Assembly (NCBI GenBank): GCA_934526185.1 | Contig: CAKTAA010000003.1 | Coordinates: 2,950 to 66,949 of the forward strand | DNA length: 64,000 bases | Direction of reading: 5' to 3' | Origin: an uncultured Eubacteriales bacterium | GTDB taxonomy: Bacteria > Bacillota > Clostridia > Oscillospirales > CAG-272 | Shown: positions 1 to 64,000 of the stretch, piece after piece | Layout: each line of letters opens with the position of its first letter | Position numbering within the stretch: position 1 is the stretch's first letter | Notes under the pieces: model-generated | What the model was told of the DNA's origin: nothing | Database searches by the model: none | Seen by the model: the letters and a program-made list of their open reading frames with translations, nothing else | Position numbers and translations under genes: made by a program

Positions 1-21
1 ATCAGAAAGGCGGTCTTTTGT

Positions 22-1275
22 ATGCGGACTGCTGCAATTATCTGTGAATACAATCCTTATCACAACGGTCATGCCTATCAGATAGCTCAGGTTCGAAAAG
101 TGATTCCGGACGCCGCTATTATCGGCATTATGAGCGGTAACTATGTACAGCGAGGTGACGCGGCTATATGCTGTAAATATGAGCGCGCCAAAGCCGCCGT
201 ATTGGGAGGCGCAGATCTGATTCTGGAGCTTCCCTTTCCTCACTGCTGTGCGTCTGCCGAAATTTTTGCAGATGCAGGCGTTTTTATTGCCCAATCAACC
301 GGCATTGCCGATACGCTGGCCTTCGGCGCTGAAACAGCGGAGCTCGCAAAGCTGAAAAACATCGCAGAAAATTTAAGCTCCTCCCGTTTTCAATCATCTC
401 TTTCCAGTTTATGTGAAAACAGCAGACATTCACCGGCAGGCTTTCCCTTCCAGCGCGAAAAGCTATATCTGGACCTTTTCGGCAATGACGATCTTGCCGC
501 TCTAAAGCTTCCCAACAACATTCTTGCGCTCGAATATCTCCGCGCCCTGTACAAATATAGAAACATCGCTCCCCTGTTGATACCGCGAAAAGGCGCTGCA
601 CATGACTCTGAAATCACTCCTGACGATTTCCCTGACCTTGCCTCGGCTTCGCAAGTCCGCACATGGACAGAAAAAAACAAATGGAATTCGGTCCGCCGCG
701 CAGTTCCTGAGGCCTCCTTTGCTATTCTTGAAAAGGCGTTCGGGTGCGGTTCAGCTCCCGCTGACATAAGACGCGCAGAAAGCGCGCTGCTCTGGTATTT
801 TCGAAACGCCGACACGGCGGTGACAGCGCAATATGCCGACATGCCAAACGGCATGGCCGGACGATTCCACGACGCTGCCCGAAATGCAGTCACTCTCGAC
901 GGCATGATCGAACGCTGTAAATCAAAAAAATTTACGAACGCCAGAATACGCCGAAGTCTTCTATATGCCTTTTTTCAGGTTTCACCTCAGGTACTCGCCG
1001 CTCCTCCAACCTATACCTGTGTATTGGCCGCGAACGCGCGCGGGACAGAGCTTCTGAGCCGGATAAAAAAGTCGTCGTCTCTCCCGTTACTGACCAAACC
1101 GGCTCACTATAAAAGGCTGTCAGGCGCTGCACGAAGTGTTTTTGAGCTTTCCCTGCGTGCCGACGCCTTCTGGCATATGCTGCTGCCAAAGCCGCTCCCC
1201 GCCGGTGCCGCCCTGCGCTATACCCCCTATATACATGATAGTATGGAGCATGAGAACTACCAATCACAATCATAA
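22..1275 (+). CDS. tmcAL: tRNA(Met) cytidine acetate ligase TmcAL (YlbM/UPF0348 nucleotidyltransferase)
   Basis: 417-aa ORF. N-terminal AIICEYNPYHNGHAYQI carries the EYNPxHNGH HIGH-like signature of the TmcAL/YlbM family. AGAAAGG lies upstream of the ATG. Recognised by eye. Confidence 0.8.
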   Translation: MRTAAIICEYNPYHNGHAYQIAQVRKVIPDAAIIGIMSGNYVQRGDAAICCKYERAKAAVLGGADLILELPFPHCCASAEIFADAGVFIAQSTGIADTLAFGAETAELAKLKNIAENLSSSRFQSSLSSLCENSRHSPAGFPFQREKLYLDLFGNDDLAALKLPNNILALEYLRALYKYRNIAPLLIPRKGAAHDSEITPDDFPDLASASQVRTWTEKNKWNSVRRAVPEASFAILEKAFGCGSAPADIRRAESALLWYFRNADTAVTAQYADMPNGMAGRFHDAARNAVTLDGMIERCKSKKFTNARIRRSLLYAFFQVSPQVLAAPPTYTCVLAANARGTELLSRIKKSSSLPLLTKPAHYKRLSGAARSVFELSLRADAFWHMLLPKPLPAGAALRYTPYIHDSMEHENYQSQS

Positions 1276-1723
1276 TGCATTGTTATCAATATATTGCTGT
1301 GCAGTATCGGCAATAAACTGCTGTTTGTTAAACTCTCTGAAACGAACATACAAGCAGTGTCAAAGATGTCATCTTTTCCATTACTAAACTCATTAAAACG
1401 GCTAAATATAGAGGAGGCAGTAGTTTTTTAATCCTGCTGCCGCTTTTCCTCTGAAAATATTAATTCTTGTCGTACTCACTACCTGCCGTATTCTCCCCGT
1501 GACATTCTGCCTCACTCTGCCCCGATCTCTATCCTATCAACAGAGAGCACCATATCTATCCATTCCCCGCGGATCTGTAGCCTCCCGTAACTGCGATATT
1601 TATCTCCGAACGGCGGCTCCGCAATCGACCATATTTTCAATCAACATAATTCAATCTTTATACTTCAGCTTTACCCCGCTAAAAATCGTCCCCCCCACCA
1701 TACTCTTTTTCACCCTTTCAGTT

Positions 1724-1760
1724 AAAAACAGGACGGCATAACGATTGGTTATGCCGTCCT
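1724..1760 (-). terminator. Rho-independent terminator downstream of the SLH gene
   Basis: Perfect 13-bp stem AGGACGGCATAAC/GTTATGCCGTCCT (1730-1760). It is followed on the minus strand by GTTTTT (plus-strand A-run 1724-1728), 68 nt after the stop at 1828. Confidence 0.65.
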
Positions 1761-1827
1761 TCTTAGTTATAAAATTGCTTTCATATGTGCGAATGCTTCT
1801 TATATGCAACCGTTATTTTTATTGCTG

Positions 1828-3141
1828 TTAAGCTTCAAGCGCTTTGCAGAAATTCGTAATCAAGGTTGCTACTTCTGCTCTGGAAGCCGTTCCCAGAGGA
1901 TTGATGGAACCGTCGCCGGGGCCCTGAACCAAGCCAGCCGATGCACAAAGCTCAACAGCTTCTTTTGCCCAACTGGAGATATCGTCTGCGTCAGTAAAGC
2001 TGACATTCTCGTTAACAGCATCCAATGTGATGCCCTTATATTCCATATAGTTTGTAATCAGCACACACATCTGTTCACGCGTGATCGGATCACTCGGATT
2101 AAATGTTGTCTCCGATGTACCATTGACAACTTTATTCTCATACGCCCAAGCCACTGCTGTTCCGTACCATTCGTTCATATCGACATCTGTGAAAGGCACT
2201 TTTGCATTTTTATATTGATCAAAATCTACACCTTCATAGTTTGCAAACAATCTGGTAAACATAGCACGCGTCATCAATGTTGCAGGCTCAAACGTAGTGT
2301 CAGAGGTACCGAGGAACAGGCCGTTCTGCACCGCATAGCCCACATAGGGGAAATACCACTCGGTGTTGGATGTATCTGAAAACGCATTAAGATCGCTCAG
2401 TTTGATGAAGTTATAGGATATTGCCTGGAAATCGTCACGTCCGTCCTCTTCCACATACCAGCCGGTCGGCTTATCCTTGGAACCGCCGGTTGTGTAATCA
2501 TACAGGAACACAAACAAACCAAAATAATCGTCTTTATCAAAGATAGGCTCGCCGTCCGTGTCATTCAAGAGGATTGCATATTCATAGCTGTAGCCTTCGT
2601 TGGTCTGCTTGAATGCCACATTGCCGTCTGCAAGAACTTTGACCAGTGTTTTTTCTTTAAAACGGCCAAAACTCATCGGCTGATTATTTGCGTAATCTTC
2701 ATATGTGACATAAGTATAGCCGCCGCAGTCTGTCTGGAAAATGCGTTTGTCATTCTGTGTTACAGAGCTCGCAGGATCCAAAACAACCTTTACATGATCT
2801 GTTGTGTCCATTTTCGCAGCAGTTTTATGCTGATCATCTGTCGACGCCACCATGTCGGGGTCAATAACATTTACATAAACATACAGCTTTTCACCGTCAT
2901 GAACCATGTACACAGCGCCGGAAGCACCGGTTGCAGTTCCTTCATACAAACGGCCGAAAGGTACATACAAACCGCCGTTATATATGGCATCTTTTTCGCC
3001 GTCTACTTTAATGTCTCCCGTGCTTACCTTGGTAACCAAATTGATCTTATCTTCATCCTGCCAATAAGCACCGGATACCGCGACTGTCAATGACGTTACA
3101 ACCATGATAACAGTCAAAATGAGTGCCATTGTTTTTTTCAT
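1828..3141 (-). CDS. SLH-anchored cell-surface protein with N-terminal CBM9/DOMON-like domain
   Basis: Signal peptide MKKTMALILTVIMVVTSLTVAVSGA. Start moved to ATG 3141 (GGAGGA 7 nt upstream). Three C-terminal S-layer-homology repeats (FSDTSNTEWYFPYVGYAV.., FTDVDMNEWYGTAVAWAY.., FTDADDISSWAKEAVELC..). The N-terminal block DGEKDAIYNGG...GASGAVYMVHDGEKLYVYVNVIDPD is shared with the four downstream paralogs. Confidence 0.8.
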   Translation of the reverse strand: MKKTMALILTVIMVVTSLTVAVSGAYWQDEDKINLVTKVSTGDIKVDGEKDAIYNGGLYVPFGRLYEGTATGASGAVYMVHDGEKLYVYVNVIDPDMVASTDDQHKTAAKMDTTDHVKVVLDPASSVTQNDKRIFQTDCGGYTYVTYEDYANNQPMSFGRFKEKTLVKVLADGNVAFKQTNEGYSYEYAILLNDTDGEPIFDKDDYFGLFVFLYDYTTGGSKDKPTGWYVEEDGRDDFQAISYNFIKLSDLNAFSDTSNTEWYFPYVGYAVQNGLFLGTSDTTFEPATLMTRAMFTRLFANYEGVDFDQYKNAKVPFTDVDMNEWYGTAVAWAYENKVVNGTSETTFNPSDPITREQMCVLITNYMEYKGITLDAVNENVSFTDADDISSWAKEAVELCASAGLVQGPGDGSINPLGTASRAEVATLITNFCKALEA

Positions 3142-3181
3142 GTATATTTCCTCCAAAATAAATTAGATTTGCGTTGTGTCT

Positions 3182-3210
3182 ATTGTATCAAAGATTTCTT
3201 TGCTTGTCAA
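3182..3210 (-). promoter_or_regulatory. Sigma-70-type promoter of the SLH gene
   Basis: Minus strand reads TTGACA (3205-3210), 17-nt spacer, TACAAT (3182-3187). A T9/A9 tract at 3235-3243 sits upstream (UP-element-like). About 40 nt upstream of the start codon. Confidence 0.55.
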
Positions 3211-3430
3211 GCTTTATCTGGCATATATTATATCTTTTTTTTTAAATATCTCTGTAAATCAAGGTTTTTTTAGGCACTTTTACCATAATTCATATATACC
3301 GAAGCTTTGCTGAAAGAAAATCCAGTTTTCCCCTGCTTTTACCGGGAAATTTTTCAGTTAAGGCTTTGTCCCCCGCCTTTTAATAGAAAATTATGCCCCT
3401 CTTGAAATAATATGTTTTTCATATACCGGA

Positions 3431-3478
3431 CTCAGAAAAACGGAGGGATAGGTAAAGAACCGTTACCTATCGCCCCGT
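3431..3478 (-). terminator. Terminator-like hairpin downstream of paralog A
   Basis: Imperfect 16-nt-arm hairpin ACGGAGGGATAGGTAA/TTACCTATCGCCCCGT (3440-3478), followed on the minus strand by TTTTTCTG. Confidence 0.5.
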
Positions 3479-3538
3479 CTCTCTTTTTTTAAAGGAAATC
3501 AATTCAAGATGAACCAGCACAAAAATCTCGATTTTCTA

Positions 3539-4318
3539 TCACTTTTCATTTTTTCTTTCCCTGCGGACAATTAAAACCATAATAACAATCCCTAACAGCC
3601 CACCGGAAACAACGAATGCAGCAATGGCCCCGCCTGACAGACCGCCGCCGGTTTCACCGGATTCGTCCGCTGCTTTATTGGACGCCTTACTTCCCTTATC
3701 CGCGTCTGACATCACGGTCTCAGTATCCGACGATGTCTCCGTATCGTTTACTGATACATCACCTGTTTGGAAAGCAGGATCATAGAGTGCTAATACCTCC
3801 ATATTGGTATCCAGCAGCGATTGTTCTGCAAACGTCACACCGTTCCACTGCTTATAATTAAGGACATTATCTTTGCTCAGGAAAGCATTCGTGCTGTAAG
3901 AGGATGTTTTCTTTCCGTTGTCATAAACGTCGTTGAGAATAACTTCCAGACCATATACGGGTTCGACAAGTTCCGAATCCGTAACTTCCGCAAATACCCT
4001 CAGACACATATCATACAACAGATAGACCTTTGCTGACACACCTGTCTCTTCGCCGTCGATCAACTGATCGGCATTCAGGATCAGACCGTAATTGTACACG
4101 GGATCCTTTTCGCCGTCCAGCTTTATGTATTCATCCCACTGATACCCTTCCATATGCCAGACTTCATCCCACACGCTGGGTATCTCGCCGTAATCGGTCT
4201 CATATTCCCGCGGTACAAAAACCGGGGCTTCAGCTTCATCCTCCTCAGCGTACACAGCCATAACCGTCATGGAAATTGTCAGGAAGAATGCAAGAATTGC
4301 GCTTAGCACCCTTTTCAT
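3539..4318 (-). CDS. Type I membrane-anchored surface protein, CBM9/DOMON-like ectodomain (paralog A, short form)
   Basis: Start moved to ATG 4318 (MKRVLSAILAFFLTISMTVMAVYA signal peptide; GAGGAAGAGGAG upstream). Shared block KLDGEKDPVYNYGLILNADQLIDGEETGVSAKVYLLYDMCLRVFAEVTDSELVEP. Ser/Thr/Asp-rich linker, one C-terminal TM helix (AIAAFVVSGGLLGIVIMVLIV), then a basic tail. Confidence 0.75.
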   Translation of the reverse strand: MKRVLSAILAFFLTISMTVMAVYAEEDEAEAPVFVPREYETDYGEIPSVWDEVWHMEGYQWDEYIKLDGEKDPVYNYGLILNADQLIDGEETGVSAKVYLLYDMCLRVFAEVTDSELVEPVYGLEVILNDVYDNGKKTSSYSTNAFLSKDNVLNYKQWNGVTFAEQSLLDTNMEVLALYDPAFQTGDVSVNDTETSSDTETVMSDADKGSKASNKAADESGETGGGLSGGAIAAFVVSGGLLGIVIMVLIVRRERKNEK

Positions 4319-4463
4319 GCTGATTGTTCTCCTCTTCCTCTCAAAATTGTTATTCTGTTGTGTCATTTCGTCTCTGTGAAATGCAGTCTCGCTTTCCATT
4401 TTGCCTCGTTTTCTGCGACGGCTTTCGGATCGGTGTACTCTCTTATCCCTCTAACTGTCCTTT

Positions 4464-5765
4464 TTAGTGCTGATCTCCGTCCTGCTTTTCTTCGGACGTT
4501 TGCTCATCTTTTTTCTCTTCCGGTGTCTCTGTCTTTGTCGATGCAGTATCGGCTCCGCTTTTTTCTTTTGCAGACGGATTCTGATTTTTCTTTTTATAAA
4601 GAACAACTGCAATAACCACCGCCAAAAGGACAGCAGCAATTACGCATATAATGACGACGCCTATATTTCCGTTATCCTCATCCTTTCCACCGTCCGGCTT
4701 GGAGGTATCCGCCGGCTTCGACGTATCGGATTCCCCGCCGCTTGCGGCCGGTTCTGAGGAATCGTCAGCCGGCTGCGTATCCGTCTGCGCATTCGGGTCA
4801 TACAGCGCCAGCACATCCGCATTGGTTACCAACAGAGACTCCATGGAGCTAGCCAGTGTAACGCCGTTCCACAACGTATAATCCAACACATTTTCCTTGT
4901 TCAGCGCCGCGTTAGTACTATAGGAGGCAACCTTTTCCCCGCCATCATAGGCATCATTCAGTATGACCTCCAGACCGAAAACCGCATCCTCGTCACTCTT
5001 GGTCAGGAACAGATTCGTCTCAATATTATAGCCCGTCTCCGTCTCCTTGACGATCAAGCCGCTGTTGGGATCTTTCGTATCCACAGGCCCGATGACGCCG
5101 TGAAGAGCATCGCCAAACCCTGCCAAGTCGCAATTCGTCAGATATCTGCCGTCTGCCTTGTTTTCCGGGTCGTACTCCTTGCTGTGCACATAATCCGTCC
5201 AATAACCGAACCCGGCACCCGTCCAGTCGAAGCGATAAAGACGCGCAATGCTCCCCTCCTGCAAAACCTGCTCATATTCTCCTGTCTCAGGATTCGGCAG
5301 ATAAGGGCCTCTCTGCTCTTCTTCCGGATCAAGCAGGAGAGAGATACTGTCGAAAGCTTCCACACCCTTCGGATCCCCGAACTGCTGCTCGTCGGTCGGT
5401 CTGACAAGCTCGGGATCCGTCACCTCAATGAAGACGCGAAGACGCGCGTCATTCAGCAAATAAATTTTCGCAGAGGCTCCGCTGTCCTCTCCCTCAATCA
5501 GGTTTTTCGTTTCGAGAATCAGGCCGTAATCATAAACCTTATCCTTTTCCCCGTCTAATTTTATGTACTCTTCCAACGTGTAACCGACCGCATGCCATGC
5601 ATCGTCCCACAGATTGGGGATTTCGCCGTGATAGGTCTCATATTCTCTCGGTGCAAAAACCACGTCCTCGTCGTCCTCTTCCTCCTCCGCCTGTACTGCG
5701 GTAACAAGAAGTGAGGCTGTCATCATAATTGCAAGGAGGGCACTCAGCAATTTTCTTATTTTCAT
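4464..5765 (-). CDS. Type I membrane-anchored surface protein, CBM9/DOMON-like ectodomain (paralog B)
   Basis: Signal peptide MKIRKLLSALLAIMMTASLLVTAVQA (start at 5765 preferred over 5777). Same KLDGEKD..GLIL..LIEGE..GASAK.YLL.D..LRVF.EVTD.ELV block as paralogs A, C and D. C-terminal TM (GVVIICVIAAVLLAVVIAVVLY) plus a charged tail. Confidence 0.75.
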   Translation of the reverse strand: MKIRKLLSALLAIMMTASLLVTAVQAEEEEDDEDVVFAPREYETYHGEIPNLWDDAWHAVGYTLEEYIKLDGEKDKVYDYGLILETKNLIEGEDSGASAKIYLLNDARLRVFIEVTDPELVRPTDEQQFGDPKGVEAFDSISLLLDPEEEQRGPYLPNPETGEYEQVLQEGSIARLYRFDWTGAGFGYWTDYVHSKEYDPENKADGRYLTNCDLAGFGDALHGVIGPVDTKDPNSGLIVKETETGYNIETNLFLTKSDEDAVFGLEVILNDAYDGGEKVASYSTNAALNKENVLDYTLWNGVTLASSMESLLVTNADVLALYDPNAQTDTQPADDSSEPAASGGESDTSKPADTSKPDGGKDEDNGNIGVVIICVIAAVLLAVVIAVVLYKKKNQNPSAKEKSGADTASTKTETPEEKKDEQTSEEKQDGDQH

Positions 5766-5887
5766 ATTTACGACCATAGCTTTTATAAACCAAAAGCATC
5801 CTTTCTACAAAGTAATTTTATTTTGCGAAATAAAAAATTTGCATCGGCATGAAATGCAGTATACTCTTTGCATCAATGAAAATAATA

Positions 5888-5922
5888 TAAAAACGCATGC
5901 GCCGAGATACCGGCGCATGCGT
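5888..5922 (-). terminator. Rho-independent terminator downstream of paralog C
   Basis: 12-bp perfect stem ACGCATGCGCCG/CGGCGCATGCGT (5893-5922), followed on the minus strand by TTTTT (plus A-run 5889-5893). Confidence 0.65.
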
Positions 5923-5975
5923 GGGATAATGTGCCGGATTGTTGTCCTGCTGAGATCCTATAGGCTGCCTGTTAA

Positions 5976-7325
5976 TTATTCAGTTTTTTTCTTTTTCATC
6001 ACAACAACGATAACAACGACAACCGCAATGACAACAACCGCGATAATTACACCGATAATAACCGGATTCATTCCGCCGTCATCCTTATTATTGTCCACAC
6101 TCTTTGTATCCGTTGTCTTTGCCGTGTCGGTAGAGGTATCCGCCCCCGTATCTGCGCCGGTATCCTCCCCGCTTGTATCAACCGTTTCGCCCTTCTGAGC
6201 TGCTATATATGCCGCTCTGCCGTCAGCATCAAGTACGTTTCCTTCATCGTCTTTCGGATCCGCAACCCACTCGTCGATTACAAAATAATCATATGTTTTC
6301 CAATCCATTACATCTGTTTCGCCGTTCAGTGTATAGACAGCTTTCTTTTCACCGCCGTCATATACGTCGGTCAGAATGATGTTCAGTCCCATTTCCGTGC
6401 CGCCGCCGTATTCCGGCCACATTGCGAAAATTTCAACATTGTATCCGGTTTCCGTCTTCCGAACAGCCGCAAAGGAACTATCGTCATTCTGAAGCGGTTT
6501 TAAAGAATCTATCAGTGAATTTCCCCAACCGATAAAGTCGTTGTTAGAAAAATATTTTGAATTGTTCTTATCCGTCGGAATTTTTTCGCCCACGCTGAAA
6601 TCCAGAGGCTCAGTCGAGTCTGGCAGGTGGTAGAATTTTTCATCGGGATTCCATTCAAATCCGCTTTCAAAATAATAATAGTTGCCGTCTTCTTTGTTAT
6701 AAAGGGCGTTTTTGCCCACTGACAGTTCCCACTCTTCATCCAATGCCTTTTTAGAATCGATCCATTCTTTAGACCATTGGTGACCGTCATCCATCCATTC
6801 GTTGTACACAAAGCCCGTGTGATCCATGCGGTATGAGCGGAGAGTGCTTTGCTCCAAATTCCACGGCCAGCTTCCGTCATCATCATCAGGGTTGTCTCGG
6901 AACCAGGGGCTCACGCTGTGGTCGCCGTTATCCCTGTCAAAAATAAGCTCAATGCTGTCAAAGGACATGCTTGCCGCCTCTTCAATTTGCTGCTCCTGCG
7001 TGGGATCAATCAGCTCACTGTCTGTTACCTCAATAAAAATTCTCATACAAGTATCAACCAGCATATAAACCTTTGCGGAAGCTCCGGAATTCTCACCTTC
7101 AATCAGTTTGTTGACTTCCAGAATCAAGCTGTCATTGTACTCCGGCTCCTTGATGCCGTCCAGCCTGAGGATATCCTGAAAATCGCCGTCATAGTCCCAG
7201 CCCTCGTAGTCCTTTTTGGTTTCACCCAAAAAATCATTTTCGATATACGCGGCAGCATTCAGCAACATTGATGAACACATGAATGCTGCCAGCATAACGG
7301 CTCCGAGCTTTTTCATTTTTTGCAT
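5976..7325 (-). CDS. Type I membrane-anchored surface protein, CBM9/DOMON-like ectodomain (paralog C)
   Basis: 449 aa. Signal peptide ..MCSSMLLNAAA/YIEND, shared ectodomain block, GADT/STDT low-complexity linker, TM VIIGVIIAVVVIAVVVVIVVV, KKKKTE tail. The C-terminal ~75 aa are almost identical to paralog D. Confidence 0.8.
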   Translation of the reverse strand: MQKMKKLGAVMLAAFMCSSMLLNAAAYIENDFLGETKKDYEGWDYDGDFQDILRLDGIKEPEYNDSLILEVNKLIEGENSGASAKVYMLVDTCMRIFIEVTDSELIDPTQEQQIEEAASMSFDSIELIFDRDNGDHSVSPWFRDNPDDDDGSWPWNLEQSTLRSYRMDHTGFVYNEWMDDGHQWSKEWIDSKKALDEEWELSVGKNALYNKEDGNYYYFESGFEWNPDEKFYHLPDSTEPLDFSVGEKIPTDKNNSKYFSNNDFIGWGNSLIDSLKPLQNDDSSFAAVRKTETGYNVEIFAMWPEYGGGTEMGLNIILTDVYDGGEKKAVYTLNGETDVMDWKTYDYFVIDEWVADPKDDEGNVLDADGRAAYIAAQKGETVDTSGEDTGADTGADTSTDTAKTTDTKSVDNNKDDGGMNPVIIGVIIAVVVIAVVVVIVVVMKKKKTE

Positions 7326-7513
7326 CCCCCCTGCTAATATGCATTAGCATCTCGGCATGAAAATCTATATTTTTCCTGCTGAAAAGAATCAGGATGTTTC
7401 GCGGTCCGAATCAGTCAGTGTCTGCCTCCGGCCCTACTCTTGCAGCTCGGCTGCGGAAAAAACAAACAGGAGCAAAATAGGGATGCAGACCGTGCTTCCA
7501 GCTATGTATTGCG

Positions 7514-7559
7514 AAAAAAACGCATGCAACCGAGGATGCACCCGACACATGCGTTTTTT
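7514..7559 (-). terminator. Possible bidirectional terminator downstream of paralog D
   Basis: AAAAAAACGCATG ... CATGCGTTTTTT inverted repeat (7514-7559) with a 21-nt loop. The core stem is weak. Confidence 0.35.
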
Positions 7560-7623
7560 CCGTCGATTTAACCGAAACAGATTACTGAATCAGCGTTTTT
7601 GTTCTGCCTGTCAAATATTCCGT

Positions 7624-8976
7624 TTATTCAGTTTTCTTCTTTTTCATTACGACAACGATGACGGCAACGGCAACGATAACAACAACCGCGATGATTACAC
7701 CAATAATAACCGGACTCATTCCGCCGTCATCCTTATTATTGTCCACGCTCTTTGTATCCGTTGTCTTTGCTGTGTCGGTGGAGGTATCTTTGGACGTATC
7801 TGCGCCGGTATCCTCTGTTGTGTCAACCGCTTCGCCCTTCTGAGCCGCTATATATGCTGCCCTGCCGTCCTCCTCCAATATATTTCCTTCATCGTCATAC
7901 GGCATTGCAATATCCATGCCCAGAGTGAAGTAATCCATCTCTTTCCAGTCCATGGGATCCGCCGCGCCGTTCAGCGAATAAGCGGATTTCTTGTTGCCGC
8001 CGTCATACACATCGGTCAGAACCACGTTAACACCGAATTCTGTCCCCTCAGCGTACGCTGTCATCATGGCGCAGATTTCCACGTTGTAACCGTTTTCTGT
8101 TTTCTGTACAGCGACCGCCGTATTGGGATCGTTGGGATCTGTACATTTCATGCTGCTATCTAACGTGCCGCCCCAGCCGATCATGTCGGCATTTGAGAAA
8201 TACTTGCCGTCATCCTCCACAAGCGGGAGTTTTTCAGCCTTGCTCAGATCCAATGGGGTTGTTGTGTCTTTATATACATAGCAGAGCTGATCCTTATTCC
8301 ACTCAATGCCTTCTTCAATATAATAATATGTCTGATCCTCTTCTACCCAGAGGGCATTTTCACCTCCCGTCAATGCCCAATCTTCGCCGAACTCAGCTTT
8401 TTTAGCATCGCTCCACTCCTTGGTGCCTAATTTATGCCCGTCATCCATCCATTCGTTGTACAGGAAGTTTGTGTGGTCCATACGGTATATGCAGTAAGGC
8501 GTCTGGCCCTTGACTCTCCATGGATAGCTTCCGTCATCGTCATCAGGCGCGTCCCGGAACCATGGGCTTACATCAAGATTGCCGTTGTCGGTGTTCAGAA
8601 TAATCTGGACACAGTCAAAGGACTGCACACCGGTTACCTCTTCCACCTGCTGATCCTGTGTAGGATCGACAAGCTCTTTATCCGTCACCTCAACAAATAT
8701 TCTCAGACTTGTGTCGTGAAGAATATATACCTTAGCGCTCGCGCCGGTGTCCTCCCCCTCAATGAGCTTATCCACTGTCATGATCAGACCGTCGTTGTAT
8801 TCCGGCTCTTTTATGCCGTCCAACTTGAGGATATCATCAAAGTTTCCGTCCCAGCCCCAGCCCTCGTAGTCTTTTTTGGTTTCGCCGAGCGTGTCGTTTT
8901 CGATATACGCGGAAACGTTCACCAGCATTGCCGAACACATGAGTACTGCCAGCAGAATGGCTGTCAATTTTTTCAT
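7624..8976 (-). CDS. Type I membrane-anchored surface protein, CBM9/DOMON-like ectodomain (paralog D)
   Basis: 450 aa. Signal peptide MKKLTAILLAVLMCSAMLVNVSA/YIEND. Colinear with paralog C along its whole length. Same linker, TM and KKKKTE tail. Confidence 0.8.
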   Translation of the reverse strand: MKKLTAILLAVLMCSAMLVNVSAYIENDTLGETKKDYEGWGWDGNFDDILKLDGIKEPEYNDGLIMTVDKLIEGEDTGASAKVYILHDTSLRIFVEVTDKELVDPTQDQQVEEVTGVQSFDCVQIILNTDNGNLDVSPWFRDAPDDDDGSYPWRVKGQTPYCIYRMDHTNFLYNEWMDDGHKLGTKEWSDAKKAEFGEDWALTGGENALWVEEDQTYYYIEEGIEWNKDQLCYVYKDTTTPLDLSKAEKLPLVEDDGKYFSNADMIGWGGTLDSSMKCTDPNDPNTAVAVQKTENGYNVEICAMMTAYAEGTEFGVNVVLTDVYDGGNKKSAYSLNGAADPMDWKEMDYFTLGMDIAMPYDDEGNILEEDGRAAYIAAQKGEAVDTTEDTGADTSKDTSTDTAKTTDTKSVDNNKDDGGMSPVIIGVIIAVVVIVAVAVIVVVMKKKKTE

Positions 8977-9221
8977 TTTTTGATCCCTTTCTTCTTTATA
9001 AAATTGGATTGCGAATAGACTTAATATTCAACAATATGGCGCTTCCTATCCCCTCCATTCTATGGAAATACAGCGCCGCCTACATCATTTCTATTCATTG
9101 ATACGTCAAATGATACCCGAACAGAATCATTTCGGTCTCTAACACTGTTTTCCGCAGACAGCTCCTCTCATCTGCTCAGTTTATCCCGGCAGGGTTCCGC
9201 AAGTGGTATTTGAAACAAATT

Positions 9222-9545
9222 TCATACTGAGTCAACTATGAAATCTTCCGGAGCGCACCCTTCTTGTCGGTTGCTAACCGATTGTGGACTCCGTTTCAGA
9301 CCACGGAAACCTGCTGACATCCTGTTTTCAAAGTCAGACATATTCTCGGCAACCATCCAAATTGAGACAGAAGCTGGTTTCGTTTTTATATCATTTTTCT
9401 TTAATCTGCTATCATTATAGCCTACAGGATATAAATTGTCAAGATATTCATAAAATTTTTGGTCAATAATACCAAATTTCAATATTTGCTTTTGGATAAA
9501 ACACGAATAGGGACCGGCGTCTTTCAGGATTTTCAGGGAAAGCAA
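9222..9545 (-). CDS. Hypothetical protein (orphan ORF in a visibly AT-rich patch)
   Basis: 107-aa ORF with no recognisable motif. Its composition is clearly more AT-rich than the neighbours. It may be a gene remnant. Confidence 0.25.
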   Translation of the reverse strand: MLSLKILKDAGPYSCFIQKQILKFGIIDQKFYEYLDNLYPVGYNDSRLKKNDIKTKPASVSIWMVAENMSDFENRMSAGFRGLKRSPQSVSNRQEGCAPEDFIVDSV

Positions 9546-9906
9546 CCGGCATTTGTAACTGCAGGCGGAAGAACGTCATACAGAAAGAGAGGCTGTCCGG
9601 GAACATGGACAGCCTTTTTTTCATGCATAAAATCCGTAATGTTTTTCAGCTTCCGCGCGTCGGTGCGTTTGCAAATCATTTCCGCGCACCGCGGCCGTAT
9701 CGCCGGCAAACGCCGGTAATTTTTTTATTTTCCGCCGTTTCTGACGCAGCAATGATCCGGTACGATACCTGAAATTGCCGTCCGAGGCGCTGCCATTTGG
9801 TTTCAAATAAGAAAGCACCCGCCTGTCATCGAAGCCCTGCGGCGCTCAGATGCTTGCCTCATCATTCAACGATGACGAGGCGGGCCTTGCCGCACGGAAA
9901 TCGGAA

Positions 9907-9926
9907 CCCGCCGCATTTGCGGCGGG
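9907..9926 (-). terminator. Hairpin downstream of valS
   Basis: CCCGCCGCA-TT-TGCGGCGGG, a 9-bp GC stem 50 nt after the valS stop. The T-tract on the minus strand is weak (TTCCGATTTCC). Confidence 0.45.
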
Positions 9927-9975
9927 AGACCTTTTCATGCCTGAGTTATACAGGATTTTTACGTTCAAATAAACT

Positions 9976-12612
9976 TCAGACCGTTCCGAGCTGTGCTATT
10001 GCCTGCTCAATGCCCGCAAGTTTTTCTCCGTATTTCGCAAGCTTTTCCCGCTCTGCATTGACTACCGCCTCCGGCGCGCGGGATACAAAATTCTCATTTT
10101 CCAGCTTGCCCTTCACGCGGCTGATTTCCGAGATCGCATTTTCCCGCTCCTTCGTCAGGCGCTGCCGTTCCTTATCCAGATCGATCATCTCCGCCAGCGG
10201 GATAAAGATTCTCGCCTTTTCCGTCACAATCTGCACGGTTTTGGACAGTTCACCGTCGTAAACGCGGCAAACCTCCACCTCCGAGGCCGACGCCAGTTTG
10301 ATGAAGAAAACGGCTGTCGCCTCCGAAAAGGTTTCCGTATCCTCTGTCTGAATGTATACCTTTGCCTTTCTGGACGGCGGCACGTTCATCTCCGCGCGCC
10401 GGTTGCGAATCGCCTGAATTGCTGCAATCAGGCGTTCCATACTCGCCTCTTCGACGGCAAATGACAGCTCCGGATTCTCAGACGGATACTCGCTTATCAT
10501 GATGCTCTCTCCCACGTGCGGCAGCTTCTGCCAAATCTCTTCCGTGATAAACGGCATGAACGGGTGCAGCAGTTTCATAGTGCCGCCGAGAACATAGCAA
10601 AGCACCTGCTGCGCCGCAAGATTTGACGCACTTCCCCGCTCATTCAGTCTCGGCTTGACCAGCTCAATGTACCAGTCGCAGAACACATCCCACAAAAAAT
10701 CATACAGCTTGGTCAGCGCCATACCGATTTCATAGCGATCCAGATTGAGCTGCACTTCTCCTGCCAGCCGGTTGAAGCGCGAAAGAATCCAGCGATCCTC
10801 AAGCCGCAGCTCGCCCGCCTGCGGAAGCGCCGCCTCGGTAATATCCAGATTCATCAGCACAAACCGCGCCGCGTTCCATATCTTGTTGCAGAAGTTCCGC
10901 GCCGCTTCGATTTTTTCATCGGAAAATCTCATGTCGTTGCCCGGAGAGTTGCCCGTGGCCAGCGCAAAGCGAAGCGCGTCCGCGCCGTATTTTTCCACCA
11001 AATCCAGCGGATCGATACCGTTGCCGAGAGATTTTGACATTTTGCGCCCCTGTGCGTCCCGCACCAGGCCATGGATCAGCACGTCCGAAAACGGCTTTTT
11101 GCCGGTATATGCAAGACCGGAAAAAATCATGCGGGATACCCAGAAGGTAATGATATCGTACCCGGTGACCAGCGTATCAGTCGGGTAGAAATAGTCAAGC
11201 TCAGGTGTTTTCTCCGGCCATCCGAGTGCAGAAAACGGCCAGAGCGCCGAGGAAAACCACGTGTCCAGCGTGTCGGGATCCTGACGCATCGCACCTCCGC
11301 AGGATGGACAAACGGGCGAATCCTCTTTGGTCACCACGGTTTCTCCGCACGCGTCGCAGTAGAACGCAGGAATCCGGTGTCCCCACCAGAGCTGGCGGGA
11401 AATGCACCAGTCACGGATATTTTCCATCCAGTGGAAATAGTTCTTTTCAAAACGCTCGGGAATGAACCGGATATCGCCGTTTTTCACAGCCTCAATCGCC
11501 GGCTTTGCCAGAGTCTCCATGCGGACAAACCACTGCATGGAAACGCGCGGTTCCACAGTCGTCGAACAGCGGTAGCAGGTACCGACATTGTGCGCGTGTT
11601 CCTCAGTGCGGATCAGGTATCCCTCCGCCTCCAGATCCTGTACAATCGCTTTGCGCGCCTCGTAGCGATCCATTCCTGCGTACCTCGGATAATCCTCCGT
11701 AATCTTCGCGTCCGGCGTCAGGCAGTTCAGTACGGGCAGATTGTGGCGGCGTCCCACTTCAAAGTCATTCGGGTCATGTGCCGGTGTAATTTTCACCACA
11801 CCGGTCCCGAAATCCATCTCGACATACGGATCAGCCACCACCGGAATCTCACGTCCCACCAGAGGCAGACGCACCGTTTTGCCTACAGCCTCGCGGTATC
11901 TTTCATCCGAGGGATGCACGGCCACCGCCGTGTCACCGAGCAGCGTTTCGGGACGCGTGGTCGCCAGCTCCAAAAATCCGCTGCCGTCCGTAAACGGGTA
12001 TCTGAGATGCCAGAAATGACCGGCCTTTTCCTCATACTCCACTTCCGCGTCGGAAATCGATGTCAGACAGTGCGGACACCAGTTGATGATCCGCTCGCCC
12101 CGGTAGATCAGGCCCTTCTCATACAGACGCACGAAAACCTCGCGGACCGCACGGGAACAGCCGTCGTCCAACGTGAAGCGTGTGCGTGACCAGTCGCAGG
12201 AGGCGCCGAGCTTCTTCAATTGTTCAATGATTCTTCCGCCGTATTTATCCTTCCAGGCCCAGGCGCGTTCAAGAAACCCCTCACGGCCGACGTCGTCCTT
12301 GTTCAGACCATCTTTCCGCATGGCTTCCACAATTTTCGCCTCCGTGGCAATTGACGCGTGATCCGTTCCCGGCAGCCACAGCGCGCTGAAGCCCTGCATC
12401 CGCTTATATCGGATCAGAATATCCTGCAGAGTGTTGTCAAGGGCATGTCCCATATGAAGCTGACCTGTGATATTCGGAGGCGGAATGACAATGGTATACG
12501 ATTGCTTTTTCTCATCAATTTCAGGTGTGAAATAGCCGTGCTCGCACCACATTCCGTATATCCGGTCCTCTATTTCGCCCGGCTGATAAGTTTTGCTCAG
12601 TTCCTCTGCCAA
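9976..12612 (-). CDS. valS: Valine--tRNA ligase
   Basis: 878 aa. Class I HIGH motif [19 protein letters not shown] motif [10 protein letters not shown], and a ValRS-type C-terminal coiled-coil arm. Confidence 0.95.
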
Positions 12613-12778
12613 CTTTCATCTCTCCTTTGCTTGTTCATTTCTGTGTGAGCATACTCACTTCTGTTGCTGTAAAGCAGGAGGCGCCGCTTCCGGCATCGGC
12701 CTACTTCCGCTCCCCTGCCGGTATCCCTGAAGGTCATTTCTTTGCATTTCTTCGTGTTGTACTTCTACGCGCCTTTCA

Positions 12779-13231
12779 TTACGCTCTGACTTTTATTGGT
12801 GTATAATAATCCATTTGCTCATAGCCCATAATTTTACGCGCAAGCGGCGGTGTAATAATATTTCCAAGCTCCGGGCGGTCCGTGTCCCGTTCAAAACCAT
12901 GGATACCCAAAAATTCATCGACCTCTTTTGCCATGGCATCCACCTCCGTTTTTTGATCAATATCCGTTGCAACGGCATACAATCCGCCTTTAAAGTCAAC
13001 AATTTCGTATTCAGCCGGTACATTCATGCCCTCTCTGTACACATATAACCAATGGAATCCCCCAGATTTCTGCCATTCCCCATCCCAAAGCAGAAAATCT
13101 CTGGGGAATATTTCCCGCGGCTATGATAAAAACCATTCGCTGAATCGTTCCAGCTTCCCTTCGCCGAACATCCCGATTCCGGATGATGCCATTTTACAAT
13201 CAGGAATTTCGTAGATTCGGATACTCTGCAT
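12779..13231 (-). pseudogene. GyrI-like / AraC-effector-binding-type small protein interrupted by a single in-frame TAG
   Basis: ORFs 13121..13372 and 12779..13042 are in the same minus frame (13372 and 13042 are both 1 mod 3). ATG at 13231 with AAGGAGG 8 nt upstream. It reads MQSIRIYEIPDCKMASSG..FSEWFLS-TAG(13121-13123)-PREIFPRDFLLWDGEWQKSGGFHWLYVYREGMNVPAEYEIVDFKGGLYAVA..YYTPIKVRA, a contiguous ~150-aa domain-like protein. Confidence 0.6.
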
Positions 13232-13414
13232 TCCATCGGCCTCCTTGCAATGGCAGCATTTTGCGCGGATCTTAAAATAAAGGAGCTTCAAATAATTTCG
13301 CAAAAGCGATCTGAAACGATTTGAAAGCTTCATAACCGTCTGAATACCGCAGCTCCTCGAATTTCTGTTCAAGGCACTTATCGGCCATCGCAGCAGCCCG
13401 ATATCCGGTTCAGG

Positions 13415-14143
13415 TCACTCGCCGTCGTCCCAGTTGTGGTAGACCTCCTGTACGTCGTCGTTGTCCTCAAGATGCTCCAAAAGCAGGTTCATATGCTTGA
13501 TGTCGTCCTCGTTCTGCAGAGTGACATACGTTGCGGGAATTCTGTCCGGCTCCGCCGACAAAATGTCATAGCCCTTCTGTTCCAGCGCTTCTCTGACCGC
13601 CCCAAGATCATCCGGCTCCGTATAAATTTCAAATACATCCTCGTCCGCAACGAAATCCGCAGCGCCGGCCTCCAGTGCCTCCTCCATCAGCTTGTCCTCG
13701 TCCAGCTCCCCGCGTTCAATGATAATAACGCCTTTGGTTTCAAACAGGTAGGAAACGCAGCCGCTCTGCCCCAGATTTCCGCCGAACTTATCAAAATAAT
13801 GCCGTACCTCGGATGCCGTCCGGTTGCGGTTGTCCGTCGTGGTCTCCACAATGACGGCGATACCGGAAGGCCCGTAGCCCTCGTATGTGATTTCCTCGTA
13901 GAGAACACCGTCGCCGCCGCCCGCAGCTTTTTTGATCACGCGTTCGATGTTGTCATTCGGCACATTGTTGCTTTTGGCCTTAGCGATAAGATCTCTCAGT
14001 CTCGGATTGCTTACCGGGTCCGCCCCGCCGCTTTTTACGGCAATCGTGATCTCTTTTCCGATTTTTGTGAAAACCTTTGCGCGCTGTGCGTCGGTTTTCT
14101 CCTTTTTGTGCATGATATTCTTCCATTTACTGTGTCCGGACAT
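13415..14143 (-). CDS. YebC/PmpR family DNA-binding transcriptional regulator
   Basis: Canonical N-terminus MSGHSKWKNIMHKKEKTDAQRAKVFTKIGKEI. Start moved to ATG 14143. Confidence 0.9.
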   Translation of the reverse strand: MSGHSKWKNIMHKKEKTDAQRAKVFTKIGKEITIAVKSGGADPVSNPRLRDLIAKAKSNNVPNDNIERVIKKAAGGGDGVLYEEITYEGYGPSGIAVIVETTTDNRNRTASEVRHYFDKFGGNLGQSGCVSYLFETKGVIIIERGELDEDKLMEEALEAGAADFVADEDVFEIYTEPDDLGAVREALEQKGYDILSAEPDRIPATYVTLQNEDDIKHMNLLLEHLEDNDDVQEVYHNWDDGE

Positions 14144-14312
14144 GCTGATATACCCTGCGGCCGGCGTCACGCCGGCCCTACCTTTCTATTCAAAATACGC
14201 AAAAGCTTCAAATAACAGTCTTTTCTCCGCTCCTCATACTGCCGAGTAAAAAGTCCGTCATGCAGCAATCAAAGCCTGCCGCCCCTATAGACGGGGCATT
14301 CTGCTTTTTGGA

Positions 14313-16040
14313 TTATATTCTTTCCGTTTTTTTCAGGCAGATGAGTCCAAGCGCGCTGCCCAGTACAAGATTGGTCGCTCTGACAAGCCCGACACGGAAA
14401 TTTTTCTCCGCTTCGTTATCCGTTTTCAGAATCGGCTGGCTGTGGTACATGCGGTTGAATGCCGTACACAGCTCTATGATATACCGCGTTATGACAGACG
14501 GCTCATATTCCTCAAGCGCCTGCTGAACTTTTTCAGGGAAACGGGAAAGTACTTTAGCCAGGGCAAAGATTTCCTCTCCTACCTCCCCCGTGCCCATACC
14601 TTCGGTAAATACAGCGGTGCCGTCCGCCTTTTCCAGAATGGAGCACGTCCGTGCGTAAGTGTACTGCGCATACGGGCCGGTACTGCCGTCAAAGCTCAGC
14701 GCATCCTCCAGCACAAAGTTGATGTCCCGCATCCTGTTGTTGGAAAGATAATAAAAAACGATGGCGCCCACGCCCACAGCCTCTGCCGTCTCGTCCGGAG
14801 ACGGCAGATTCGGGTTCTTTTCCTTCATGATATCCCTGACCTTTTCCACGGCAAGATGAAACAGATCTCTGAGCAGAATCACGTTGCCGGTGCGCGTCGC
14901 CAGCTTTTCGCCGTTGAGACTGACCGTTCCATACGGCACATGCACAAGCTGATTTGCAAAATCATACCCCATCAGCTCCACCACCTTGAACCACTGCGCA
15001 AAGTGCAGGCTCTGGCCGGCAGAGGTTACATAAATGCATTTGTCAAAATGATACGTCTGTTTCCGGTAAATAGCTGCCGCGATATCCCGCGTTGGATACA
15101 GGGTGGAACCGTCCGTTTTCAGAATCAGGCACGGCGGCATGCCATAGGCCTCTAAATCCACAATAGACGCACCGTCATCGATGCGCATCAGATTCTTCTG
15201 CCTCAGCTCCTCCACAACCGCAGGCATTTTGTCGGTGTAGAAGCTCTCGCCGTTATAGCTGTCGAACGTGATACCAAGCTGCCGATAGGTTTTCTCGTAT
15301 TCCCGCAGGCTGATGTCGATGAACCATTTTCGCAGCTCATTCGCCTCTTCGTCACCGGCCTCCATGTCACGGAACGCCGCGCGTGCACGGTCGTCAAGTG
15401 TCGGATCTTTTTCCGCCTCACTGTGAAATTTTACATAGAGCCGCGCAAGCTCTTTAATATCGCCCGCCTCGACCGCCTCACGGCTGCCCCACAGTCTGTA
15501 GGCCACGATCAGCTTTCCGAACTGCGTTCCCCAGTCGCCGAGATGATTGATTCCGATGCAGCGATACCCGCAGAATTCGTGCAGCAAACGCAGAGAATGG
15601 CCAATGGCCGTTGAGCCAAGATGCCCGATATGGAAAGGCTTTGCAAGGTTCGGAGAGGAATAATCCAGAACGACCGTTTTACCCTCGCCCTCACGGCTTC
15701 GGCCGAACGCTTCTCCCGCTGAAAGAACCTCGCACAGGATGTCGCTGCAGTACGCCGCCTTGTCATAATAGAAATTCAGGTAACCGCCCGCAGCTTCCAC
15801 GTGTACAATTCCGGGAACCGTCAGCGTTCCGTCCCCCGCAAGCGCCGCGGCAATCTGTGCCGGTCCCTTTCTCAACTGCTTGGACAGCTTGAAGCAGGGC
15901 AGCGCCAAATCCCCCATATTGGCATCCGGAGGATATTCTAAAAGCGCTGCGATTTCCGCAGCCGGCAAATCAGCGTCTGGAAAAACCACAGGCAGCTTTT
16001 TGCAGACGGCCTCCGCCACACGCATTTTCCATTTATACAT
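14313..16040 (-). CDS. argS: Arginine--tRNA ligase
   Basis: 575 aa. ArgRS N-terminal add-on domain, HIGH-region SSPNLAKPFHIGHLGSTAIG, and a C-terminal anticodon-binding (DALR-like) region. Confidence 0.95.
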   Translation of the reverse strand: MYKWKMRVAEAVCKKLPVVFPDADLPAAEIAALLEYPPDANMGDLALPCFKLSKQLRKGPAQIAAALAGDGTLTVPGIVHVEAAGGYLNFYYDKAAYCSDILCEVLSAGEAFGRSREGEGKTVVLDYSSPNLAKPFHIGHLGSTAIGHSLRLLHEFCGYRCIGINHLGDWGTQFGKLIVAYRLWGSREAVEAGDIKELARLYVKFHSEAEKDPTLDDRARAAFRDMEAGDEEANELRKWFIDISLREYEKTYRQLGITFDSYNGESFYTDKMPAVVEELRQKNLMRIDDGASIVDLEAYGMPPCLILKTDGSTLYPTRDIAAAIYRKQTYHFDKCIYVTSAGQSLHFAQWFKVVELMGYDFANQLVHVPYGTVSLNGEKLATRTGNVILLRDLFHLAVEKVRDIMKEKNPNLPSPDETAEAVGVGAIVFYYLSNNRMRDINFVLEDALSFDGSTGPYAQYTYARTCSILEKADGTAVFTEGMGTGEVGEEIFALAKVLSRFPEKVQQALEEYEPSVITRYIIELCTAFNRMYHSQPILKTDNEAEKNFRVGLVRATNLVLGSALGLICLKKTERI

Positions 16041-16383
16041 CTCTATGAACCCCTTTCACATCAGCCGAACCGTTGGATAACGTCCCGGCTGTAAGTTTAC
16101 AGATACAAGTCTACCTGTCTTTCCCCGCAGCAGGCTTGCCCGCTTTGTCAAACACAGTGTTCATCCCTGCAGCAAAAGCGTTTCCATCTTTCGCTTCCAT
16201 TTTTACAAATATTTTTGAGGCACAGTTCCGGCCATTTCGGCCCGGACGCTTTGGCACCGCCAGCTTCATACATCCGCATAAAACTGCAAGGTCCGAAAGG
16301 AGCCGAACATGAGTATTTTTCTTACAGGGACAAAACGACATTATAATATAGTATGATATCATAAAAAATCTCTGTTGGCAAGA

Positions 16384-16626
16384 TCAAATTTCATTCTCTG
16401 CAAAAGTTGAGCCGTCAGAGCGGAAGGCCGTGTTCTCTTCGCTGTCTTTCTCCGTTTCGCCGCTCTTTTTTTGTTCTTCTCCTGCCGAGAGGTTTTCCTC
16501 GGCTTCGAGACTGCGTGAAATTTCTTCGTTTGCATGCCGTATTTTCAGTCGATCTTCATATATGGTCCGTATGAGATCTTCAATCCAGCTTTGCAGTACC
16601 TCAAAGCTGTCGTCCTGTTTTTTCAC
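16384..16626 (-). CDS. Hypothetical small acidic protein
   Basis: 80-aa ORF, Glu/Asp/Ser-rich C-terminal half, no recognisable family. Sits directly upstream of argS on the same strand. Confidence 0.35.
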   Translation of the reverse strand: MKKQDDSFEVLQSWIEDLIRTIYEDRLKIRHANEEISRSLEAEENLSAGEEQKKSGETEKDSEENTAFRSDGSTFAENEI

Positions 16627-16699
16627 CCTGCGACCTCCATTCTCCTTCTTAAAATAGCTGCTTTGTATCTCTTCTGGCGCCCTGACACCCCGCTGAATA

Positions 16700-16721
16700 T
16701 ATATACTTTAATAAGTATATA
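16700..16721. promoter_or_regulatory. Perfect 9-4-9 palindrome, candidate operator
   Basis: TATATACTT-TAAT-AAGTATATA in the divergent intergenic region between the acidic ORF and the XRE gene. Confidence 0.35.
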
Positions 16722-16874
16722 CTAAATTGAGTGTCTTTTCAATAAGGTATCTAACGATTACGATAATTTTAGAAGATTGGCGGAAAGGAGGCCGACGACA
16801 GAAAGAACAAAGGAGGCATGGCATCTCTAAACAATTGAACGAAATATTACAGTAAAAGGAGAAGCTATATAAAT

Positions 16875-17087
16875 ATGGAAAGATGCGTGAGAATCGTGTT
16901 GAAGCAGAAGCTTGAAGAAATGAACATAACCAGATACGAATTGGCCAAACGAACGAATATCAAATACCAAACCATTGATAACTATTACAAAAACAGAGTC
17001 GTCAGATATGACAGCGATCTGCTTTTGAAAATATGCACCGCGCTTGAATGCGACGTTGGAGACATTATTAAAATTGTCAATAGATAG
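16875..17087 (+). CDS. XRE/Cro-C1-type helix-turn-helix transcriptional regulator
   Basis: 70 aa. LKQKLEEMNITRYELAKRTNIKYQTIDNYYKN is a typical HTH_3/HTH_26 pattern. Ends with a TAG stop. Confidence 0.75.
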   Translation: MERCVRIVLKQKLEEMNITRYELAKRTNIKYQTIDNYYKNRVVRYDSDLLLKICTALECDVGDIIKIVNR

Positions 17088-17340
17088 CGGCATGTCCCGG
17101 AGGCGGCTCCGGCAAAAGGCATGCCGTTTATTTATATTTGTGAGAAGGATCCGACCGTCTTTATTCCCTTTTGCCGCTACTCACAGTTCTCTCGTCTCCC
17201 GCTAGGCTTTGTTTTAAAACATCAGATAAAACTATACAAAGCCTATGCAGGGAAGAAAAGCCAAAAAAGCTCCGGGCATAAAAACCCAGAGCTTTTTTAC
17301 AGAATCGCTGAAAACGCAGCTTTCAAACAATTATGATAAG

Positions 17341-19020
17341 TTATACATTCATAATGACAGGAAGAATCATCGGCTTTCTCTTGGTTTTCGCATACAGGAA
17401 CTTCGTAAGGTCATCCTTTACACGCGTCTTGATATTGTTCCAGTCTGTCATATCGGAATCAAAGCATTTCTGAATCGCGTTTGCGGCAATTTCGCGCACC
17501 TGATCCATCAGCGCCTCCGCCTCTCTGACGTATACGAAGCCTCTTGATACGACATCCGGACCGGAAATCAGCAGCTTTTCCTTGATGTCCAGCGTAGCGA
17601 CAACAACAATCAACCCGTCCTGCGCCAAGTGCCGGCGGTCGCGCAGAACAATGTTGCCCACATCGCCGACGCCGTATCCGTCTACCAGAACCTTTCCGGA
17701 CGGAACAGAACCGTTGAACCGGACGCCGTCCTTGTCGATCTCCAGCACCCGGCCGATTTCGGAGATAAAGATATTGGAATCCTCCATCCCCATAAAATTG
17801 GCCAGCTTCTTGTGGCTCATCAGATGACGGATTTCTCCGTGAATCGGCATAAAATATTTCGGCTTTGTAAGGGCGTGCATCATTTTCAGCTCTTCCTGAC
17901 AGGCATGGCCGGAAACGTGTACCTCCGCCACAGCGTCGTGCAGAACCGAAACGTGCTTTTTGCACAGCTCATTGATGACGTTGCCCACCAGCTTTTCATT
18001 TCCGGGAATTGCCGTTGCGCTGATAATAACGAGATCGGACGGCCCCAGCTCTACCTTATCGTGATCCGAAAAAGCCATGCGAGTCAGCGCGCTCATCGGC
18101 TCTCCCTGACTGCCGGTTGTCACCAGCGTAAGCTGCTCCGGCTTGTATTTTTTAATTTCATTGATATCGATAAGCACGCCGGCAGGCGCCGTCATATATC
18201 CCAGCTCCATCGCGGCGCTAACGACGTTGAGCATACTCCGTCCCGTAATCGCAACCTTTCTGCCGTGGCGTGCAGAGGTATTGATAATTTGCTGCACACG
18301 GTGGACATTTGATGAAAAGGTAGCTATAACGATGCGTTTGTCTCCGTGCTTCATAAAAATATTTTCGAGAGACTGACCGACTGTCTTTTCCGAGGGGGTA
18401 TAACCCGGTCTTTCCGCATTGGTCGATTCGCACAGCAGCATCAGCACGCCTTCATTGCCCAATTGTCCGAGGCGCGGCAGGTCGATCACAGTCCCCTCTA
18501 CAGGCGTAAGGTCAACCTTAAAGTCACCGGAATGCACGATAACACCGAGCGGTGTGCGGATTGCCAGACACACCGCGTCCGCGATGGAATGGTTCACGCG
18601 GATCAGCTCCACGGTAAACACGCCTGCTTTGATTTTGTCCCCGGCCTTTGCACAGATTAGCTCCGGCTTCTCGTCGTAGCGATGCTCGGAGAGCTTGTTC
18701 CCGAGAATTCCCAGCGTCAGGCGCGTACCGTATACCGGTACATGGAGGGAACGCAGCACATAGGGGACAGCGCCGATGTGGTCCTCATGACCGTGCGTTA
18801 AAAAAATCCCCCTCACCTTTTCCCGATTTTTTTCCAGATAGGTGATGTCGGGGATCACGAAATCAATTCCAGGCATCTCCTCATCAGGAAAGCCCATGCC
18901 GCAGTCTATTACAATAATATCATTTTCATATTCCAAAACCGTGAGATTCTTCCCGATCTCACCGAGGCCGCCGAGAGAAATAATTTTCAGTTTACTTTTT
19001 TTGCTTTTTGCCATATGCAT
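17341..19020 (-). CDS. rnj: Ribonuclease J
   Basis: Metallo-beta-lactamase motif LTHGHEDHIGAVPY with beta-CASP architecture. N-terminus KLKIISLGGLGEIGKN. Start moved to ATG 19020 (AAAGGA 6 nt upstream); the 56-aa N-terminal extension in the ORF track is implausible. Confidence 0.9.
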   Translation of the reverse strand: MHMAKSKKSKLKIISLGGLGEIGKNLTVLEYENDIIVIDCGMGFPDEEMPGIDFVIPDITYLEKNREKVRGIFLTHGHEDHIGAVPYVLRSLHVPVYGTRLTLGILGNKLSEHRYDEKPELICAKAGDKIKAGVFTVELIRVNHSIADAVCLAIRTPLGVIVHSGDFKVDLTPVEGTVIDLPRLGQLGNEGVLMLLCESTNAERPGYTPSEKTVGQSLENIFMKHGDKRIVIATFSSNVHRVQQIINTSARHGRKVAITGRSMLNVVSAAMELGYMTAPAGVLIDINEIKKYKPEQLTLVTTGSQGEPMSALTRMAFSDHDKVELGPSDLVIISATAIPGNEKLVGNVINELCKKHVSVLHDAVAEVHVSGHACQEELKMMHALTKPKYFMPIHGEIRHLMSHKKLANFMGMEDSNIFISEIGRVLEIDKDGVRFNGSVPSGKVLVDGYGVGDVGNIVLRDRRHLAQDGLIVVVATLDIKEKLLISGPDVVSRGFVYVREAEALMDQVREIAANAIQKCFDSDMTDWNNIKTRVKDDLTKFLYAKTKRKPMILPVIMNV

Positions 19021-19605
19021 TTTTATCCTTTCTAAAAGCTGTAAAACAGCGTAGTATGTATTATCGGGCATCAAATGCATGCAATAAAACCGTGGTCGAA
19101 AAAGCGCAGAAAGGCCCCCGGGTATACATTCGGAAACGGACTTAAAAAAGAAAAGGATGGCCGCGCGGACCGCAAACGCAGATTGCATGCTGCAAAAATG
19201 GACAAAGCCTCAATTCTCCGCTCCGGCGCAGACGGCGCGCCGTTCGCTGTTCCGCTTCCGGCGGAAACGATCGCAGGAAAACACAGTGCTTTTGTTACCA
19301 TTCTCGCTTTATAAAGTCAAACAGAGCCGACAAATATACGAACAGACTTCGGCTCTCTCATTCTTTTCAGCGTTCCGGATCAAAAATTCCGGAACATTTA
19401 ACGCACAAAATACATTATCTTTAGTATATCACATTCCTATAGCAATTCTTCTTCCGCTTCATGAATAAATTGTAAATATTACTGATTTTCCTCACGGCTT
19501 TCAGCAGGCGTTTTCGAGCACGGTAAAGGCGGAAACGGCCGGACAGTCCCGTCCCGCAGATTTATAAATCAGTCAGCGCACTCCCTGCCCGTAGAAGTGG
19601 GAAAA

Positions 19606-19644
19606 GGGCGCGGAAGCGTCCGGCAATGCCGGTCTTCCGCGCCC
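19606..19644 (-). terminator. Rho-independent terminator of the PII-like/antiporter operon
   Basis: 11-bp GC-rich stem GGGCGCGGAAG/CTTCCGCGCCC with an inner CCGGCA/TGCCGG stem. Followed on the minus strand by TTTTCCC, 54 nt after the stop at 19698. Confidence 0.6.
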
Positions 19645-19697
19645 CTCTCTCTGAGCTGTCTGTTCTTGTGTATACAGACAGTCAGATTCAAAAATTT

Positions 19698-20873
19698 CTA
19701 TTTTTCCTGAATTTCGCCCGCGCGTTTCAAAGAGAATTTTGTCACAGCCGGGCCAATGAGCTCATAAATCAGAGTCCCGCACAGAATCACTGTCCGGATA
19801 ATCTGTCCATACTCCGGCACCACCGTTGTCGCACTCAGAGAAAGGCCGATCGCCACACCGGCCTGCGGCAGAAGCGCCGGACCGAGATACTTTCTGACCT
19901 TAGTGTCCGCTCTGCACAGTATGGCACCGAAGGAAGCTCCGCAGAGCTTTCCTGCCACCCGCAGCACGATGTAGATGACACCGACCACGCCGATAGCCGG
20001 TATTGCGGAAAGCTGCAGTTCCGCTCCGGATGCCACAAAAAACAGCAGAAATACAGGGGGTGTTATCTGATCCGTCAATTTGGCAATATGCTTTGCCTGT
20101 ACGGAAAAATTTGTAAGCGCGGCACCCATCGCCATGCACAGAAGCAGAGAGGAAAAACCGAACAGCTCCGCAATTCCCACACCGGCAAAGATGAATCCGA
20201 TTGTAATGGACATCCGGTTTCCGTCCTTTTGAAACCACCGAAGAGGCAGCAGGAACAGCAGTCCCAGTAAAAAACCAACAATCAGCGCGCCGCCGATTTC
20301 GTAGAGCGGCTTTCCTATTGCCGAAAGCAGAGAGGAGCCCGCAGGATTGATAACAGTCTGCGCGATTGCCACGCAGATGCCGAACATCATCAGTGCGGTA
20401 GCGTCATCGATCGCCACCACCGAAAGAAGCGTCTCCGTCACCGTTCCCTTTGCCTTATACTGATTGATAACCATAATGGTCGCCGCCGGAGCGGTCGCGG
20501 CTGCAATAGAAGCAAGCACCAGTGCAAACGGCAGGGGCTTGCCGGCAAGGATAAGTCCCGCCGCGACAAAAAGAACCGCAAAAAGGGATTCAAACACGGC
20601 GATGACAATCGGCGTAGCGCCGACGCGCTTGAAATAGGACATTTTGAATTCGCTGCCGATGGAAAACGCGATAAATCCGAGAGCCACCTCGGAAATGACA
20701 CCCATCTGCGAAAGCATATCCGAGGATAAAACACCCAGCACGCTCGGACCGATAAGCAGACCTCCTATGAGGTATCCCGTAACATTGGGCAGACGAATCA
20801 GCTTTGCCAGCCTCCCGAAAAGCATGCCGGCAAGTACCATAACCGCCAGTCCCAACAAAAGATTCATTGTCAT
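19698..20873 (-). CDS. Cation:proton antiporter (CPA2 / Na+-H+ exchanger family)
   Basis: 391 aa, polytopic. N-terminus LGLAVMVLAGMLFGRLAKLIRLPNVTGYLIGGLLIGPSVLG is typical of the KefB/NapA-type exchanger family. Confidence 0.85.
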   Translation of the reverse strand: MTMNLLLGLAVMVLAGMLFGRLAKLIRLPNVTGYLIGGLLIGPSVLGVLSSDMLSQMGVISEVALGFIAFSIGSEFKMSYFKRVGATPIVIAVFESLFAVLFVAAGLILAGKPLPFALVLASIAAATAPAATIMVINQYKAKGTVTETLLSVVAIDDATALMMFGICVAIAQTVINPAGSSLLSAIGKPLYEIGGALIVGFLLGLLFLLPLRWFQKDGNRMSITIGFIFAGVGIAELFGFSSLLLCMAMGAALTNFSVQAKHIAKLTDQITPPVFLLFFVASGAELQLSAIPAIGVVGVIYIVLRVAGKLCGASFGAILCRADTKVRKYLGPALLPQAGVAIGLSLSATTVVPEYGQIIRTVILCGTLIYELIGPAVTKFSLKRAGEIQEK

Positions 20874-21211
20874 ATGGAATTTCCAAGCCCCTCGACGTAT
20901 TGCACGGGAACGGTAAACAGTATACCGGTATCGGGCTGGTCTAAGCCTCCTGTGATTTTATTGATGATTTGCGAAACCTTTTTTACCTCCTCTTCCCGGG
21001 CCACCATGAAAATCGTTTTATTTTCCTTGTGTTCCGGATCGAGCAGCAGACGCAGCGACGCCATGAAACGGAGCTCATCATGTCCGTACAGACTCTGCGC
21101 CATGCCGCGGCTGTCGATAATCGTAGCGCCGTGAATGCCGTTCTCGGCAAAAGCCTCAAGCAGCTCTTCCAGACATTCCGTCTTGTTCAGTACAAAGATC
21201 AGAAGCTGCAT
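20870..21211 (-). CDS. P-II-like (GlnB-fold) small signalling protein
   Basis: 113 aa starting at MQLLIFVLNK (ATG 21211, GGAGGGA upstream). The pattern LLEAFAENGIHGATIIDSRGM and the length fit PII-like proteins. Its stop overlaps the antiporter start as ATGA (20870-20873). Confidence 0.55.
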   Translation of the reverse strand: MQLLIFVLNKTECLEELLEAFAENGIHGATIIDSRGMAQSLYGHDELRFMASLRLLLDPEHKENKTIFMVAREEEVKKVSQIINKITGGLDQPDTGILFTVPVQYVEGLGNSI

Positions 21212-21603
21212 AGCTTCTCCCTCCTTTATTGCCGGGCGCACAGAGGGAAAACCGCTGTTTCTTCACCTGCACGCCCGTTTTGAATTCCCGAACAGATTTC
21301 ATGATCTAAGTATATCACCGCTCCGGAAACTTTTCAAGCTCGCGGAAAAATTTCAGCGATTTGTCTGCTTTTGCACCCGCACCTTTGTTTTAATTCGTCA
21401 TATTTTTATTTTCTTTTCTCAATCCGGTATCAAAAAACAGAACGGGACGCTTTGTCCGGCTGACAGCGTTTCCGGTTTGCGGGAAAAAGGGATTGACAAA
21501 CCGGAGGTCCTGTGGTAAGGTAAGAAATGCTTGACTTGCCGCTTTTTCAAAGAAAATACGCGCTTATCCGGTATTTTACCGCATAGGATATGCGCAGAAA
21601 GAT

Positions 21604-22509
21604 ATGGTTTTACACATGCATGCAACCGATCCGCGTCAAATAAAAGACTGGCTGCAGTCCAGCGGCATTGAACCGAAAAAAAAATTCGGGCAGAACTTTC
21701 TGCTTCAGCCGGAGATTCCGCTCCGCATCGCCGAAGAATGCGGAGCCGCTGCTGAGGATGCAATTCTGGAAATCGGCCCAGGCGCCGGTACCATGACGCA
21801 GTTTCTCGCTCAGCTTTACCGCAAGGTGGTAGCTGTGGAAATTGACGGCTCCCTGATGCCGGTGCTTTCCCGGGTACTTTCCCCCTTTCCAAACGTCACT
21901 GTCCTGCACGGCGACATCATGAAAACTGATCTCCGCGCTCTTTTCGAAGAACATTTTGCCGGGATGCGCGTGTCTGTCTGTGCCAATCTTCCATATTATA
22001 TTACGACGCCGATTCTGATGCTGCTGCTGGAAAGCGGGCTCCCCCTCAGCTTTATAACAGTCATGGTTCAAAAGGAAGTAGCCGATAGACTCTGCGCGCC
22101 TCCCGGCTCGCCGGATTACGGCGCCGTTACCGCCGCTGTGCGCTATTACGCCTCCGCGGAAAGACTTTTCCGTGTGTCCGCAGGGCACTTTTCTCCGCCT
22201 CCCAAAGTGGATTCGGCCGTTGTTCGGCTGACGCTTCACGAAAAGCCTCCAATCAGCGTCCAAAGCAAGGATCTGCTGTTCCGCGTTATCCGCGCCGCCT
22301 TCGCTCAGCGCAGAAAGACACTGGTCAATGCTCTGGCTTCTGCATTTCCGGCTTTCTCAAAGGAAAGCCTCAGCGCTGTACTCGGAGCGCTCGGTTTGCC
22401 TGAAAATATAAGAGGAGAGCGGCTCTCTCTTGAAGAATTCGCCGCGCTTGCCGACAGTCTGACAGGGAAAAGCGAAGTTTCTCCGTCCAATACCCCGGTG
22501 AAAGACTGA
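21604..22509 (+). CDS. rsmA: 16S rRNA (adenine1518/1519-N6)-dimethyltransferase
   Basis: KKKFGQNFL motif and SAM-binding ILEIGPGAGTMT; typical KsgA length. The exact start among three nearby ATGs is uncertain. Confidence 0.9.
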   Translation: MVLHMHATDPRQIKDWLQSSGIEPKKKFGQNFLLQPEIPLRIAEECGAAAEDAILEIGPGAGTMTQFLAQLYRKVVAVEIDGSLMPVLSRVLSPFPNVTVLHGDIMKTDLRALFEEHFAGMRVSVCANLPYYITTPILMLLLESGLPLSFITVMVQKEVADRLCAPPGSPDYGAVTAAVRYYASAERLFRVSAGHFSPPPKVDSAVVRLTLHEKPPISVQSKDLLFRVIRAAFAQRRKTLVNALASAFPAFSKESLSAVLGALGLPENIRGERLSLEEFAALADSLTGKSEVSPSNTPVKD

Positions 22510-22615
22510 CGGGATCCGCCCGTGACAATCATCAATGGCCTTGCGGCCGGTCAGACCATTCCGAATAAAATTGCTGCCGAAGTCTGCCGAATTTTATCCT
22601 TTTTCCTCTTTTTTC

Positions 22616-22644
22616 TTGCATCCTGCAAAAAAAACTGGTATAAT
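22616..22644 (+). promoter_or_regulatory. Near-consensus sigma-70 promoter with extended -10
   Basis: TTGCAT (22616-22621), 17-nt spacer, TGgTATAAT (-10 at 22639-22644), preceded by a T-rich UP-like tract. No ORF follows for more than 300 nt. Confidence 0.6.
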
Positions 22645-22650
22645 GTGCAT

Positions 22651-22908
22651 GGTCGACTGGAATGCCGAATCCGTTCAGTCTAAGAGATTTCACGTCCCAA
22701 TGGCGGGTAGCTCCCATATCACAGAACTGAAACCAAGCGCAAATTGTCGACTGAACACTCCGTGTTCAGTCCACTGCCGGAGTTTACGGTATAATGTCCG
22801 CAGAAAGCCTTGCTTTGCAAGTCTTATAAGGCTTCGCCTCCCGCGCTCTGCGCGGCTGCGGAATTGACGGCTTCCCAAAAATGCCTTTGCAAGCAAGCAT
22901 TTTTGGTT
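22651..22908 (+). ncRNA. Candidate structured RNA or long regulatory leader (class unassigned)
   Basis: ORF-free transcript predicted from the promoter above. Long-range pairing of GGAAUGCCGAAUCCG (22659-22673) with CGGAAUUGACGGCUUCC (22859-22875). Internal hairpins CTGAACAC-TCC-GTGTTCAG and CCGCGC-TCT-GCGCGG. Terminal 10-bp hairpin CCAAAAATGC/GCATTTTTGG (22875-22906). Confidence 0.3.
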
Positions 22909-22976
22909 CATGGTATAATGTGTACAGTCAAAGCGGAAACATCCCCAAAAATCCGTGATTCAAGAAAGGAGTCTGT

Positions 22977-24644
22977 ATGCAGCTCTTAACAAAATTGATT
23001 TCGCCGCTCGAAAAATGCTTTATGGACGATGATATCGGAGCAAAAGCGGAATACCGCTATGCGAGCATTCTGTCCAATGAGCGCTTTGCTTTTCAGATCG
23101 CGTATACGGACGTCGATCCGTCCAACCGCGCATACATACCCGGCAGCATACGCGTGGACTCACTGCTCAGCGACGCGATTGCCGTCTCGTTTGTAATGCA
23201 GGTGCCTTCCGCCATGCCGGTTTACCGCGGGGATGCCTCCTACGACGGTTATCTGCGCACGACGCCGGGCTTTTATCCGGATCTCCTGCTGCCCGCGTGT
23301 GACTTTCGCGAAGCGGCCTATGTATACGGAGAACTGAAAGCCCTATGGATAGAGGTAGATCCGGCCGGACGCTATCCTGCCGGCAATTACCCGATAACCG
23401 TTCTCTTTTTGGATGATGCAGGAAATACAGCCGCCTCTGAAACCTTTGTTCTAACCGTCATCAGCGCGGCTCTGCCTGAGCAGACACTGAAATTTACCCA
23501 GTGGCTGCATACCGACTGTCTTGCCTCCTATTACGGCTTTGAAATTTTCAGTGAAGAATACTGGCAAACCGTCGAACAGTTTATGAAAACCGCTGTTCGC
23601 AGCGGTGTCAACATGATGCTCACGCCCATATTCACCCCGCCGCTTGATACCATCCCCGGAGGCGAACGCCCAACCGTACAGCTTGTCGATATTGCCGTCC
23701 GCAGTGACGGAACATATATTTTCGGATTTGAAAAGCTGGGGCGGTGGCTTGATCTCTGCGCCGCCTGCGGTATCCGATATTACGAGTTCTCCCATCTGTT
23801 TACGCAGTGGGGCGCGCAAGCGGCTCCGAAAATTGTCGCGAAAAAGGACAGACGGATCCGGAGAATCTTCGGCTGGGACACAGACGCTTCTTCGCCGGAA
23901 TATATAAACTTTCTCCATGCCTTTCTTCCGGCACTGATCTCTTACATGCGCGGACGCGGAGAGGCGGACAAATGTGTTTTCCATATCTCAGACGAGCCGG
24001 CGCCGGAGCATTTTGATTCCTACAGCCGCGCGCGCAAATCCGTAGAGGAGCTTCTCAAAGGCTTTACCGTGATGGACGCGCTCTCAGACGTTTCCTTTTA
24101 CGACAGGGGCGCCGTTAGTCTTCCCGTGCCTGCGCTCAACCATATTGAACCGTTTCTCTCCCGTCCGCTCCCCGAGCGGTGGACGTATTACTGCTGCGGA
24201 CAGCGGGAAAAAGTATCCAACCGTTTTCTCGCCATGCCGTCTCAGCGGAACCGGATTCTCGGCACGCAGATGTATCTGTACGGCATCGGCGGTTTTCTGC
24301 ACTGGGGCTATAACTTCTATTACAGCCGCGGTTCCGTCCGTCCGGTAAATCCGTATTCCTGCACAGACGGAGGGTATTTTGTGCCGTCAGGCGACGCATT
24401 CTCCGTCTATCCGGCGCCGGGCGGATCCACCTACGAGACGATACGGCTGCAGGTATTTTATCACGCCCTGCAGGATATGCGCGCACTCCGGCTCTGCGAA
24501 GCGTTCTGCGGTACCGAAGCCGTCCGCCGATGCATTCAGGAATGTGCGGGTATGGCGGTTACTTTTACCGCTTTTCCGGAGGATATTTCCTTTATACACA
24601 GACTGCGCGAAAAAATTAACAGCATGATTCAACGAAACATATGA
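22977..24644 (+). CDS. DUF4091 domain protein (GH123-like glycoside hydrolase candidate)
   Basis: 555 aa. The N-terminal LISPLEKCFMDDD pattern and overall layout recall DUF4091/GH123-type proteins. AAAGGAG RBS 6 nt upstream. No signal peptide. Confidence 0.6.
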   Translation: MQLLTKLISPLEKCFMDDDIGAKAEYRYASILSNERFAFQIAYTDVDPSNRAYIPGSIRVDSLLSDAIAVSFVMQVPSAMPVYRGDASYDGYLRTTPGFYPDLLLPACDFREAAYVYGELKALWIEVDPAGRYPAGNYPITVLFLDDAGNTAASETFVLTVISAALPEQTLKFTQWLHTDCLASYYGFEIFSEEYWQTVEQFMKTAVRSGVNMMLTPIFTPPLDTIPGGERPTVQLVDIAVRSDGTYIFGFEKLGRWLDLCAACGIRYYEFSHLFTQWGAQAAPKIVAKKDRRIRRIFGWDTDASSPEYINFLHAFLPALISYMRGRGEADKCVFHISDEPAPEHFDSYSRARKSVEELLKGFTVMDALSDVSFYDRGAVSLPVPALNHIEPFLSRPLPERWTYYCCGQREKVSNRFLAMPSQRNRILGTQMYLYGIGGFLHWGYNFYYSRGSVRPVNPYSCTDGGYFVPSGDAFSVYPAPGGSTYETIRLQVFYHALQDMRALRLCEAFCGTEAVRRCIQECAGMAVTFTAFPEDISFIHRLREKINSMIQRNI

Positions 24645-24666
24645 TTTTGAGAAAGGATGTATCAAG

Positions 24667-25944
24667 ATGAACAGCAAAGAATTAAAGGCCGCCCTCCGGG
24701 ACGGAAAAATTGACGGAGAACTGACCGCACTTTACGGAAAGGACGCGCTTGCATTTCAAAAGCAGAGATATGAAAAAGCAGTCTGCGCATTTGAGGATTT
24801 ATACGGGGAGGCGGATGTTTCCCTGTTTACCGTAGCCGGCAGAAGCGAGATATCCGGCAACCACACGGATCACAATCACGGGTGCGTCATCGCCGCTTCC
24901 ATTGATCTCGACATCATTGCGGTAGCTGCAAAAACCGAAGGAAACATGATCCGCGTCAAAAGTGAGGGCTTTCCCATCGACGAGGTGGAAATTTCGGATC
25001 CCCGGCCTGATCCCGCCGCCTTCGGAACATCAGCCGCCATCATCGCCGGCATGTGCAGGGGCTTTCTTGACAAAGGCCGCGCCTGCGGCGGTTTCAACGC
25101 CTATACGACCTCCAATGTGCTCAAAGGGTCCGGCCTTTCCTCGTCCGCAGCATTTGAGGATATGATAGGTACGGTGCTCAACCACTTTTACAACGGCGGC
25201 GCAATCGACAACACGGAAATCGCCAAGCTGTCCCAGCTTGCGGAAATTCATTTCTTCGGCAAGCCCTGCGGACTGATGGATCAGATGGCCTGTGCGGTCG
25301 GCGGCTTTATCGCCATTGATTTTGCGGATCCCGAAAAGCCGGTCATTGAAAAAATGGATTTTGATCTGACCGCTCACGGCTACAGCCTGTGCATCGTCAA
25401 TACAGGCGGAAATCACGCGGATCTGACGGATGACTATGCGTCAATTCCGACCGAAATGAAACAAATCGCCTCCTATTTCGGCCGGCCGGTTCTGCGGGAT
25501 GTCACAATGGAGCAGATTAAGGAAAGCATTCCCGCACTTCGTGAGGCGTTCGGCGACCGCGCTATTCTCCGGGCCATCCACTTCATCAAGGAAAACGACA
25601 GAGTAAAAACACAAGCTGCCGCGCTCAGAGAGGGTGATCTTTCCGCGTTTTTCGAGGGCGTTCTGGAATCCGGCGCCTCCAGCTTCCGGTATCTGCAGAA
25701 TGTATATACCACCAAAAACACATCGGAGCAGGGACTTTCGCTCGCGCTTGCCCTGGCTGAGGATTACCTGCGCACCAGAGGCGGCGCATGGCGCGTACAT
25801 GGCGGCGGCTTTGCAGGAACCATTCAGGCATTTGTAAGCAACACGGACGTGGAGGGCTTTCGTGCGCTGATGGACAGCGCTTTCGGCGACGGCGCCTGCA
25901 TCGTCCTGCATGTACGTCAGACAGGTGCCGGGAAGCTCCTATAA
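24667..25944 (+). CDS. Galactokinase-family (GHMP) sugar 1-kinase
   Basis: AGRSEISGNHTDHNHG (galactokinase signature region), GHMP ATP motif KGSGLSSSAAFE, C-terminal HGGGFAGT. Confidence 0.75.
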   Translation: MNSKELKAALRDGKIDGELTALYGKDALAFQKQRYEKAVCAFEDLYGEADVSLFTVAGRSEISGNHTDHNHGCVIAASIDLDIIAVAAKTEGNMIRVKSEGFPIDEVEISDPRPDPAAFGTSAAIIAGMCRGFLDKGRACGGFNAYTTSNVLKGSGLSSSAAFEDMIGTVLNHFYNGGAIDNTEIAKLSQLAEIHFFGKPCGLMDQMACAVGGFIAIDFADPEKPVIEKMDFDLTAHGYSLCIVNTGGNHADLTDDYASIPTEMKQIASYFGRPVLRDVTMEQIKESIPALREAFGDRAILRAIHFIKENDRVKTQAAALREGDLSAFFEGVLESGASSFRYLQNVYTTKNTSEQGLSLALALAEDYLRTRGGAWRVHGGGFAGTIQAFVSNTDVEGFRALMDSAFGDGACIVLHVRQTGAGKLL

Positions 25945-26195
25945 AATATCCGGAAACAGAAGGAAGCGTATCCGGAGGCCTTGTGCCGACATTCCCGCAG
26001 CGAGCTGACGGGGCTGTTTCTAAAGGCAAAGCTTCACGGCTTTCAGCGTCCGGTTTAAGCGGCAGACCTCCGCTGCGCGGAGGTGTCCTCCGGCGAGCTG
26101 CCTCTCGTTACGGAAAACCGGTTTATTATCTGATGCCCTTTCAGAGGGCTTAACCCGATGAAAACGTGCATATCCTGTGAAAGGAATGGTAAAGC

Positions 26196-26972
26196 ATGAA
26201 AAAAGAAAATAGAACAAAGCTGTTCGGTCTGACCGCAGCCGCACTGCTTACGCTTTGTTCCTGTACCGATCCAGACGGCGATCCGATATCATCACAGGGT
26301 ACAGAAACTGCAAAGCAGACGGAAGCTGTCATCTCTCAGACAAGTGAACCGCAGGAAACAGAAAACGAACCCCGCGACGGTATCCACTACAGCAGCAACG
26401 GCAAAAAAATCGAACAGATAAACGGCATCACATACGTGGACGGTATTCTGATTGCAAATAAAACCTATTCCCTGCCGTCAGACTATGCGCCGGGTGTGGA
26501 TCCGACAGCGCAGGCCGCCCTGAATGAGCTTATCAGCGCTGCCGCGAAAGAGGGGCATACGCTATATCTGATGTCGGGTTACCGCTCCTATGAGCGGCAA
26601 TACACACTGTATCACAATTATGGCCAAAGAGACGGATACGATGAAGCTGACACCTATTCCGCACGCCCGGGTTTTTCAGAGCACCAGACGGGGCTTGCCT
26701 TCGACATGAACTCTGTAGAAATCTCCTGGGGCAAAACGCCGGAGGGCCAGTGGCTGAAAAACCACTGCGCAGAATACGGCTTTATTATCCGTTATCCTGA
26801 AAATATGACGGATATTACCGGATATATTTACGAGCCGTGGCATATCCGCTATCTCGGTGTGGAAACAGCAAAGGCCGTAACGGAAAGCGGTCTGACGCTT
26901 GAGGAATATCTGGGCATCACCTCCTCATACGAAGATTACGACCGATTGCAGTCGCTTCGGCAGACTGACTGA
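26196..26972 (+). CDS. M15B (VanY-type) D-alanyl-D-alanine carboxypeptidase, lipoprotein
   Basis: Lipobox LLTLCSC. Motifs SGYRSYERQ, FSEHQTGLAFD and EPWHIRYLG are characteristic of the VanY/M15 family. Confidence 0.8.
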   Translation: MKKENRTKLFGLTAAALLTLCSCTDPDGDPISSQGTETAKQTEAVISQTSEPQETENEPRDGIHYSSNGKKIEQINGITYVDGILIANKTYSLPSDYAPGVDPTAQAALNELISAAAKEGHTLYLMSGYRSYERQYTLYHNYGQRDGYDEADTYSARPGFSEHQTGLAFDMNSVEISWGKTPEGQWLKNHCAEYGFIIRYPENMTDITGYIYEPWHIRYLGVETAKAVTESGLTLEEYLGITSSYEDYDRLQSLRQTD

Positions 26973-27187
26973 ACGGAAAGGAGCCGGACACATCGCGGCG
27001 CAGAACCGCCCAAAAAATGTGCCGCCGGGTTTCTGTTCCGACTGCCGATACAGAAAGCAGGCGCCAAAGGATCCGGAAGCGGACGCCGCCCGGCGCCTGC
27101 TTCCGTTTCATACAGCGGATTTTTTCACAGAAAGGCGGTACAGAGTATAAGAATCGTTTTGCCTTGTGCCGGAAAGGAGTTATATTT

Positions 27188-28549
27188 ATGAATTATACGG
27201 AATACCGCGATGAGTATGTAAGTACAGATATCCGCAACGGTACGACATACCCCTTTCGGATATATGTACCGTGCGGCACCGGTGAAACCGCTTATGCTGT
27301 GTTGGTTACGCACGACGGATTAAACGAGGCCGAAGCCGAGGCCATGGGAAAGCTGTATGAAAGCGGAGAGGCTCCCCCGTGTGTCATCATCGGTATATCT
27401 CCCGGAACTATGTTCCCTCCTGCGTCCGGAGGAGAGGCCAGAAATATGCGTTTTCACGATTACGATATTTTTTCGTCGGAATATGTCGATTTCATCGTGG
27501 ACGAGCTGATTCCTCATCTAAAGGAAAAGTATGACTTGCCTTTGTCGGAGGATCCGAATATGCATATGATAAGCGGCGGATCCTCAGGCGGTATTTCATC
27601 GTGGAACGGCGTCTGGTTCCGAAACGATTATTTCCGCAGAGCTTATTTAAGCAGCCCAACCTTTTCAGCCATGGCGCGCGGCAACATGGCTCCCGTATTT
27701 ATGCGCCTGTTTGAAACAAAACCCATCAGAGTTTTTATCGATTATTCGGAAAACGAACCGGACGATTATTTCGGAAGCTCCTACTGCGCCGCGCTGGAGG
27801 GACATTACGCGCTTCAATTCGCAGGCTACGACTATCAATGGGCCTATTATCCGGGTGAGGGACACTGCAGCCGCCTGAACGATAAAAACACGGCCGAAGA
27901 AGTGCTGCGTTTTCTCTGGAAGGATTGGAAAACTGCTTCTGTAAAGGCAGTACGGCTTTCTCCGAGAGCTGAGGCTGTTATTTTCCGCGACGATCCCTGG
28001 CTGGCAAGCAGCTCTGGCCTGCCGGATAAAACAGCGGCTGTAACAAAATCAGGCACATATCAAATAAAAGGTAACGCTATTGTTTTTTACGGAAACGGAG
28101 AAGAAAAAACCGTCAAAGACGGTTTTGCCCGTCTGTCCGCTCTTGCGGTTTCCTCAGATTTATGGAGACTGTATATCGCAGACTCTTTGCGGGGCTGTAT
28201 TTATTCCGCCACGATCTGCGAAAACGGAGACCTTCAGGATATGCAAATCTTTTGCTCGCTGCATATGCCGACTGATTTTCACCGTCCCGGCGCTTATGAT
28301 ATCTGCGTCGACAGCAAGGACAGGGTATTTGCCGCCACGGAGCTGGGCGTTCAGTGTGTACGCTCCTATGGTCTTGTCGATGTTATACTGCCGCTGCCCC
28401 GAAATGAAATTCCTCAAAAGCTGGCGATAAGCGGCGATCGTTTATATGCTGACTGCGGAGAAAAAATTTATAGCAGAAAAATCAAATCCACTGCAAAGAA
28501 TGATGCATTGCAGCCGGAAACGCCCCATTTTACCGGTTATTACGATTAA
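27188..28549 (+). CDS. Esterase-family alpha/beta hydrolase fused to a beta-propeller-like C-terminal domain
   Basis: Start moved to ATG 27188 (GGAAAGGAG upstream). ISGGSSGGISSW nucleophile-elbow region typical of 'putative esterase' family proteins. The C-terminal ~200 aa look SMP-30/NHL-like (tentative). Confidence 0.55.
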   Translation: MNYTEYRDEYVSTDIRNGTTYPFRIYVPCGTGETAYAVLVTHDGLNEAEAEAMGKLYESGEAPPCVIIGISPGTMFPPASGGEARNMRFHDYDIFSSEYVDFIVDELIPHLKEKYDLPLSEDPNMHMISGGSSGGISSWNGVWFRNDYFRRAYLSSPTFSAMARGNMAPVFMRLFETKPIRVFIDYSENEPDDYFGSSYCAALEGHYALQFAGYDYQWAYYPGEGHCSRLNDKNTAEEVLRFLWKDWKTASVKAVRLSPRAEAVIFRDDPWLASSSGLPDKTAAVTKSGTYQIKGNAIVFYGNGEEKTVKDGFARLSALAVSSDLWRLYIADSLRGCIYSATICENGDLQDMQIFCSLHMPTDFHRPGAYDICVDSKDRVFAATELGVQCVRSYGLVDVILPLPRNEIPQKLAISGDRLYADCGEKIYSRKIKSTAKNDALQPETPHFTGYYD

Positions 28550-28604
28550 ACAGTCGTAATTTTGTATTTTAGGAACTTCACAAACCGATAGGTTTCACGA
28601 AAAC

Positions 28605-28638
28605 AAAGGGACTGCGGCGCAAGCGCCGCAGTCCCTTT
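28605..28638. terminator. Strong bidirectional terminator hairpin
   Basis: Perfect 16-bp stem AAAGGGACTGCGGCGC-AA-GCGCCGCAGTCCCTTT. T-tract TTTGTTTTCG on the minus strand and TTTAC on the plus strand. Lies between convergent genes. Confidence 0.75.
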
Positions 28639-28815
28639 ACCCGTACACGGATCATCCCCGCGGGGACAATCGCCGGCTGCTGCATCAGCCGTCATATTTC
28701 AATAAGGGGCTTGCCCCGTCATGAAGGCGTGGTATGACGTTCCGTGGGGATTGACTCCTCAGTGAACGGAGGAATGGAACCCGCCGCCGAGGGAGGCGGG
28801 GACATCTTGCCTAAG

Positions 28816-29712
28816 TTATATTTCATACGCAGGATCAATTTCCTTTAATTCTCTGTACGTATCTATCTCCGCAATGTCATCGAAGGAGCATTCGCGCACA
28901 GCTACACGGTATTCCTCTATAAAGTATTCAAGAGGCACCTGATCCCAGTACCGTTCCTTGCCGCCCGGAGACTGGTACACCTGCTCGACATGCTTGGCGA
29001 GCTTAACGCCGTCCTCCTCCGTCCAATACGAGACGCCGAACATATGGTAGCAATCGGTTCCTCCGATAGACAAATTTGTAATCCAGCCGTTCCGGCACTG
29101 GAAGCACCAGTCGTCCGTCATCGCAACCGGAACGCCGAGATAATTCGAGGTATACTGATATTTTGTGATAAGCGATGGGTTGGACAACAGCAGATCCGCC
29201 TCCAGCAGGTAAGCATTCGGAAGCAGATACCGCGCGCACATGACCGATGAGATATTATTTGCCTCATTGTACGCGGGGTTCTCGACAAATTTGATGTTCG
29301 GATACCGGTATAAAAGCTGATCAAACTGCTCGGACAAATAGCCGCGGATAATATAAATTTCATCAATTCCCGCTGCTGTAACGGCATCAAGCAGTGTATC
29401 GATGATTCGCTTTCCGCGTACGCGTACAAGCGGTTTCGGCGTATTCAGCGTAATCGGCACAAGGCGCGAACCAAAGCCCGCCGCCACAAAGACAGCACGT
29501 TTTACGCGATACGGCTCCAGTGCCTCGAGCCCTTTTTCCGCCACGCCGCCGTTGACCAGATAACCAGCCTCCGTAAGCTGGTACAGCGTTTTGTTGATGA
29601 TTCCGAGAGACATTCCGGTATGATCCGCCATCTCTCTCTGCGTTGCACGCCCATTTTTCTCGATCCACGTAAGCAGATCGAATTGTTTTTTTGACAGCAT
29701 TTCCCGTTCCAT
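28816..29712 (-). CDS. Winged-HTH domain fused to LicC-like cytidylyltransferase (NTP_transf family)
   Basis: Start moved to ATG 29712. N-terminal LSKKQFDLLTWIEKNGRATQREMADHTGMSLGIINKTLYQLTEAGYL (MarR-like wHTH). Then AVFVAAGFGSRLVPITLNTPKPLVRVRGKRII...IIRGYLSEQF...NPAYNEANNISS, matching the LicC / phosphocholine-type cytidylyltransferase pattern. Confidence 0.75.
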   Translation of the reverse strand: MEREMLSKKQFDLLTWIEKNGRATQREMADHTGMSLGIINKTLYQLTEAGYLVNGGVAEKGLEALEPYRVKRAVFVAAGFGSRLVPITLNTPKPLVRVRGKRIIDTLLDAVTAAGIDEIYIIRGYLSEQFDQLLYRYPNIKFVENPAYNEANNISSVMCARYLLPNAYLLEADLLLSNPSLITKYQYTSNYLGVPVAMTDDWCFQCRNGWITNLSIGGTDCYHMFGVSYWTEEDGVKLAKHVEQVYQSPGGKERYWDQVPLEYFIEEYRVAVRECSFDDIAEIDTYRELKEIDPAYEI

Positions 29713-29879
29713 TTTATGACCATCCCTTTCCGGTAACCTTGATATTGTGACAGTGAATTTTATACACAAATTGCCTGACCTTTGTAAAGGTAAAGGCCTT
29801 CGTCTGAAGGATTCATTTTTCAGACATATCGGCTTCGGATTTTTATTTTCTGTGAGAGCATCGTACCCGGTGTTTTCAT

Positions 29880-31541
29880 TTACACCTTCTCCGTGCCGCG
29901 GCGCTGAAACGCAGGTTCCCGCCTTTCCGCCTTTCCGTCTTCCGACGATATGCACCGTTTTCCCGAAAGATATTTTTCCGCCGATTTTCTGACAAAATAG
30001 ACGCCTCCCTTTACAAGCAGGTTCACGAAAAAGATGAGGAACGAAACAAAGGCGGAAGATTCCAGCAGAAGCTGCGCCTCAAACTGGGTAATCATCAGCG
30101 AAAGCGGCTTGGTATACGCGTCGGACAGGAAGGACACGGCAGAAATCGTGATCATGGAATTGACAAAAAAATAGGTAAACATCTCAAGCAGCGTCGGTAC
30201 GGTCTGGGGCAGAATAACGTCCTTTATCATCCGCATGCGGCCGATGCCGAGCGTCTGTCCGACAGCTTCCAGGTTTCCGTTCAGCTTGCCCAGACTGTTG
30301 TACATCATCAGATACGGAGATGCAAAAAAATGAACCAGATTCACAAGAATCAGAATGGCGAGCGTACCGTATATAAAGCTGCCTTTAAAGAAAAAAACAT
30401 AGGAAAGCCCCAGGACAACACCCGGAACAGCCAGCGACAGCAGAGATACCAAATGCAGCGCTTTCACCGTCCTGCCCCCGGTTCTCGCCGTCAGATAAGC
30501 ACATAAAAACGCCATACAAATTCCGGCGACAGCTACGCCCAGACTGATGATAACGGAATTGGCAAGATAAGTGCCCGCTCCTTTTTCCAGCGCGTTACGG
30601 ATATGGCGGAAGCTGAGCGACAGATCAACCGGATACCTGTTCGCCAGTGTCAGCATGATAAAGGACAAGAGCGGTGTCAGGACACCCACGGAGGTAACGG
30701 TGCAGAGCGTATACGCAGTGCCTTTAGCCGCGCGGCCGCTTTTCAGATCAAAAGGTTTTGTCTGAAACTGACTGTTCTGCCGCTCACGGCAGAGGAGGTC
30801 AAAGGCAAACGCAATGATTGCCGGAATCAGCAGCACGGTACCAATTACCGTGCCCCTGCCGAAGTCCAGACGCCCGATAACCTCATGATACATCATCACG
30901 GGAAGCGTCATATACTTTCCGCCTATCATCAGCGGCACGCCGTAGTCGGTAAAAATCAGCGTAAAGGTCGCAAAAATTACACTGACAAGCGGCTTTTTGA
31001 GATACGGCAGCGTGATCTGCTGAAACCGTCGCACGCGCGGTATCCCCAGCACGGACGCGGCTTCATACGGTGTGCTGTCCTCATACTTGAGCACATCGCT
31101 CAGCATCAGGAAAGCCACCGGAAACGAATACATCACGCTACCGGCAACAATGCCCCAAAAGCCGTACAAACCGGTCGAAAGGCCGAACAGTCTGGTCAGT
31201 ATCCCGTTTGCGCCAAACAGAATAATCAGGCCCATGCCGTGAGAAATCGACGGCAGCAGCATCGGCAGCACCAGAATCGTTTTAAAAAACGCTTTGCCGC
31301 GTATGCTTGTCCGGGCAATACAGAACGCCAGCGCTGCGGCAAGCAGCAGAGAAATCAGCGTAGCCGTAAGGGACACCGTCACAGAGTTTAAAAGCGCCTT
31401 CTGAAATTTTTCACCTGAAAAAACTTTGCCGATATCCGTGTCGGCAAGACCGAAGAGCATTCTCCCAACAGGGAGGATGACGGAAAAGAGAAAGAAAACG
31501 GCGGCGGCGAGCTTCGCAGCCGAACATGTTCGACGTTTCAA
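29880..31541 (-). CDS. ABC transporter permease, fused double-domain (FbpB/ThiP/PhnU-type)
   Basis: 553 aa, about 12 predicted TM helices, two BPD_transp-like halves. Same operon as the ATPase and binding protein. Confidence 0.8.
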   Translation of the reverse strand: MKRRTCSAAKLAAAVFFLFSVILPVGRMLFGLADTDIGKVFSGEKFQKALLNSVTVSLTATLISLLLAAALAFCIARTSIRGKAFFKTILVLPMLLPSISHGMGLIILFGANGILTRLFGLSTGLYGFWGIVAGSVMYSFPVAFLMLSDVLKYEDSTPYEAASVLGIPRVRRFQQITLPYLKKPLVSVIFATFTLIFTDYGVPLMIGGKYMTLPVMMYHEVIGRLDFGRGTVIGTVLLIPAIIAFAFDLLCRERQNSQFQTKPFDLKSGRAAKGTAYTLCTVTSVGVLTPLLSFIMLTLANRYPVDLSLSFRHIRNALEKGAGTYLANSVIISLGVAVAGICMAFLCAYLTARTGGRTVKALHLVSLLSLAVPGVVLGLSYVFFFKGSFIYGTLAILILVNLVHFFASPYLMMYNSLGKLNGNLEAVGQTLGIGRMRMIKDVILPQTVPTLLEMFTYFFVNSMITISAVSFLSDAYTKPLSLMITQFEAQLLLESSAFVSFLIFFVNLLVKGGVYFVRKSAEKYLSGKRCISSEDGKAERREPAFQRRGTEKV

Positions 31542-31627
31542 GAGATTATCATACCTTTCTGTGTTCTGTCAGAGAGGAACCGAACAAATTGTTCGGTTCC
31601 TCTCCCATTTGCGCGCAAATGGCCTTT

Positions 31628-32389
31628 TTATGCCGTTACCGAAGTAAATCTTGCAAGGCTGTCAATTTTCATTCTGAGATTATCCAGTACAAATTCCTTT
31701 ACATAAGCATCCGCCGGCTGTCTCAGAATCTCTTCAGGCGTTCCTATCTGATGCATGCTCGCCTCTCCCATGACCATAATCCTGTCTGACATGGCGAACG
31801 CCTCCTCCTGATCATGGGTGATATAAATCATCGCCGCGCCGGTCTTTTTTTGAATATCCTTAAGCTCGCGCCGCAGCGACAGACGCGTAGCTACATCCAG
31901 AGCGCTCATCGGTTCGTCGAACAGAATAAGATCCGGCTGCAGCGCCAGCGTCCGTGCGATAGCCACCCGCTGCATCTGACCACCCGAAAGCTGTGCCGGA
32001 CGCTTGTTTTTGTGATCTGTCAGGCCGACCAGCTCCAGCATCGACAGAGCAGTCTGCCGGGACTGCGGTTTCATCTCCTTTTTCAGTCTGACCGCGTATT
32101 CAACATTTTTCAAAACGGTCATGTTCTCAAACAGTGCGTAATTCTGGAACACAATCCCCATGCCCCTCTTATCGGGCGGCTCACGGGTGATGTCCTTTTG
32201 ATCCTTCAGAATGGCGCCGCCCGTCGGCTCAAGCAAACCGATAATGATGCGCAGCAGCGTCGTCTTTCCGCAGCCGGAGGGCCCCAGGACAGAAAGAAAT
32301 TCCCCGCCCTTCACCTCAAAGCTTAACGGATTTAAAATAATTTTGCCGTCGATCTGTTTTTCGATATCGCGGATTATCAGTGATTCCAT
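31628..32389 (-). CDS. ABC transporter ATP-binding protein
   Basis: Walker A GPSGCGKTT, signature LSGGQMQRV, Walker B LILFDEPMSALD. Confidence 0.9.
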   Translation of the reverse strand: MESLIIRDIEKQIDGKIILNPLSFEVKGGEFLSVLGPSGCGKTTLLRIIIGLLEPTGGAILKDQKDITREPPDKRGMGIVFQNYALFENMTVLKNVEYAVRLKKEMKPQSRQTALSMLELVGLTDHKNKRPAQLSGGQMQRVAIARTLALQPDLILFDEPMSALDVATRLSLRRELKDIQKKTGAAMIYITHDQEEAFAMSDRIMVMGEASMHQIGTPEEILRQPADAYVKEFVLDNLRMKIDSLARFTSVTA

Positions 32390-33366
32390 CTGTCAAGCAG
32401 CCTGTCCTTCCGTTCCACATCCTTGATTCCCGTCATATCGCCGTACGGGATTTCCTTCGGAAAATTCTCCATGTTGATTTCCTGATCCTTATAAATTTGC
32501 TCCGGAGAGTACAGCTCCTTATCCTCCGGCGTCACCTCGTTCACAAGAAACTGAAAGACCTCGACAACTTGCTCCTCTGTCTGGCGCCCCTCTATCAGAG
32601 CGCTGGAATAGGTGGTATGCGGCGCCCCCTCCTCAAAGAAACGAATGTCGATATCCGTTCCGTTGTTTATCGCCGTAACAGCCTGAAACGTCATGCCGAG
32701 ACCAATCAGAGCTTCACCGTTTATCAGCTCCTGTACAGGCCCGGATCCGGAGGATGTAAACATTTTGATATTTTCCGCCAGCTTGTCGAAATAGGCGAAA
32801 GCCTCGTCCTCTCCCCATTCGTTTATCAGGTTGAGCAGGAATATATAACCGGTGCCGGAGGAGGCGGGATTCGGCATTGAAATTTTTCCCTTGTATTCCG
32901 GCTTCAGCAAATCCTCGTAGCTTTCCGGCACAGCAAGTCCGGCGTCGGTCAGGCCCTTGGTATTGAGCAGAACACCGCCGCTCAGACGGCACCACGGAAC
33001 ATATCTGTGACTTTCAGGTACAAGCTCCTCCACATATTTATCAAACGAAACGATGCCGTCGAGCGGGCAGATCGTATCACCCAGCTTTTCCAAATAAGTG
33101 GATTCCAGCTCCAGTATAATGTCGCAGTCAGTATCCTTTCCCTCCGAAAGCAGCTTTGCGGATAGCTCTCCTGTGGATTTGTATTCCACCTTGATATCCA
33201 AATCCGGAAATTCTTCTTTCAGCCGCTTGCGCACATATTCGTTCCGAAAATCCTCGGAGGTGGAATAAATCATGATCTGATCCTTGTTTTTTGAGCATCC
33301 GAACAAAAGCGGCAGACAAAACAGAACGCATGCCGCTGCAGCAAGGTATTTCCATATGCATTTCAT
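32377..33366 (-). CDS. ABC transporter substrate-binding lipoprotein (Fbp/AEP-type extracellular solute-binding family)
   Basis: Start moved to MKCIWKY (ATG 33366). Lipobox LLFGCS. 13-nt overlap with the ATPase gene. SGTGY and general fold-family pattern of iron/2-aminoethylphosphonate-type binding proteins (tentative specificity). Confidence 0.75.
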   Translation of the reverse strand: MKCIWKYLAAAACVLFCLPLLFGCSKNKDQIMIYSTSEDFRNEYVRKRLKEEFPDLDIKVEYKSTGELSAKLLSEGKDTDCDIILELESTYLEKLGDTICPLDGIVSFDKYVEELVPESHRYVPWCRLSGGVLLNTKGLTDAGLAVPESYEDLLKPEYKGKISMPNPASSGTGYIFLLNLINEWGEDEAFAYFDKLAENIKMFTSSGSGPVQELINGEALIGLGMTFQAVTAINNGTDIDIRFFEEGAPHTTYSSALIEGRQTEEQVVEVFQFLVNEVTPEDKELYSPEQIYKDQEINMENFPKEIPYGDMTGIKDVERKDRLLDRWNH

Positions 33367-33594
33367 TTTTATAACCATTCCTTTCTTTTGCAAAAATGTC
33401 TTTTGCGCTGATGCGGATCTGCGCCTCACTTTATTTAGAAGCTTGTAAATGGATCGAAAACCGCTTCTTGAAGCATGGTACAGACGGGCGTTACGAATAC
33501 TGCCGCTCCTCATGACTCACTTTAACAATGAAGATGGAAAAAGTTTCCTTACAATTTGAGTGTTTGATAACAATCAGGCAAGCATTCATTTAAA

Positions 33595-33676
33595 TGAACA
33601 AATCATAGCCGCACACCAAGGTTTTCCGGTGCGCAATTTGTTCACAGCGGGATGATTATACATCAAAAGTGAACAA
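33595..33676 (-). promoter_or_regulatory. Three TGAACAA/TTGTTCA half-sites around the promoter (candidate operator or leader hairpin)
   Basis: TGAACAAAT (33595-33603) is the exact inverted repeat of ATTTGTTCA (33636-33644). TTGTTCAC (33638-33645) is also the inverted repeat of GTGAACAA (33669-33676), and that pair brackets the -10. Confidence 0.35.
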
Positions 33677-33683
33677 CTGTCAA
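33655..33683 (-). promoter_or_regulatory. Consensus sigma-70 promoter of the ABC/LicC operon
   Basis: Minus strand reads TTGACA (33678-33683), 17 nt, TATAAT (33655-33660). It leaves a ~280-nt 5' leader before the ATG at 33366. Confidence 0.65.
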
Positions 33684-34204
33684 GGCCATTTGGTTTTTTA
33701 TTTCTCAGAAGAGCTGTTTTTCCCGGCATTTCCTCTAAATTTTCGAACAAATTCTAATCTGTCTTTACTTTTAATGCGCTCTGTGCTATAATAAATTTTG
33801 TTTGGCCCCTGCAAAAGAACAAAATTTGACAGCATTCTGCAGGATTGCAGTGCCCGACAGCTTCCAGGCGCAGAGCCAGAGGCCATGCCGGCCGGTTTCC
33901 TTGCTTTACAGCCACTGCTTGAGCTTGGACGCAGGGCACAACAAATATATTGCGGCGTACTTTTGGTGCTGTATGGCGAATGTTTCAAAAAAAGACAAAC
34001 AGGGATTTCCGTTCAGGGGAACAAAAAGTCTTTTTTGCCGTCTTTTTTCTATTGAGTTTAAAACACCACACCCCCGGTTTCTATTTTACGCGTATACGCG
34101 CGTGCCTTAAAAGTAAAAATTGTGAAATCAGGCTTACTCATACATAAACTGCATGTTCCAGTGAATTCATTGCACCGGCCGCCGGTGAAAGGACAGGTAT
34201 TTTC

Positions 34205-36046
34205 ATGAACAATCAGCATCCCCAGATTCCCTCGCAGACAAACGAAGCTCCCGTTTCTGAGTCTCCGGCAGAAAACAAAAAGAAGCATAAAACGCCGGAA
34301 GAAAATAAATTCATAAAGAAATGGAAAGCCCTTATACGCGAAAAACGTTCGTTTCGCTTTCGCCTTGCACTCTCCGCTTCCGCGGCGCTTGCATTTGCGT
34401 ATACGGTGCTGGTATTCGGTCCGTACGAAATTTATATAAAAAATATGGACTACTGCACCTTCTCCTTCTACGATCTCGTGCTTCCAATGGCGCTTACAGG
34501 ACTGGCTGCCTTTGCCGCGCTGACGCTGCTGCTGCTTGTATTCCGCGGCAAGCTTTTCACGGGCGCCGTATCCCTTGTTTTTGCTGTGACAATTGCATCA
34601 TATCTTCAGGCAAACTTTATAGGCAGCGATTTCGGTTCCCTTGACGGTACCACCATTGCATGGCAAAGCTATACGCTGCCGATGCTGTTCAACGCACTGA
34701 TATGGGGACTTCTTCTGCTCCTCCCCTTTGCCGTTGCCTATTTCAGCAAAAAAACCTGGGGCCGCGCCGTTATCTTCGTTTCACTTTTGCTTGTCGCCAT
34801 GCAGAGCGCCGGCCTTGTAGAGCTGCTGTTGAAAAACGACCTGACAAATATTTCAAAGGACGGATATCTGTCCCGCGAGACCATATTCGAAGTCTCGCCG
34901 GAAAACAATGTGGTTGTCTTTCTTTTGGATCGCTTTGATCAGCTCTATGCTGATGAACAGCTCGAGAAAAATCCCGATTTCTATGAAAAATTCTCCGGAT
35001 TTACCTTTTACAGGAACACAACGGGCAGTTATTCGCGCACGTTCCCGTCCGTTGCTTATTTTCTGACAGGCATTCCCTGCGACTATACCATTCCGAACAG
35101 CGATTATTTCCGAAAGGCCTGGGAGGAAACCTCTTTTCTTAGTGACATCCGTAAGGCAGGCTATCTTTCGAAAATTTATACGGAAATCAATTATGTCATC
35201 GGCGATATCGATTACGCACGCGAGGAAATTGACAACATCGGGGACAAGCCCCGCACGGTTAACGTGAAACGAATGCTTCAGTCCATGCTGAATCTTTCGG
35301 CATACCGATGCTGCCCTACCGCCATGCAGCCCTTTTTCCGCATGTATACCGGAGAGCTGCAGGACGTTGCCCAGCTTGAGGACGAAAATCTTTACGCATC
35401 CGATATCTACGGAACAGACGATGTCCGTTTTTTCAAAGACCTTCGGGAAAAAGGCGTCACCATAAACAATGACAGCAAGGGTTCCTTCATTTTCTATCAC
35501 ATGCAGGGCTCGCACGATCCCTACATCATGGACGAATACGGCAACCGCATCACCGGTGCGGAAACGACGATGTACCAGCAGACAAAGGGGAATCTCAACA
35601 TCATCGTGGAATATATCGAAAATTTAAAGAATCTGGGACTGTATGACGATACTACAATCATAGTCACCGCAGACCACGGCTGGACCGGCACTATGGAGCG
35701 TCTGGACAAGCCGCGTCTGATTTCCCTTTTTGTCAAGCCGAAGAATGCAGACATCACAAAGCCGCTCGCTGTGTCCGAAGCGCCCGTGTCTCAGGACAAC
35801 ATCCGCCCTACAGTTCTCCGCGCGCTCGGCATTGACAGCACCGCCTACGGTCCTGCCATTGAGGATATTGCGGAAGGAGACGACGTGGTCAGATACTTCT
35901 ATATGAGCGGTTCCAACAAAATGCTGACCAACCGCGACACCAATCTTGTCACATATGAAATCCGGGGAGACGCAAAGGTTTTTGACAATTGGAAGGTTCA
36001 CTCCGTCGTCCCCATGGAATATCCCTACTACGATGCGGGAAACTGA
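34205..36046 (+). CDS. LTA synthase / sulfatase-family membrane phosphotransferase
   Basis: 613 aa. About 5 N-terminal TM helices followed by an extracytoplasmic alkaline-phosphatase-superfamily domain (VVVFLLDRFD metal-site region, IIVTADHGW). Confidence 0.75.
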   Translation: MNNQHPQIPSQTNEAPVSESPAENKKKHKTPEENKFIKKWKALIREKRSFRFRLALSASAALAFAYTVLVFGPYEIYIKNMDYCTFSFYDLVLPMALTGLAAFAALTLLLLVFRGKLFTGAVSLVFAVTIASYLQANFIGSDFGSLDGTTIAWQSYTLPMLFNALIWGLLLLLPFAVAYFSKKTWGRAVIFVSLLLVAMQSAGLVELLLKNDLTNISKDGYLSRETIFEVSPENNVVVFLLDRFDQLYADEQLEKNPDFYEKFSGFTFYRNTTGSYSRTFPSVAYFLTGIPCDYTIPNSDYFRKAWEETSFLSDIRKAGYLSKIYTEINYVIGDIDYAREEIDNIGDKPRTVNVKRMLQSMLNLSAYRCCPTAMQPFFRMYTGELQDVAQLEDENLYASDIYGTDDVRFFKDLREKGVTINNDSKGSFIFYHMQGSHDPYIMDEYGNRITGAETTMYQQTKGNLNIIVEYIENLKNLGLYDDTTIIVTADHGWTGTMERLDKPRLISLFVKPKNADITKPLAVSEAPVSQDNIRPTVLRALGIDSTAYGPAIEDIAEGDDVVRYFYMSGSNKMLTNRDTNLVTYEIRGDAKVFDNWKVHSVVPMEYPYYDAGN

Positions 36047-36168
36047 TATATGGCTCACCTTGAATCCGCGTTTTCCTATTTACCCGGCCAGACCTGTCCG
36101 GCGCAACGGTCCGGCCGAAGCCGCACAGTCAAACCAATACATTTATCGCCGGAGAAACGGAATAAAAA

Positions 36169-36423
36169 ATGAAAACGATACGCAAGATTTTCACCTGCAT
36201 GTTTTTCCTTGTCTTTACCATGCTGTTCTTCGCCGTCAGCGCCGGCGCCTATATCGATCCTTCTGCCATGACCTATCTGGTTCAGATTATCGCAGGCGTC
36301 GTCATCGCAGCCGGAGCCGCTTTCGGCTTCTATTTCCGCAAAATCCGCCGCGCTATGAGCAAAAAGAAAAAAGCAGAGGAAGAGGACGACGAGGATGAGG
36401 ACGATGAGGACGAAATGAACTGA
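36169..36423 (+). CDS. Small membrane protein with poly-acidic C-terminal tail
   Basis: 84 aa. Signal-like helix, AYIDPSAMTYLVQIIAGVVIAAGAAFGFYF second helix, KKKK stop-transfer, then EEEDDEDEDDEDE. Lies between the LtaS-like and YidC-TagF genes. Confidence 0.45.
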   Translation: MKTIRKIFTCMFFLVFTMLFFAVSAGAYIDPSAMTYLVQIIAGVVIAAGAAFGFYFRKIRRAMSKKKKAEEEDDEDEDDEDEMN

Positions 36424-36569
36424 TTTTTCAGAAGTTTAAGCTGACCGGCTGAAATACTTTTTCAATTTTGTACCGGTGGCCGCATTCTTCTGCGGCTGAA
36501 ATATCAAAATAAATCCCCGCTTTCAGGCGGAATCCTGTTTGTCAGAGAAAGAAAGGAAACAGACGAAGC

Positions 36570-38735
36570 ATGGAATGGATTAACACAATCATCGGCACGC
36601 CGCTCGGATATCTGATGTGGCTCTGCTATCAGATCATCAGCGATTACGGAATTGCCATCATCATATTTACCCTGCTGACAAAAGTCGTCATGTTTCCCAT
36701 TTCCCTGCTGGTACAGAAAAATTCCATAAAACTGGTAAAAATGAAACCGGAGCTCGACGCGCTACGATATCAATACATCGACGACAAGGATGCATACTTC
36801 GACGCGCAGGCCGCGCTTTATAAGAAAGAAAAATACAGCCCGATGGCCGGTGTCTGGCCGCTGCTGCTTCAGCTTCCCATCATTTTCGGACTAATTGATG
36901 TGGTGTACAAACCGCTGAAGCATCTGCTGCACATGCCGTCCTCTACAATCGATGCGTTTGTGAGAAAGGCCGGCGAAATTCTCGGAACCTCAGATCTTGG
37001 CTCCTCTCCTCAGCTCAAAGTGGTGGAGCTGCTATCAAACGCTGACAATGTACCGCGCTTTTTAGAACTTCAGGACAGTCTCAGCGGTGTGGATGTCGCC
37101 TCGTCGATTTCCTCAATTCAAAGCGTACAGATGAACTTTTTCGGAATCAACCTGGCGGCGACGCCGAACCTGTCTCTTTCGCTGCTGCTTCTGATACCGA
37201 TTTTGGCCGGACTCTCGGCGCTTGTTATGTGCGTCATCCAAAACCGTATCAACGTTTTGCAGGTAGAACAGAACAAGCTGTCGCAATGGGGCATGACGCT
37301 CTTCATGATAGCCTTTTCCACCTATTTCGCCTTTCTCGTACCGGCTGGTGTAGGGCTGTACTGGATTTTCGGCAACCTATTCTCCATCGGTGTAATGTAC
37401 CTTGTGAATCTCATATACAATCCCAAAAAGTATATTGATTACAAGGCGCTGGCTGAAATAAAGCGGAAAACGGCGCAGGAAAAGGAAACCGCAAAACGGA
37501 ACAGGAAGCTCGCAAAAAAATATTACAAAGCCTTCTGCCGCCCGGAGAATCTTGAACATATGAAGCTGATGTTCTACGCGGAGGGCGCCGGCTACTACAA
37601 ATATTTTTCCAGCCTCATTGATCATATTCTGAAAAATTCCAAGCTGAAAATCCATTATGTGACCAGCGCTCCCGATGATCCCATCTTTGAATGCGGAGAG
37701 GAAAGAATCATCCCCTATTACGTCGATGAAACACGTCTGATATCCCTTATGATGAAGGTGGAGGCGGATATGGTGGTCATGACCACGCCTGATTTGGAAA
37801 AATACCACATCAAGCGGTCGCGCGTGCGCAAGGACGTAGAATATGTATACATAGATCACGGGTGTACCAGCATCAATCTGACATACAGAACAGGCGCCTT
37901 TGACTACTTCGACACGATTTTCGCGGTTAGTCAGGCACAAGCCGACGAGATCCGTGCAATTGAGAAGCTGCGCGGCACAAAAGAAAAACACATTGTTGAA
38001 TACGGCTACGGTCTGATCGATCAGATGATTGAATCCTACAAGGCGTGGCAAGCGGAGGAAGGCGCACAGCCATGTTCCCAAAAGCCGACAATCCTGATAG
38101 CGCCCTCCTGGCAGTATGACAACATCATGGACAGTTGTCTGGATGCACTTGTCGACGCTCTGCGGGATAAAGATTTCAGGATAATCATTCGTCCGCATCC
38201 GCAGTACATCCGGCGGTTTCCCATGAAAATGCAGGAGATCATCGGAAAATATCAGTCGTACTTCAGTGAGGATTTTATCATCCAGACGGATTTTTCATCC
38301 AATTCAACCGTATATACCGCAGACCTGCTGATTACGGACTGGTCCGCCATTTCCTATGAATTCAGCTTTACAACAAACAAGCCGACGCTGTTCATCAATA
38401 CGGAAATGAAAGTCGTCAACAAGGCATATAAAAAAATAAAAATTACACCGTTTGATATCACCGGACGCAGTCAGATCGGCCGTGCCATTGAAAAAAGTGA
38501 GGTATCCGGCATTGCAGAAGCAGCGGCTGAGCTGCTCGAAAATCAGGCGGCATGGGCGGAACAGATTGACGAATTAAAACGGTCGTATTTCTTCAACCTC
38601 GGGCACAGCGGCGAAGCCGGTGCTTCCTATATCATCGGCAAACTGACCAGAAAAAAGAAGAAAAAGAAAACGGCCGAGGTCCCCGCCGGAGATAAACCTG
38701 CAGACGGGGGAGCCACCCTGCCGGATAAAGAATAA
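36570..38735 (+). CDS. YidC/Oxa1-type insertase domain fused to CDP-glycerol glycerophosphotransferase (TagB/TagF family) domain
   Basis: Residues 1-~290: YGIAIIIFTLLTKVVMFPISLLVQKNSIKLVKMKPELDAL..LYKKEKYSPMAGVWPLLLQLPIIFGL is the YidC core pattern, with further TM helices. Residues ~330-700: TILIAPSWQ, IIIRPHPQ and LITDWSAISYEFSFTTNKPTLF are TagF-family motifs. Lys-rich tail. Confidence 0.7.
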   Translation: MEWINTIIGTPLGYLMWLCYQIISDYGIAIIIFTLLTKVVMFPISLLVQKNSIKLVKMKPELDALRYQYIDDKDAYFDAQAALYKKEKYSPMAGVWPLLLQLPIIFGLIDVVYKPLKHLLHMPSSTIDAFVRKAGEILGTSDLGSSPQLKVVELLSNADNVPRFLELQDSLSGVDVASSISSIQSVQMNFFGINLAATPNLSLSLLLLIPILAGLSALVMCVIQNRINVLQVEQNKLSQWGMTLFMIAFSTYFAFLVPAGVGLYWIFGNLFSIGVMYLVNLIYNPKKYIDYKALAEIKRKTAQEKETAKRNRKLAKKYYKAFCRPENLEHMKLMFYAEGAGYYKYFSSLIDHILKNSKLKIHYVTSAPDDPIFECGEERIIPYYVDETRLISLMMKVEADMVVMTTPDLEKYHIKRSRVRKDVEYVYIDHGCTSINLTYRTGAFDYFDTIFAVSQAQADEIRAIEKLRGTKEKHIVEYGYGLIDQMIESYKAWQAEEGAQPCSQKPTILIAPSWQYDNIMDSCLDALVDALRDKDFRIIIRPHPQYIRRFPMKMQEIIGKYQSYFSEDFIIQTDFSSNSTVYTADLLITDWSAISYEFSFTTNKPTLFINTEMKVVNKAYKKIKITPFDITGRSQIGRAIEKSEVSGIAEAAAELLENQAAWAEQIDELKRSYFFNLGHSGEAGASYIIGKLTRKKKKKKTAEVPAGDKPADGGATLPDKE

Positions 38736-38746
38736 GATAATCAGCT

Positions 38747-38825
38747 CCCGGCGCGTCTCTGTTTGGCAAAGACGCGCCGGGAATATCTGGGGCGAGCCGC
38801 CGGACAAAGTCCGGCGGCTCGCCCC
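38747..38825. terminator. Two tandem GC-rich hairpins between convergent genes
   Basis: CCCGGCGCGTCT/AGACGCGCCGGG (12 bp; 38747-38781) and GGGGCGAGCCGCCGGA/TCCGGCGGCTCGCCCC (16 bp; 38789-38825). There are no clear T-tracts. Confidence 0.5.
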
Positions 38826-38860
38826 CCCTTATCGTACTATGCAAAAATACTGTGCCCGTT

Positions 38861-39298
38861 TTATTGTTCATTATATCCCTTACGGTAAAGCGTAAGCCGG
38901 CAGGACGAACACAGTGTTTCTTTTACATACAGACAGCAATCCATACGGTACAGCGCCCCGTGGCTTGCGACAAGCACCGCAGTTGTGTCCGCCCTGCAGC
39001 CGGGCCTGACCTGCCTTCTGAATTCAGCGCCGTTTATATGGGTGAGCAGCGGCGTCGCACTCCCTGTTTTTTCTTCACGGAACAGACCGCACGCGCACTG
39101 CGCCATAATCTCGCACAGGATAACCCCGGGCACTATCGGATTTCCGGGGTAGTGTCCGTCAAAAAACCATTCGTCGCCACGAAAGGTATATGAGCCACAT
39201 ACCCTGTCCTCCGATTCCGGAATGAGCCGGTCCAGCAAAAGCATACTGCCCCTGTGCGGCAGGACATTCGTGATTTCGTCACCCTCCAGTATTTTCAT
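38861..39298 (-). CDS. FabZ/FabA-like hotdog-fold beta-hydroxyacyl-ACP dehydratase
   Basis: LPHRGSMLLLDRL ... FFDGHYPGNPIVPGVILCEIMAQ matches the FabZ active-site His region (FxGHFPxxPxxPGVL). Confidence 0.8.
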   Translation of the reverse strand: MKILEGDEITNVLPHRGSMLLLDRLIPESEDRVCGSYTFRGDEWFFDGHYPGNPIVPGVILCEIMAQCACGLFREEKTGSATPLLTHINGAEFRRQVRPGCRADTTAVLVASHGALYRMDCCLYVKETLCSSCRLTLYRKGYNEQ

Positions 39299-39341
39299 AG
39301 ATTCTCCGTATCTTTTTTCGCCTGCGCCGGTATTTGAAATG

Positions 39342-40034
39342 TTATCTCCCGTTCAGGGACAGCAATCCGTACAAATCTTTCAAATTTTCAATTATACAAA
39401 TCCCCCTCGGCTTTTTGGGGTAACTGCGTGCCGCAAGTACGGCATGCCATCCCATATCCTCTGCCGGCAGAATATCTTCGGTCAGCGAGTCCCCGACCAT
39501 CAGTGTGCGCCGGGAATCAAGCGCGTACTGAGCCGCTGCACGTTCAAAAAATGCTTTCTGCGGTTTGTTCACCTGAAGATCCTCCGACGAGCAGATAAAG
39601 TCAGGCACAAAGCCCTGACGCTGCACAGAATGAAGCAGAACGTCGTTATCTGCGTTGGTAAGCAGCCCCACTCTCCATTTTTTCCGCAGCACTGACAGGA
39701 CTTCATGCGCTTCTCGGAACGCCGGCGGTTCTGTAAACAGTTTTCCGAGCAGCGTACGGAAAGCCTCTTCGTCGCCTCTTACAGCAAAGGTCCGGCACGC
39801 ATGCAGATAGCTCTGTGCGAGAACCTCCGCTCCCCGCAGAAACGGCTTCCCCTCTGCCGTCAGCTTCAGACGGCGCTTGGCAAAGCAATAATAAAAAGCT
39901 TCCTCCGAATCCGCTTGTCCCCGTGCGGCCAGACGCTGCCCAAACCATTGACGAATCCTTACAAACGGCTCGCCCATATCCACCAGCGTTCCGTAATAAT
40001 CAAAGCATATGGTATCGACACTGAAACGCTTCAA
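39342..40034 (-). CDS. HAD-superfamily hydrolase (haloacid-dehalogenase-like subfamily)
   Basis: Motif I ICFDYYGTLVD, motif IV VGDSLTEDI. Apparent TTG start at 40034 with GGAGGA 7-8 nt upstream. Confidence 0.7.
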   Translation of the reverse strand: MKRFSVDTICFDYYGTLVDMGEPFVRIRQWFGQRLAARGQADSEEAFYYCFAKRRLKLTAEGKPFLRGAEVLAQSYLHACRTFAVRGDEEAFRTLLGKLFTEPPAFREAHEVLSVLRKKWRVGLLTNADNDVLLHSVQRQGFVPDFICSSEDLQVNKPQKAFFERAAAQYALDSRRTLMVGDSLTEDILPAEDMGWHAVLAARSYPKKPRGICIIENLKDLYGLLSLNGR

Positions 40035-40136
40035 CGCAGCTTCCTCCTGTTTTCTCGGTACTTCATTTCATAACGGCTGAACGCCTCTTATTCAGCCAGC
40101 CGCCGCATTTGCGGGCCGGGACATCCTGTTTTTTCC

Positions 40137-41462
40137 CTATATTCCTTCCGTTAAGCCGTTTTCTTTGAGTATCTGCCTGTTTAAGCTCTTTTCAGCGGCT
40201 GCCGCTCTGTCCAAAGCGTGAAAATACGTCATGACACGGCGGACGCGTTCAGGAGAATTGACACGGCGCAGAAGCGCCTCATACTTTTTTTCAAACGCTC
40301 CTTCCGGCAGTCCTCTCAGCTTATACAGCAGAGTGAAGCCGTCGTACAAATCCCAGTTGTCCGGCAGCTTTTCCGTCTCCTGCATCCTTCTGTAAAAGGC
40401 AGTGCCCGGAAACGGCGTAGCAACCGTAAGATTGGTACCATACATCGTGCTCTCCCATATGAACCGATATATGTCCTCAAAGGTCTGCTCCGTATCCCTC
40501 TCAAGGCCTAAAACGAAACTCCCGATAACACCGATGCGCTGGCGCTGTATCGCTTCCACAGCCTCATATCTCTCCTGTATTCTGCTTTTCTTAAAGCCAG
40601 ACGGATTGACTGTCCGCAGAGCCTCAGCGTCCAGACTCTCGAATCCGATAAGCAATTTTCGGCAGCCGGCGTCATACAGCCTGCTGAGAATATCTTTCCG
40701 CCTGTAAACCGATATATCTGTAAAGGCATACCAACGCACCCCCGTCCGGCTGAGAAGATCCAGGAGCGCATGGACGTCTCTGTGCCCTGTGAAAAAGTTG
40801 TCGTCGGTAAAAAAAACGAACGGATTTTTAAACAGACGGACAAGCTGCGCAAGCTCTTTTTCTGCCTGCTCCGGATCTTTTCTCCTCACCCTGCCCCCGT
40901 AAATTGCCGTGGAAAGGCAGAATTCGCAGCGGTGCGGACAGCCGCGGGACAACTGGATTGGCATACTGGAATAGGGATATTTTGCCGCCAGCTCATAGAG
41001 AGGGAGCGGCGATTCCGACAGAGGCGGTTTCTGTTCATCCGAATACAGCCGTTTGCCGCTGTCCGAAAGAAAATCGCCGATGCTTCGCTCCGCCTCCCCG
41101 ACAAATACGGCGTCCGCATGCTTCAGCGCTTCTTCCGGCAGCATAGTTGCGTGCGGCCCGCCCATTATGACACGCATTCCCCGCTTCTGAAACTGCTCGG
41201 CAAGTACATACGCCTTTCGAACCTGCGGCGTCGTCGGAGACAGGAATACGCAATCGTACCTTGTCTGCGGCAGGGTATCGTATTCTAAATCAACATAATC
41301 AACATCATATTTCGGCGCCAACAGTGCTCCGACTGTCAAAAGGCCGAGATGAGGCATGTTCCACAGCCGGCGCCGCGACCGGTATTCTGCCAGCTCCTCA
41401 AGGGATGCAGAGCGAGGATTGCGGCTTCTGTGTTCAAGCGAAAGCAGCAGGGCTTTGGGCAT
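40137..41462 (-). CDS. B12-binding-domain radical SAM protein (paralog 1)
   Basis: Start moved to MPKALLL (ATG 41462, GGAG upstream). N-terminal Rossmann-like block RVIMGGPHATMLPEEALKHADAVFVGEAE, cluster motif SRGCPHRCEFC (CxxxCxxC), FFTDDNFF. Confidence 0.85.
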   Translation of the reverse strand: MPKALLLSLEHRSRNPRSASLEELAEYRSRRRLWNMPHLGLLTVGALLAPKYDVDYVDLEYDTLPQTRYDCVFLSPTTPQVRKAYVLAEQFQKRGMRVIMGGPHATMLPEEALKHADAVFVGEAERSIGDFLSDSGKRLYSDEQKPPLSESPLPLYELAAKYPYSSMPIQLSRGCPHRCEFCLSTAIYGGRVRRKDPEQAEKELAQLVRLFKNPFVFFTDDNFFTGHRDVHALLDLLSRTGVRWYAFTDISVYRRKDILSRLYDAGCRKLLIGFESLDAEALRTVNPSGFKKSRIQERYEAVEAIQRQRIGVIGSFVLGLERDTEQTFEDIYRFIWESTMYGTNLTVATPFPGTAFYRRMQETEKLPDNWDLYDGFTLLYKLRGLPEGAFEKKYEALLRRVNSPERVRRVMTYFHALDRAAAAEKSLNRQILKENGLTEGI

Positions 41463-41551
41463 ATGATTTTGACTCCTTTCGCCGATAAAATGAAACTGCA
41501 CGGCGCAGCATACGACGCCATTCGATCTTCCGTCCTCCGGTCCGGCGTCGT

Positions 41552-42382
41552 TTATGACGGCGCGAAATCTGACGGTGCAAGACAGTAAACACAATGCGTC
41601 AGCGTATCGGTAAATACAATCCGTCCGTCTGAAAGCTGTGTGACAGCTCCTATATGCCCCGGACGTCCGAATCCCCATTCCCGGAATTTTCTGCGATCCA
41701 CCGCCGCTGCAATCTCCCCGCTTTCGACATTTAGGTGAAAAAGGGCGCGTGTCTCGCTGAACCAGATATTGCCCGCCGTGTCTGCCAACACGGATATGGG
41801 TTTGTGTCCGCAAAGCTCAAATGTATGTAACTTTCCCGTCTCCGTATGGTAACGCCGAATGCACGCGTACGCTGCGTCCGCAACATACAGGATACCCCGA
41901 TCATAAAAGATCCCGTACGGCTCCCCGCAGGGAATTCCGCGGAGAACCGTCATCTCCAGATTTCGATCTATTACACAAATTCTTTTGTTTAAAAAATCCG
42001 CTGCATAAAGGTTGTCTCCCTCTCCCCACGCAATACCTCCGGGGAGCCTCAGCGTCAGCCGACCGCGCGTCCGCAGCTTTTGCCAGCCAGCCGGCTTCTC
42101 ATAGACGTAAACCGCGTTTTCCTCCGCGTCGGTCACGGCAATACGCCCCTCCTTTACGCTGACGGCCAGAGGCTTCACAGGCTTGGCACAGCCTGCGCCG
42201 GCTCCAAGAGTCCGCAGGCTTCCGTCCGCCTCGCAAAAAGCGGCAACTCTGCCGTTTTCCATATCGCAGATATACAGCAGCTTTTCTCCGCTGTCATAGG
42301 CTGCGCCGGAGGGCCTTTGCAGCCCGCCTTCCGCGCCTATCCATCTTTCCGCTCTGTAAACGATTGACGTCGTGCCGTTCAT
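41552..42382 (-). CDS. NHL-repeat / six-bladed beta-propeller protein
   Basis: 276 aa with repeated ...LY(I/V)(A/C)D..N.R(V/I).. blades (LLYICDMENGRVAAF, LYAADFLNKRICVI, ILYVADAAYACIRRY). No signal peptide. Confidence 0.6.
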   Translation of the reverse strand: MNGTTSIVYRAERWIGAEGGLQRPSGAAYDSGEKLLYICDMENGRVAAFCEADGSLRTLGAGAGCAKPVKPLAVSVKEGRIAVTDAEENAVYVYEKPAGWQKLRTRGRLTLRLPGGIAWGEGDNLYAADFLNKRICVIDRNLEMTVLRGIPCGEPYGIFYDRGILYVADAAYACIRRYHTETGKLHTFELCGHKPISVLADTAGNIWFSETRALFHLNVESGEIAAAVDRRKFREWGFGRPGHIGAVTQLSDGRIVFTDTLTHCVYCLAPSDFAPS

Positions 42383-42633
42383 GCGTCGATATACCCTCGG
42401 ACAAGAGAGGCAAATGAGGCAATGTCGCGTATCTTATCCATATTCAAATCGCTGTCGTCGATTTCAATATCATACGCCTCTTCAATTTCTACAAGAATGG
42501 ACAGTGCCAAAATGGAGTCGATTCCAAGCGCCAGCAGCGGCGTGTCATAGGCAAGCGCCTCCGCCTTGCTCTTATCCTTCATTCGGGACGCAATGATCTG
42601 CTTTACCTTTTCCTCTACCGTGTTGTTCTGCAT
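42379..42633 (-). CDS. Acyl carrier protein
   Basis: 84 aa, acidic. Phosphopantetheine attachment motif LGIDSILALSILVEIEEAY. GAGAGGAG RBS. The stop overlaps the NHL gene start as ATGA. Confidence 0.8.
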   Translation of the reverse strand: MQNNTVEEKVKQIIASRMKDKSKAEALAYDTPLLALGIDSILALSILVEIEEAYDIEIDDSDLNMDKIRDIASFASLVRGYIDA

Positions 42634-42651
42634 ACAGCATGCTCCTCTCTT

Positions 42652-44241
42652 TTACGTATCTGCGCCGAATCGGCGGCAGTCCTGTGATTTTTCATGTATG
42701 GATTCCCCGCTGATTCCGGAAAGCGGAACGCGGAGCACACGGCTGTTGGCGCCGTCAAGAATCATCAGATTATTGCCGTTGATACACAGGGAGTTCGGGT
42801 TGGCCAGCCGTGTGTCTGATGCGTCTCCGGCCGGACTGTACCCTGCGCCAAGGCCGCCAGCCAGCGTGAAAATGCGGCGATCGCTCTTTCGGACAATTCT
42901 TACGCTGTGGCTGCCGGATTCCGAAATGTACAGATTTCCCGATGCATCCGTACATACTGCCGACGGCCGATTCAGTACAGCACACAATGCATCTCCTCCG
43001 TCGCCGCGTCCTCCGCTCCCTCCTCCGGCAGCAGTCCGGATTTTTCCGGTACAAAGATTTACCGCACGGATGCGATGATTGAGATAATCCGCTATGTACA
43101 GCACCTCCGCCCGAGAATCGATGCATATGCCGTAGATTTCCTGAAACGATGCCTCGGCGGCAGCGCCGCCGTCACCCGAAAATCCAAAGCGCCCGCTGCC
43201 TGCAAAGGTCTCAATGATGCCCTCTGCTGAAATACGACGCACGACATTATTTGCTATATCATTGATATACAGATTTCCGTGTTTGTCAGAGGCCACGCCT
43301 CCGGGCTTGTTCAGAGATGCACACGCGGCCGGTCCGCCGTCTCCGCCGAACCCCGCCTTTCCGGTTCCGCAAACAATGTGCACCCGTCTCACGCTTCCTG
43401 TCCTTCCGATATTTTCCAGCATGACAAGCTGATCGTTTCCGGTATCTGCGACAAACAGGCGATTTTCGATTGCATGCAGTGCCGTAGGCTTGTTCAGGCG
43501 CCCGCTTTCCGCCCTGCCACAGCCACTTCCGCCAAAGACAGGAAAAACGCGGCCGCCGCGGAGCATGACAACGCGGTGATTGTTTTGATCCGCTATATAA
43601 ATGGCATCTGTCACAGGAGATGCGGCGACCGCCTGCGGCTCCCAGAAAAGCGCTGTTTCCGCCGCTCCCCGGGAGGAGCATCCGGCATGTCCCCAAGCTC
43701 CGGCCTCATGGATGAGAGGTAGCGACGGTTCCAGCAGCACCCGCCCCTTATCCGGCTCCGCCTCGCTGCTGTACGTCTGTACGCAATTTCTCCTCCTTGC
43801 TTTTGCCAGAAGCAGCGCAGTATAGGCTTTACCTATCGTTCTCTCGGCCCGGTCTCCGCTGCTGCTCTCCGCAATGCCGGCGCTGAAGGTCAGACGGATC
43901 TTTTCATATCCCTCGCCGCCGGATAAAAGGCCCGCAAAGAACCGTTCCTTTCTGAACGCCGCCAGCGTGCCGCGGGCCATGCTTTCCGCCGCAGCTTTGT
44001 CTTTTTTTCGGAAGATAATCAGAAATTCGTCCCCGCCCGGCTCGTACAGCAGAGCCTCATTTTCAAAGACAGAGCAGAAAAAAGCTGTTATCCGCCGCAT
44101 TACAGTTCTGCATACATCGGGCGGAAACTTTATGCAGTATCTGAGAAAAAAATCGACGTCAATAAAAAGCAAACTGTACGGCCCTGTTTCTGCCGCGAGA
44201 ACACGCTCCGCTTTCTGTCTCAATCTTTCAATGCTGATCAT
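42652..44241 (-). CDS. GGDEF domain fused to NHL-repeat beta-propeller (paralog 1)
   Basis: N-terminal ~165 aa: LLFIDVDFF ... EPGGDEFLIIF ... LLLAKARRRN. C-terminal ~350 aa: NHL blades (AIYIADQNNHRVVML, LFVADTGNDQLVML, LYINDIANNVVRRI, LYIADYLNHRIRAV, LYISESGSHSVRIV). Confidence 0.7.
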   Translation of the reverse strand: MISIERLRQKAERVLAAETGPYSLLFIDVDFFLRYCIKFPPDVCRTVMRRITAFFCSVFENEALLYEPGGDEFLIIFRKKDKAAAESMARGTLAAFRKERFFAGLLSGGEGYEKIRLTFSAGIAESSSGDRAERTIGKAYTALLLAKARRRNCVQTYSSEAEPDKGRVLLEPSLPLIHEAGAWGHAGCSSRGAAETALFWEPQAVAASPVTDAIYIADQNNHRVVMLRGGRVFPVFGGSGCGRAESGRLNKPTALHAIENRLFVADTGNDQLVMLENIGRTGSVRRVHIVCGTGKAGFGGDGGPAACASLNKPGGVASDKHGNLYINDIANNVVRRISAEGIIETFAGSGRFGFSGDGGAAAEASFQEIYGICIDSRAEVLYIADYLNHRIRAVNLCTGKIRTAAGGGSGGRGDGGDALCAVLNRPSAVCTDASGNLYISESGSHSVRIVRKSDRRIFTLAGGLGAGYSPAGDASDTRLANPNSLCINGNNLMILDGANSRVLRVPLSGISGESIHEKSQDCRRFGADT

Positions 44242-44275
44242 ACAGGATTTTCCTCCAAATAAAAACAGGCTGCCG

Positions 44276-45655
44276 TTACGATTTTACAGCATTTTGGCGC
44301 ATGCCGCCTACAAAATTTTCCATCCCCGGAGAAAGGCGCCTTGTCCCGAAGAAAGCAAGCGAGCGATTGATCTTCCGCCGCAGCTTCTCCGAAATCCACG
44401 GTGTCTGAATTTTATCATAGGTAAACGACGCCCATCCCTCAAGCGACTGCGGAAAACGCATCCCGTAAGCCTGAGCCGTCTCGTACAGCGGCGTCCCTAA
44501 ATACGGTGAAAAAGCGAACAGGAGAATTTCCGCCTGAGGACAAACCGCGCGCACCTCACTGATGAGGGCAAGCGTGTTCTCCGTGTCTTTTTCCGGATTC
44601 CAGGGAAACCCGACCATGAAGGACAGCGTCGGCCGGACGCCAAACGACACGCAGCGCCGCACAAGCTCAAGAACCTCCCCGTTGGTATGGCGCTTGTTCA
44701 GATGCCTGAGCACATCGGCATCTCCGGATTCCACGCCCGCGATAACCCGGTAAAATCCGCTGTCCGTCAGCGCCTTCAGCTCCTGATGCGTAAACTTTAA
44801 AAACTGCCGGACAGCGGAGGCGCCGTCCCACCTGAGCTCCAGACAGCCCGCCCGCAGCATTTCGGAAAATTTCAGAGCTCGCTCCCGATCTACGAAAAAA
44901 TTGTTGTCAAAGAAGTGAACGGCGTCTATATCATACTGTTCCTTCAGGTATTTCAGATCCCAGTACACGTTCTCACACCCCAGCCCCTGCCAGCGCCTTT
45001 TGAACACAGCGCCGATAGAGCAAAACGTACAGGCATACGGACATCCGCGGCTCGACTCGTATCCGAGAATCCTCCGGTTTCCCCACCCTTCATGTATATA
45101 TTCAGGCATCCGGAGATAGCGGTATCCCCCGCGCATGCTCTTCGGAATCGGCATCCGCTCCGTTTTTTCTGTCTTTCCGATGATGATCCCGCCTTCCGGC
45201 AATTTGTAAGCCACACCCGGCATATCGAAAGGCTCCTCGCCCCGCTTCAGCCTGTCCAACAAGCGCGGAAGGATCCTCTCTCCCTGACCGATGACAACAA
45301 TATCCACAAGCGTATGCATAAGTGTTTCACCAGGCATCAGACTCGGGTGCCAACCGCCCCAGATCAGTCTGATTTCCGGCGCAAGATCTCTTACCCGCCG
45401 GGCAAAGCGCAGGCCGTTGGTAATCTGAGCGCTGGTTGTCGCGCTGATGCCGACGGCAAACACATCCCGCAGCCGCTCGGCAAGCTCACCGGTCTGGAAG
45501 GAACCATCCTTTAACCGTTCGTCAATAACTTCCACTTCAAACCGTGCGCCCACGGCCTCTGCAAGCGCAGCCACTGACAGAGGGATATCCGTATACAGCG
45601 GCGCCTCCGTCCCCTCGCTCTCAAACGACGGATAAAACAGCAGAACCTTATGCAT
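44276..45655 (-). CDS. B12-binding-domain radical SAM protein (paralog 2, divergent)
   Basis: Start moved to MHKVLLFYP (ATG 45655, GGAGGA upstream). SRGCPYACTFC cluster motif, HFFDNNFF. More divergent from the other five paralogs. Confidence 0.85.
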   Translation of the reverse strand: MHKVLLFYPSFESEGTEAPLYTDIPLSVAALAEAVGARFEVEVIDERLKDGSFQTGELAERLRDVFAVGISATTSAQITNGLRFARRVRDLAPEIRLIWGGWHPSLMPGETLMHTLVDIVVIGQGERILPRLLDRLKRGEEPFDMPGVAYKLPEGGIIIGKTEKTERMPIPKSMRGGYRYLRMPEYIHEGWGNRRILGYESSRGCPYACTFCSIGAVFKRRWQGLGCENVYWDLKYLKEQYDIDAVHFFDNNFFVDRERALKFSEMLRAGCLELRWDGASAVRQFLKFTHQELKALTDSGFYRVIAGVESGDADVLRHLNKRHTNGEVLELVRRCVSFGVRPTLSFMVGFPWNPEKDTENTLALISEVRAVCPQAEILLFAFSPYLGTPLYETAQAYGMRFPQSLEGWASFTYDKIQTPWISEKLRRKINRSLAFFGTRRLSPGMENFVGGMRQNAVKS

Positions 45656-45682
45656 AGAATTCCTCCAATCCATATCCTGGCT

Positions 45683-46345
45683 TTAGCAACCGACATACGG
45701 CGGCTTCTTTTCCGGGGAAAGAACTTTTTTTACCGTTCTTTCCGATAAAGAATAGTACCGAAGCAAAAGACGGGCTGTGACCGTCGACAGCATTTCAAAA
45801 TCCACAGCTCGGTTCAGCGTCACCGACTGAACATGCACAGCGTCGCTGAGAACGGTAAACAGAAGCGAAAGCGCTTCGCGTTCTCCCCGCGGCAGCTCCC
45901 GTACACCGGCGAGCACGAGCAGCTCCGCAAAGGAAGCCGAGTAGAATTGATACAGCTCACACAGTCTTTGCCGGACATAGGAATCCTCCCGATCCTTTAC
46001 CAGCTTCCACAAATCGATGTAGACGGAAAGAATCTCGGGATGCGTACCGGAGCCCAATACAAAACCGCGGGCCAGATGCGCAAGTCTTTCGGAAGGTTCC
46101 GCAGTTTTTTTCATTTCCGTCCGCAGCGCCTCCACCCAACGTACTCCGGCCGCCGCCATGGTATCCATCAGCAGCTCCTTGTCGCCTTCCGGAAAAAGTT
46201 CTGCGAGAAGGTCGGAGCTCAGGCACGCTGCCCGCGAAAGATTTCCGAGTGTCAGACCGTCCGTTCCCCGCTCTCTCAGTATCTGCAATGCTATACGGGT
46301 TATTTTCTGTTTTCTGCTGTCCATCCGCCTCATAAAAGAATCCAT
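45683..46345 (-). CDS. TetR/AcrR-family transcriptional regulator
   Basis: N-terminal HTH ITRIALQILRERGTDGLTLGNLSRAACLSSDLLAELFP, with a helical C-terminal ligand-binding-type domain. ~220 aa. Confidence 0.7.
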   Translation of the reverse strand: MDSFMRRMDSRKQKITRIALQILRERGTDGLTLGNLSRAACLSSDLLAELFPEGDKELLMDTMAAAGVRWVEALRTEMKKTAEPSERLAHLARGFVLGSGTHPEILSVYIDLWKLVKDREDSYVRQRLCELYQFYSASFAELLVLAGVRELPRGEREALSLLFTVLSDAVHVQSVTLNRAVDFEMLSTVTARLLLRYYSLSERTVKKVLSPEKKPPYVGC

Positions 46346-46429
46346 ACCTATGCAAAGACCTCCTTTTTGTTAACCGGGCGTACTTGAAAATGCCTGTTTT
46401 TTAATATCCCGGACAAACTGCCCCCAAAA

Positions 46430-47350
46430 TCACGGTTCATTCGAATTGAATTCCCGTCCGCACATCCACCTGTCAAAAAAGCCGACGACAAGCGTATCAT
46501 ACGTCTTTCCCATCACAACGCGGTTTGTCAGATGATGCGCCTTTTCCACCGTTATCAGCTTCGCCGTTTTTGGGTTCAGAAGGCTGTGCGCGTACACGGC
46601 GTCCCTATAAGGTATAATGCGATCTGTTTTGCTGTGTATCAGCAGCGTCGGAAGCGCTCTCAGACGCTTCAATCTTTCAACGGTTCGCTTCTGCATCCTC
46701 GAAAATCCGGCAACATGCAGATACAGAAAGAGAAATACCCTTCTTTCAAGGGGATTTTCGACCTGTTTATTGTTCAGAACATATCTGAAATAATCCCGGA
46801 CGAAAATCATTGGACCGCTGTCCACGGCGACCGCGCGAAGCTCGGGCAGCTCGTCCGCCGCGCTGAAGGCAACGGTCGCTCCCATGGAAAACCCGATGGC
46901 ACCGTATGGCTCCGGCATGCCGATTTCCCTGATTCTTCGGACAAACCGCTTCATATCGTCCTCCAGAGAATAACGGATTCCCCGCCGGTCGCCGCTTCCG
47001 CCGTGATTGGGATAATCAAACGCCGCAACGGCGTACCCCGCTATCAGAAGCGGCTCTATATAGGAGTATACCGAGGTTTTGGAGCCTCCGAGATAATGAC
47101 AGGCAATGATCGTGCCCTTTGCCTCACCGCGCGGAAAATACTGAATGGCCGCCAGCGAAAGGCCGTCCCGCGAAAAAAAGCGGAAACTGCGCGTTCGATA
47201 AGGAATATTCCGTATTTCCGTCGGTGCGGCTCTTTTGGGATGGCTCGTTTCTTTTACCAGACGGTATCCCCGAACAGCGCTCCGTACAGCAAAAGCAAGC
47301 ATCCCCGCCGCGGCACACAGGACAGCCGTGTATAAAATTTTCTGGATCAT
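46430..47350 (-). CDS. Membrane-anchored alpha/beta hydrolase
   Basis: N-terminal TM ILYTAVLCAAAGMLAFAV, nucleophile elbow GFSMGATVA, oxyanion-region CHYLGGSK. Its ATG overlaps the upstream gene's stop as ATGA (47347-47350). Confidence 0.75.
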   Translation of the reverse strand: MIQKILYTAVLCAAAGMLAFAVRSAVRGYRLVKETSHPKRAAPTEIRNIPYRTRSFRFFSRDGLSLAAIQYFPRGEAKGTIIACHYLGGSKTSVYSYIEPLLIAGYAVAAFDYPNHGGSGDRRGIRYSLEDDMKRFVRRIREIGMPEPYGAIGFSMGATVAFSAADELPELRAVAVDSGPMIFVRDYFRYVLNNKQVENPLERRVFLFLYLHVAGFSRMQKRTVERLKRLRALPTLLIHSKTDRIIPYRDAVYAHSLLNPKTAKLITVEKAHHLTNRVVMGKTYDTLVVGFFDRWMCGREFNSNEP

Positions 47351-48903
47351 GACAGCACCACCCGTCTGATTGCATTGTTCGCATAATCCGCGATATATAG
47401 ATAATTTTTGTCGGCCGTCACGCCGGCGGGAATATGAAAGCAGGCTTCTCGCTCATTTTTCAGGCTGTCTGTATAGCCCGCTATTCCGCAGCCTGCTGCG
47501 GTTTCAACGATGTCTTTCTGTACATGCCAGCGCCGGATGCGGTGATTCAGGGCGTCCACGATATAGAGCCACTCCTCCGCGCTGTCCAGGCAAACCCAAT
47601 ATGGCCCGTTGAGATACGCATCCGCTCCTTTTCCGCCGTCTCCGCCGAAGCCCGCCTTTCCGCAGCCGCATACCGTTTGGATTTTGCCTCCGTCCGCCAG
47701 ATTCACGCGCCGGATACGGTTGTTACCGTAATCGGCGATATACAGCATATCGCCACTGCGTGACACGCATAAGCCGTACGGCCTGTCCAGCGCCGCCTGA
47801 CCGGCGTCTCCTCCGTCCCCGCTGAATCCGAATGCACCGCTGCCCGCAACGGTTTCTATCGTCCCCTCTTTGCTGATGCGGCGGACGACGTTGTTGCCGT
47901 AATCATTTATATATACATTTCCGACACAATCAGCCGCCACGCCTCCGGGCCTGTTCATTTTTGCACGCCGTGCTTCGCTGCCGTCACCGTCATAGCCGCT
48001 GATTCCGCTGCCCGCCAAAACGGAAGCCCGTCCGTCCCTGATTTGAAGGATTCTGTGATGTCCGGTATCCGCAATGTACATCACGCCGCTTCCGCCGATG
48101 CAGACACCGCTCGGCTTGCAAAGCGCCAGCTCCAGCGGATCCGGTCGGCATTCGCCCGCCTGAATCCCGTCTGTGAAACCTATCTCATTTAAGGTATTGC
48201 CGGCGGCTGTATACAGTTTTCCGCCGGTCACTCTGACAATTCTGTGATTTGAGCGGTCGGCAAAGAGCAGAGAACCGTCTCTGTCCACAGCCACGCCGTA
48301 CGGCTCCGATATTGCCGCCCCAAACGCCCGCTCGCCGTCCCTTCCCCTTCCTTTCAGGGATCCGCCGACAACGGTAGTGCATCTTCCCTCTCCGCAAAAA
48401 ACCGTTATTTTATCCGGTTCCGCATATACAATTCGATTTCTACCCATTTTTTTCGCATTGAAAAGAGCGATCTCCGTATGTTTCAGCAAGGTAAACAAGT
48501 CCGCAGCCTGATGGCTGCCGGCCACCCCCATACTGAAGGTTATCCGAACCTTTTCGTACGGGTATGCGCCGACAAATCTGGTGCGGCGCCATTCCTCACG
48601 CAAATTTTCAAGCCGTCGGCGGACCTCTTCCTGCTCTGTCTCCCAAAGGAGAAGCAGAAATTCATCTTCTCCGCTGTACGCAGCCGATAAACCATGGATT
48701 CCGGCAAGAAAGGCAGCCATGTGCCGCAGCGTCAGGTCTCCCTGTTCCGCCCCGATTTTTTCATTCAGATTTGCAAAAAAATCAACATCCAGCAGAGCCG
48801 CCGTCATTCTTTTTTTGCCGGTGTATCCGCTCCGTATCCGTCTCTCAATCTCTTCCCGCGTCAAAATACCCGGAATAGATATTTTTCTTTCATTTTCCGG
48901 CAT
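47347..48903 (-). CDS. Degenerate GGDEF domain fused to NHL-repeat beta-propeller (paralog 2)
   Basis: LLDVDFFANLNEKIGAEQGDLTL ... YSGEDEFLLLL ... NAKKMGRN, then NHL blades (LLFADRSNHRIVRV, MYIADTGHHRILQI, VYINDYGNNVVRRI, LYIADYGNNRIRRV, LYIVDALNHRIRRW, LYIADYANNAIRRV). Start preferred at ATG 48903 (AAAGGA 7 nt upstream); the ORF extends to 48972. Confidence 0.7.
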   Translation of the reverse strand: MPENERKISIPGILTREEIERRIRSGYTGKKRMTAALLDVDFFANLNEKIGAEQGDLTLRHMAAFLAGIHGLSAAYSGEDEFLLLLWETEQEEVRRRLENLREEWRRTRFVGAYPYEKVRITFSMGVAGSHQAADLFTLLKHTEIALFNAKKMGRNRIVYAEPDKITVFCGEGRCTTVVGGSLKGRGRDGERAFGAAISEPYGVAVDRDGSLLFADRSNHRIVRVTGGKLYTAAGNTLNEIGFTDGIQAGECRPDPLELALCKPSGVCIGGSGVMYIADTGHHRILQIRDGRASVLAGSGISGYDGDGSEARRAKMNRPGGVAADCVGNVYINDYGNNVVRRISKEGTIETVAGSGAFGFSGDGGDAGQAALDRPYGLCVSRSGDMLYIADYGNNRIRRVNLADGGKIQTVCGCGKAGFGGDGGKGADAYLNGPYWVCLDSAEEWLYIVDALNHRIRRWHVQKDIVETAAGCGIAGYTDSLKNEREACFHIPAGVTADKNYLYIADYANNAIRRVVLS

Positions 48904-48978
48904 GCATCTATCCTTTCCGCCATCCCCGCAGAACAGCATGTGAATACAGTCAGGCACTTCATCATTCGGCATGTCCTC

Positions 48979-49734
48979 TCACAGCAGGCGCAGATTTTCA
49001 AGCCTGCGCATCATATCCGGATCCCTCACCGTACGGAGCAGACTCCAGGCGGAAAATTTTACTGGAATGTCCCTGTTTACAATTTTTTTTGTATTTTTAA
49101 GCGTTTCCGCCGAAAGCTCGCTCAGCCTGTCGGCAAGCAGAAGTGCCTGTTCCGCCGCCTTTGCCGTGCCGGAAATCCTGCCGGTTATTCCCATACGGCT
49201 GGCCTCCTCCGCAGAGATTCGTTCGTTGGTCAGGCAGATTCTCTTTGCGGCCGCAGCTCCGCAGGACCGGCTGATAAGTGTCAGCGTACCGTCCCCCATC
49301 AGACCGCCGTACTGCGGATCCGGCAGCCAGAGCCATGTGTCGGGCGATGCCGTCCGAAAATCACATGCCATGGCAATGGATACTGCCGAACCGATGACTG
49401 CGCCGGAAAGGGCAGCGATATAAATTTTACGGCTTTTCAGAATCGCCTTTATCAGACGATGAACCGATCTGACCGCCAGAAACACTTCTCTGCGGCATGA
49501 AAAACCGGCAGCAAGCGAACGCAAATCCAGACCGGAGGAAAAAATATCGGGAAGTCCGCTTTCCAGCACGACGCAGGAGATACAGCTCTCCCGCTCGGCT
49601 TCCAGCAGTAAGCGGCGAAGCGTCTCCAAAAAGGAGCGGTCAAACGCATTTGCTGGCAGGCGCCGCCACGTCAGTATCCGAACACGGCCCCGGGTTATTT
49701 TTTCTATTACCTTTTCGTCCATATCGATGACCAT
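48979..49734 (-). CDS. Enoyl-CoA hydratase/isomerase (crotonase) family protein
   Basis: RRLPANAFD, VVLESGLPDIFSSGLDL and GAVIGSAVSIAMACDFR fit the crotonase oxyanion-hole pattern. The ATG at 49734 (or 49722) gives the usual N-terminal length; the ORF track extends to a GTG at 49845. Confidence 0.65.
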   Translation of the reverse strand: MVIDMDEKVIEKITRGRVRILTWRRLPANAFDRSFLETLRRLLLEAERESCISCVVLESGLPDIFSSGLDLRSLAAGFSCRREVFLAVRSVHRLIKAILKSRKIYIAALSGAVIGSAVSIAMACDFRTASPDTWLWLPDPQYGGLMGDGTLTLISRSCGAAAAKRICLTNERISAEEASRMGITGRISGTAKAAEQALLLADRLSELSAETLKNTKKIVNRDIPVKFSAWSLLRTVRDPDMMRRLENLRLL

Positions 49735-49987
49735 AGCTTTCGCTTTGCGAAAGCTTCCTTTCCTGAGGAATCGGGACATGCTTGGCGGTTCAAATTCGCC
49801 AAACGCTTGTGAGAGTTTTATATAATCAAGCTTCGTGTTCTTCACTTTTTAAGGAGCAGTATTCCGTCATACGGCGTCATGAAAACCGGACGCCGCCGGA
49901 TACTGTTTTACCGATTTTTCAAACGGACGGACAACCGTTCCGGATGGTACTGACGCCTCAGATTCCGCAGAATCTTCACCGTATCCG

Positions 49988-51142
49988 TTACAGCATTTCT
50001 CCCCCTGTCTCCCCGGCTTTTCTGCGTCCGCATTTTTCGATGAAGCGAAGCAGCGGTGTTTCATCAAAGGTTCCGGAAACGACATCTGCCGCGGCATGAA
50101 AAACCGGCAGCCCGGCGGTTTGAAGACGTCTGCGCATACCGGCCGCAGTACGCGGCAGAAAGGAACACCGCCGTTGAAGAAAATTGACCGCCGCACCCGC
50201 CCCGCTCTGTTTGATGACGGCAAGAATTCTTTCTTCGCGCCTTTCCTGACGATAAAAAATATTTTCTGTAACCGTTCGGGCCAAATCCTCATAAAACGCG
50301 GAGGCCGATATCTGTCCGCCGCCGAACATCCACATTTCCTCGAACACAAAGGCGCAGCCTGTTTTACTTTCAAGCCGGCGGAGAAGATTGTTGTCATACA
50401 GCGGCACAAGCCCCATCCAGAACAGGCGGTTGTCTCCGCAGGCATGCCTCCGCGGCCGGTCCCCCGCCTCCTGATTCAACGCCTGCATCACACAGAGCGC
50501 AGACGGACGACCGAGATCGTTTTCCACACAGAAAAGCTTCAGGCATAGACCACCCGGCAGAACACCCGGCTGCCGGAGGCGCCGCGCGTCAATATCTCTT
50601 TTCAGGCCGAGCGCACGGTTATAGAAGCCGGCAGTTTCTGACACCCCCTGCCGCTGCCCGAATCGGCGAAGCAGCCACTCTCCCAGCCCGCGCAGCTCGT
50701 CGGCTGACGGATTCCCGGAAACAACAAAAAGCGGTATACCATATTTTTTGTGCAGCGCCTTGCACAGCTCAACCGCTCCCGTACACGGATACTCCGTCGC
50801 TGCTTCAGCCGACGGTTTTGGGAGCAGTCCGGCTTCAATCAGGGAAAAAAAGGCTTGCTGGTAGGAGCAGGTTCCGTCTGGGAGCAGAGCATCCGAGTTA
50901 CTGGGAATCAGACGCGCACCGGCACAAAGTCCTACGATTCTGTCGATATAAAGCACTTCCGCATCGACAAGCGCCGTAAGCGCAGACGGTATGTAATAGG
51001 TACACAATACATACGGACGCCCTTCGTAAATTTTCAGCAGCGTGTCTCTCTGTGACGCAAGGTAAACGGCCAGTGCACAGCCTTCCCCTGCCGCCGTGGC
51101 GTATCTGAGCATCATTTCCAGTCGCGTAAGAAGCTTATCCAT
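49988..51142 (-). CDS. 2-hydroxyacyl-CoA dehydratase (HGD-D) family subunit
   Basis: 384 aa. General HGD-D/BcrC-type pattern (Cys-containing blocks, YIPSALTALVDAEVLYID). Overlaps the activase gene by 8 nt. Confidence 0.65.
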   Translation of the reverse strand: MDKLLTRLEMMLRYATAAGEGCALAVYLASQRDTLLKIYEGRPYVLCTYYIPSALTALVDAEVLYIDRIVGLCAGARLIPSNSDALLPDGTCSYQQAFFSLIEAGLLPKPSAEAATEYPCTGAVELCKALHKKYGIPLFVVSGNPSADELRGLGEWLLRRFGQRQGVSETAGFYNRALGLKRDIDARRLRQPGVLPGGLCLKLFCVENDLGRPSALCVMQALNQEAGDRPRRHACGDNRLFWMGLVPLYDNNLLRRLESKTGCAFVFEEMWMFGGGQISASAFYEDLARTVTENIFYRQERREERILAVIKQSGAGAAVNFLQRRCSFLPRTAAGMRRRLQTAGLPVFHAAADVVSGTFDETPLLRFIEKCGRRKAGETGGEML

Positions 51143-51905
51143 AGCGCACCGCCATCACCGCCGCGCCCAGTGCCCCCGTTATCTGCGGCTCAAAGGGTAT
51201 TTTCAGTGCCGGATATTTTTTGCAAAAGCAGTCGGCAACCGCGCCGTTTTTGGCCACGCCTCCCGTAAGCACCAAAGTGCAGCCGTCCGGAATGTTTCCG
51301 GCCAGTGCGAGAATGCGCCCTGCTATGGACTGACAGATTCCCGCAGCAATATCCTCGCGTCCGACACCCTTCGAGATGCCGGAGATTACCTCGCTCTCCG
51401 CAAATACCGTACAGGTACTGCTGATCGGATATGGCTTTTCCGCCCGCCTCGCACATTCGGAAAAAGCGTCAAGATCCATCTTCATCACGCCGGCCATCAC
51501 TTCAAGAAAGCGCCCTGTCCCTGCCGCACACCGATCGTTCATGGCAAAGCTTTTAACTGTTCCGTCGTCAGACAGCCGAATAACCTTGCTGTCCTGTCCC
51601 CCGATATCGATAATGCACCCAGCATTCGGAAACAGGTACCGGACGCCCGCCGCATGACAGGTAATTTCCGTCAAACTGCGGGCGCCTTCAATATTGCCTC
51701 GGCCGTATCCGGTTCCGACAGTACCGCCTATCTCCCGCTCATCCACCCCTGCCCGTTCGCAAAGGCGGCGCGTAAGCTCACGCGCAGTCTGCGCATGGCT
51801 GTATCCGCTTGATTGTGTGAGATAGGATACAGGACGCCCCGCACTGTCCGTCAATACGGCATTTGCGGAAACGGAACCAATATCGATTCCCAAATAGTAC
51901 TTCAT
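51135..51905 (-). CDS. Acyl-CoA dehydratase activase (BcrAD/BadFG/HgdC-type ATPase)
   Basis: YLGIDIGSVSANAVL (ASKHA phosphate-1), NDRCAAGTGRFLEVMA (cluster-bridging Cys region), LTGGVAKN. 256 aa as for HgdC/HadI. Confidence 0.85.
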   Translation of the reverse strand: MKYYLGIDIGSVSANAVLTDSAGRPVSYLTQSSGYSHAQTARELTRRLCERAGVDEREIGGTVGTGYGRGNIEGARSLTEITCHAAGVRYLFPNAGCIIDIGGQDSKVIRLSDDGTVKSFAMNDRCAAGTGRFLEVMAGVMKMDLDAFSECARRAEKPYPISSTCTVFAESEVISGISKGVGREDIAAGICQSIAGRILALAGNIPDGCTLVLTGGVAKNGAVADCFCKKYPALKIPFEPQITGALGAAVMAVRYG

Positions 51906-53104
51906 AACCGATTCTCCAGACTTTCTGAAAATGCGTCCATGCGGAGCTTCATCTGCTGTGCCGAAACGCCTCCCGGATCGATGCAGTCGCCGTACAGCTC
52001 AAGACAGGGCAAGCCCTGCCGTACGCAAAGCTCTTTCAGTTCCCATGCCGCGCCCGGTATGGCACGGCATCCCTGATGCATGAAGATGACTGCGGCCTCT
52101 ATGTTCATCTCGCGTATGATTTTATTGTAAAGCGTCGGTTTGCCGCCTGAATGACCGAGAAGAAAGTGTGACATTACCTTCTGTGCAATTGAAGAGAGCG
52201 GACGCCTCTCGTCAAGCGGCTCCCAATAGATATATCCGGTCATGTCAAATGCGACGGCACATTTGAGCGTCTGCTCAAAATATCGGAGAAGCTCCCCCGA
52301 AAACAGCGGTGCGAAGTGTACCCACAGCAGTCTGTGGTACTTTCCGGGCATCGGCACCCGGCTCTCCAGCTCCTCCCTGTACGCCCGCGCAATACGGGCT
52401 CCTTCGGCGGAACCAAGCAGAAAGGTCAAGCCGAACAGATTGCGCAGCGCCAAATTGCCGCAAAAAAGAAGATTTTGGCTCCGCATACAGTTTGCGCGTA
52501 CAAGCTCGTCTCTCGCTTCGTTTGAAAGATGCACGGCTTCCTCCAGCTCCGCGCGTCCAAAGCTCCTGCCCATTCTTCTCAGAAAAAAGCCGCACAGCTT
52601 CGCAAGCCTTTTCCGCATCAGCCGTCTGTTCTCCGGCGTATCAAGATACGGCACTTCCAAGAGAAACACCTCGGTTCCGTGCCGCTCCCGCAGATACCGC
52701 GCCATCGCTGTTCCGCCGTCACATATATGCGAGGAAAGAACCGCCGTTTTCGGCGGAGGCAGCATGCCGCTCTCCAGAGCCCCTATCACCGCCTTGTGAT
52801 AGGAGCAGACACCCACAGGAAACCCCGCTGAGTGCGCGTATGCAATCTGACCGGCAGCCAGCCCCAGCGTCGACATCCAGCCCGACATAAGCTCTATGTG
52901 AACAGGAATGCATCCGGCGGCATACAGCAGCTCTGTCGGCATGACCATATTGGTCCAAACAACGGACTCCGTTTTTTTCCACACCGTGTCGGAAAACAGT
53001 CTGCTCTGATAGCTGACGAGCAGGCGCGCGGCATTCAGCTCCATCTGTGCGGAGGCGCCTCCCGCCAGCCGCATCCGCTGTCTCCATATTTCTGCGGTCG
53101 TCAC
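51902..53104 (-). CDS. 2-hydroxyacyl-CoA dehydratase (HGD-D) family subunit
   Basis: VVWTNMVMPTELLYAAGCIPV and later Cys blocks are typical of HgdA/HadB-like subunits. Likely GTG start at 53104 (AAGAGGA 5 nt upstream); the ORF extends to 53182. The stop overlaps the activase start as ATGA. Confidence 0.65.
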   Translation of the reverse strand: MTTAEIWRQRMRLAGGASAQMELNAARLLVSYQSRLFSDTVWKKTESVVWTNMVMPTELLYAAGCIPVHIELMSGWMSTLGLAAGQIAYAHSAGFPVGVCSYHKAVIGALESGMLPPPKTAVLSSHICDGGTAMARYLRERHGTEVFLLEVPYLDTPENRRLMRKRLAKLCGFFLRRMGRSFGRAELEEAVHLSNEARDELVRANCMRSQNLLFCGNLALRNLFGLTFLLGSAEGARIARAYREELESRVPMPGKYHRLLWVHFAPLFSGELLRYFEQTLKCAVAFDMTGYIYWEPLDERRPLSSIAQKVMSHFLLGHSGGKPTLYNKIIREMNIEAAVIFMHQGCRAIPGAAWELKELCVRQGLPCLELYGDCIDPGGVSAQQMKLRMDAFSESLENRL

Positions 53105-53284
53105 AACAGTCCTCTTTCTCCGGTTTCTCCGGCATTTTTTCCCGGTTGTATGTATGCAGCGTTTTGATCGTCCGGCAAACATCCAAGGCGGATAATTTTT
53201 GAAGCTTGTCTGTCCGAGCTTTTGCAGAAACGGCAGCTCTTTTTACAGCAGCAATTTATGCCCGGCTTTCTGCGATTTGAGCTT

Positions 53285-54253
53285 TTACGGCATCCCGCCG
53301 AATCGCAGACATTCCGCAAAGGCCTCCAGACGGAGACGGCTGTGTGCAGATATCCTCTGCGGAAACGACTCCTCCAGCACCAAAAGTCTTTTTTCCTCGT
53401 TTTCACACAGCCGTGCGACAGCGGGTGCGGAAAACATACTGAAATCACAGTGTCTGGACACAATACAAATGACAGCCCGGGCATTCCGGATTAGCTCTCT
53501 TGCGTACGCTTCATAAAAAAGCATCCGCGGGCAAGCGGGAGCTCTCCCGCCGTTCAGAACTGCGTCGCCGCGGTTCGTTTGAAAGCAGGTATTGAAAGCA
53601 AGCGTCTCTTCTCCGAAAAGCTTCCGCATCTCCTCCGCATAATTCTGCGGAAGAGCGGAGGCCAGCACGAGAATTTCTTTTCCGGAAAGCTTTTCGCCGC
53701 GGTTTTCGCAGGAAAAAAAACTGTACAGGCTCTGGTCCCCCGATATCCGGACACGAAAGGTTACCCGCTCCTTAGGCTGAATACCTTCTGCCGCACCCAC
53801 AGGTCTTTGCGTTTTTCTAATCAGCAAACGCGGCTGTTTCCTGCATACTGTACCGTAATTTTCCGCCGTGCGGGGCGTGCGGCCGCCCGGCGTAGCTACG
53901 GAAAGCTCCTGTGGGATTCCGAATCTGCTCGCCAGAGAGTCAAACATTTCGGATGCATTTGTCATCGACGCGTCATAGCCGGATACCTCCAGCATAAAAA
54001 TAAAGATATCCGGAGCCAGCAGGCGGATTCTGTCATACAGCCGCTGGCTCCCGCTGCAGCAGTTGGTCAGAAGGACGCCGTCATATGCCGTAAAGTCAAT
54101 TTTTTCGCCGTGGAGAACATAACCGCACAGATTCTGGGGAAATACGCCGTACTCCCGTCCCTCCGCGGCGTCAGAGGCGCAGATCATTTCGTATCCCATG
54201 CGGCGCAGCGTCCCGTGAGGGACAAAGGAGCAGAAATATAACAGTTTTGGCAT
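53285..54253 (-). CDS. HGD-D-family-related protein (third, shorter subunit)
   Basis: 322 aa. MPKLLYFCSFVPHGTLRRMGYE and LLTNCCSGSQRLYD resemble the N-terminal and Cys motifs of HGD-D proteins. GAGAGGA RBS. The assignment is tentative. Confidence 0.45.
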   Translation of the reverse strand: MPKLLYFCSFVPHGTLRRMGYEMICASDAAEGREYGVFPQNLCGYVLHGEKIDFTAYDGVLLTNCCSGSQRLYDRIRLLAPDIFIFMLEVSGYDASMTNASEMFDSLASRFGIPQELSVATPGGRTPRTAENYGTVCRKQPRLLIRKTQRPVGAAEGIQPKERVTFRVRISGDQSLYSFFSCENRGEKLSGKEILVLASALPQNYAEEMRKLFGEETLAFNTCFQTNRGDAVLNGGRAPACPRMLFYEAYARELIRNARAVICIVSRHCDFSMFSAPAVARLCENEEKRLLVLEESFPQRISAHSRLRLEAFAECLRFGGMP

Positions 54254-54470
54254 CGGCGTTTTCCTCTCATTAAAATTTCACTTACGGAGCTGTCTCTTGT
54301 GTTTCTGCGCTTTCTGATAAAGTCCGCATTTCCCTGTTTAAAATCAGGTTGAAAAATGATGCTGCCAATGGTATACCGTACATAGCAGACTAAACGGCTG
54401 AACTTCAAGATGAGGAAATCTCACGCCGAATGATGTGAAATTTCCGTTCGTATAGAAGCAGGACTGGTCC

Positions 54471-54577
54471 GACGCAGCGTTTCTCGCCGCGTAAGTCAGT
54501 ACAGGTTTCAATCATGTTCAAGTTTTGCGACCGAAGGGGAGCAAAATCTTGTAGACGCAGCGTTTCTCGCTGCGTAA
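54471..54577 (+). repeat. Two copies of a 24-nt hairpin-forming direct repeat
   Basis: GACGCAGCGTTTCTCGCCGCGTAA (54471-54494) and GACGCAGCGTTTCTCGCTGCGTAA (54554-54577), 83 nt apart start to start. Each folds as ACGCAGCG-TTTCT-CGCTGCGT; copy 1 has one mismatch. Confidence 0.6.
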
Positions 54578-54684
54578 ACGTTCAGTCAAAATCCGCAACG
54601 GAAAGAAATGAAAAATACAGTACACGGGAAATTGGTAGGGTTATCGTACAGCAGCCCTCAAAAATACGGAGGATATACAGTCTC

Positions 54685-55112
54685 ATGCTTTTGAATTACA
54701 GAAACTTATCCGTCAGAAATGCTTCACCGGATGATGCCGTACAATTGGCGGCGCGGCGGTATGACGGAACCGTTATGGCTCATGCCGGTTTTCCGCGGGG
54801 ACTAAATCAGACGGCGGAGGAACGGCAGAAATAGGTTTCAAGATCTGCGATTTTTTAATACACGGCAAGGGGTTTTGCAAAATACTGCTCAGTATGCTCA
54901 TATCGTCTCTGTTTCGCAATATGGGATATGACAAAATCTTTATTAATATAAATGCAGAAAACAAAAGACCTCAGCACGTATACGAAAGGCTTGGATTCCG
55001 GAAAATACGAAGCCGGGAAAACTCGCGGAAAAACCAGCTTGGCGAGCTGCAGTCGTCTGTCGATTACGAATTGTGTCGCGAAAACTTTTTAAGCTTTGTA
55101 AATGAATTCTGA
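54685..55112 (+). pseudogene. GNAT-family N-acetyltransferase remnant (internally deleted or frameshifted)
   Basis: N-terminal piece MLLNYRNLSVRNASPDDAVQL..GTVMAHAGFPRGL (54685-54834, stop). C-terminal piece ..MGYDKIFININAENKRPQHVYERLGFRKI.. (54894-55112). It lacks the central acetyl-CoA-binding region. It is the only plus-strand coding remnant inside the minus-strand cluster. Confidence 0.55.
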
Positions 55113-55214
55113 TGAAAGAACGGACTGTCAAGATGCTTTCCGGCATACCAGTCAGTCGTCGCCGGCAGTTTCCACATGATTTCACCGCGGAGCGCGTAAG
55201 GGACGGAAGCTCTT

Positions 55215-56552
55215 TCAGCTTTCGTTCTTTTTCTTTACGGTACCGGTTACGCCTTTCTCATCTCTTGCTTTGAAGCCCTCGGTAAATTTCCGGATTTTCT
55301 GTCGAACGGCCTCCGGTGAGGAAAGCCGGCTGAGCAGGAGGCAGTATTTTTTGTTCAGCTCCTCCTCCGACAGACAATCATGCATTATCACCGGCTGATA
55401 AATGGTATAGTCGTTCCAATCGTAGGATGTCAGCCGGCGGCTGCGGTGCATCCTCTCGAAAAGCGGAGTGCCGGGGTACGGCGTCGCCATGGTTATGCTG
55501 GCGGCAAAAAGCCCAGTTCGGCTGATAAATTCCTCCAGCTGCTCAAAGACCTGCGGCGGATCGTCAGGCCATCCGACAATGAAGCTCCCGGTAACGCCGA
55601 TCCCCTCATCCTGTATTCTCTGAATCATTTCGCCGTATCTGTCAGCGAAACGCGCTTTCAGGCCGCTGGGTTCCACCTGTTCCAGCAGATCTCTCCGTAT
55701 GCCTTCAAAACCGATTAGAACCTGTGAAAGTCCGCTCCGGCGCGCCTCGCGGATGTTTTCACGCTCCGCCGCAAAAGAGATATCTGTGTTTGCATACCAA
55801 GAAAAGCCGCTCTCTCTCATAACATCGGCCAGCATGTGAAAATGCGCGGGATCGCTGTAAATGTTGTCGTCGGTTATATAAATCCGGCCCGCTCCCCGCA
55901 GCCCATTAATTGCCTGTAGCTCTCTTTCGAGCTGTTCTGCATTTTTTTTGCGGAATACATCGCCGTACAGACCGCGGACATTGCAGAAGCTGCACCGGTT
56001 GCTGCACCCGCGCGAGGACTGCACGGGTATCAGCTTTCTCTCCTCCTCCGACAACAGGGAAAATAGCGGAACAGGAGAGGCGCAGAGATTTACAGTCCCC
56101 ATAGGCTGTTCATAGCACTTTTCGGGACATCCGCGCGCAAAATCCCGCAGGAAACGCCGGAATATAAGCTCCCCTTCTCCGAGCATCAGTGTGTCGGCGT
56201 GCCGCGCCGCCTCCTTCGGCATCGCTTTGGCGTGAACGCCTCCGATGACAACATGCGCTCCCCGCCGCCGGTATTCGTCAGCCAGCGCATACGCACGTCT
56301 GGCATTGGGCGTGACAGTATACAAGCTTATGACATCGTACGTTCCTTCCGGTAGAGAACAGAATGCCTCATCTGCCGTCTCAGGCTCATACCCCTCCTGC
56401 TCCGCGATAGCTGCCAGAAGGAAGAGCGCCGGCGTTGCGACGCGCCAGCGGCTGCCAAGCAACCGTTTCTCCTCATCTTCGAAGGAACGGTTGAGCACAA
56501 AATCACCGCGCGGGCCCGGCATTGCCGGCGCTGCAAGCAAGATTCTCTTCAC
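55215..56552 (-). CDS. B12-binding-domain radical SAM protein (paralog 3)
   Basis: GTG start at 56552 (VKRILLAAP matches paralog N-termini). HVVIGGVHAKAMPKEAARHADTLMLGEGE, SRGCSNRCSFC, IYITDDNIY. C-terminal block RRLTSYDWNDYTIYQPVI is shared with paralogs 1 and 4-6. Confidence 0.85.
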   Translation of the reverse strand: MKRILLAAPAMPGPRGDFVLNRSFEDEEKRLLGSRWRVATPALFLLAAIAEQEGYEPETADEAFCSLPEGTYDVISLYTVTPNARRAYALADEYRRRGAHVVIGGVHAKAMPKEAARHADTLMLGEGELIFRRFLRDFARGCPEKCYEQPMGTVNLCASPVPLFSLLSEEERKLIPVQSSRGCSNRCSFCNVRGLYGDVFRKKNAEQLERELQAINGLRGAGRIYITDDNIYSDPAHFHMLADVMRESGFSWYANTDISFAAERENIREARRSGLSQVLIGFEGIRRDLLEQVEPSGLKARFADRYGEMIQRIQDEGIGVTGSFIVGWPDDPPQVFEQLEEFISRTGLFAASITMATPYPGTPLFERMHRSRRLTSYDWNDYTIYQPVIMHDCLSEEELNKKYCLLLSRLSSPEAVRQKIRKFTEGFKARDEKGVTGTVKKKNES

Positions 56553-57864
56553 TGTTTTTCACCCTGTTCCGATTCAGATTTTTAAAGTACAGCAGCCTGT
56601 CCCGCGCCGCCTGCGGTGAATAGATCTGACGAAGTGCCTCGCCAAAGCCTCTTTCCAACTCGTCCACCCGCATTTTTGCAGGCTCCACCACCACATTCCA
56701 AAGCGTATAGCTCCCCCAATGTCTGCTCAGAATTCTTCCGTCGGTTTCCAGCCGGCGATAAAGCTCAGAACCGGGAAACGGCGTCGGCACAGACAGCATC
56801 GCACCGTACAGGTGATTTTCCAGAGTAAAATCCACAATCCGCTGAAAAACACCGGTATCATCGCCGTCCAATCCCAAAATGAAGGTTCCCCATACGCCGA
56901 TGCCGTAGGACTGAATGATGGATATTGCCTCGGCATATCCGGAAAGCTGTTCATATTTCCACTTTTCCATTTCACGAAGCGATGCCGGCTCAATGCTCTC
57001 AAAGCCGATCACCAGCTTCCGGCAGCCGGACGCATGCAGAAGCTTCAGAAGCTCCGGCTTGTAGGCCAGACTGATATCCGTATGGGACATCCAGCGAATG
57101 CCGGCCGATGCAAGCTCGCGCAGAAGCGTTTGCGAAAACTTTTTGTCTACCAGCATGTTGTCATCCGTAAAATAGACATGCGGCCTTTCCTTCATTGATT
57201 TGATCGTTTCCAGCTCGGAGAGTACCTGCTCCACGCCTTTGTGGCGGTATTTCGGTCCGTAGACCTTCGTGGAAGCGCAGAACGCGCAGTTGTGCGGACA
57301 GCCGCGGGATATCTGAACCGGAACCGTTCTGTATTTCGCCATATCCAGCAGGCCGTAAAGCGGCGTCGGGCTCTGTGCAAGATCGATGAGCTCCGTATTC
57401 CTGTAAAAACGGTCCGGCCTTCCGTTTCGGCAGTCCGAAAGAAATTTCGGCCATGTTTTCTCGCCCTCACCGATGAAAACGGTATCAAAATGCTCCGCCG
57501 CTTCCTCCGGCAGGTTTGTAGGATGCATGCCGCCGCATACGGTATAAATGCCGCGCGAACGGAAAAAATCGGAGAGCTCATAGGCACGCGTTGCCTGCTG
57601 CGTCATAAAAGACATCCCCACCATGTCGCAGGCAACCGAAAGATCCGTCTCCTGCGTCTCCTCGTCGATGTAGGATATTTCATTGAAATACGGGGCGGCA
57701 ATGGCCGCAACGGTCAGCAGCGGGGCGTTCGGGCAGGACATTAGCTCACGCAGCGAATCGATCTGACTTAAGCTGTCGTATAGCTGCCGGGTACGCAGAT
57801 TCTCCGCGGAGCGGCCCATCCCGACGCCGCGCGGAGACAGCAGAACAAGTTTATTCAACTTCAT
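56503..57864 (-). CDS. B12-binding-domain radical SAM protein (paralog 4)
   Basis: MKLNKLVLLSP, TVCGGMHPTNLPEEAAEHFDTVFIGEGE, SRGCPHNCAFC, VYFTDDNML, GRILSRHWGSYTLWNVVVEP. The 3' end overlaps paralog 3 by 50 nt. Confidence 0.85.
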   Translation of the reverse strand: MKLNKLVLLSPRGVGMGRSAENLRTRQLYDSLSQIDSLRELMSCPNAPLLTVAAIAAPYFNEISYIDEETQETDLSVACDMVGMSFMTQQATRAYELSDFFRSRGIYTVCGGMHPTNLPEEAAEHFDTVFIGEGEKTWPKFLSDCRNGRPDRFYRNTELIDLAQSPTPLYGLLDMAKYRTVPVQISRGCPHNCAFCASTKVYGPKYRHKGVEQVLSELETIKSMKERPHVYFTDDNMLVDKKFSQTLLRELASAGIRWMSHTDISLAYKPELLKLLHASGCRKLVIGFESIEPASLREMEKWKYEQLSGYAEAISIIQSYGIGVWGTFILGLDGDDTGVFQRIVDFTLENHLYGAMLSVPTPFPGSELYRRLETDGRILSRHWGSYTLWNVVVEPAKMRVDELERGFGEALRQIYSPQAARDRLLYFKNLNRNRVKNSEENLACSAGNAGPAR

Positions 57865-57985
57865 TTGACAGCCGTTCCTTTCTGAAACAAGTAGTTTTTC
57901 ATGAACCGGACAATGAACCTAAGATGTTCCGCCGGTGGACCGCGCAGAAACGTTTCGGACATCGCTTTTCAAGCCGCACCATGGA

Positions 57986-59323
57986 TTAAACATTTTTATT
58001 CGCTGCAGCCCCTGCCCTGCGGTTATTGCGCAGATTTCTGCGGAGGGACGCCATCCGGTATGCCGCCGCCTCGGTGTTGTAAAATTTATCATAGATCCAC
58101 GCGACCCCCCTCATAAGCTCATCCGCCGTCATATGCTTCGGACGGTAAACGACGTCCCAGAACGTGTACCGGCTCCAGTCATAATCCGCAATCCGTCCGG
58201 CAGCTTCCATCTCACAGAATAGCTGTGTGCCCGGCAGCGGCGTCAGAATCGTGAAGCTGCCGGAATAAATACCGTTGCTCTGGACAAATTCCAGCACTTT
58301 TTCGAACACATCCGCGCCGTCCTCGTCTGTGCCGAACAGAAAGGATCCCCATATCTGTACACCCGCCGCCTGTATGTTTGCCGTCAGCCGCTCATAGCGC
58401 TGCGACATTCCCGCTTTCCATTTGTTTTTATCAAGCGTAGCCAGGCTGCCGCCGGATGGATTTTCAAAGCCGATAAAGAGCCACCGGCAGCCAGCGTCCC
58501 GGAGCAGCGCCAGAATTTCCGGCTCTTCTCCAACGGAAATATCCGTCTGCGTCCCCCAGTAGATTTCCTCGTCCCGAAGCAGACGGAGCAGCTTCAGAGC
58601 GCTGTCCCTGCGGATAAACATATTATCATCCGCAAAGAATACAAACGGTGCAGCCGTGACACGCTTAATCGCCCGGAGCTCCTTTATGACCTGCTCCGCC
58701 GTTTTGTGCCGGTAACGGGAGCCGTAGATAACCGGCAGCGTACAGTAAGAGCAGGTTCGGGGACATCCCCGCGTCGTCTGCAGACTGTAGGAGCCGTAAA
58801 GCGAAGGGTTCAAAAGATCGTAACGCGGTACGGGAGACAGTCTCAGATTCGTCAGCCGTTCGGCTCTGTAAACTCTTTTCGGCGAGCCGGCTTCAAAATC
58901 CGTGAGAAACCGAAACAGTGTTTCCTCGCCCTCTCCGCACATAACGGTATCCGCATAATGCAGCGCCTCCTCACACAGCATGGAGGCATGTATGCCGCCC
59001 ATCACGGTATAACACCCCCGTTCTCTAAACCTCTTGCAGATCTCGTAAGCGCGCGGCGCCTGCTGCGTCATGCCCGTCACCGCTGCCAGTGTAAAATCCT
59101 CATCGAACGGAATCTCCTCGCCGTGATCCTCGTCGATAAACCGAAGCTCATACGACGGAGGAAACAGCGCCGCAAGTGTCAGCAGACTGAGGTTCGGCGT
59201 TTCCCACGCTCCGTAAAACGTCGGAACAACCGTGTTGCTCTCCATAAATGACTTCATATATGGATTTTTACCGTATTTTGATCCCTTCGGTACTACCAGA
59301 GCCACCTTTGACATGGATGCCAT
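57986..59323 (-). CDS. B12-binding-domain radical SAM protein (paralog 5)
   Basis: Start moved to MASMSKVALVVP (ATG 59323, or 59314). TVMGGIHASMLCEEALHYADTVMCGEGE, TRGCPRTCSYC, VFFADDNMF, GRIADYDWSRYTFWDVVYRP. Confidence 0.8.
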   Translation of the reverse strand: MASMSKVALVVPKGSKYGKNPYMKSFMESNTVVPTFYGAWETPNLSLLTLAALFPPSYELRFIDEDHGEEIPFDEDFTLAAVTGMTQQAPRAYEICKRFRERGCYTVMGGIHASMLCEEALHYADTVMCGEGEETLFRFLTDFEAGSPKRVYRAERLTNLRLSPVPRYDLLNPSLYGSYSLQTTRGCPRTCSYCTLPVIYGSRYRHKTAEQVIKELRAIKRVTAAPFVFFADDNMFIRRDSALKLLRLLRDEEIYWGTQTDISVGEEPEILALLRDAGCRWLFIGFENPSGGSLATLDKNKWKAGMSQRYERLTANIQAAGVQIWGSFLFGTDEDGADVFEKVLEFVQSNGIYSGSFTILTPLPGTQLFCEMEAAGRIADYDWSRYTFWDVVYRPKHMTADELMRGVAWIYDKFYNTEAAAYRMASLRRNLRNNRRAGAAANKNV

Positions 59324-59390
59324 ACTCCCTTCGCAAAACCGTTTTTTATGCCCAGTATCGTTACACTCCAGCCGCCGCTGCGGAAAAGCA

Positions 59391-61787
59391 TTACTCGGCC
59401 CGGGCATTTGCCGCCTCATTCTCCTTATGCAGTCTGCGGACGCGGCCTGTCGTACCGTTAAGCTCCACAAGCTCGCCTTCGGTAAAATGCTGCATGGCGT
59501 CTCCGTTAAAGACAACTACCGGGATCCGGTATTCCCTTGCGACGACCGCCCCGTGGGAAAGCATGTTGCCGTAACTCATAATCAGCCCGGAAACCAGCTT
59601 CAGCATGGGTGTCCAACTCGGATGAAAGGTATGAACAACACCGATGTCTCCCGCACACAGTCTGCTGAAATCCTCCGTGCCGCGCAGCAGCCGAATCCGT
59701 CCGCGCGCCTCCCCGCCGCTGATGCCTGTGGTTTTGTAGCGTTTTCCTCCCTGACACCGCTGTATCTCAACCTCTTCGGATTCCTTGAAGAGATACGGAG
59801 GTGTCCGGTCTTTTTCCTGCAAAAACAGGTGCCGGCGCCGTGAGGCGGACACCGAGGCATTCTGCAGCCCCGCGCCGGCGCACTGCCCGATTTCCCTTGC
59901 TGTCAGGTGAAAAATATCTTCTCTGGCCTTCAGGATCCCCTCGGATGCAAACGCTTCTCCGAGGCGCAGAAGAATACAGCGGATAAGATGCCAGCTCCGG
60001 TCAAATTCATAACGCTGATCCTCCCGCAGGCACATATAGATGCCGGCCAGCCGCGCCGTTTTCTTAAGCCTTCTCCGCAGAACGGCCGGAATATCTGATG
60101 AAGCAGCTTCCATCCGGTGTGTCTGTTTTCCGCTGCCGGTTCTGTTTTTATCTTCGTTATGAGAGGATAACCGGCGCAGATACTGTCTCACGACGGAGAT
60201 GAGATATTCCGGATTTTCCTTTAAATGCGGGTATAAAATATCATCGCAGTGCATCCCCCTGTGCCCGTGTTTTTTCAGATATGCTCTGAGATTTTCATAA
60301 ATGTCCGGACACGCACCGCTGCGGAGCGTTTTTTGAATCTCGGCCGGCTCCCGCTCTGAAAACAACCGGTATGCGTCCCTGCTTCTGCGGATTTTTTCAG
60401 CAATTTGCATCAGCTCGCGGTTCGCTCTCACCGTACTGCTTTTCATTCCACGGTGCGCGATGGCCGCGTCGGCCTCCGATTCTTCAAGGCCTGCCTCAGC
60501 GTATGCAGTCCGTGCCCATTTGTATGAAATTTGAGCAAAGCCGAGAAATCTGAAATGATCGGCGCCCAGGTAATCGCAGAAGTTCTCCGTCGCCCTGCTG
60601 AGCAGGGAAAGCAGCCCTCCTGTGTCGGCAGCGTCCCGCACCTTCCGGCTGAGTGCGCGCACCCGCCTCCGGTATCGTCCGAGACGTCTGTACCATGAAC
60701 GCCAGTCCCTCTCCATTTTCCGGATAAGGCGGCTCCTTTTTTCCGCATCGCCCTCTCCTGTATCCTCGAAATACTTTTTCTGAAATTTCAGATTCCAGTA
60801 TACCCTGTTGCGTATGAAGCACAGAGGCCTGTCCTCCGGCGCGCCCCCTCTCTCGTTGCTGTAAAAGCTGAAAAACACCCTGTCCTGCCACGCATCAAGC
60901 AAAGAGAGGTAGCAAACGGAGGCAGGAGACGCAAAGCGGTCAAGCAGAACACAGTCCAAGCTGCCGCCGAAAATGTCGTGATACAGACCGTCGCCTGCGG
61001 ACGTAATCGGCCTCGCCTGAAACACGTATAGTTTTCCGGAAGAGATCCCCCATTCGATGTCCCACCCGTCTCCAAGGCGGGCAATTACATTTTCTGCCGT
61101 ATCCCGAAGAAGAATCGCAGAATTCGGCGTAAGAGGCCCGTCTGCCGCGGCCGTATCGATTGTTTCTCCTTTTTTCCAGATATATCTGCAAGCTTGCCCC
61201 CCTCCGTCAACGACCGGCCGGCAGCCGCCCCGGCAGACCTCCGCCACAAAACTGTTCTCTCCAGTCAGCGGATGCCTTGTAAACAGTACGCCCGCAGACT
61301 CACAGGACAACATTTTCTGTATCAGCACAGGCATCGGCTGCGTACCGGCGGATACTCCCCTGTATGAGTTCACCCGCGGCGCAAGATAGGAGATCCATAC
61401 ACGTTTGACTGCGTCGGCAAGCTGAGGGGGATTTTCCACGTCCGAAACGCTTTCATAAATACCGGCAAAGGAACGCTCCGTGCTGTCCTCACCCGGAACG
61501 CTGGAGCGGACAATGACTTTCCCGCCTCCGCCCGTCCGCTCAAAAACGGCGTTCAACATTCGGATTTCCTTTTTGTCAAAAGCAGCGCTCAGAATCTTCG
61601 CCGCCGCATTCTTTTCCGCCGTATCAATACGGTTGCGCAGCATAAAACGCGCGGCAAATGCGGCAGGCAGGACATATCCGCCGCTGATCCGAAATCCGGT
61701 CCTCCAAAGCCGCATAAGCATGGCGGCCTTACCGCCGATTTCTCTTTCCGGCGGGATTTCCTTCTTTCTGTTGAGTAGATTTATCAT
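59391..61787 (-). CDS. PEP-utilising-enzyme family phosphotransferase (PPDK_N ATP-grasp plus C-terminal swivelling His domain; RPH/PpsA-like)
   Basis: N-terminal IGGKAAMLMRL (GGKAxNL-type ATP-grasp start). C-terminal GDIGVVHTFHPSWTPMLKLVSGLIMSYGNMLSHGAVVAREYRIPVV (mobile His domain). ATG at 61787 is preferred over the TTG at 61823. Confidence 0.7.
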   Translation of the reverse strand: MINLLNRKKEIPPEREIGGKAAMLMRLWRTGFRISGGYVLPAAFAARFMLRNRIDTAEKNAAAKILSAAFDKKEIRMLNAVFERTGGGGKVIVRSSVPGEDSTERSFAGIYESVSDVENPPQLADAVKRVWISYLAPRVNSYRGVSAGTQPMPVLIQKMLSCESAGVLFTRHPLTGENSFVAEVCRGGCRPVVDGGGQACRYIWKKGETIDTAAADGPLTPNSAILLRDTAENVIARLGDGWDIEWGISSGKLYVFQARPITSAGDGLYHDIFGGSLDCVLLDRFASPASVCYLSLLDAWQDRVFFSFYSNERGGAPEDRPLCFIRNRVYWNLKFQKKYFEDTGEGDAEKRSRLIRKMERDWRSWYRRLGRYRRRVRALSRKVRDAADTGGLLSLLSRATENFCDYLGADHFRFLGFAQISYKWARTAYAEAGLEESEADAAIAHRGMKSSTVRANRELMQIAEKIRRSRDAYRLFSEREPAEIQKTLRSGACPDIYENLRAYLKKHGHRGMHCDDILYPHLKENPEYLISVVRQYLRRLSSHNEDKNRTGSGKQTHRMEAASSDIPAVLRRRLKKTARLAGIYMCLREDQRYEFDRSWHLIRCILLRLGEAFASEGILKAREDIFHLTAREIGQCAGAGLQNASVSASRRRHLFLQEKDRTPPYLFKESEEVEIQRCQGGKRYKTTGISGGEARGRIRLLRGTEDFSRLCAGDIGVVHTFHPSWTPMLKLVSGLIMSYGNMLSHGAVVAREYRIPVVVFNGDAMQHFTEGELVELNGTTGRVRRLHKENEAANARAE

Positions 61788-61887
61788 AACGCCTGTCTGC
61801 ACTTTTTCCCTGTCTGCGTACAATGTTTTCCGCCTTTCCGAGCGGCAGCCAGTCTGCTGTGCCCGCCCCTCTTTTCTGTTTTCAGGC

Positions 61888-62826
61888 TTACGCCGTACCC
61901 GCCTCTCCGATATCCTCCGGCCGGCCGATCCAGCGGCAATTCATGCGTCCGTCCGCCAGACGGGCATTGCCGCTGACCGTGCATCCGGGGCCGAACTCGT
62001 AAAGCTCTCTGATGCCGGATTCTGCCAGCCTGCGGATCAATTTCTGCCATAAAATCGGCGAGGCTATCTGCCGGGACAGCTTATCCCGCAAAGCATTGCC
62101 GTCCTCAGACGGCATGCCGTCAACACAGCTGTAAACAGGTGCGGCAGGCGCGGATACCTGCATTTCCGCAAAATCTTCGGCTGATTCCTCCTGTATCCTA
62201 CGGCAGAGCGGACTGTGATACGCCCGCTCCCCGTCAAGCCGTATGGCCCAGCGCGCTCCGCATTTTTTTGCCAGCGCGGCGGCGGACAGTACCCGCTCCT
62301 TCCTCCCCGACAAAATATTCTGCGTCTCTGACAGAAAGGCGCCGACACACAGACTTTCACCGTCCGGATCTGCCTGCAGGCAGCATTTTTCGAGCTGCTG
62401 CACGGGAAAATCCACAATGCGGTACATACATTCCTCACCCGCCGGCAGCGCCAGACGCGACTCCAGGCGCAGAAGCAGTCTCAGTACCTGCGGAAACGGG
62501 AGAACCCCTGCGGCCGTCAAAGCGGTAAATTCGCCTTGGCTGAAGCCCAGAAACGCCGACGGCCCTCCGAAGCGTGACGAGAAAAACCGATAGATGCTGA
62601 GACAATGTGTGAGCAGAGCGGCCATCTCCAGACGTTTCGGGAGATGCTTTTCCGAAAAGCATCTTTGCGCAAGCCGCTCCCCGATACAGTCCTCGGCCTG
62701 CTGCCAGACGCCGCGCACGGAAGCGTCCGCCCTGTAAAATCCGCCGTCAAAATTTTTCTTAGCCGCTTCCCTTCCGGGAAATGCTGCGGCAGCGTTTATC
62801 CAAAGCTTTTTCTGTATAGCAACCAT
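61888..62826 (-). CDS. FabD-like acyl-CoA:ACP acyltransferase (Acyl_transf_1 family)
   Basis: AAAFPGREA (compare FPGQGSQ), nucleophile elbow GFSQGEFTALTAAGVL (compare GHSLGEY), C-terminal YEFGPGCTVSG. 312 aa. Confidence 0.7.
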   Translation of the reverse strand: MVAIQKKLWINAAAAFPGREAAKKNFDGGFYRADASVRGVWQQAEDCIGERLAQRCFSEKHLPKRLEMAALLTHCLSIYRFFSSRFGGPSAFLGFSQGEFTALTAAGVLPFPQVLRLLLRLESRLALPAGEECMYRIVDFPVQQLEKCCLQADPDGESLCVGAFLSETQNILSGRKERVLSAAALAKKCGARWAIRLDGERAYHSPLCRRIQEESAEDFAEMQVSAPAAPVYSCVDGMPSEDGNALRDKLSRQIASPILWQKLIRRLAESGIRELYEFGPGCTVSGNARLADGRMNCRWIGRPEDIGEAGTA

Positions 62827-62943
62827 TTTCCTGCTGTCCTGTCTGAGGATTCGGGCCGCGGCCTTTCCGCCGGACCTCTGTCTTTTCCGTATTGACGGTT
62901 TTCGAATCCGTAATCCGTATTCTGAAAATTGTTTTTCCTCTGC

Positions 62944-64000: not shown

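Follow-up and report, generated by a model that had tools for sequence, protein, structure and literature searches.

The protein encoded at 36570..38735 (+ strand; 721 residues and a stop codon) of the window analysed here, a stretch of 64,000 nucleotides from an uncultured Eubacteriales bacterium, joins a YidC paralogue, a linker and a TagF-like transferase in a single polypeptide, and this fusion is a real protein that is widespread among gut bacteria. We give an even chance to the proposal that it forms the centre of a multi-protein, LicD-independent machine decorating the envelope with a phosphono or phospho zwitterionic head group; judging from gene content, the group attached to the cell surface is probably 2-aminoethylphosphonate (AEP) or phosphocholine.

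A continuous fusion frame conserved in gut Clostridia and Coriobacteriia

The ORF listing of the window gives a single frame for the gene, with an ATG start preceded by a GGA-rich ribosome-binding stretch and zero internal stops, which bears out the first-pass annotation of a YidC insertase domain continuous with a TagF-type glycerophosphotransferase; every peptide quoted in that annotation is found in the ORF. Its N-terminal part is YidC-like on HMM comparison, with both Pfam 60KD_IMP (PF02096; residues 26-280, E 4.6e-35, 121.4 bits against a cut-off of 35) and TIGR03592 yidC_oxa1_cterm (110.7 bits against 84.3) above cut-off. Pfam Glyphos_transf matches residues 451-614 (E 7.9e-11, 41.9 bits against 22.1) over only part of the profile (positions 137-297 of 367), and the relatives P0122 and P0144 match positions ~11-292. 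Pfam, TIGRFAM and Foldseek agree on the identity of the two domains.

AlphaFold2 models the fusion with a mean pLDDT of 82.6. Between the domains lies a basic linker (residues 291-330; 37440..37559, +), delimited by alignment and AlphaFold2 and predicted to form one long cytoplasmic helix (residues 291-322); 15 of the 46 residues at 285-330 are Lys or Arg. The chain ends in a Lys-rich tail (residues 698-721; 38661..38732, +) that varies among relatives and is modelled with low confidence (pLDDT < 50 over residues 696-721).

At least 120 protein clusters of 690-750 residues and 60-100% identity span the query, and nearly all of them carry both Pfam domains. Relatives are encoded by 310 GTDB species representatives, which are gut Clostridia and Coriobacteriia from humans and animals; named sources among the clusters include Raoultibacter timonensis and Coriobacteriales OH1046. 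In the best 80 of these 310, query residues 1 to ~700 are matched in one frame, each of the 80 being a full-length fusion; both halves are strongly conserved, and the linker keeps its length and sequence. The junction at 37440-37560, which the first-pass annotation had wanted confirmed, is thus genuine. That two neighbouring genes were joined by a sequencing or assembly error is practically inconceivable, being refuted by a frame that stays continuous in at least 120 independent clusters and, across many studies and assemblers, in all 80 of the 80 species genomes inspected, and by the related fusion that the complete genome of Raoultibacter timonensis, an isolate in culture, encodes.

The insertase half is a specialised YidC paralogue with an intact groove

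The YidC/Oxa1 domain (residues 1-290; 36570..37439, +), defined by Pfam, TIGRFAM and the AlphaFold2 helices, runs from an interface helix through TM1, the C1 hairpin, TM2 and an extracellular insert of ~72 residues (~115-190) to TM3-TM5, with predicted helices at 26-68, 73-86, 92-113, 205-227, 236-256 and 259-282 (pLDDT mostly 80-93). The predicted five-TM core, with its cytoplasmic C1 helical hairpin between TM1 and TM2, is that of the Gram-positive YidC paralogues (B. subtilis SpoIIIJ/YidC2/MisCB, B. halodurans YidC2, PDB 3WO6, and S. mutans YidC1/2), and among PDB sequences the YidC family profile picks out YidC chains alone. Also in common with these paralogues is a cationic groove residue in TM1: Lys38 (codon 36681-36683) aligns with R366 of E. 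coli YidC and is Lys in 50/50 fusions. Of the groove Arg whose conservation the first-pass annotation had proposed to check, the positive charge has been kept and the Arg itself replaced by an invariant Lys. Both this Lys and the ~72-residue TM2-TM3 insert set the fusion apart from the Gram-positive paralogues, yet neither is an adaptation to fusion, because both are common to the housekeeping YidCs of the lineage, in which the groove position is Lys in 38/60 and Arg in 22/60.

Residues conserved in those housekeeping proteins (T34, Q49, K50, P97, G214, S250, Y264, W265 and N269) are kept in 50/50 fusions, and the invariant changes peculiar to fusions map to the C1 hairpin, the C2 loop and the end of TM5, all on the cytoplasmic face. 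By sequence, the YidC half has diverged from the lineage's housekeeping YidC as a specialised paralogue that keeps every groove residue. Its genomic setting points the same way: the fusion is a specialised paralogue rather than the housekeeping gene because in the loci examined it lies in a cassette with genes for an LtaS-like enzyme, a small procoat-like protein and an S26 signal peptidase, and the canonical dnaA-rpmH-rnpA-yidD-yidC-jag locus of the lineage is occupied by the stand-alone paralogues P0244 and P0502. Among relatives with annotated neighbouring genes, no fusion was seen in the rnpA-(yidD)-yidC-jag locus, and a YidC-domain HMM run against all ORFs of the window and ~1.4 Mb of relatives' loci returned only fusions. 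As in other Gram-positive bacteria with a housekeeping and a specialised copy, the two are told apart mainly by what follows TM5; here, unlike in the known paralogues, a 400-residue enzyme stands in place of the ribosome-binding C-terminal tail of housekeeping YidC, a lipoprotein signal is absent, and the gene is operonic with those for a signal peptidase and an LtaS-like enzyme.

A conserved cassette surrounds the fusion

The operon partners, absent from the first-pass annotation, carry most of the information. The conserved order is LtaS-like transferase, procoat-like small protein (SMALL), usually signal peptidase I (S26), and then the fusion; SMALL is adjacent to the fusion in 70/71 loci, the LtaS-like gene in 66/71 and S26 in 53/71. 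A dedicated peptidase is not obligatory, because the S26 gene is absent from the window and from 18/71 loci. Natural fusions join the same components as Sulfatase-YidC-TagF, YidC-TagF-Sulfatase and S26-YidC-TagF; the LtaS-like enzyme occurs on either side of YidC-TagF in Coriobacteriia and other lineages, and one triple fusion is encoded in the complete genome of cultured Raoultibacter timonensis.

SMALL (36169..36423, +; 84 residues), recognised by its adjacency, its signal-peptide site and homologous ORFs elsewhere, consists of a signal peptide ending in ..SAGA, with the cleavage site before YIDPSAMTY.., one TM helix, and a basic and then acidic tail. The site is canonical for signal peptidase I, with Ala at -1 in 75/76 sequences and a small residue at -3 in 73/76, and in the translocated segment a conserved acidic residue is accompanied by Ser/Thr, as in YidC substrates. 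In its -3/-1-rule signal peptide, very short acidic translocated segment, single TM helix and basic cytoplasmic stretch SMALL resembles M13 procoat and Pf3 coat, and its gene lies beside those for a YidC and a signal peptidase I, recalling the M13 procoat/YidC/leader peptidase paradigm. In contrast to the phage proteins, SMALL is cellular, operon-encoded and conserved with TagF-like enzymes across phyla, and a dependence on the fused YidC, in contrast to that of procoat, is something we only infer. SMALL is not merely a fusion-specific YidC client, an option that was rejected because other phyla have homologous ORFs upstream of their stand-alone TagF-like genes as well; whether fused or stand-alone, TagF-like enzymes have SMALL as a partner.

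The LtaS-like protein (SULF; 34205..36046, +; 613 residues), identified from Pfam Sulfatase (residues 235-543), PDB matches, adjacency and fusions elsewhere, has an N-terminal multi-TM domain and an extracellular LtaS-like transferase domain of the alkaline-phosphatase/sulfatase superfamily. Its best PDB sequence matches are the LtaS ectodomain structures (eLtaS, 2W5Q/2W5R; E 2e-8), and the metal ligands and nucleophile (D242, T279, H432, H437, D490 and H491) are invariant in 39 sequences, the nucleophile Thr aligning one residue off in a low-confidence stretch. Against the LtaS equivalog model NF053595 SULF reaches 16.3 bits, the cut-off being 970, and on sequence grounds it is a distant relative of LtaS and not its orthologue. 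S. aureus LtaS is itself cleaved by signal peptidase.

The TagF-like half belongs to a subfamily linked to phosphonate genes

The C-terminal domain (residues 331-697; 37560..38660, +), assigned by Pfam Glyphos_transf, Foldseek and alignment to TarL, is predicted by AlphaFold2 to adopt an alternating β/α double-Rossmann fold of GT-B type. S. epidermidis TagF (PDB 3L7I) occupies Foldseek ranks 1-6 (3L7I-M, E 3.5e-9 to 2.2e-8), followed by S. aureus TarL (8VA1) and the capsule multienzymes 8QOY and 8A0C; the best matches have target-normalised TM-scores of 0.57-0.60, and identity to TagF is ~15%. The domain's profile aligns with TarL residues 345-490 through APSW/APTF, RPHP/KMHP and LITDWSgi..EyA/LISDYSSLIYEYA. 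Invariant in this half are H430 (codon 37857-37859), APSW514, R541-P-H543-P (H543 codon 38196-38198) and D590-W-S592; W514, R541 and H543 are invariant in stand-alone relatives too, as is H430, within a D-H-G motif, across 50 fusions and 25 stand-alone relatives. The catalytic His of the N-lobe, to which H430 may correspond, is H444 in TagF and H300 in TarL. In profile comparisons with TagF and TarL, that of the whole domain aligned with the C-lobe only and an N-lobe profile gave no matches, and a single-sequence search with P0122 for the N-lobe returned only YidC and signal-peptidase matches.

With the TagF/TarL/TagB family of Pfam Glyphos_transf the domain shares the GT-B-like double-Rossmann fold (Foldseek E 4e-9), a predicted cytoplasmic site at the membrane surface and the C-lobe motifs AP(S/T)(W/F), (R/K)xHP and D(W/Y)S..E(F/Y). 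It differs in its low identity, in matching half of the Pfam profile, in being covalently joined to a polytopic insertase, whereas the TagF family binds membranes peripherally, and in its company: LicC, choline kinase and an AEP-type importer or phosphonate genes rather than CDP-glycerol or CDP-ribitol genes. No evidence indicates polymerase activity for the fusion domain. Its stand-alone relatives adjoin PEP-mutase/PntC fusions, Ppd-like enzymes, phosphonate-binding ABC systems and sulfatase genes, and have no YidC fused or adjacent; within the subfamily to which the TagF half belongs, the stand-alone members adjoin phosphonate-biosynthesis genes, not CDP-glycerol genes.

Because stand-alone relatives work in this way, YidC is not intrinsically needed for the chemistry. 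The first-pass annotation had suggested that a YidC-derived module anchors the enzyme; in the strict form of that idea, the module has lost its insertase function and does no more than tether a TagF-type protein that is otherwise peripheral. An anchor would suit the existence of relatives without YidC, the lipid-linked acceptors on which TagF-family enzymes act at the membrane, and the replacement by the enzyme of the tail with which housekeeping YidC binds ribosomes. A mere anchor is nevertheless disfavoured, and we hold it to be improbable, because the groove is fully conserved and a signal peptidase is linked: a tether gives no reason for the groove cation, and every groove-lining residue shared with housekeeping YidCs, to be 100% conserved at 60% overall identity, nor for a procoat-like substrate and a signal peptidase I, the latter sometimes fused, to be encoded alongside. 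The coupling to membrane-protein insertion that had also been suggested finds support in that same procoat-like protein and peptidase.

Supply genes point to AEP or choline rather than alditol phosphates

Upstream of SULF and on the opposite strand, the window encodes an ABC importer and a cytidylyltransferase. The closest families of the importer are PhnS2 (putative 2-aminoethylphosphonate binding protein) for the solute-binding protein (32377..33513, -; its ORF start is probably over-extended), PhnT2 for the ATPase (31628..32389, -) and PhnU2 for a fused double permease (29880..31541, -), and these matches, all below the NCBIfam cut-offs, suggest a putative AEP-type importer. The accompanying gene (28816..29955, -; likely true start near 29712, MEREML...) encodes a winged helix-turn-helix and a LicC/PntC-family cytidylyltransferase (Pfam HTH_24 and NTP_transferase), whose best PDB match over the whole catalytic domain is LicC (1JYK, E 1.6e-27), with Tde-PntC (6PD1) second.

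Across the family, a LicC-like gene lies within 10 kb of the fusion in 31/38 loci with long flanks, in one of two settings that were never seen together in the loci examined: module A, with an AEP-type ABC importer and no kinase, which is that of the window, and module B, with a BCCT transporter and a choline kinase. Both cytidylyltransferases are of the LicC family. At the position of LicC D105 the window enzyme has Glu, which is also the residue in 23/23 module-A loci, and 20/22 module-B loci have Asp; the AEP-specific Tde-PntC has Glu (E104) at this position and LicC has Asp (PMC6697681). Only four positions of the fusion, all in the TagF half, segregate with module type, a weak signal; among them is Y427F, three residues from the invariant H430, and these correlations, like that of the cytidylyltransferase residue, are confounded by phylogeny.

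Uptake followed by cytidylylation of a surface-bound head group by a LicC/PntC-type enzyme, with a kinase in between in module B, is the logic of Lic-1 (LicB/LicA/LicC/LicD) and of the PntC pathway. Module B resembles the former in its choline kinase, LicC-like and choline-transporter-family genes, and module A the latter in the PntC-like Glu of its cytidylyltransferases. The system was not filed as Lic-1 because a LicD-type phosphotransferase is absent from the window and from the neighbour families conserved in at least 6 loci; unlike in either pathway, it is the TagF-like domain that takes LicD's logical place among the conserved neighbours, and YidC, SMALL, signal peptidase I and the LtaS-like enzyme are additional components. 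In contrast to the Pnt pathway, the precursor would be scavenged, the Clostridial cassettes having no PEP mutase.

These genes weigh on the first-pass label of a glycerophosphotransferase or teichoic-acid-type polymerase. In its fully conventional version, the C-terminal domain would be a CDP-glycerol- or CDP-ribitol-dependent poly(alditol-phosphate) primase or polymerase (TagF-, TagB- or TarL-like) and its LtaS-like neighbour would make ordinary lipoteichoic acid. The Glyphos_transf score above cut-off, TagF and TarL as the nearest solved folds and LtaS ectodomains as the neighbour's closest solved relatives all fit such an enzyme. Against it, tagD/tarIJ-type cytidylyltransferase, tagO/A/B and tagGH genes are absent from the window and from the conserved neighbours of 81 loci (neighbourhoods, not whole genomes), the linked nucleotidyltransferases are of the LicC family and accompany either an AEP-type importer or BCCT with choline kinase, the stand-alone members of the subfamily lie within phosphonate clusters, the Pfam profile is matched in part and identity to TagF is ~15%, and the LtaS model scores far below its cut-off. 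The label is probably wrong, and we consider a conventional teichoic-acid enzyme very improbable.

A proposed route for head-group attachment

From the observed domain identities, conservation, cassette, natural fusions and covariation of importer type with cytidylyltransferase residue, we infer a donor, an acceptor and a set of catalytic steps for the proposed decoration machine. In the window, the putative AEP-type ABC importer would take up the head-group precursor, and the LicC/PntC-family cytidylyltransferase would convert it with CTP most likely into CMP-AEP; the sister cassettes would instead yield CDP-choline through BCCT, choline kinase and LicC. The TagF-like domain, placed in the cytoplasm on the grounds that YidC has its C-terminus there, would then move the head group from its nucleotide donor to a membrane-embedded acceptor, replacing LicD. 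The N-terminal domain would be a working YidC paralogue that most likely inserts SMALL, which signal peptidase I (cassette-encoded in ~75% of relatives, not in the window) would cut between the Ala and YIDPS. Insertion and cleavage may hold the transferase, SMALL and the LtaS-like enzyme together as one complex, and outside the cell the LtaS-like partner would pass the head group on to a final acceptor, which could be a protein or a polymer of the wall or membrane.

Synthesis inside, crossing and transfer outside would follow the scheme of the lipoteichoic-acid triad of YpfP (a cytoplasmic GT-B enzyme), LtaA (a flippase) and LtaS (an extracellular transferase), and also of Neisseria PptA, in which the outside enzyme likewise belongs to the alkaline-phosphatase/sulfatase superfamily and has an N-terminal multi-TM domain. 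It would differ from the triad in a head group that is probably AEP or phosphocholine rather than glycerol-phosphate, and in a middle component that would be a YidC paralogue instead of an MFS flippase. Taken to its full extent, this comparison would have the YidC groove itself carry the head group: loaded at the inner leaflet by the TagF-like domain, with a lipid or the SMALL precursor's D-P-S loop as carrier, it would be moved across by the groove, acting as scramblase or loop translocase in the place of LtaA, TacF or Wzx-type flippases, and used outside by the LtaS-like enzyme. The cassette does combine cytoplasmic activation and transfer with an extracellular LtaS-type enzyme and has no conserved flippase gene, and characterised enzymes of the LtaS/EptA/PptA type use outer-face lipids as donors of the group they transfer. 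PptA, for example, uses phosphatidylcholine (PMC10434233). Also consistent with such coupling are the scrambling of glycerophospholipids by E. coli YidC in vitro and by other Oxa1-family insertases in simulations (PMC11047089), the perfectly conserved groove, the direct fusion of the LtaS-like enzyme to either side of YidC-TagF, and the YidC-substrate-like acidic residue and Ser/Thr of the SMALL translocated segment. An ordinary insertase would, however, show equal groove conservation; the tight linkage to signal peptidase I argues for a protein as the passenger; stand-alone systems have no dedicated YidC; and YidC scramblase activity is so far known from in vitro work. We rate this coupling of synthesis and translocation as rather unlikely. 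A groove repurposed for a lipid-linked substrate, as the first-pass annotation had suggested, is possible.

Implications

The database name of these proteins, "membrane protein insertase YidC", masks an enzyme and a whole pathway, in a neglected family present in at least 310 species of Clostridia and Coriobacteriia. Surface phosphocholine and AEP influence how the host recognises bacteria, by way of C-reactive protein, natural antibodies and mimicry. In full-text-searchable literature, which leaves subscription-only papers outside, we found neither the fusion nor a TagF-like AEP or phosphocholine transferase described, and to our knowledge the transferase of phosphocholine systems without LicD is not known. 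The transferase step that follows PntC in phosphonate tailoring is likewise not identified (Rice et al. 2019, PMC6697681), and the TagF-like subfamily is a concrete candidate for both.

Lipid scrambling by insertases in vitro lacks a physiological test case, and the fusion offers a directly testable one, a YidC paralogue hard-wired to head-group and outside transferases, sometimes in one polypeptide and in a cultured species; SMALL and its dedicated signal peptidase, in turn, provide a compact model, within a cell, of insertion by YidC alone. Should export through the groove prove true, it would be the first known case of an Oxa1-family groove dedicated physiologically to exporting non-protein cargo, or else a post-translationally loaded protein shuttle, and would amount to LicD-independent decoration of the surface with phosphocholine or AEP in abundant gut Clostridia and Coriobacteriia.

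A continuous YidC–TagF reading frame

The fusion gene (36570..38735, + strand) is a single ORF: it encodes 721 aa, starts with an ATG preceded by a GGA-rich ribosome-binding stretch and, as the first-pass annotation had described, is stop-free inside; each of the peptides quoted there is found in it. Its N-terminal half (N-domain) is YidC-like by HMM comparison, with a Pfam 60KD_IMP match at aa 26-280 (121 bits versus a cut-off of 35) and a score that also exceeds the curated cut-off of TIGR03592 (YidC/Oxa1 C-terminal domain), and the TagF-type assignment of the C-terminal half (C-domain) is borne out by a Glyphos_transf match at aa 451-614 (41.9 bits versus 22.1). In the AlphaFold2 model of the fusion (mean pLDDT 82.6, pTM 0.65), the helices expected for the YidC core are joined by a long helical linker (291-322) to a C-domain of double-Rossmann type.

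The same frame recurs in relatives, and the architecture is already present in databases under the name "membrane protein insertase YidC". Among 5.8 billion proteins searched, at least 120 clusters of 690-750 aa, nearly all two-domain, align across the query with 60-100% identity; with each GTDB species represented by a single genome, 310 species encode a relative, and query residues 1 to ~700 are matched in one frame in all of the best 80. Together, these matches rule out an artefactual frame. In a 50-sequence alignment, mean column identity is 67%, both halves hold invariant residues and the linker is conserved.

A 273-aa antisense ORF lies opposite the fusion gene in the window (37377-38198, - strand), and in 11 of 85 related loci antisense ORFs of 480-1035 aa, most of them longer than the fusion gene (for example L083 4011-7118 and L038 4487-7417, both - strand), ousted it under naive longest-ORF calling; these long antisense ORFs are probably a codon-composition effect.

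The YidC half is a diverged paralogue

Searched against PDB sequences, the family profile matches YidC chains only, and places the invariant K38 on E. coli YidC R366, the cation of the hydrophilic groove; the groove charge is thus kept, in the form of a Lys rather than the Arg that the first-pass annotation had proposed to look for. Stand-alone YidCs of Oscillospiraceae (340-390 aa), which share 36-40% identity with the N-domain, are located in the canonical dnaA-rpmH-rnpA-yidD-yidC-jag-mnmE locus and are therefore housekeeping insertases. The fusion differs from them in locus, since among its relatives with annotated neighbouring genes it was not seen in that context; this makes the N-domain a diverged paralogue. 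The window and ~1.4 Mb of fetched flanks contain no second YidC-like ORF.

Neither the groove Lys nor the TM2-TM3 segment of the fusion, a ~72-aa insertion relative to the Pfam model, is fusion-specific: the stand-alone proteins also contain the insert, and carry K (38/60) or R (22/60) at the groove position. In the housekeeping YidCs of this lineage (Oscillospiraceae loci L092 5001-6056, L093 5001-6122) the insert is extracellular and ~65 aa long, and a ~90-aa, highly charged C-terminal tail closes with ..RLAEARR..AEKYGEEY.

Positions conserved in the housekeeping set (T34, Q49, K50, P97, G214, S250, Y264, W265 and N269) are each retained in 50/50 fusions. Residues invariant in the fusions only gather in three cytoplasmic-face regions: the C1 hairpin (aa 58-85, with an acidic cluster, D71/D72/D74/D78), the end of TM3 together with the C2 loop (aa 221-245, QN..NVLQ.EQ), and the end of TM5. 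Ribosomes dock here on ordinary YidC; in the fusion, it is where the fused cytoplasmic enzyme would pack.

The TagF-like half

TagF structures 3L7I-M lead the Foldseek ranking against the PDB (E 3.5e-9 to 2.2e-8, target-normalised TM-score 0.57-0.60), followed, amid generic GT-B enzymes, by TarL of S. aureus and a pair of capsule multienzymes. Three motifs, AP(S/T)(W/F), (R/K)xHP and D(W/Y)S..E(F/Y)A, align the C-domain profile with residues 345-490 of TarL, so that the nucleotide-binding lobe of the domain is TagF/TarL-like; for the N-lobe, no sequence alignment with TagF/TarL was obtained. H430, part of a D-H-G motif, is invariant down to relatives of 28-37% identity and is a natural candidate for the catalytic base. 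Because the C-terminus of YidC is cytoplasmic by established topology, the enzyme domain of the fusion should also be cytoplasmic, a site compatible with nucleotide-activated donors. A conventional poly(glycerol-phosphate) enzyme, as the TagF likeness might suggest, is disfavoured by the gene context, and the fusion differs from TagF-type teichoic-acid polymerases in context and probably in donor.

Conserved partners of the fusion

Family HMMs were made from fetched loci, of which 81 non-redundant ones were tabulated, and adjacency was counted in the 71 with at least 3.5 kb upstream. Three genes on the same strand directly precede the fusion: SULF, an LtaS-like protein of ~610 aa with an N-terminal multi-TM domain and a Sulfatase domain (adjacent in 66/71; 34205-36046 in the window); SMALL, a procoat-like protein of 80-190 aa (70/71; 36169-36423); and S26, a signal peptidase I (TIGR02227, 133 bits versus a cut-off of 47; 53/71), which the window lacks. 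Among solved proteins, SULF is closest to the extracellular domains of LtaS from S. aureus and Listeria (E 2e-8). It has invariant metal ligands and an invariant Thr, located at the nucleophile position or adjacent to it, and scores far under the cut-off of the LtaS equivalog model.

SMALL consists of a hydrophobic signal-type helix and one TM helix, followed by a basic and then an acidic tail, the same layout as phage M13 procoat, the classic YidC-dependent substrate processed by leader peptidase. Of 76 sequences, 75 have Ala at position -1 of the putative cleavage site, 73 have a small amino acid at -3, and 50 have the mature N-terminus YIDPSAMTY. In some loci a long C-terminal tail, acidic and of low complexity, lengthens SMALL to 190-220 aa (L021 5915-6577, L023 222-821, L001 8935-9519); two of these proteins, those of L021 and L023, have an N-terminus that as called is too short for a normal signal peptide, possibly owing to a mis-called start.

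Of the meanings that the first-pass annotation had offered for the fusion, coupling to membrane-protein insertion gains from the presence of SMALL and signal peptidase I, whereas a purely passive anchor role of the YidC half is disfavoured by the perfect conservation of the groove and the linkage to a signal peptidase.

The partnership with SULF and S26 is confirmed by natural larger fusions, represented by 15 proteins of 1170-1550 aa among the best 150 matches in 1.84 billion cluster representatives. Pfam analysis of a sample reveals the orders YidC-TagF-Sulfatase (P0121, P0139), Sulfatase-YidC-TagF (P0138, P0144, P0155) and S26-YidC-TagF (P0122). All three agree with membrane topology: YidC has its N-terminus outside and its C-terminus inside, the catalytic domains of S26 and LtaS-type enzymes are outside, and the N-terminus of the latter is inside. 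A 1361-aa form, named only "YidC/Oxa1 family membrane protein insertase" there, is encoded in complete genomes of the cultured Raoultibacter timonensis (WP_244386239.1; Eggerthellaceae, Actinomycetota), and a 1386-aa form in Coriobacteriales OH1046. These occurrences extend the system over two phyla and show that metagenome artefacts do not account for it.

Two alternative putative supply modules

Two gene sets, never together in one locus, lie near the cassette. Module A occurs in 24 loci, one of them in the window (28816-33513, divergent strand), and encodes a solute-binding protein, an ATPase, a fused double permease and a wHTH-nucleotidyltransferase, with no kinase; the best NCBIfam matches of its importer are PhnS2/PhnT2/PhnU2 ("putative 2-aminoethylphosphonate ABC transporter"), all below cut-off. 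A phosphonate such as 2-aminoethylphosphonate (AEP) needs no phosphorylation. Module B (21 loci) encodes a BCCT transporter, a 236-aa nucleotidyltransferase and a choline-kinase-type kinase, the last either alone or fused to a wHTH-nucleotidyltransferase. In the window, the ORFs of the cytidylyltransferase (28816-29955, - strand) and the solute-binding protein (32377-33513, - strand) are probably over-extended at the 5' end, the former by ~80 codons relative to homologues and the latter by ~45, with likely true starts at MEREML... and MVIKMKC..., respectively.

Both nucleotidyltransferase types belong to the LicC family; their best solved relative is 1JYK, the S. pneumoniae CTP:phosphocholine cytidylyltransferase (E 1.6e-27 and 4.9e-34), and the AEP-specific PntC of Treponema denticola (6PD1) ranks second. 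LicC and PntC follow a common logic, and their selectivity is steric, with LicC D105/D192 corresponding to Tde-PntC E104/E196 (Rice et al. 2019, PMC6697681). The D105-equivalent residue is Glu in 23/23 module-A loci and Asp in 20/22 module-B loci. A kinase-free importer and a PntC-like pocket residue fit a phosphonate such as AEP for module A, and BCCT transporter, kinase and LicC-like residue fit choline for module B.

Only four positions of the fusions segregate cleanly by module type (Y427F, I450L, K560R and Y673H), all four in the TagF half, none in the YidC half, and Y427F three residues from H430. The signal is weak and phylogeny confounds it, but recognition of the head group by the C-domain would be expected to leave such a pattern.

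Proposed mechanism and relation to known systems

From sequence, structure prediction and gene context, we infer both the substrates and all steps of the following scheme, the one with the best support. The head-group precursor would be imported and then cytidylylated, and the cytoplasmic TagF-like domain would move the phosphono/phospho head group onto a membrane-embedded acceptor, taking the logical place of LicD. The YidC paralogue, a probable functional insertase to judge from its conserved groove, would insert the procoat-like SMALL, which signal peptidase I would process, and hold the components together; extracellular transfer would be carried out by the LtaS-like enzyme, much as LtaS, EptA and PptA transfer groups that they obtain from lipid donors. 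A less likely variant, in which the loaded carrier (a lipid, or else SMALL's D-P-S loop) is exported through the groove of YidC itself, is entertained because the cassette has no conserved flippase, the outside enzyme is in some cases joined directly to YidC-TagF, and E. coli YidC acts in vitro as a phospholipid scramblase (PMC11047089).

The component superfamilies (YidC/Oxa1, TagF-like GT-B, LtaS-like, SPase I, LicC/PntC) are known; their combination matches no described system, and there is a substantial chance of greater novelty. Neither the conserved neighbours nor the window itself contain a tagD/tarIJ-type gene, LicD, TagO/A/B or TagGH, and the lack of LicD there sets the system apart from Lic-1. 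A 2023 survey of phosphocholine genes recognised LicD- and PptA-type transferases only (PMC10434233), and a survey of putative phosphonolipid clusters of Selenomonas remarked on "multiple sulfatases" (PMC8942020); in full-text literature searches, no paper turned up that describes the fusion or a TagF-like transferase for AEP/phosphocholine.

Elsewhere in the window, four consecutive ORFs of 286, 437, 449 and 450 aa with no Pfam match at E<1e-5 (3539-8976, - strand) adjoin an SLH and CBM9 cell-wall protein (1828-3156, - strand). A long same-strand cluster of unusual composition (38861-54253, - strand), not conserved beside the fusion in relatives, may be a lipid or metabolite pathway: it encodes a FabA-like dehydratase, a HAD hydrolase, two B12-binding radical-SAM enzymes, an alpha/beta hydrolase, an enoyl-CoA hydratase, three NHL-repeat proteins (two with GGDEF-like N-termini) and three 2-hydroxyacyl-CoA-dehydratase (HGD-D) type proteins.

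Stand-alone relatives and probable origin of the system

The closest stand-alone relatives of the C-domain (~390 aa, 30-37% identity) belong to a large family from Chloroflexota, Bipolaricaulota and environmental samples. Their neighbours include a PEP-mutase/nucleotidyltransferase fusion, a phosphonopyruvate-decarboxylase-type TPP enzyme, a further nucleotidyltransferase and an Fe-ADH, with sulfatase-domain genes nearby (L086); a HIT protein, cytidylyltransferases, a PhnD-type phosphonate-binding ABC system and a PEP-mutase fusion (L087); a 572-aa sulfatase-domain protein (L089); a 538-aa protein without Pfam match, then a GT2 glycosyltransferase (L090); and a LicC-like nucleotidyltransferase and an MFS transporter (L091). 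In 4/5 loci, a SMALL-homologous ORF of 74-79 aa lies directly upstream of the stand-alone gene (HMM E 2e-7 to 2e-11), sharing with SMALL the junction AYA|Y(I/L/M)(D/E)P.

These SMALL homologues and phosphonate neighbours imply that the ancient unit comprised SMALL and a TagF-like enzyme, with or without a sulfatase-type enzyme, and was tied to CMP-activated phosphonates; Clostridia and Coriobacteriia would have gained the YidC fusion and the dedicated signal peptidase later. On the Chloroflexota-type contigs L086 (7001-12907) and L087 (7001-14885), where stand-alone TagF-like genes directly adjoin the phosphonate genes, in the latter with the PhnD-type ABC system, the encoded enzymes are candidates for the phosphonyl transferase of phosphonate tailoring pathways.

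Follow-up and report, generated by a model that had tools for sequence, protein, structure and literature searches.

The window analysed here, a 64,000-nucleotide stretch of DNA, encodes two proteins, p1 and p2, in each of which a genuine GGDEF (palm) domain is joined to a six-bladed NHL propeller, of the type seen in teneurin-like proteins and NHLRC2. They fall into sister clades, one each, of a small and previously undescribed cytoplasmic family, for which we found neither literature nor a curated family and which, across the 17 loci examined, is confined to one conserved gene-cluster family in Bacillota. By sequence, neither appears to be a canonical diguanylate cyclase because p2 carries GEDEF and p1 lacks both guanine-recognising residues; cyclase activity is presumably absent. 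Since the family is confined to one cluster type, has recurrently lost its signature and is still under selection, it is probably no longer an ordinary signalling enzyme. We tentatively propose that p1 and p2 serve as accessory subunits that lack cyclase activity and probably bind a nucleotide, and that the propeller of each may dock a pathway partner.

Architecture and active sites of the two proteins

In p1, Pfam GGDEF (PF00990) matches residues 5-152 (profile positions 17-160; E 1.7e-9, 38.1 bits, cut-off 23.8), and the propeller part matches NHL (PF01436) at 1.2e-19 and TEN_NHL at 7e-18; the corresponding values for the p2 ORF are 1.2e-13 (51.6 bits, residues 39-180), 8.9e-23 and 1e-19. 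The AF2 models are confident (pLDDT 88.6 and pTM 0.90 for p1, 86.6 and 0.85 for p2), and each combines a GGDEF-type alpha/beta domain with 24 propeller strands, hence six blades, the sixth being closed in p2 by an N-terminal strand. A sequence-only reading had described a GGDEF domain leading into a 5-6-bladed propeller without an N-terminal sensor: the fusion stands, the blade count becomes six in both models, and indeed in neither p1 nor p2 does the GGDEF domain have a signal peptide, TM segment or sensor domain ahead of it. The two propellers share 39% identity, and p1 orthologs (P0272-P0375) are 43-100% identical. Translation of p2 probably begins at M24 (48903), for a protein of 518 aa: AAGGA lies 7 nt 5' of this codon, the ortholog P0002 (86% to p2) begins at the equivalent position, and pLDDT falls below 50 over residues 1-31. 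The stretch described in the sequence-only reading ends at the same coordinate.

Table 1. Features of the window, with coordinates, strand and supporting evidence
Feature	Position	Strand	Evidence
Co-directional cluster around p1/p2	38861..64000	-	Pfam + NCBIfam, same gene set in relatives
Enoyl-CoA hydratase/crotonase, directly upstream of p2	48979..49845	-	Pfam ECH_1 1.4e-30, synteny
p2-type GGDEF-NHL protein, 541-aa ORF	47347..48972	-	Pfam, AF2, start-site reasoning
p2 GGDEF domain, ORF aa 35-185	48418..48870	-	PleD alignment E 4e-12, family motif table
DVDFFANLNEKIGAEQGD motif of p2	48736-48789	-	
GEDEF signature of p2	48658-48672	-	
AKKMGRN motif of p2	48436-48456	-	
p2 six-bladed NHL propeller, ORF aa 198-541	47350..48381	-	AF2
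Alpha/beta hydrolase, GFSMG nucleophile elbow	46430..47350	-	Pfam, synteny
TetR-like ORF, part of p1 module	45683..46345	-	weak BetI-type NCBIfam match
B12-binding radical SAM enzyme (rSAM_D), immediately upstream of p1	44276..45673	-	Pfam, synteny
p1-type GGDEF-NHL protein, 529 aa	42652..44241	-	Pfam GGDEF + NHL + TEN_NHL, AF2, orthologs
p1 GGDEF-like domain, aa ~20-158	43768..44184	-	PleD + DosC alignments
DVDFFLRYC motif of p1	44107-44160	-	
GGDEF signature of p1	44023-44037	-	
AKARRRN motif of p1	43786-43806	-	
p1 six-bladed NHL propeller, aa ~177-510	42712..43713	-	Pfam, AF2 secondary structure
Acyl carrier protein (ACP)	42379..42633	-	Pfam PP-binding 7e-12
Stand-alone compact NHL protein (NHL3)	41552..42382	-	Pfam NHL 2.7e-11

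Alignment with PleD (phmmer against PDB; mafft) places p1 D28/D30 on D327/D329 and K147/R150 on K442/R446; the signature G69-G-D-E-F73 is unbroken, and the guanine-binding Asn and Asp are gone, N335 being replaced by C36 and D344 by R45. p2 retains D62/D64, N70 (N335), D79 (D344) and K174/R178 and has Glu at the second Gly of G101-E-D-E-F105, the same ungapped position at which the orthologs P0004 and P0115 read GGDEF. The RxxD I-site is absent from both, since the PleD-equivalent positions read ENEA in p1 and IHGL in p2, and none was found in the family sequences aligned. These residues are as the sequence-only reading had them: a signature without the substrate-binding motif in p1, the motif with an altered signature in p2 and no I-site. 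The comparison with PleD that it had suggested indicates a canonical active site in neither window protein.

The palm domain shares its fold with the PleD/WspR/DosC cyclases (PF00990; phmmer E 4e-12 for p2-PleD, 2e-7 for p1-DosC), with metal ligands (D327, D329, signature Asp/Glu) and phosphate ligands (K442, R446) conserved, and many p2-type orthologs are fully canonical. Unlike these cyclases, GGDEF-NHL proteins have no N-terminal sensor/dimerisation domain and no I-site, carry a C-terminal propeller and have repeatedly lost the signature, and their genes lie in a biosynthetic operon and nowhere else; of the window copies, p2 has GEDEF and p1 lacks N335 and D344. Several fates are known for GGDEF proteins that have degenerated: GdpP/YybT binds NTP and is a weak ATPase, PelD and PopA are c-di-GMP receptors through their I-site, and DgcM-type 'trigger' proteins have a non-cyclase role. 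The family resembles them in keeping the fold under selection after the canonical cyclase motifs were lost, and some members show weak Pfam similarity to GGDEF_GdpP; it differs in lacking DHH/DHHA1, PAS and EAL domains, in its fusion to NHL and in its genomic context. A PelD/PopA-type receptor was rejected because the I-site is missing.

The propeller is best matched by NHL domains of a bacterial teneurin-like protein, SOQ1 and NHLRC2 (Foldseek E 1e-21 to 2e-31; for p2, 9ifo with 40% identity, 7djl and 6gc1/6g7w). Its nearest solved relatives, TRIM-NHL included, are binding-type NHL domains, and no enzyme occurs among the 50 listed matches. Nor does any structure among these 50 best matches span both domains, the best query-normalised TM-score being 0.57 over ~357 aligned columns, the propeller only. 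SOQ1 and NHLRC2 also place a small enzyme-like domain ahead of a six-bladed NHL propeller, although theirs is thioredoxin-like and not a GGDEF palm; unlike these proteins and the teneurin-like one, GGDEF-NHL proteins are cytoplasmic and operon-embedded. ScyF (scytonemin cluster, NCBIfam NF035926) is likewise an NHL-repeat protein of a natural-product cluster, and its profile shows weak similarity to p1 (E 1e-16), p2 (2e-13) and NHL3 (3e-9), but the scores (37-61 bits) are far under the family cut-off of 350, and ScyF has a PEP-CTERM sorting signal, no GGDEF domain and an unrelated pathway.

A family tied to one gene cluster

The architecture is rare: a scan of 185,579 species, each represented by a single genome, retained its 80 best loci, and only nine of them cover the GGDEF part, a lower bound because the scan was pattern-limited. 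Related loci from Clostridia and Paenibacillus, 17 in all, were examined, and in each of them GGDEF-NHL genes occupy fixed positions of one conserved cluster. This upholds the suspicion of a non-standard c-di-GMP layout and speaks against common, context-independent signalling proteins.

From its high-coordinate end, the window cluster comprises a B12-rSAM gene (cut by the window end), AT, a PigC/Rph-like PEP-utilising enzyme, three B12-rSAM genes, three HGD-D genes with a BcrAD activator, ECH and p2, followed by the hydrolase, the TetR-like ORF, rSAM, p1, ACP, NHL3, rSAM, HAD and a FabA/ApeP-like dehydratase. The same gene set is found in loci L001-L012 and L083-L088, its conserved content being several B12-radical-SAM enzymes, three HGD-type dehydratase subunits with their activator, ECH, ACP, a FabA-like dehydratase, AT and the PigC-like enzyme. 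The cluster, rich in radical enzymes, resembles fatty-acid/polyketide synthesis, of an uncharacterised lipid/polyketide type.

No cluster seen in full lacks a p2-type member, whose gene always stands ahead of the alpha/beta hydrolase gene; the latter follows directly in 15/15 p2-containing loci and in the window overlaps p2 by ATGA (47347-47350). An N-terminal hydrophobic stretch of the hydrolase, read by eye, is a putative TM helix. The p1 type is confined to one layout, always ahead of ACP and the stand-alone NHL gene. ACP is immediately downstream of p1 in every p1-containing locus and highly conserved (78-98% identity between loci, dN/dS 0.04); its ATGA overlap with NHL3, already noted from the sequence, was verified at 42379-42382. 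Within the p2-hydrolase pair and the p1-ACP-NHL3 trio, neighbouring genes lie very close together or overlap. A second layout shows a single GGDEF-NHL gene in the ~21-kb stretches covered.

Signature loss and selection

The 18 p2-type signatures read GGDEF (10), ESDEF (3), GEDEF (2), CSDCF, GSDSF and GPDEF, and the 15 p1-type signatures GGDEF (6), GCDEF (5), GADEF, GFDEF, NSDEF and GDDEY. The GG/Glu signature was lost repeatedly, in several separate lineages, and the clusters carrying degenerate copies are otherwise intact. Ten of the 18 p2-type members are fully canonical (RYGGDEF, N/D at the N335 position, D344, K442, R446), so that the GEDEF of the window is a recent, lineage-specific change; these ten suggest that cyclase activity may be selected in part of the family. 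Ruminiclostridium cellobioparum and Bianquea renquensis, for example, have RYGGDEF members.

Each clade has 16-20 invariant residues, concentrated on the former active site. Those of the p2 clade include the PleD metal/phosphate ligands (D62, D64, D103, K174, R178); the p1 set comprises D28, D30, F31, R34, Y35, F39, D71, E72, K147 and R150, of which D28, D30, D71, E72, K147 and R150 match such ligands, and this clade has its own conserved FF[LI]RY[C/S/R] motif at the former base-binding site. Judging from the alignments, the signature GG and Glu positions are expendable across the family and the Mg2+/triphosphate ligands (DxD, signature Asp, Lys and Arg of AK..RN) are invariant. These acidic and basic residues could equally reflect retained catalysis of some kind.

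The degenerate domains are still under purifying selection in the two pairwise comparisons made: dN/dS is 0.16 (bootstrap 0.08-0.32) for the GEDEF lineage (p2 GGDEF domain against L085) and 0.20 (0.11-0.33) for the ESDEF lineage, and 0.04-0.29 for neighbouring enzymes. The p1 GGDEF domain is the most relaxed (0.43). Sequence change is slower in the propeller than in the GGDEF part (mean pairwise identity 0.52 vs 0.39 and 0.56 vs 0.43).

Proposed role and alternatives

As accessory subunits, p1 and p2 would use the palm domain as a nucleotide-Mg-binding and/or oligomerisation module, and the propeller would dock a pathway partner: for p1 perhaps the intermediate tethered to ACP, or else the B12-radical-SAM enzymes on either side, and for p2 perhaps the predicted membrane-anchored hydrolase or CoA-thioester enzymes. 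Synthesis of c-di-GMP would be at most ancestral or auxiliary, in p2-type members that still carry RYGGDEF.

Alternatively, the p2 type might be an I-site-less diguanylate cyclase dedicated to the pathway, its propeller sensing an intermediate or product and its c-di-GMP acting on the TetR-like protein or the degenerate p1, thereby tuning cluster expression or enzyme activity. We consider this unlikely. The ten canonical p2-type members, the fact that the nearest PDB sequence relatives are active cyclases (PleD, DosC, DgcZ, WspR) and the place of the TetR-like ORF in the p1 module would all fit, and degenerate GGDEF proteins commonly serve as partners or receptors. However, the signature is lost in 8/18 p2-type proteins under persisting selection, including the window p2 itself, single-copy clusters (CSDCF in L009, GSDSF in L011) and clusters where both copies are degenerate (L083, L087). 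p1 has no RxxD I-site for a receptor role, no PilZ or EAL domain was found in the window or related loci, and no c-di-GMP riboswitch or other Rfam family in the window or six related loci. The TetR-like ORF, which has no Pfam match, does not occur in the second layout and in L003 and L005 forms one 495-aa ORF with the hydrolase, and the GGDEF-NHL genes are translationally coupled to enzymes, unlike regulators.

It is quite improbable that the palm is a nucleotidyl transferase or cyclase of non-canonical type, which would use NTP and two metals to modify a hydroxyl or phosphate of a propeller-held intermediate; in the p1 clade, the RY[C] motif would then mark a substrate pocket of recent origin. 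The invariant metal and phosphate ligands of both clades are consistent with such chemistry, and the new p1 motif is unlike random decay; the high pTM values may point to a fixed domain arrangement able to form a composite site, and some variants contain other nucleotide-activating genes; L088, for example, has both a cytidylyltransferase and a PfkB kinase. Yet the catalytic Glu is lost in L009 and L011 and the hairpin glycines in many members, which makes family-wide two-metal phosphoryl transfer hard to reconcile; the propeller is like binding modules and unlike enzymes, and p1 has the most relaxed GGDEF domain. Between this idea and that of a scaffold, both raised by the sequence-only reading, the scaffold or adaptor is the better supported.

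The sequence-only reading had also proposed heterodimers, from the complementary degeneracy of p1 and p2. This complementarity holds for the window pair but is not a conserved feature: the p2/p1 signatures are GEDEF/GGDEF in the window and L085, ESDEF/GGDEF in L005 and L006 and GGDEF/GDDEY in L012, patterns with at least one GGDEF and the other copy altered, but GGDEF/GGDEF in L001, GPDEF/GCDEF in L083 (the variant sampled most often) and ESDEF/GCDEF in L087, many clusters have one copy, and the second layout shows a single one. Nor is the pattern reciprocal, since base-binding residues are missing throughout the p1 clade. As PleD structures establish, base recognition and signature hairpin act in cis on the same GTP, and every protomer of such a dimer must supply both to hold and activate its own; a pair of complementary half-defects thus cannot yield one complete site in trans, where not even a full half-site would be restored. 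That one protein's signature and the other's base pocket rebuild a cyclase site is thus very hard to believe.

Finally, that the GGDEF parts are functionless decaying relics and the propellers alone matter is highly improbable: the GGDEF part does evolve faster and often loses its signature, but all its dN/dS values are below 1, the invariant residues persist on the former active site, no truncated GGDEF-less replacement occurs in any cluster examined, and NHL3, which shares 24-26% identity with the propellers of p1 and p2, is a compact protein of its own rather than a GGDEF-less version.

Domain architecture and active sites

By homology, paralogs 1 and 2 (p1 and p2, names also used for two sister clades) can be assigned to the GGDEF superfamily and to the NHL propeller class. 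In these co-directional ORFs, Pfam places the GGDEF domain at the very N-terminus (p1, residues 5-152, E 1.7e-9; p2, residues 39-180, E 1.2e-13), with PF00990 scores (38.1 bits for p1, 51.6 bits for p2) above the gathering cut-off of 23.8, while the TIGR00254 cut-off (37.4) is passed by p2 and not by p1 (34.2). NHL and teneurin-type NHL repeats follow C-terminally in both (E 1e-18 to 1e-23), with matches to the repeat profiles PF01436 and PF25021 (NHL E 1e-19 and 9e-23). The domain order described in the sequence-only reading is found both by Pfam and in AF2 models, structure prediction having been proposed there as a check: the models are confident (p2, pLDDT 86.6, pTM 0.85; p1, built with database orthologs, pLDDT 88.6, pTM 0.90) and contain a GGDEF-type alpha/beta domain and, after it, six propeller blades with four strands each. 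Identity between p1 and p2 is 29% for the GGDEF part and 39% for the propeller. Translation of p2 probably starts at the third Met of the ORF, at 48903, because AAGGA precedes this codon by 7 nt, the 86% ortholog has the same start and residues 1-31 have pLDDT <50 in the model; this is also where the sequence-only reading had ended the gene pair.

Alignment to PleD (whose numbering is used for N335, D344, D327, D329, E370, K442 and R446) bears out all motif statements of that reading. p1 has an intact GGDEF signature with Cys36 and Arg45 in place of the guanine-binding Asn335 and Asp344, which are missing throughout the p1 clade; p2 retains both (Asn70 and Asp79) with a GEDEF signature, in which the orthology-based alignment identifies the second glycine as replaced by Glu; and an RxxD I-site five residues upstream of the signature is absent from p1 (ENEA), p2 (IHGL) and all aligned family members. 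Metal ligands (equivalents of D327 and E370) and phosphate ligands (K442, R446) are present in both. As aligned, neither protein combines a GG[DE]EF hairpin with Asn335 and Asp344, and the case considered earlier of two canonical active sites did not materialise. Because each lacks one defining feature, p1 and p2 differ from PleD-type active cyclases and are not expected to act as such. They also match neither I-site receptors, Hypr-GGDEF cyclases nor Cas10 palms. Hypr-GGDEF (cGAMP-forming) cyclases have an intact GGDEF and Ser or Thr for Asp344; this feature is not seen, p2 having Asp at that position (Asn in the database orthologs P0115 and P0201) and p1 having Arg and no Asn335. The Cas10/Cmr2 palm profile scores 22 bits on p2, under the cut-off of 27, and gives no match on p1.

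Foldseek comparison to the PDB matched the propeller only, with a probability of 1.00 to NHL propellers, and no match among the 50 listed covers both domains. The best matches are a bacterial teneurin-like protein (40% identity), SOQ1, NHLRC2, designed Pizza propellers, teneurins and TRIM-NHL domains. These structural relatives are binding modules, and no propeller enzyme of the SMP30/gluconolactonase, Vgb lyase or arylesterase type is among the 50 matches listed. The SGL (SMP30/gluconolactonase) profile reaches 26.8 bits on p2 against a cut-off of 26.3, no single stretch passing alone, and Vgb_lyase reaches 24.6 against 50; NCBIfam holds no specific model, and its matches (ScyF, SiaD, PleD and others) are all far under cut-offs. 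SOQ1 and NHLRC2 are alike in logic, a small enzyme-like domain being fused to an NHL propeller, as are degenerate GGDEF proteins that retain a non-cyclase job.

A cluster-bound family

In word-indexed searches, generic NHL proteins dominated the matches to the full-length queries, the few GGDEF-bearing matches being orthologs, and the GGDEF part alone returned 2 matches only. Exhaustive phmmer with the p2 GGDEF part retrieved 78,338 GGDEF proteins; among them, just a handful of ~510-aa proteins carry the domain N-terminally, and these are GGDEF+NHL by Pfam. The next-closest GGDEF domains to that of p2 are in tandem-GGDEF and CHASE-GGDEF proteins; the nearest non-NHL relatives (P0124, P0126, P0128, P0130, P0131, P0133) have two or three tandem GGDEF domains, an architecture that is a possible source of the p2 domain. 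In a pattern scan of one genome per species (185,579 species), the matches extend over the GGDEF part in at least nine loci (Paenibacillus haidiansis, Ruminiclostridium cellobioparum, Bianquea renquensis and six Bacillota MAGs), a lower bound since exact peptide patterns are required; the remaining 70 loci kept encode NHL-only proteins from other phyla. According to gene calls and a tblastn map, the GGDEF-NHL genes lie within the same cluster in all 17 loci. The family is real, rare and cluster-bound. The p1 ortholog P0375 occurs in 492 blocks of an assembly collection (350 contigs counted), showing that the cluster is common in the sampled communities. No source in the protein collection names these proteins; in the portions of the literature available, no paper describes GGDEF+NHL proteins or the gene set of the cluster, for which NCBIfam likewise gave no curated family. 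A link to ladderanes was dropped, the available parts of the ladderane papers making no mention of HGD-type or NHL genes.

From the window end down, all on the minus strand, the cluster comprises a B12-radical-SAM gene (cut by the window end), an acyltransferase, a PEP-utilising enzyme weakly like PigC/RedH/Rph, three B12-radical-SAM genes, three HGD-D genes (2-hydroxyacyl-CoA dehydratase/benzoyl-CoA reductase type) with a BcrAD activator ATPase, a crotonase (ECH), p2, an alpha/beta hydrolase with a hydrophobic N-terminus, a TetR-like ORF, a B12-radical-SAM gene, p1, an ACP, a compact NHL protein (NHL3), a B12-radical-SAM gene, a HAD hydrolase and a FabA/ApeP-like dehydratase. The ATGA coupling between the ACP and stand-alone NHL genes reported earlier is real, and the p2 and hydrolase genes overlap in the same way. 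The core order is rSAM-rSAM-HGD-HGD-BcrAD-HGD-ECH-(KR)-p2-hydrolase, followed in one layout (that of the window) by TetR-like-rSAM-p1-ACP-NHL3-rSAM and in a second by rSAM-AT; over the stretch covered, this second layout shows a single GGDEF-NHL gene. Further genes seen in other variants are KS, a second ACP, an NMO-type reductase, thiolase, flavodoxin, a HemN-like radical SAM enzyme and acetyl-CoA carboxyltransferase, and these argue for a pathway of the fatty-acid/polyketide type. The cluster counts at least six B12-radical-SAM enzymes, together with a three-subunit HGD-type radical dehydratase or reductase and ACP/KS/AT/KR/DH. An Rfam scan at gathering thresholds of the window and six related loci (cluster 5' ends partly covered) found no family and no c-di-GMP riboswitch.

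Signature loss, selection and possible roles

Among 18 p2-type proteins the signature is GGDEF in ten, GEDEF in two (the window and its 86% relative), ESDEF in three, and CSDCF, GSDSF or GPDEF in one each; the 15 p1-type proteins have GGDEF (six), GCDEF (five), GADEF, GFDEF, NSDEF and GDDEY. Canonical RYGGDEF orthologs occur in Ruminiclostridium cellobioparum DSM 1351, Bianquea renquensis NSJ-32 and Paenibacillus haidiansis M1. Invariant in both clades are the two Asp of DxDFF (D327, D329), the signature Asp and the Lys and Arg of AK..RN (K442, R446); the fourth signature residue (Glu) is missing in two related loci, L009 and L011. The p1 clade has a conserved motif of its own, DxDF[FY][LI]RY[C/S/R], which replaces the former base-binding residues. 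Since p1 and p2 have family-specific motifs in common, their split fits a duplication within the family. All clusters seen in full have a p2-type gene, and this type is presumably the older one. Signature pairs within clusters (p2/p1) differ: GEDEF/GGDEF in the window and its relative L085, GGDEF/GGDEF in L001, ESDEF/GGDEF in L005 and L006, GGDEF/GDDEY in L012, GPDEF/GCDEF in L083 and ESDEF/GCDEF in L087. The complementary degeneracy highlighted by the sequence-only reading is therefore not a conserved property: both signatures are GGDEF in L001, both are degenerate in L083 and L087, and the second layout shows one gene over the stretch covered.

Selection was estimated from Nei-Gojobori codon comparisons (bootstrap intervals in brackets) for two pairs. 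Between the window and L085, omega is 0.16 (0.08-0.32) for the GEDEF-bearing domain of p2 and 0.19 for its propeller, 0.43 (0.23-0.84) for the GGDEF domain of p1 and 0.17 for its propeller, and 0.04-0.29 for neighbouring enzymes; between L005 and L006, of the ESDEF lineage, it is 0.20 (0.11-0.33) for the p2 GGDEF domain. Given values of 0.16 and 0.20 in two comparisons, the signature-degenerate domains do not appear to be decaying. The cyclase signature is expendable in the family, while selection maintains both the ligands of metal and phosphate and the overall domain. Family-wide, conservation is lower in the GGDEF part than in the propeller (mean pairwise identity 0.39 vs 0.52, and 0.43 vs 0.56). 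Clade-invariant residues of p2 also lie at the starts of propeller blades (E-P-Y, K-P-S, R-P-G, R-P-Y, G-P-Y-W and I-P-A).

We tentatively favour a conserved role other than c-di-GMP synthesis, in which the palm would have retained nucleotide-Mg binding or would mediate assembly, and the propeller would dock a pathway partner: by gene order, p1 would bind the ACP, NHL3 or the B12-radical-SAM enzymes, and p2 the hydrolase. A c-di-GMP circuit local to the pathway is favoured by the ten canonical p2 members, but it appears unlikely given the signature loss in several lineages, the operon position of the genes and the lack of a receptor in the window and related loci. New nucleotidyl-transfer chemistry is somewhat less likely still: it gains support from catalytic-type residues that do not vary and from the novel motif of p1, but the signature Glu is missing in two clusters. 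Similarly doubtful is the proposal that natural-product assembly recruited a GGDEF palm out of c-di-GMP signalling to serve as a functional part of the pathway, either (i), as a nucleotide-dependent enzyme that would nucleotidylate or activate an ACP- or CoA-tethered lipid intermediate on the propeller; or (ii), as a GTP-gated chaperone that would load cobalamin or substrate onto the B12-radical-SAM enzymes. Such a chaperone would follow a logic analogous to that of MeaB-type G-protein chaperones, and BtuG is a precedent for a propeller protein binding B12; if such a recruitment occurred, the FF[LI]RY[C] motif of the p1 clade would mark a new ligand pocket. The complementary p1-p2 heterodimer of the sequence-only reading is rejected as a family feature on the signature pairs, and we hold it to be highly improbable. 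That the GGDEF part is a functionless relic is contradicted by dN/dS (0.16-0.43, all <1) and was rejected as barely credible.

The family and its context are surprising, and the mechanism is one that we infer. A GGDEF profile match invites automatic labelling as diguanylate cyclase, which would enter these proteins in the c-di-GMP inventories of gut and soil Bacillota, when the evidence makes them dedicated parts of a biosynthetic pathway, often unable to be cyclases. The family also constitutes a natural experiment on the GGDEF fold once cyclase chemistry is dispensable, with the signature lost in several lineages, metal and phosphate ligands kept and selection still strong; and reconstitution of the pathway will probably need these accessory proteins.

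Neighbouring genes and cluster boundaries

Locations of GGDEF-NHL genes and neighbouring features (window positions unless a related locus, L, is named)
Feature	Location	Strand	Description
p1	42652-44241	-	529 aa, GGDEF then NHL/teneurin-type NHL repeats (Pfam)
p2	47347-48972	-	541-aa ORF, GGDEF then NHL/teneurin-type NHL repeats (Pfam)
NHL3	41552-42382	-	Stand-alone compact NHL protein
Last B12-radical-SAM gene	40137-41813	-	Mechanical ORF, overlaps NHL3 by ~260 nt
TetR-like ORF	45683-46345	-	Separate gene
Alpha/beta hydrolase	46430-47350	-	N-terminal hydrophobic stretch MIQKILYTAVLCAAAGMLAFAV, putative TM helix by eye
Hydrolase + TetR-like fusion	L003:2019-3506; L005:11500-12987		One 495-aa ORF
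ECH-p2 gap	48972-48979		~6 nt, KR missing
KR (short-chain dehydrogenase)	L002:9251-10000; L083:4905-5657		Between crotonase and p2
Two short ORFs	54514-54834; 54894-55112	+	In gap 54253-55215, HGD-like gene to radical SAM gene
GNAT acetyltransferase	L085:3989-4465	opposite to cluster	One intact 158-aa ORF
PEP-utilising enzyme	59391-61823	-	810 aa, PPDK_N + PEP-utilising mobile domain, no PEP/pyruvate domain
Further B12-binding radical SAM	62944-63996	-	N-terminus beyond window end
Membrane insertase fusion	36570-38735	+	721 aa, YidC/60KD_IMP + CDP-glycerol glycerophosphotransferase
Fusion neighbour in L001	L001:21143-21512		82% identity, flanks cluster
Extra genes	L088:8642-13035		PfkB kinase, cytidylyltransferase, PNK3P-type HAD
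Extra genes	L083:13822-19557		Flavodoxin, thiolase, HemN-like radical SAM enzyme, acetyl-CoA carboxyltransferase alpha/beta
Extra genes	L087:13608-18640		KS, second ACP, NMO-type reductase

Fusion of the two in L003 and L005 argues that the product of the TetR-like ORF may serve the hydrolase as a ligand-binding partner instead of being a free DNA-binding regulator. The KR gene precedes p2 in most related clusters; it is missing there in L001 and L085 as in the window, and is located farther downstream in L087. Judging by the extra genes of L088, L083 and L087, the product would be a modified fatty-acid-like compound that may have a nucleotide-activated head group. The PEP-utilising enzyme, whose best profiles (the prodigiosin ligases PigC/RedH, rifampicin phosphotransferase) are all far below cut-off, is retained by every cluster variant and points to an ATP-dependent phosphoryl-activation step in the pathway.

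The radical SAM gene at the window end, with weak best NCBIfam matches of the HpnJ, PhpK and BchE types, is cut, so the cluster extends past 64000, where the KS and other FAS-type genes of the relatives may lie. The last B12-radical-SAM gene probably starts at the Met at 41462 (441 aa), since its orthologs have 416-440 aa. The insertase fusion, with Pfam families taken from the gene call of its L001 ortholog, is convergent to the cluster end. By eye, the second of the two short plus-strand ORFs resembles the C-terminal part of the GNAT protein encoded at the counterpart position in L085; the window's copy thus looks broken, or reflects a sequencing error, and this segment has reduced GC.

Follow-up and report, generated by a model that had tools for sequence, protein, structure and literature searches.

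The window, that is, the whole 64,000-nucleotide stretch analysed here, carries a module of four minus-strand genes that encode three HGD-D-fold proteins, here called small, alpha and beta, and one activase of the BcrAD/HgdC type (Table 1). ORF analysis and Pfam/NCBIfam matches confirm that the gene set given in the preliminary description is present and intact, and the couplings noted there can be read directly in the sequence: an ATGA overlap joins the stop of alpha to the start of the activase (51902-51905), and an 8-nt overlap joins the activase stop to the start of beta (51135-51142). Every ligand cysteine proved invariant in the alignments of homologs, so these genes are not decayed. We found no literature on this four-gene module.

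Table 1. Genes of the module and its surroundings, with product types as predicted
Product	Coordinates	Strand	Remarks
B12-binding radical SAM	62944-64000	minus	Cut by window end
FabD-like acyltransferase	61888-62826	minus	
PEP-utilising/PPDK_N protein, RedH/PigC/Rph-like	59391-61787	minus	
B12-binding radical SAM	57986-59323	minus	Pfam Radical_SAM + B12-binding
B12-binding radical SAM	56503-57864	minus	Pfam Radical_SAM + B12-binding
B12-binding radical SAM	55215-56540	minus	Pfam Radical_SAM + B12-binding
Small HGD-D-fold subunit	53285-54253	minus	322 aa; Pfam HGD-D
Alpha, HadB/BzdO-type HGD-D	51902-53104	minus	~400 aa from probable start GTG 53104; Pfam HGD-D
ATP-dependent activase, HgdC/DCCP-R/BcrAD type	51135-51905	minus	256 aa; BcrAD_BadFG, TIGR00241
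Beta, HadB-type HGD-D protein	49988-51142	minus	384 aa; Pfam HGD-D
Crotonase/enoyl-CoA hydratase family	48979-49779 (ORF to 49845)	minus	ECH_1 107 bits; directly downstream of beta
GGDEF-NHL	47347-48972	minus	
Membrane-anchored alpha/beta hydrolase	46430-47350	minus	
TetR-like protein	45683-46345	minus	
B12-binding radical SAM	44276-45655	minus	
GGDEF-NHL	42652-44241	minus	
ACP	42379-42633	minus	
NHL protein	41552-42382	minus	
B12-binding radical SAM	40137-41813	minus	

The open reading frame of alpha extends over 51902-53182 (426 aa, with ATG 53182 as its upstream limit); the real start is probably the GTG, giving 400 aa, and in homologs the called start corresponds to ATG 53074, upstream of which lie a ribosome-binding site and a conserved FxQRMxL motif. 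Alpha matches Pfam HGD-D with 168 bits. Its invariant residues C90, C118, C336 and E61 (390-aa numbering; alignments A1 and A5) align, in profile comparisons with the PDB, to Cys95, Cys128 and Cys380 of BzdO and to Glu55 of HadB, the profile matching HadB at 1.9e-20, MbdO at 1e-18 and BzdO at 1e-17; the position of the BzdO proton donor His131 is taken by Gly. One homolog, P0039, with about 43% identity to alpha of the window, is a natural fusion of the small and alpha subunits. Its structural model is confident overall (pTM 0.88), and the alpha part finds its best Foldseek match in HadB (TM 0.85, rmsd 2.9), with BzdO and MbdO fitting less closely (TM 0.74-0.75). Judged by profile and model, alpha is a HadB/BzdO-type, catalytic-like HGD-D protein. 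Beta (Pfam HGD-D, 73 bits) has the invariant cysteines C92, C120 and C326 (alignment A3) and an acidic residue in the HadB Glu55 column, D67 here and Glu in most homologs. Its profile matches HadB (1e-14) and BzdO (7e-8) rather than HadC (0.49) or BzdN (0.2), and hhalign pairs it with alpha at E 1.4e-42; by these comparisons it is a paralog of alpha, of the HadB rather than the HadC/BzdN type, and likewise catalytic-like.

The third, shorter HGD-D-like gene was borne out by a Pfam match of 32.1 bits (cutoff 28.4), which spans only the C-terminal 60 aa of the product. Six conserved cysteines of this small subunit (C8, C43, C66, C223, C241 and C269; alignments A2 and A4) align one-to-one, by profile against the PDB, with Cys36, Cys73, Cys100, Cys263, Cys293 and Cys327 of BzdN, the ligands of its [8Fe-9S] double cubane (PMC11971306), and proteins with these six cysteines probably hold such a cluster, as has been argued before (PMC7317905). 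The AF2 model (pLDDT 79.8, pTM 0.75) has DCCP, HadC, BzdN and MbdN as its top Foldseek matches, in moderate agreement with the templates (TM 0.55-0.61); residues ~113-185, a clade-specific insert, are disordered in it, and the loops fall short of the spacing published for the 7-Cys motif. As far as cysteine pattern and model can tell, the small subunit is a trimmed HGD-D fold of the BzdN/DCCP/HadC type with a double-cubane-like signature, in which the middle helical (substrate-channel) domain has been lost and all six ligand cysteines have been retained. Natural fusions that place it N-terminal to alpha, present in 15 of the 28 loci and about 45 of the 93 homologs, speak for a physical association of the two; a second copy of the small subunit occurs in some clusters. 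The three-subunit dehydratase set proposed earlier therefore stands as to its three HGD-D genes, but not as a set of equivalent subunits, alpha and beta being of the HadB/BzdO type and the small subunit of the BzdN/DCCP/HadC type. The activase matches BcrAD_BadFG (180 bits) and TIGR00241 (211.8 bits, cutoff 125.4), and its motifs MNDRCAAGTGRF (NDRCAAGTGRF) and SSTCTVFAES hold the two cluster-bridging cysteines, Cys126 and Cys165; the single gene copy implies a homodimer. The Fe-S cluster types of the module are all predicted from cysteine positions.

The neighbouring crotonase, ACP, acyltransferase and radical SAM genes are as previously described, with six B12-binding radical SAM genes in the window. 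Three of these stand in tandem directly upstream of the module (55215-59323), and nearly all relatives have the pair closest to the small subunit in syntenic position. The crotonase, called at 266 aa in a 99%-identical relative and reaching no NCBIfam equivalog, adjoins beta in 24 of 28 related loci and is a conserved partner of the module, whereas the PPDK-like gene occurs in only ~7 of 28; the order of 40137-48972 is matched in loci L001, L002, L004 and L009. Clusters with the module were found in ~25 Bacillota species, among gut and soil Firmicutes, and contain ketosynthases, an ACP, an ApeI/ApeP-like dehydratase, a crotonase, GGDEF-NHL proteins, a hydrolase, an acyltransferase and five to seven B12-radical-SAM enzymes each. 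Their conserved order is rSAM-rSAM-small-alpha-activase-beta-crotonase-(KR)-GGDEF/NHL-hydrolase-rSAM-AT, and upstream in relatives, beyond the radical SAM gene matching 62944-64000, come genes of the KS/CLF-like, ACP and ApeI/ApeP-like dehydratase types. One relative has a flavodoxin gene inside the cluster, and another a SAM synthetase gene. The absence of a CoA-transferase or dehydrogenase nearby was confirmed: among the main long ORFs of the window, which take in most of those with 150 aa or more, Pfam detected no CoA-transferase, Acd/Etf or 2-hydroxyacid dehydrogenase, and the related loci examined likewise have no CoA-transferase, Etf or Acd. Since an SDR/KR gene follows the crotonase in most related clusters, the missing 'dehydrogenase' is a feature of the clade of the window only. 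With their KS/CLF-like pairs, dedicated ACP, ApeI/ApeP-like dehydratase, KR and B12-radical SAM enzymes, the relatives resemble aryl-polyene-type and proposed ladderane-type type-II FAS-like clusters. Yet we know of no such cluster with an HGD-D/activase module, GGDEF-NHL proteins or five to seven class-B radical SAM genes, and the window radical SAM proteins score far below the cutoff of every NCBIfam equivalog, including TIGR04072 ('lipid biosynthesis B12/rSAM'), to which they give weak matches only.

The module shares the HGD-D fold with HadBC (PDB 3o3m/3o3o), whose activator is HadI, as well as with Hgd, Fld and Lcd. A conventional 2-hydroxyacyl-CoA dehydratase of amino-acid fermentation, with its CoA-transferase, dehydrogenase, Etf and Acd partners elsewhere in the genome, would fit the closeness of alpha to HadB in profile and fold, the single HgdC-type activase gene among the subunit genes, the match of the activase to an 'acyl-CoA dehydratase activase' domain model, and the predicted three-Cys [4Fe-4S] site and Glu55-equivalent acid in each large subunit. 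Such an enzyme is nevertheless very improbable here. Identity to solved dehydratases is only ~15-20%, about 18% for the HadBC group, no module gene reaches the NCBIfam equivalog thresholds for HadB (21 bits against 750), BcrB (19.7 against 486) or DCCP (NF040772), and by these scores, far below the cutoffs, the proteins are not orthologous to Hgd/Had/Fld/Lcd. Moreover, beta is a second HadB-type subunit in place of HadC, one or sometimes two six-Cys small subunits are added, and in ~25 species the module always lies in a FAS/PKS-radical-SAM biosynthetic context, with the partner genes in none of the loci examined. The pairing, and frequent fusion, of a six-Cys with a three-Cys subunit rather mirrors BzdNO/MbdON (PDB 8s02, 9g87; PMC11971306), where a crotonase also lies downstream. 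The module might thus be a dearomatising reductase like the class-I benzoyl-CoA reductases (BCRs), acting on an aromatic or conjugated thioester made by type-II PKS-like enzymes (compare the KS/CLF-like pairs), with hydration by the crotonase and a KR step, usually encoded directly after the module, as in the benzoyl-CoA pathway. We regard this as rather unlikely, given that BCRs have two different ATPase genes and the module one, and that genes for an aromatase or a cyclase were not encountered. The BcrB score and the closer fit of alpha to HadB than to BzdO/MbdO point the same way, and the Gly at the His131 position counts against a BCR-type Birch mechanism. The module further departs from BzdNO/MbdON in the ~260-aa core of its six-Cys partner, in having beta as a third large subunit and in a context that is not catabolic.

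DCCP is the best match of the small subunit in both profile (1e-15) and fold, its six ligand cysteines come in the same order, and its partner DCCP-R is, like the activase, a homodimeric single-gene ATPase (PDB 6eno, 7yyl; PMC7317905). The module could accordingly reduce small molecules such as acetylene or azide and merely adjoin the biosynthetic genes, or it could feed the many neighbouring radical SAM enzymes, which need low-potential electrons. Both versions seem quite improbable: the six-Cys protein here has no middle domain and is fused to, or encoded next to, HadB-type subunits, and alpha and beta have kept the apparent three-Cys sites with an open iron and a conserved acid that are typical of subunits binding a substrate. 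The six-Cys protein is also shorter than DCCP, which has a 7-Cys motif, forms a homodimer (380-420 aa) and acts on small molecules. To our knowledge, there is no precedent for a member of the HGD-D/activase family reducing radical SAM enzymes. The PlsAR analogy of the preliminary description fails as a claim of membership. PlsA and Ger are defined by two BcrAD domains plus DUF2229, which share one or two polypeptides with short HGD-D segments (PMC13159169); membership was rejected as this architecture is absent, the activase having a single BcrAD domain and none of the module and neighbour proteins scanned matching PF09989. Conversion of ester-linked membrane lipids into vinyl-ether or alkyl-ether lipids by a PlsA/PlsR- or Ger-like enzyme is hardly probable on these grounds, and the cluster has chain-building enzymes of its own, even though the superfamily is shared, the context (ACP, acyltransferase, membrane-anchored hydrolase) is lipid-like and radical SAM enzymes also accompany the synthesis of membrane-spanning lipids (PMC13159169). 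These enzymes remain a functional precedent for the superfamily in anaerobic lipid modification, outside fermentation.

Because the ACP/ketosynthase/radical-SAM cluster around the module keeps its synteny in 24 of 28 related loci, and no fermentation partners accompany the module, the non-fermentative role on an ACP-bound or lipid substrate that had been thought plausible is the best reading. We put at about 60% the probability that the module is an enzyme of the BCR-I/HAD ('archerase-dependent') superfamily dedicated to ATP-driven electron injection at low potential, and that it works not in fermentation but in a specialised pathway of the type-II FAS/PKS-like kind with many B12-radical SAM enzymes. 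Its substrate would be a thioester, probably tethered to ACP rather than to CoA. Crotonases usually act on CoA esters, and in one relative a gene of the AMP-binding type stands at the edge of the cluster, which counts toward a CoA substrate.

In the electron path that we envisage, the activase homodimer, with one bridging [4Fe-4S] cluster, would take an electron from flavodoxin or ferredoxin and, by hydrolysing ATP, push it into the iron-sulfur core, where the small subunit may serve as electron relay or store, like BzdN. Alpha, and possibly beta, would then hold an intermediate of the pathway by its thioester carbonyl at a three-Cys [4Fe-4S] cluster with an open iron beside the conserved acid, and a ketyl-type radical would arise. 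From there the reaction could run in two ways, by elimination of water through the radical or by reduction, with two electrons, of a system that is conjugated or otherwise unreactive, and the product would be handled by the adjacent crotonase, together with the KR in most relatives. A reduction has about an even chance, a dehydration a distinctly smaller one, and some other reaction seems unlikely; a double cubane is unnecessary for a redox-neutral dehydration. Genes for an unusual version of the ATP-powered radical enzymes known from amino-acid fermentation and benzene-ring reduction are met here inside a conserved cluster of fatty-acid/polyketide-like type, which suggests that such difficult chemistry serves the building of a lipid-like product.

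Three HGD-D genes and an activase gene lie co-directionally in the window, and their Pfam and NCBIfam scores bear out the preliminary description of this module, as do the ATGA and 8-nt overlaps, read directly in the sequence, and the motif NDRCAAGTGRF in the translated activase gene. This motif and SSTCTVFAES hold Cys126 and Cys165, respectively, the two cluster-bridging cysteines of the activase. The alpha subunit probably starts at the GTG at position 53104, which is served by the ribosome-binding site AGAGGA. Gene callers placed the start of the relatives at the ATG at 53074, but this is downstream of FxQRMxL, a conserved N-terminal motif (EIWRQRMRL in the window). No exact-sequence match to the alpha ORF was found in the protein look-up, probably because of the start of the 426-aa ORF as against the called 390-aa gene, and P0001, a 99%-identical relative, stood in for it in the homolog work.

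Positions of the module genes and of other features in the window and in related loci (L-numbers) of other genomes
Feature	Position	Strand	Properties
Small HGD-D subunit	53285-54253	minus	322 aa; Pfam HGD-D 32 bits (cutoff 28.4), last 60 residues only
Alpha subunit (ORF)	51902-53182	minus	426 aa; Pfam HGD-D 168 bits
Activase	51135-51905	minus	256 aa; BcrAD_BadFG 180 bits; TIGR00241 'acyl-CoA dehydratase activase' 211.8 (cutoff 125.4)
Beta subunit	49988-51142	minus	384 aa; Pfam HGD-D 73 bits
Extra small gene	L018:11950-12672 (= L029:11995-12702)		ORF
Flavodoxin gene	L030:783-1325
SAM synthetase gene	L029:501-1760		cluster edge
GGDEF-NHL fusions	47347-48972; 42652-44241	minus
NHL-only protein	41552-42382	minus
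PEP-utilising/PPDK_N protein	59391-61823	minus	800 aa
Gap in operon	54254-55214		about 960 nt
Imperfect palindrome GACGCAGCGTTTCTCGCYGCGTAA	54471; 54554		24 nt
GNAT/FR47-like ORF	54894-55112	plus	72 aa
YidC fusion	36570-38735	plus	721 aa
Four consecutive ORFs	3539-8976	minus	286/437/449/450 aa
SLH-domain/CBM9 protein	1828-3156

The stretch from position 40137 to the end of the window is one minus-strand cluster, which contains six B12-binding radical SAM (rSAM) genes, a FabD-like acyltransferase, a crotonase and an ACP, as well as a membrane-anchored alpha/beta hydrolase and a TetR-like protein; positions 1-40000 are occupied by housekeeping genes (ValRS, ArgRS, RNase J, KsgA, YebC, an ABC transporter and a YidC fusion). 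None of the six rSAM proteins, the hydrolase or the NHL protein matched an NCBIfam equivalog. The absence of the usual fermentation partners, remarked on in the preliminary description, holds for the window ORFs scanned, none of which encodes a CoA-transferase, Etf, acyl-CoA dehydrogenase or 2-hydroxyacid dehydrogenase, and for six annotated related loci, in which CoA-transferase, 2-hydroxyacid dehydrogenase and Acd/Etf genes are likewise missing.

A search of 5.8 billion proteins detected 93 relatives of alpha, about half of them proteins of some 700 aa; the matches that carry a name belong to Clostridia, Paenibacillus and Pelosinus. When a single genome was scanned for each species, 25 loci emerged, nearly all of them in Bacillota and some in human-gut MAGs. 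Cultured carriers are Bianquea renquensis, Ruminiclostridium cellobioparum (DSM 1351), Lachnotalea glycerini (DSM 28816), Lutispora saccharofermentans, Alkaliphilus peptidifermentans, Wukongibacter, Paenibacillus haidiansis and Pelosinus baikalensis, and the cultured Vallitalea pronyensis was found outside the scan, among annotated relatives. Comparison of every window protein with 28 loci by tblastn showed a fixed order of rSAM, rSAM, small HGD, alpha, activase, beta, crotonase, GGDEF-NHL, hydrolase, rSAM and acyltransferase, the crotonase being present in 24 loci and the exceptions being mostly short fragments. Annotated relatives have two or three ketosynthases (KSs), one of them CLF-like, an ACP and an ApeI/ApeP-like FabA dehydratase upstream, and an SDR/KR after the crotonase. 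Given this fixed order and the KS, ACP and dehydratase genes of the relatives, the module is a constant part of a type-II FAS/PKS-like, rSAM-rich biosynthetic cluster.

Several features of these clusters deserve mention in their own right. One related locus has a flavodoxin gene, together with a HemN-like rSAM protein beside the KSs, and another has a SAM synthetase gene; both genes are in keeping with a large need for low-potential electrons and SAM. The only match outside Bacillota, in an Acetobacteraceae MAG (L023, JAIMBG010000019.1), encodes an 802-aa fusion of small subunit and alpha, lacks a crotonase and has its activase and beta genes scattered across 8 kb; it could reflect horizontal transfer, mis-binning or a divergent variant. 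The two GGDEF-NHL beta-propeller fusions, one with an intact GGDEF motif and the other with GEDEF, and the NHL-only protein are syntenic across species and show a weak match to the NHL model of scytonemin ScyF; a diguanylate-cyclase-like domain on an NHL propeller is an odd part for a biosynthetic cluster, and regulatory and catalytic (for example, cyclase) roles are both candidates. The best matches of the PPDK_N protein, far below threshold, are the RedH/PigC prodiginine ligases and rifampicin phosphotransferase (Rph). No more than about 7 of the 28 related loci carry its gene (near relatives of the window, Vallitalea, Bianquea, Pelosinus and two MAGs), and the protein may phosphorylate a carbonyl or hydroxyl group and so activate it. 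Two copies of a palindrome lie in the gap that separates the rSAM genes from the small HGD gene, as does a short ORF, seemingly the leftover C-terminal part of a GNAT/FR47 acetyltransferase, that a 99%-identical MAG contig shares. Elsewhere in the window, one ORF unusually joins a YidC/60KD_IMP insertase to a CDP-glycerol glycerophosphotransferase domain of the teichoic-acid type, and four consecutive ORFs that have no Pfam match and adjoin an SLH-domain/CBM9 cell-surface protein may represent an uncharacterised envelope-protein family.

The short third protein has a distinctive set of cysteines: C43, C65, C66, C223, C241 and C269 are invariant in 21-38 homologs, and C8 is nearly so, the single exception being an ORF with a mis-set start. 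In a HMMER alignment, C8, C43, C66, C223, C241 and C269 fall on Cys36, Cys73, Cys100, Cys263, Cys293 and Cys327 of BzdN, the six-Cys subunit of a class I benzoyl-CoA reductase (BCR), which are the ligands of its [8Fe-9S] cluster (Fuchs et al. 2025, PMC11971306), and proteins with these six cysteines have been argued to hold a double cubane probably (Jeoung et al., PMC7317905). The AF2 model (pLDDT 79.8, pTM 0.75) shows the two alpha/beta domains of the HGD-D fold without the middle helical domain, and Foldseek ranks the double-cubane cluster protein (DCCP), HadC, BzdN and MbdN at the top (E 5e-9 to 3e-7, TM 0.55-0.61), ahead of HadB and BzdO. The family profile agrees (DCCP 1e-15, HadC 8e-13, BzdN 4e-10, MbdN 2e-7), and no catalytic-type chain in the PDB was matched by it. 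From the cysteine pattern, the published argument and the modelled fold, we infer that the small subunit is a minimal double-cubane-type electron relay or store. The family is rare, with only 17 clusters at E <= 1e-30 in an exhaustive search of 1.84 billion representatives; this search was needed because word-indexed searches gave only 4-7 proteins, whether the small subunit itself or its profile served as the query. The window clade (window, L001 and L004) carries an Arg/Pro/Gly-rich insert of about 70 residues (approximately 113-185), modelled as disordered with low confidence, at a place where all other small subunits have a short linker.

In 15 of the 28 loci, and in about 45 of the 93 alpha homologs, the small protein is fused to the N terminus of alpha. 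Such a natural fusion was modelled as a proxy for prediction of the multi-subunit complex, and its pTM of 0.88 suggests a defined packing of small subunit on alpha. Seven related loci have, between activase and beta, an extra Cys-rich gene for 235-240 aa with no Pfam match, and an equivalent gap of about 700 nt is seen in L012, L015, L017, L019, L020 and L025; the window cluster has no such gene at this place. The N-terminal half of the Wukongibacter extra protein is homologous to the small subunit (hhalign 94%) and has similar Cys motifs (YCPY, LC, ECCN and NCPR), which suggests that some species apparently have one small module per large subunit.

Both large subunits resemble the catalytic chains of the superfamily. 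In alpha, C90, C118, C336 and E61 (390-aa numbering) are invariant in the homolog alignments; the cysteines align with Cys95, Cys128 and Cys380 of BzdO and E61 with Glu55 of HadB, while the position of BzdO His131 is a Gly within an invariant CDGG motif and those of the distal-subcluster cysteines are Thr and Tyr. The alpha profile prefers HadB (1.9e-20), MbdO (1e-18), BzdO (1e-17) and DCCP (4e-16), with N/beta-type subunits much weaker. In beta, C92, C120 and C326 are invariant and likewise fall on HadB/BzdO ligand positions, with Glu or Asp in the Glu55 column, and its profile prefers HadB (1e-14) and BzdO (7e-8) over HadC (0.49) and BzdN (0.2). The two align with each other by hhalign at E 1.4e-42 and 19% identity and are, by this measure, paralogs. 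The natural fusion P0039, a homolog about 43% identical to the window alpha, gave HadB as its best Foldseek match (TM 0.85, rmsd 2.9 Å; BzdO/MbdO TM 0.74-0.75), presumably through the alpha part. Both large subunits are therefore placed in the substrate-binding, three-Cys type. The invariant cysteines of the module speak against decayed genes, an outcome that the preliminary description had left room for. Subfamily placement was made from profile-versus-PDB E-values and NCBIfam equivalog cutoffs, in place of a tree with named Hgd/Had/Fld/Lcd/Bcr/PlsA references; neither alpha nor beta reached such a cutoff, and beta and the small subunit had no NCBIfam match.

How, then, does the module relate to known systems? 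It shares with the 2-hydroxyacyl-CoA dehydratases two HGD-D subunits, each with a three-Cys site of the [4Fe-4S] kind, and an HgdC-type ATP-dependent activator. However, their beta is an accessory subunit of HadC type whereas here it is of HadB type, and at 21.3 bits against a cutoff of 750 for the HadB model NF052455 there is no equivalog-level orthology to a known fermentation dehydratase; these scores and the context, with no partner genes among the window ORFs scanned or in the six annotated related loci, speak against such an enzyme. In class I BCR, Glu65 and His131 flank the [4Fe-4S]-OH2 of the catalytic subunit; the acid is kept in alpha as E61, and His131 is replaced by Gly. The small subunit, a truncated protein, has Cys at all six ligand positions and a modelled fold that matches BzdN/MbdN, and may be a counterpart of the [8Fe-9S] electron-storage subunit. 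Similarity at the BcrB/BcrC level is absent (TIGR02260, 19.7 bits against a cutoff of 486), and where BCR has two different BcrA/BcrD-type ATPases, the window and each related locus examined have a single BcrAD_BadFG gene. DCCP/YjiM is close to the small subunit, which aligns five of six cysteines with DCCP and all six with BzdN, but its loops are shorter than the published seven-Cys spacings (PMC7317905), and DCCP has 380-420 aa in two domains plus a middle domain, compared with a core of about 260 aa; alpha, which lacks the distal-subcluster cysteines, scores 44.8 bits against a cutoff of 350 in the DCCP model NF040772. The preliminary description had argued from the superfamily, which includes the plasmalogen synthase PlsAR, to a non-fermentative role directed at lipid or ACP. 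The 'BBD' core of PlsA/PlsR and Ger comprises two BcrAD_BadFG domains and DUF2229 (PF09989) (PMC13159169); PF09989 is not matched here and the activase is a single BcrAD domain, so membership of PlsAR/Ger is rejected. The non-fermentative part of the argument is supported by context and scores. A literature search combining HGD/BCR with rSAM, ACP, polyketide, BGC and double-cubane terms returned no description of the cluster or of a three-HGD-D arrangement, and neither a ladderane genomics paper nor a 2026 review of lipid rSAM enzymes mentions an HGD/BCR-type component.

For this module, fixed inside an undescribed FAS/PKS and B12-rSAM cluster of Bacillota, we infer a function in which the single activase, as a homodimer, would inject ATP-energised electrons (framework of PMC11971306 and PMC7317905), the six-Cys module would relay or store them, and alpha, perhaps also beta, would bind a thioester at an open iron beside the conserved acid to give a ketyl-type radical. 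A double cubane that stores electrons is a better match for a two-electron reduction than for a redox-neutral dehydration. A dehydratase, on the other hand, is favoured by the similarity of alpha to HadB, by the lack of the BCR histidine and by the presence of only one activase gene. Dividing the odds among the possible reactions, we give reduction an even chance and dehydration about one in three, with another reaction improbable. The substrate tether would be an ACP, because the cluster has ACPs and an acyltransferase, no CoA-transferase and usually no CoA ligase; CoA may take its place. On a bolder reading, with a probability of roughly 0.35, the module would be the first HAD/BCR-superfamily enzyme in natural-product or lipid assembly: a new heterotrimer (a heterotetramer in some species) in which one or two minimal double-cubane [8Fe-9S] modules feed two HadB-type sites, where a polyunsaturated chain held on an ACP would undergo reduction or radical dehydration driven by ATP. 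Together with five to seven B12-rSAM enzymes, it would yield a lipid that is heavily rearranged (methylated or cyclised) in anaerobic Firmicutes, human-gut Clostridia among them.

Among the reactions of anaerobic biochemistry, some of the most demanding reductions and eliminations are the work of ATP-coupled 'archerase' enzymes. To our knowledge, those characterised so far are catabolic (fermentation, aromatic degradation), lipid-ether forming or, like DCCP, of unknown role, and a conserved variant in a chain-building cluster would carry this chemistry into biosynthesis. It would also supply a naturally minimal double-cubane module of just some 260 aa, in many cases fused to its partner, which, if this is true, would be a convenient object for the study of how [8Fe-9S] clusters store and pass electrons. 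The product is probably an unusual lipid or polyketide that, since the cluster is present in cultured strains, is experimentally reachable and, with the cluster also found in human-gut MAGs, could matter to gut or sediment ecology.
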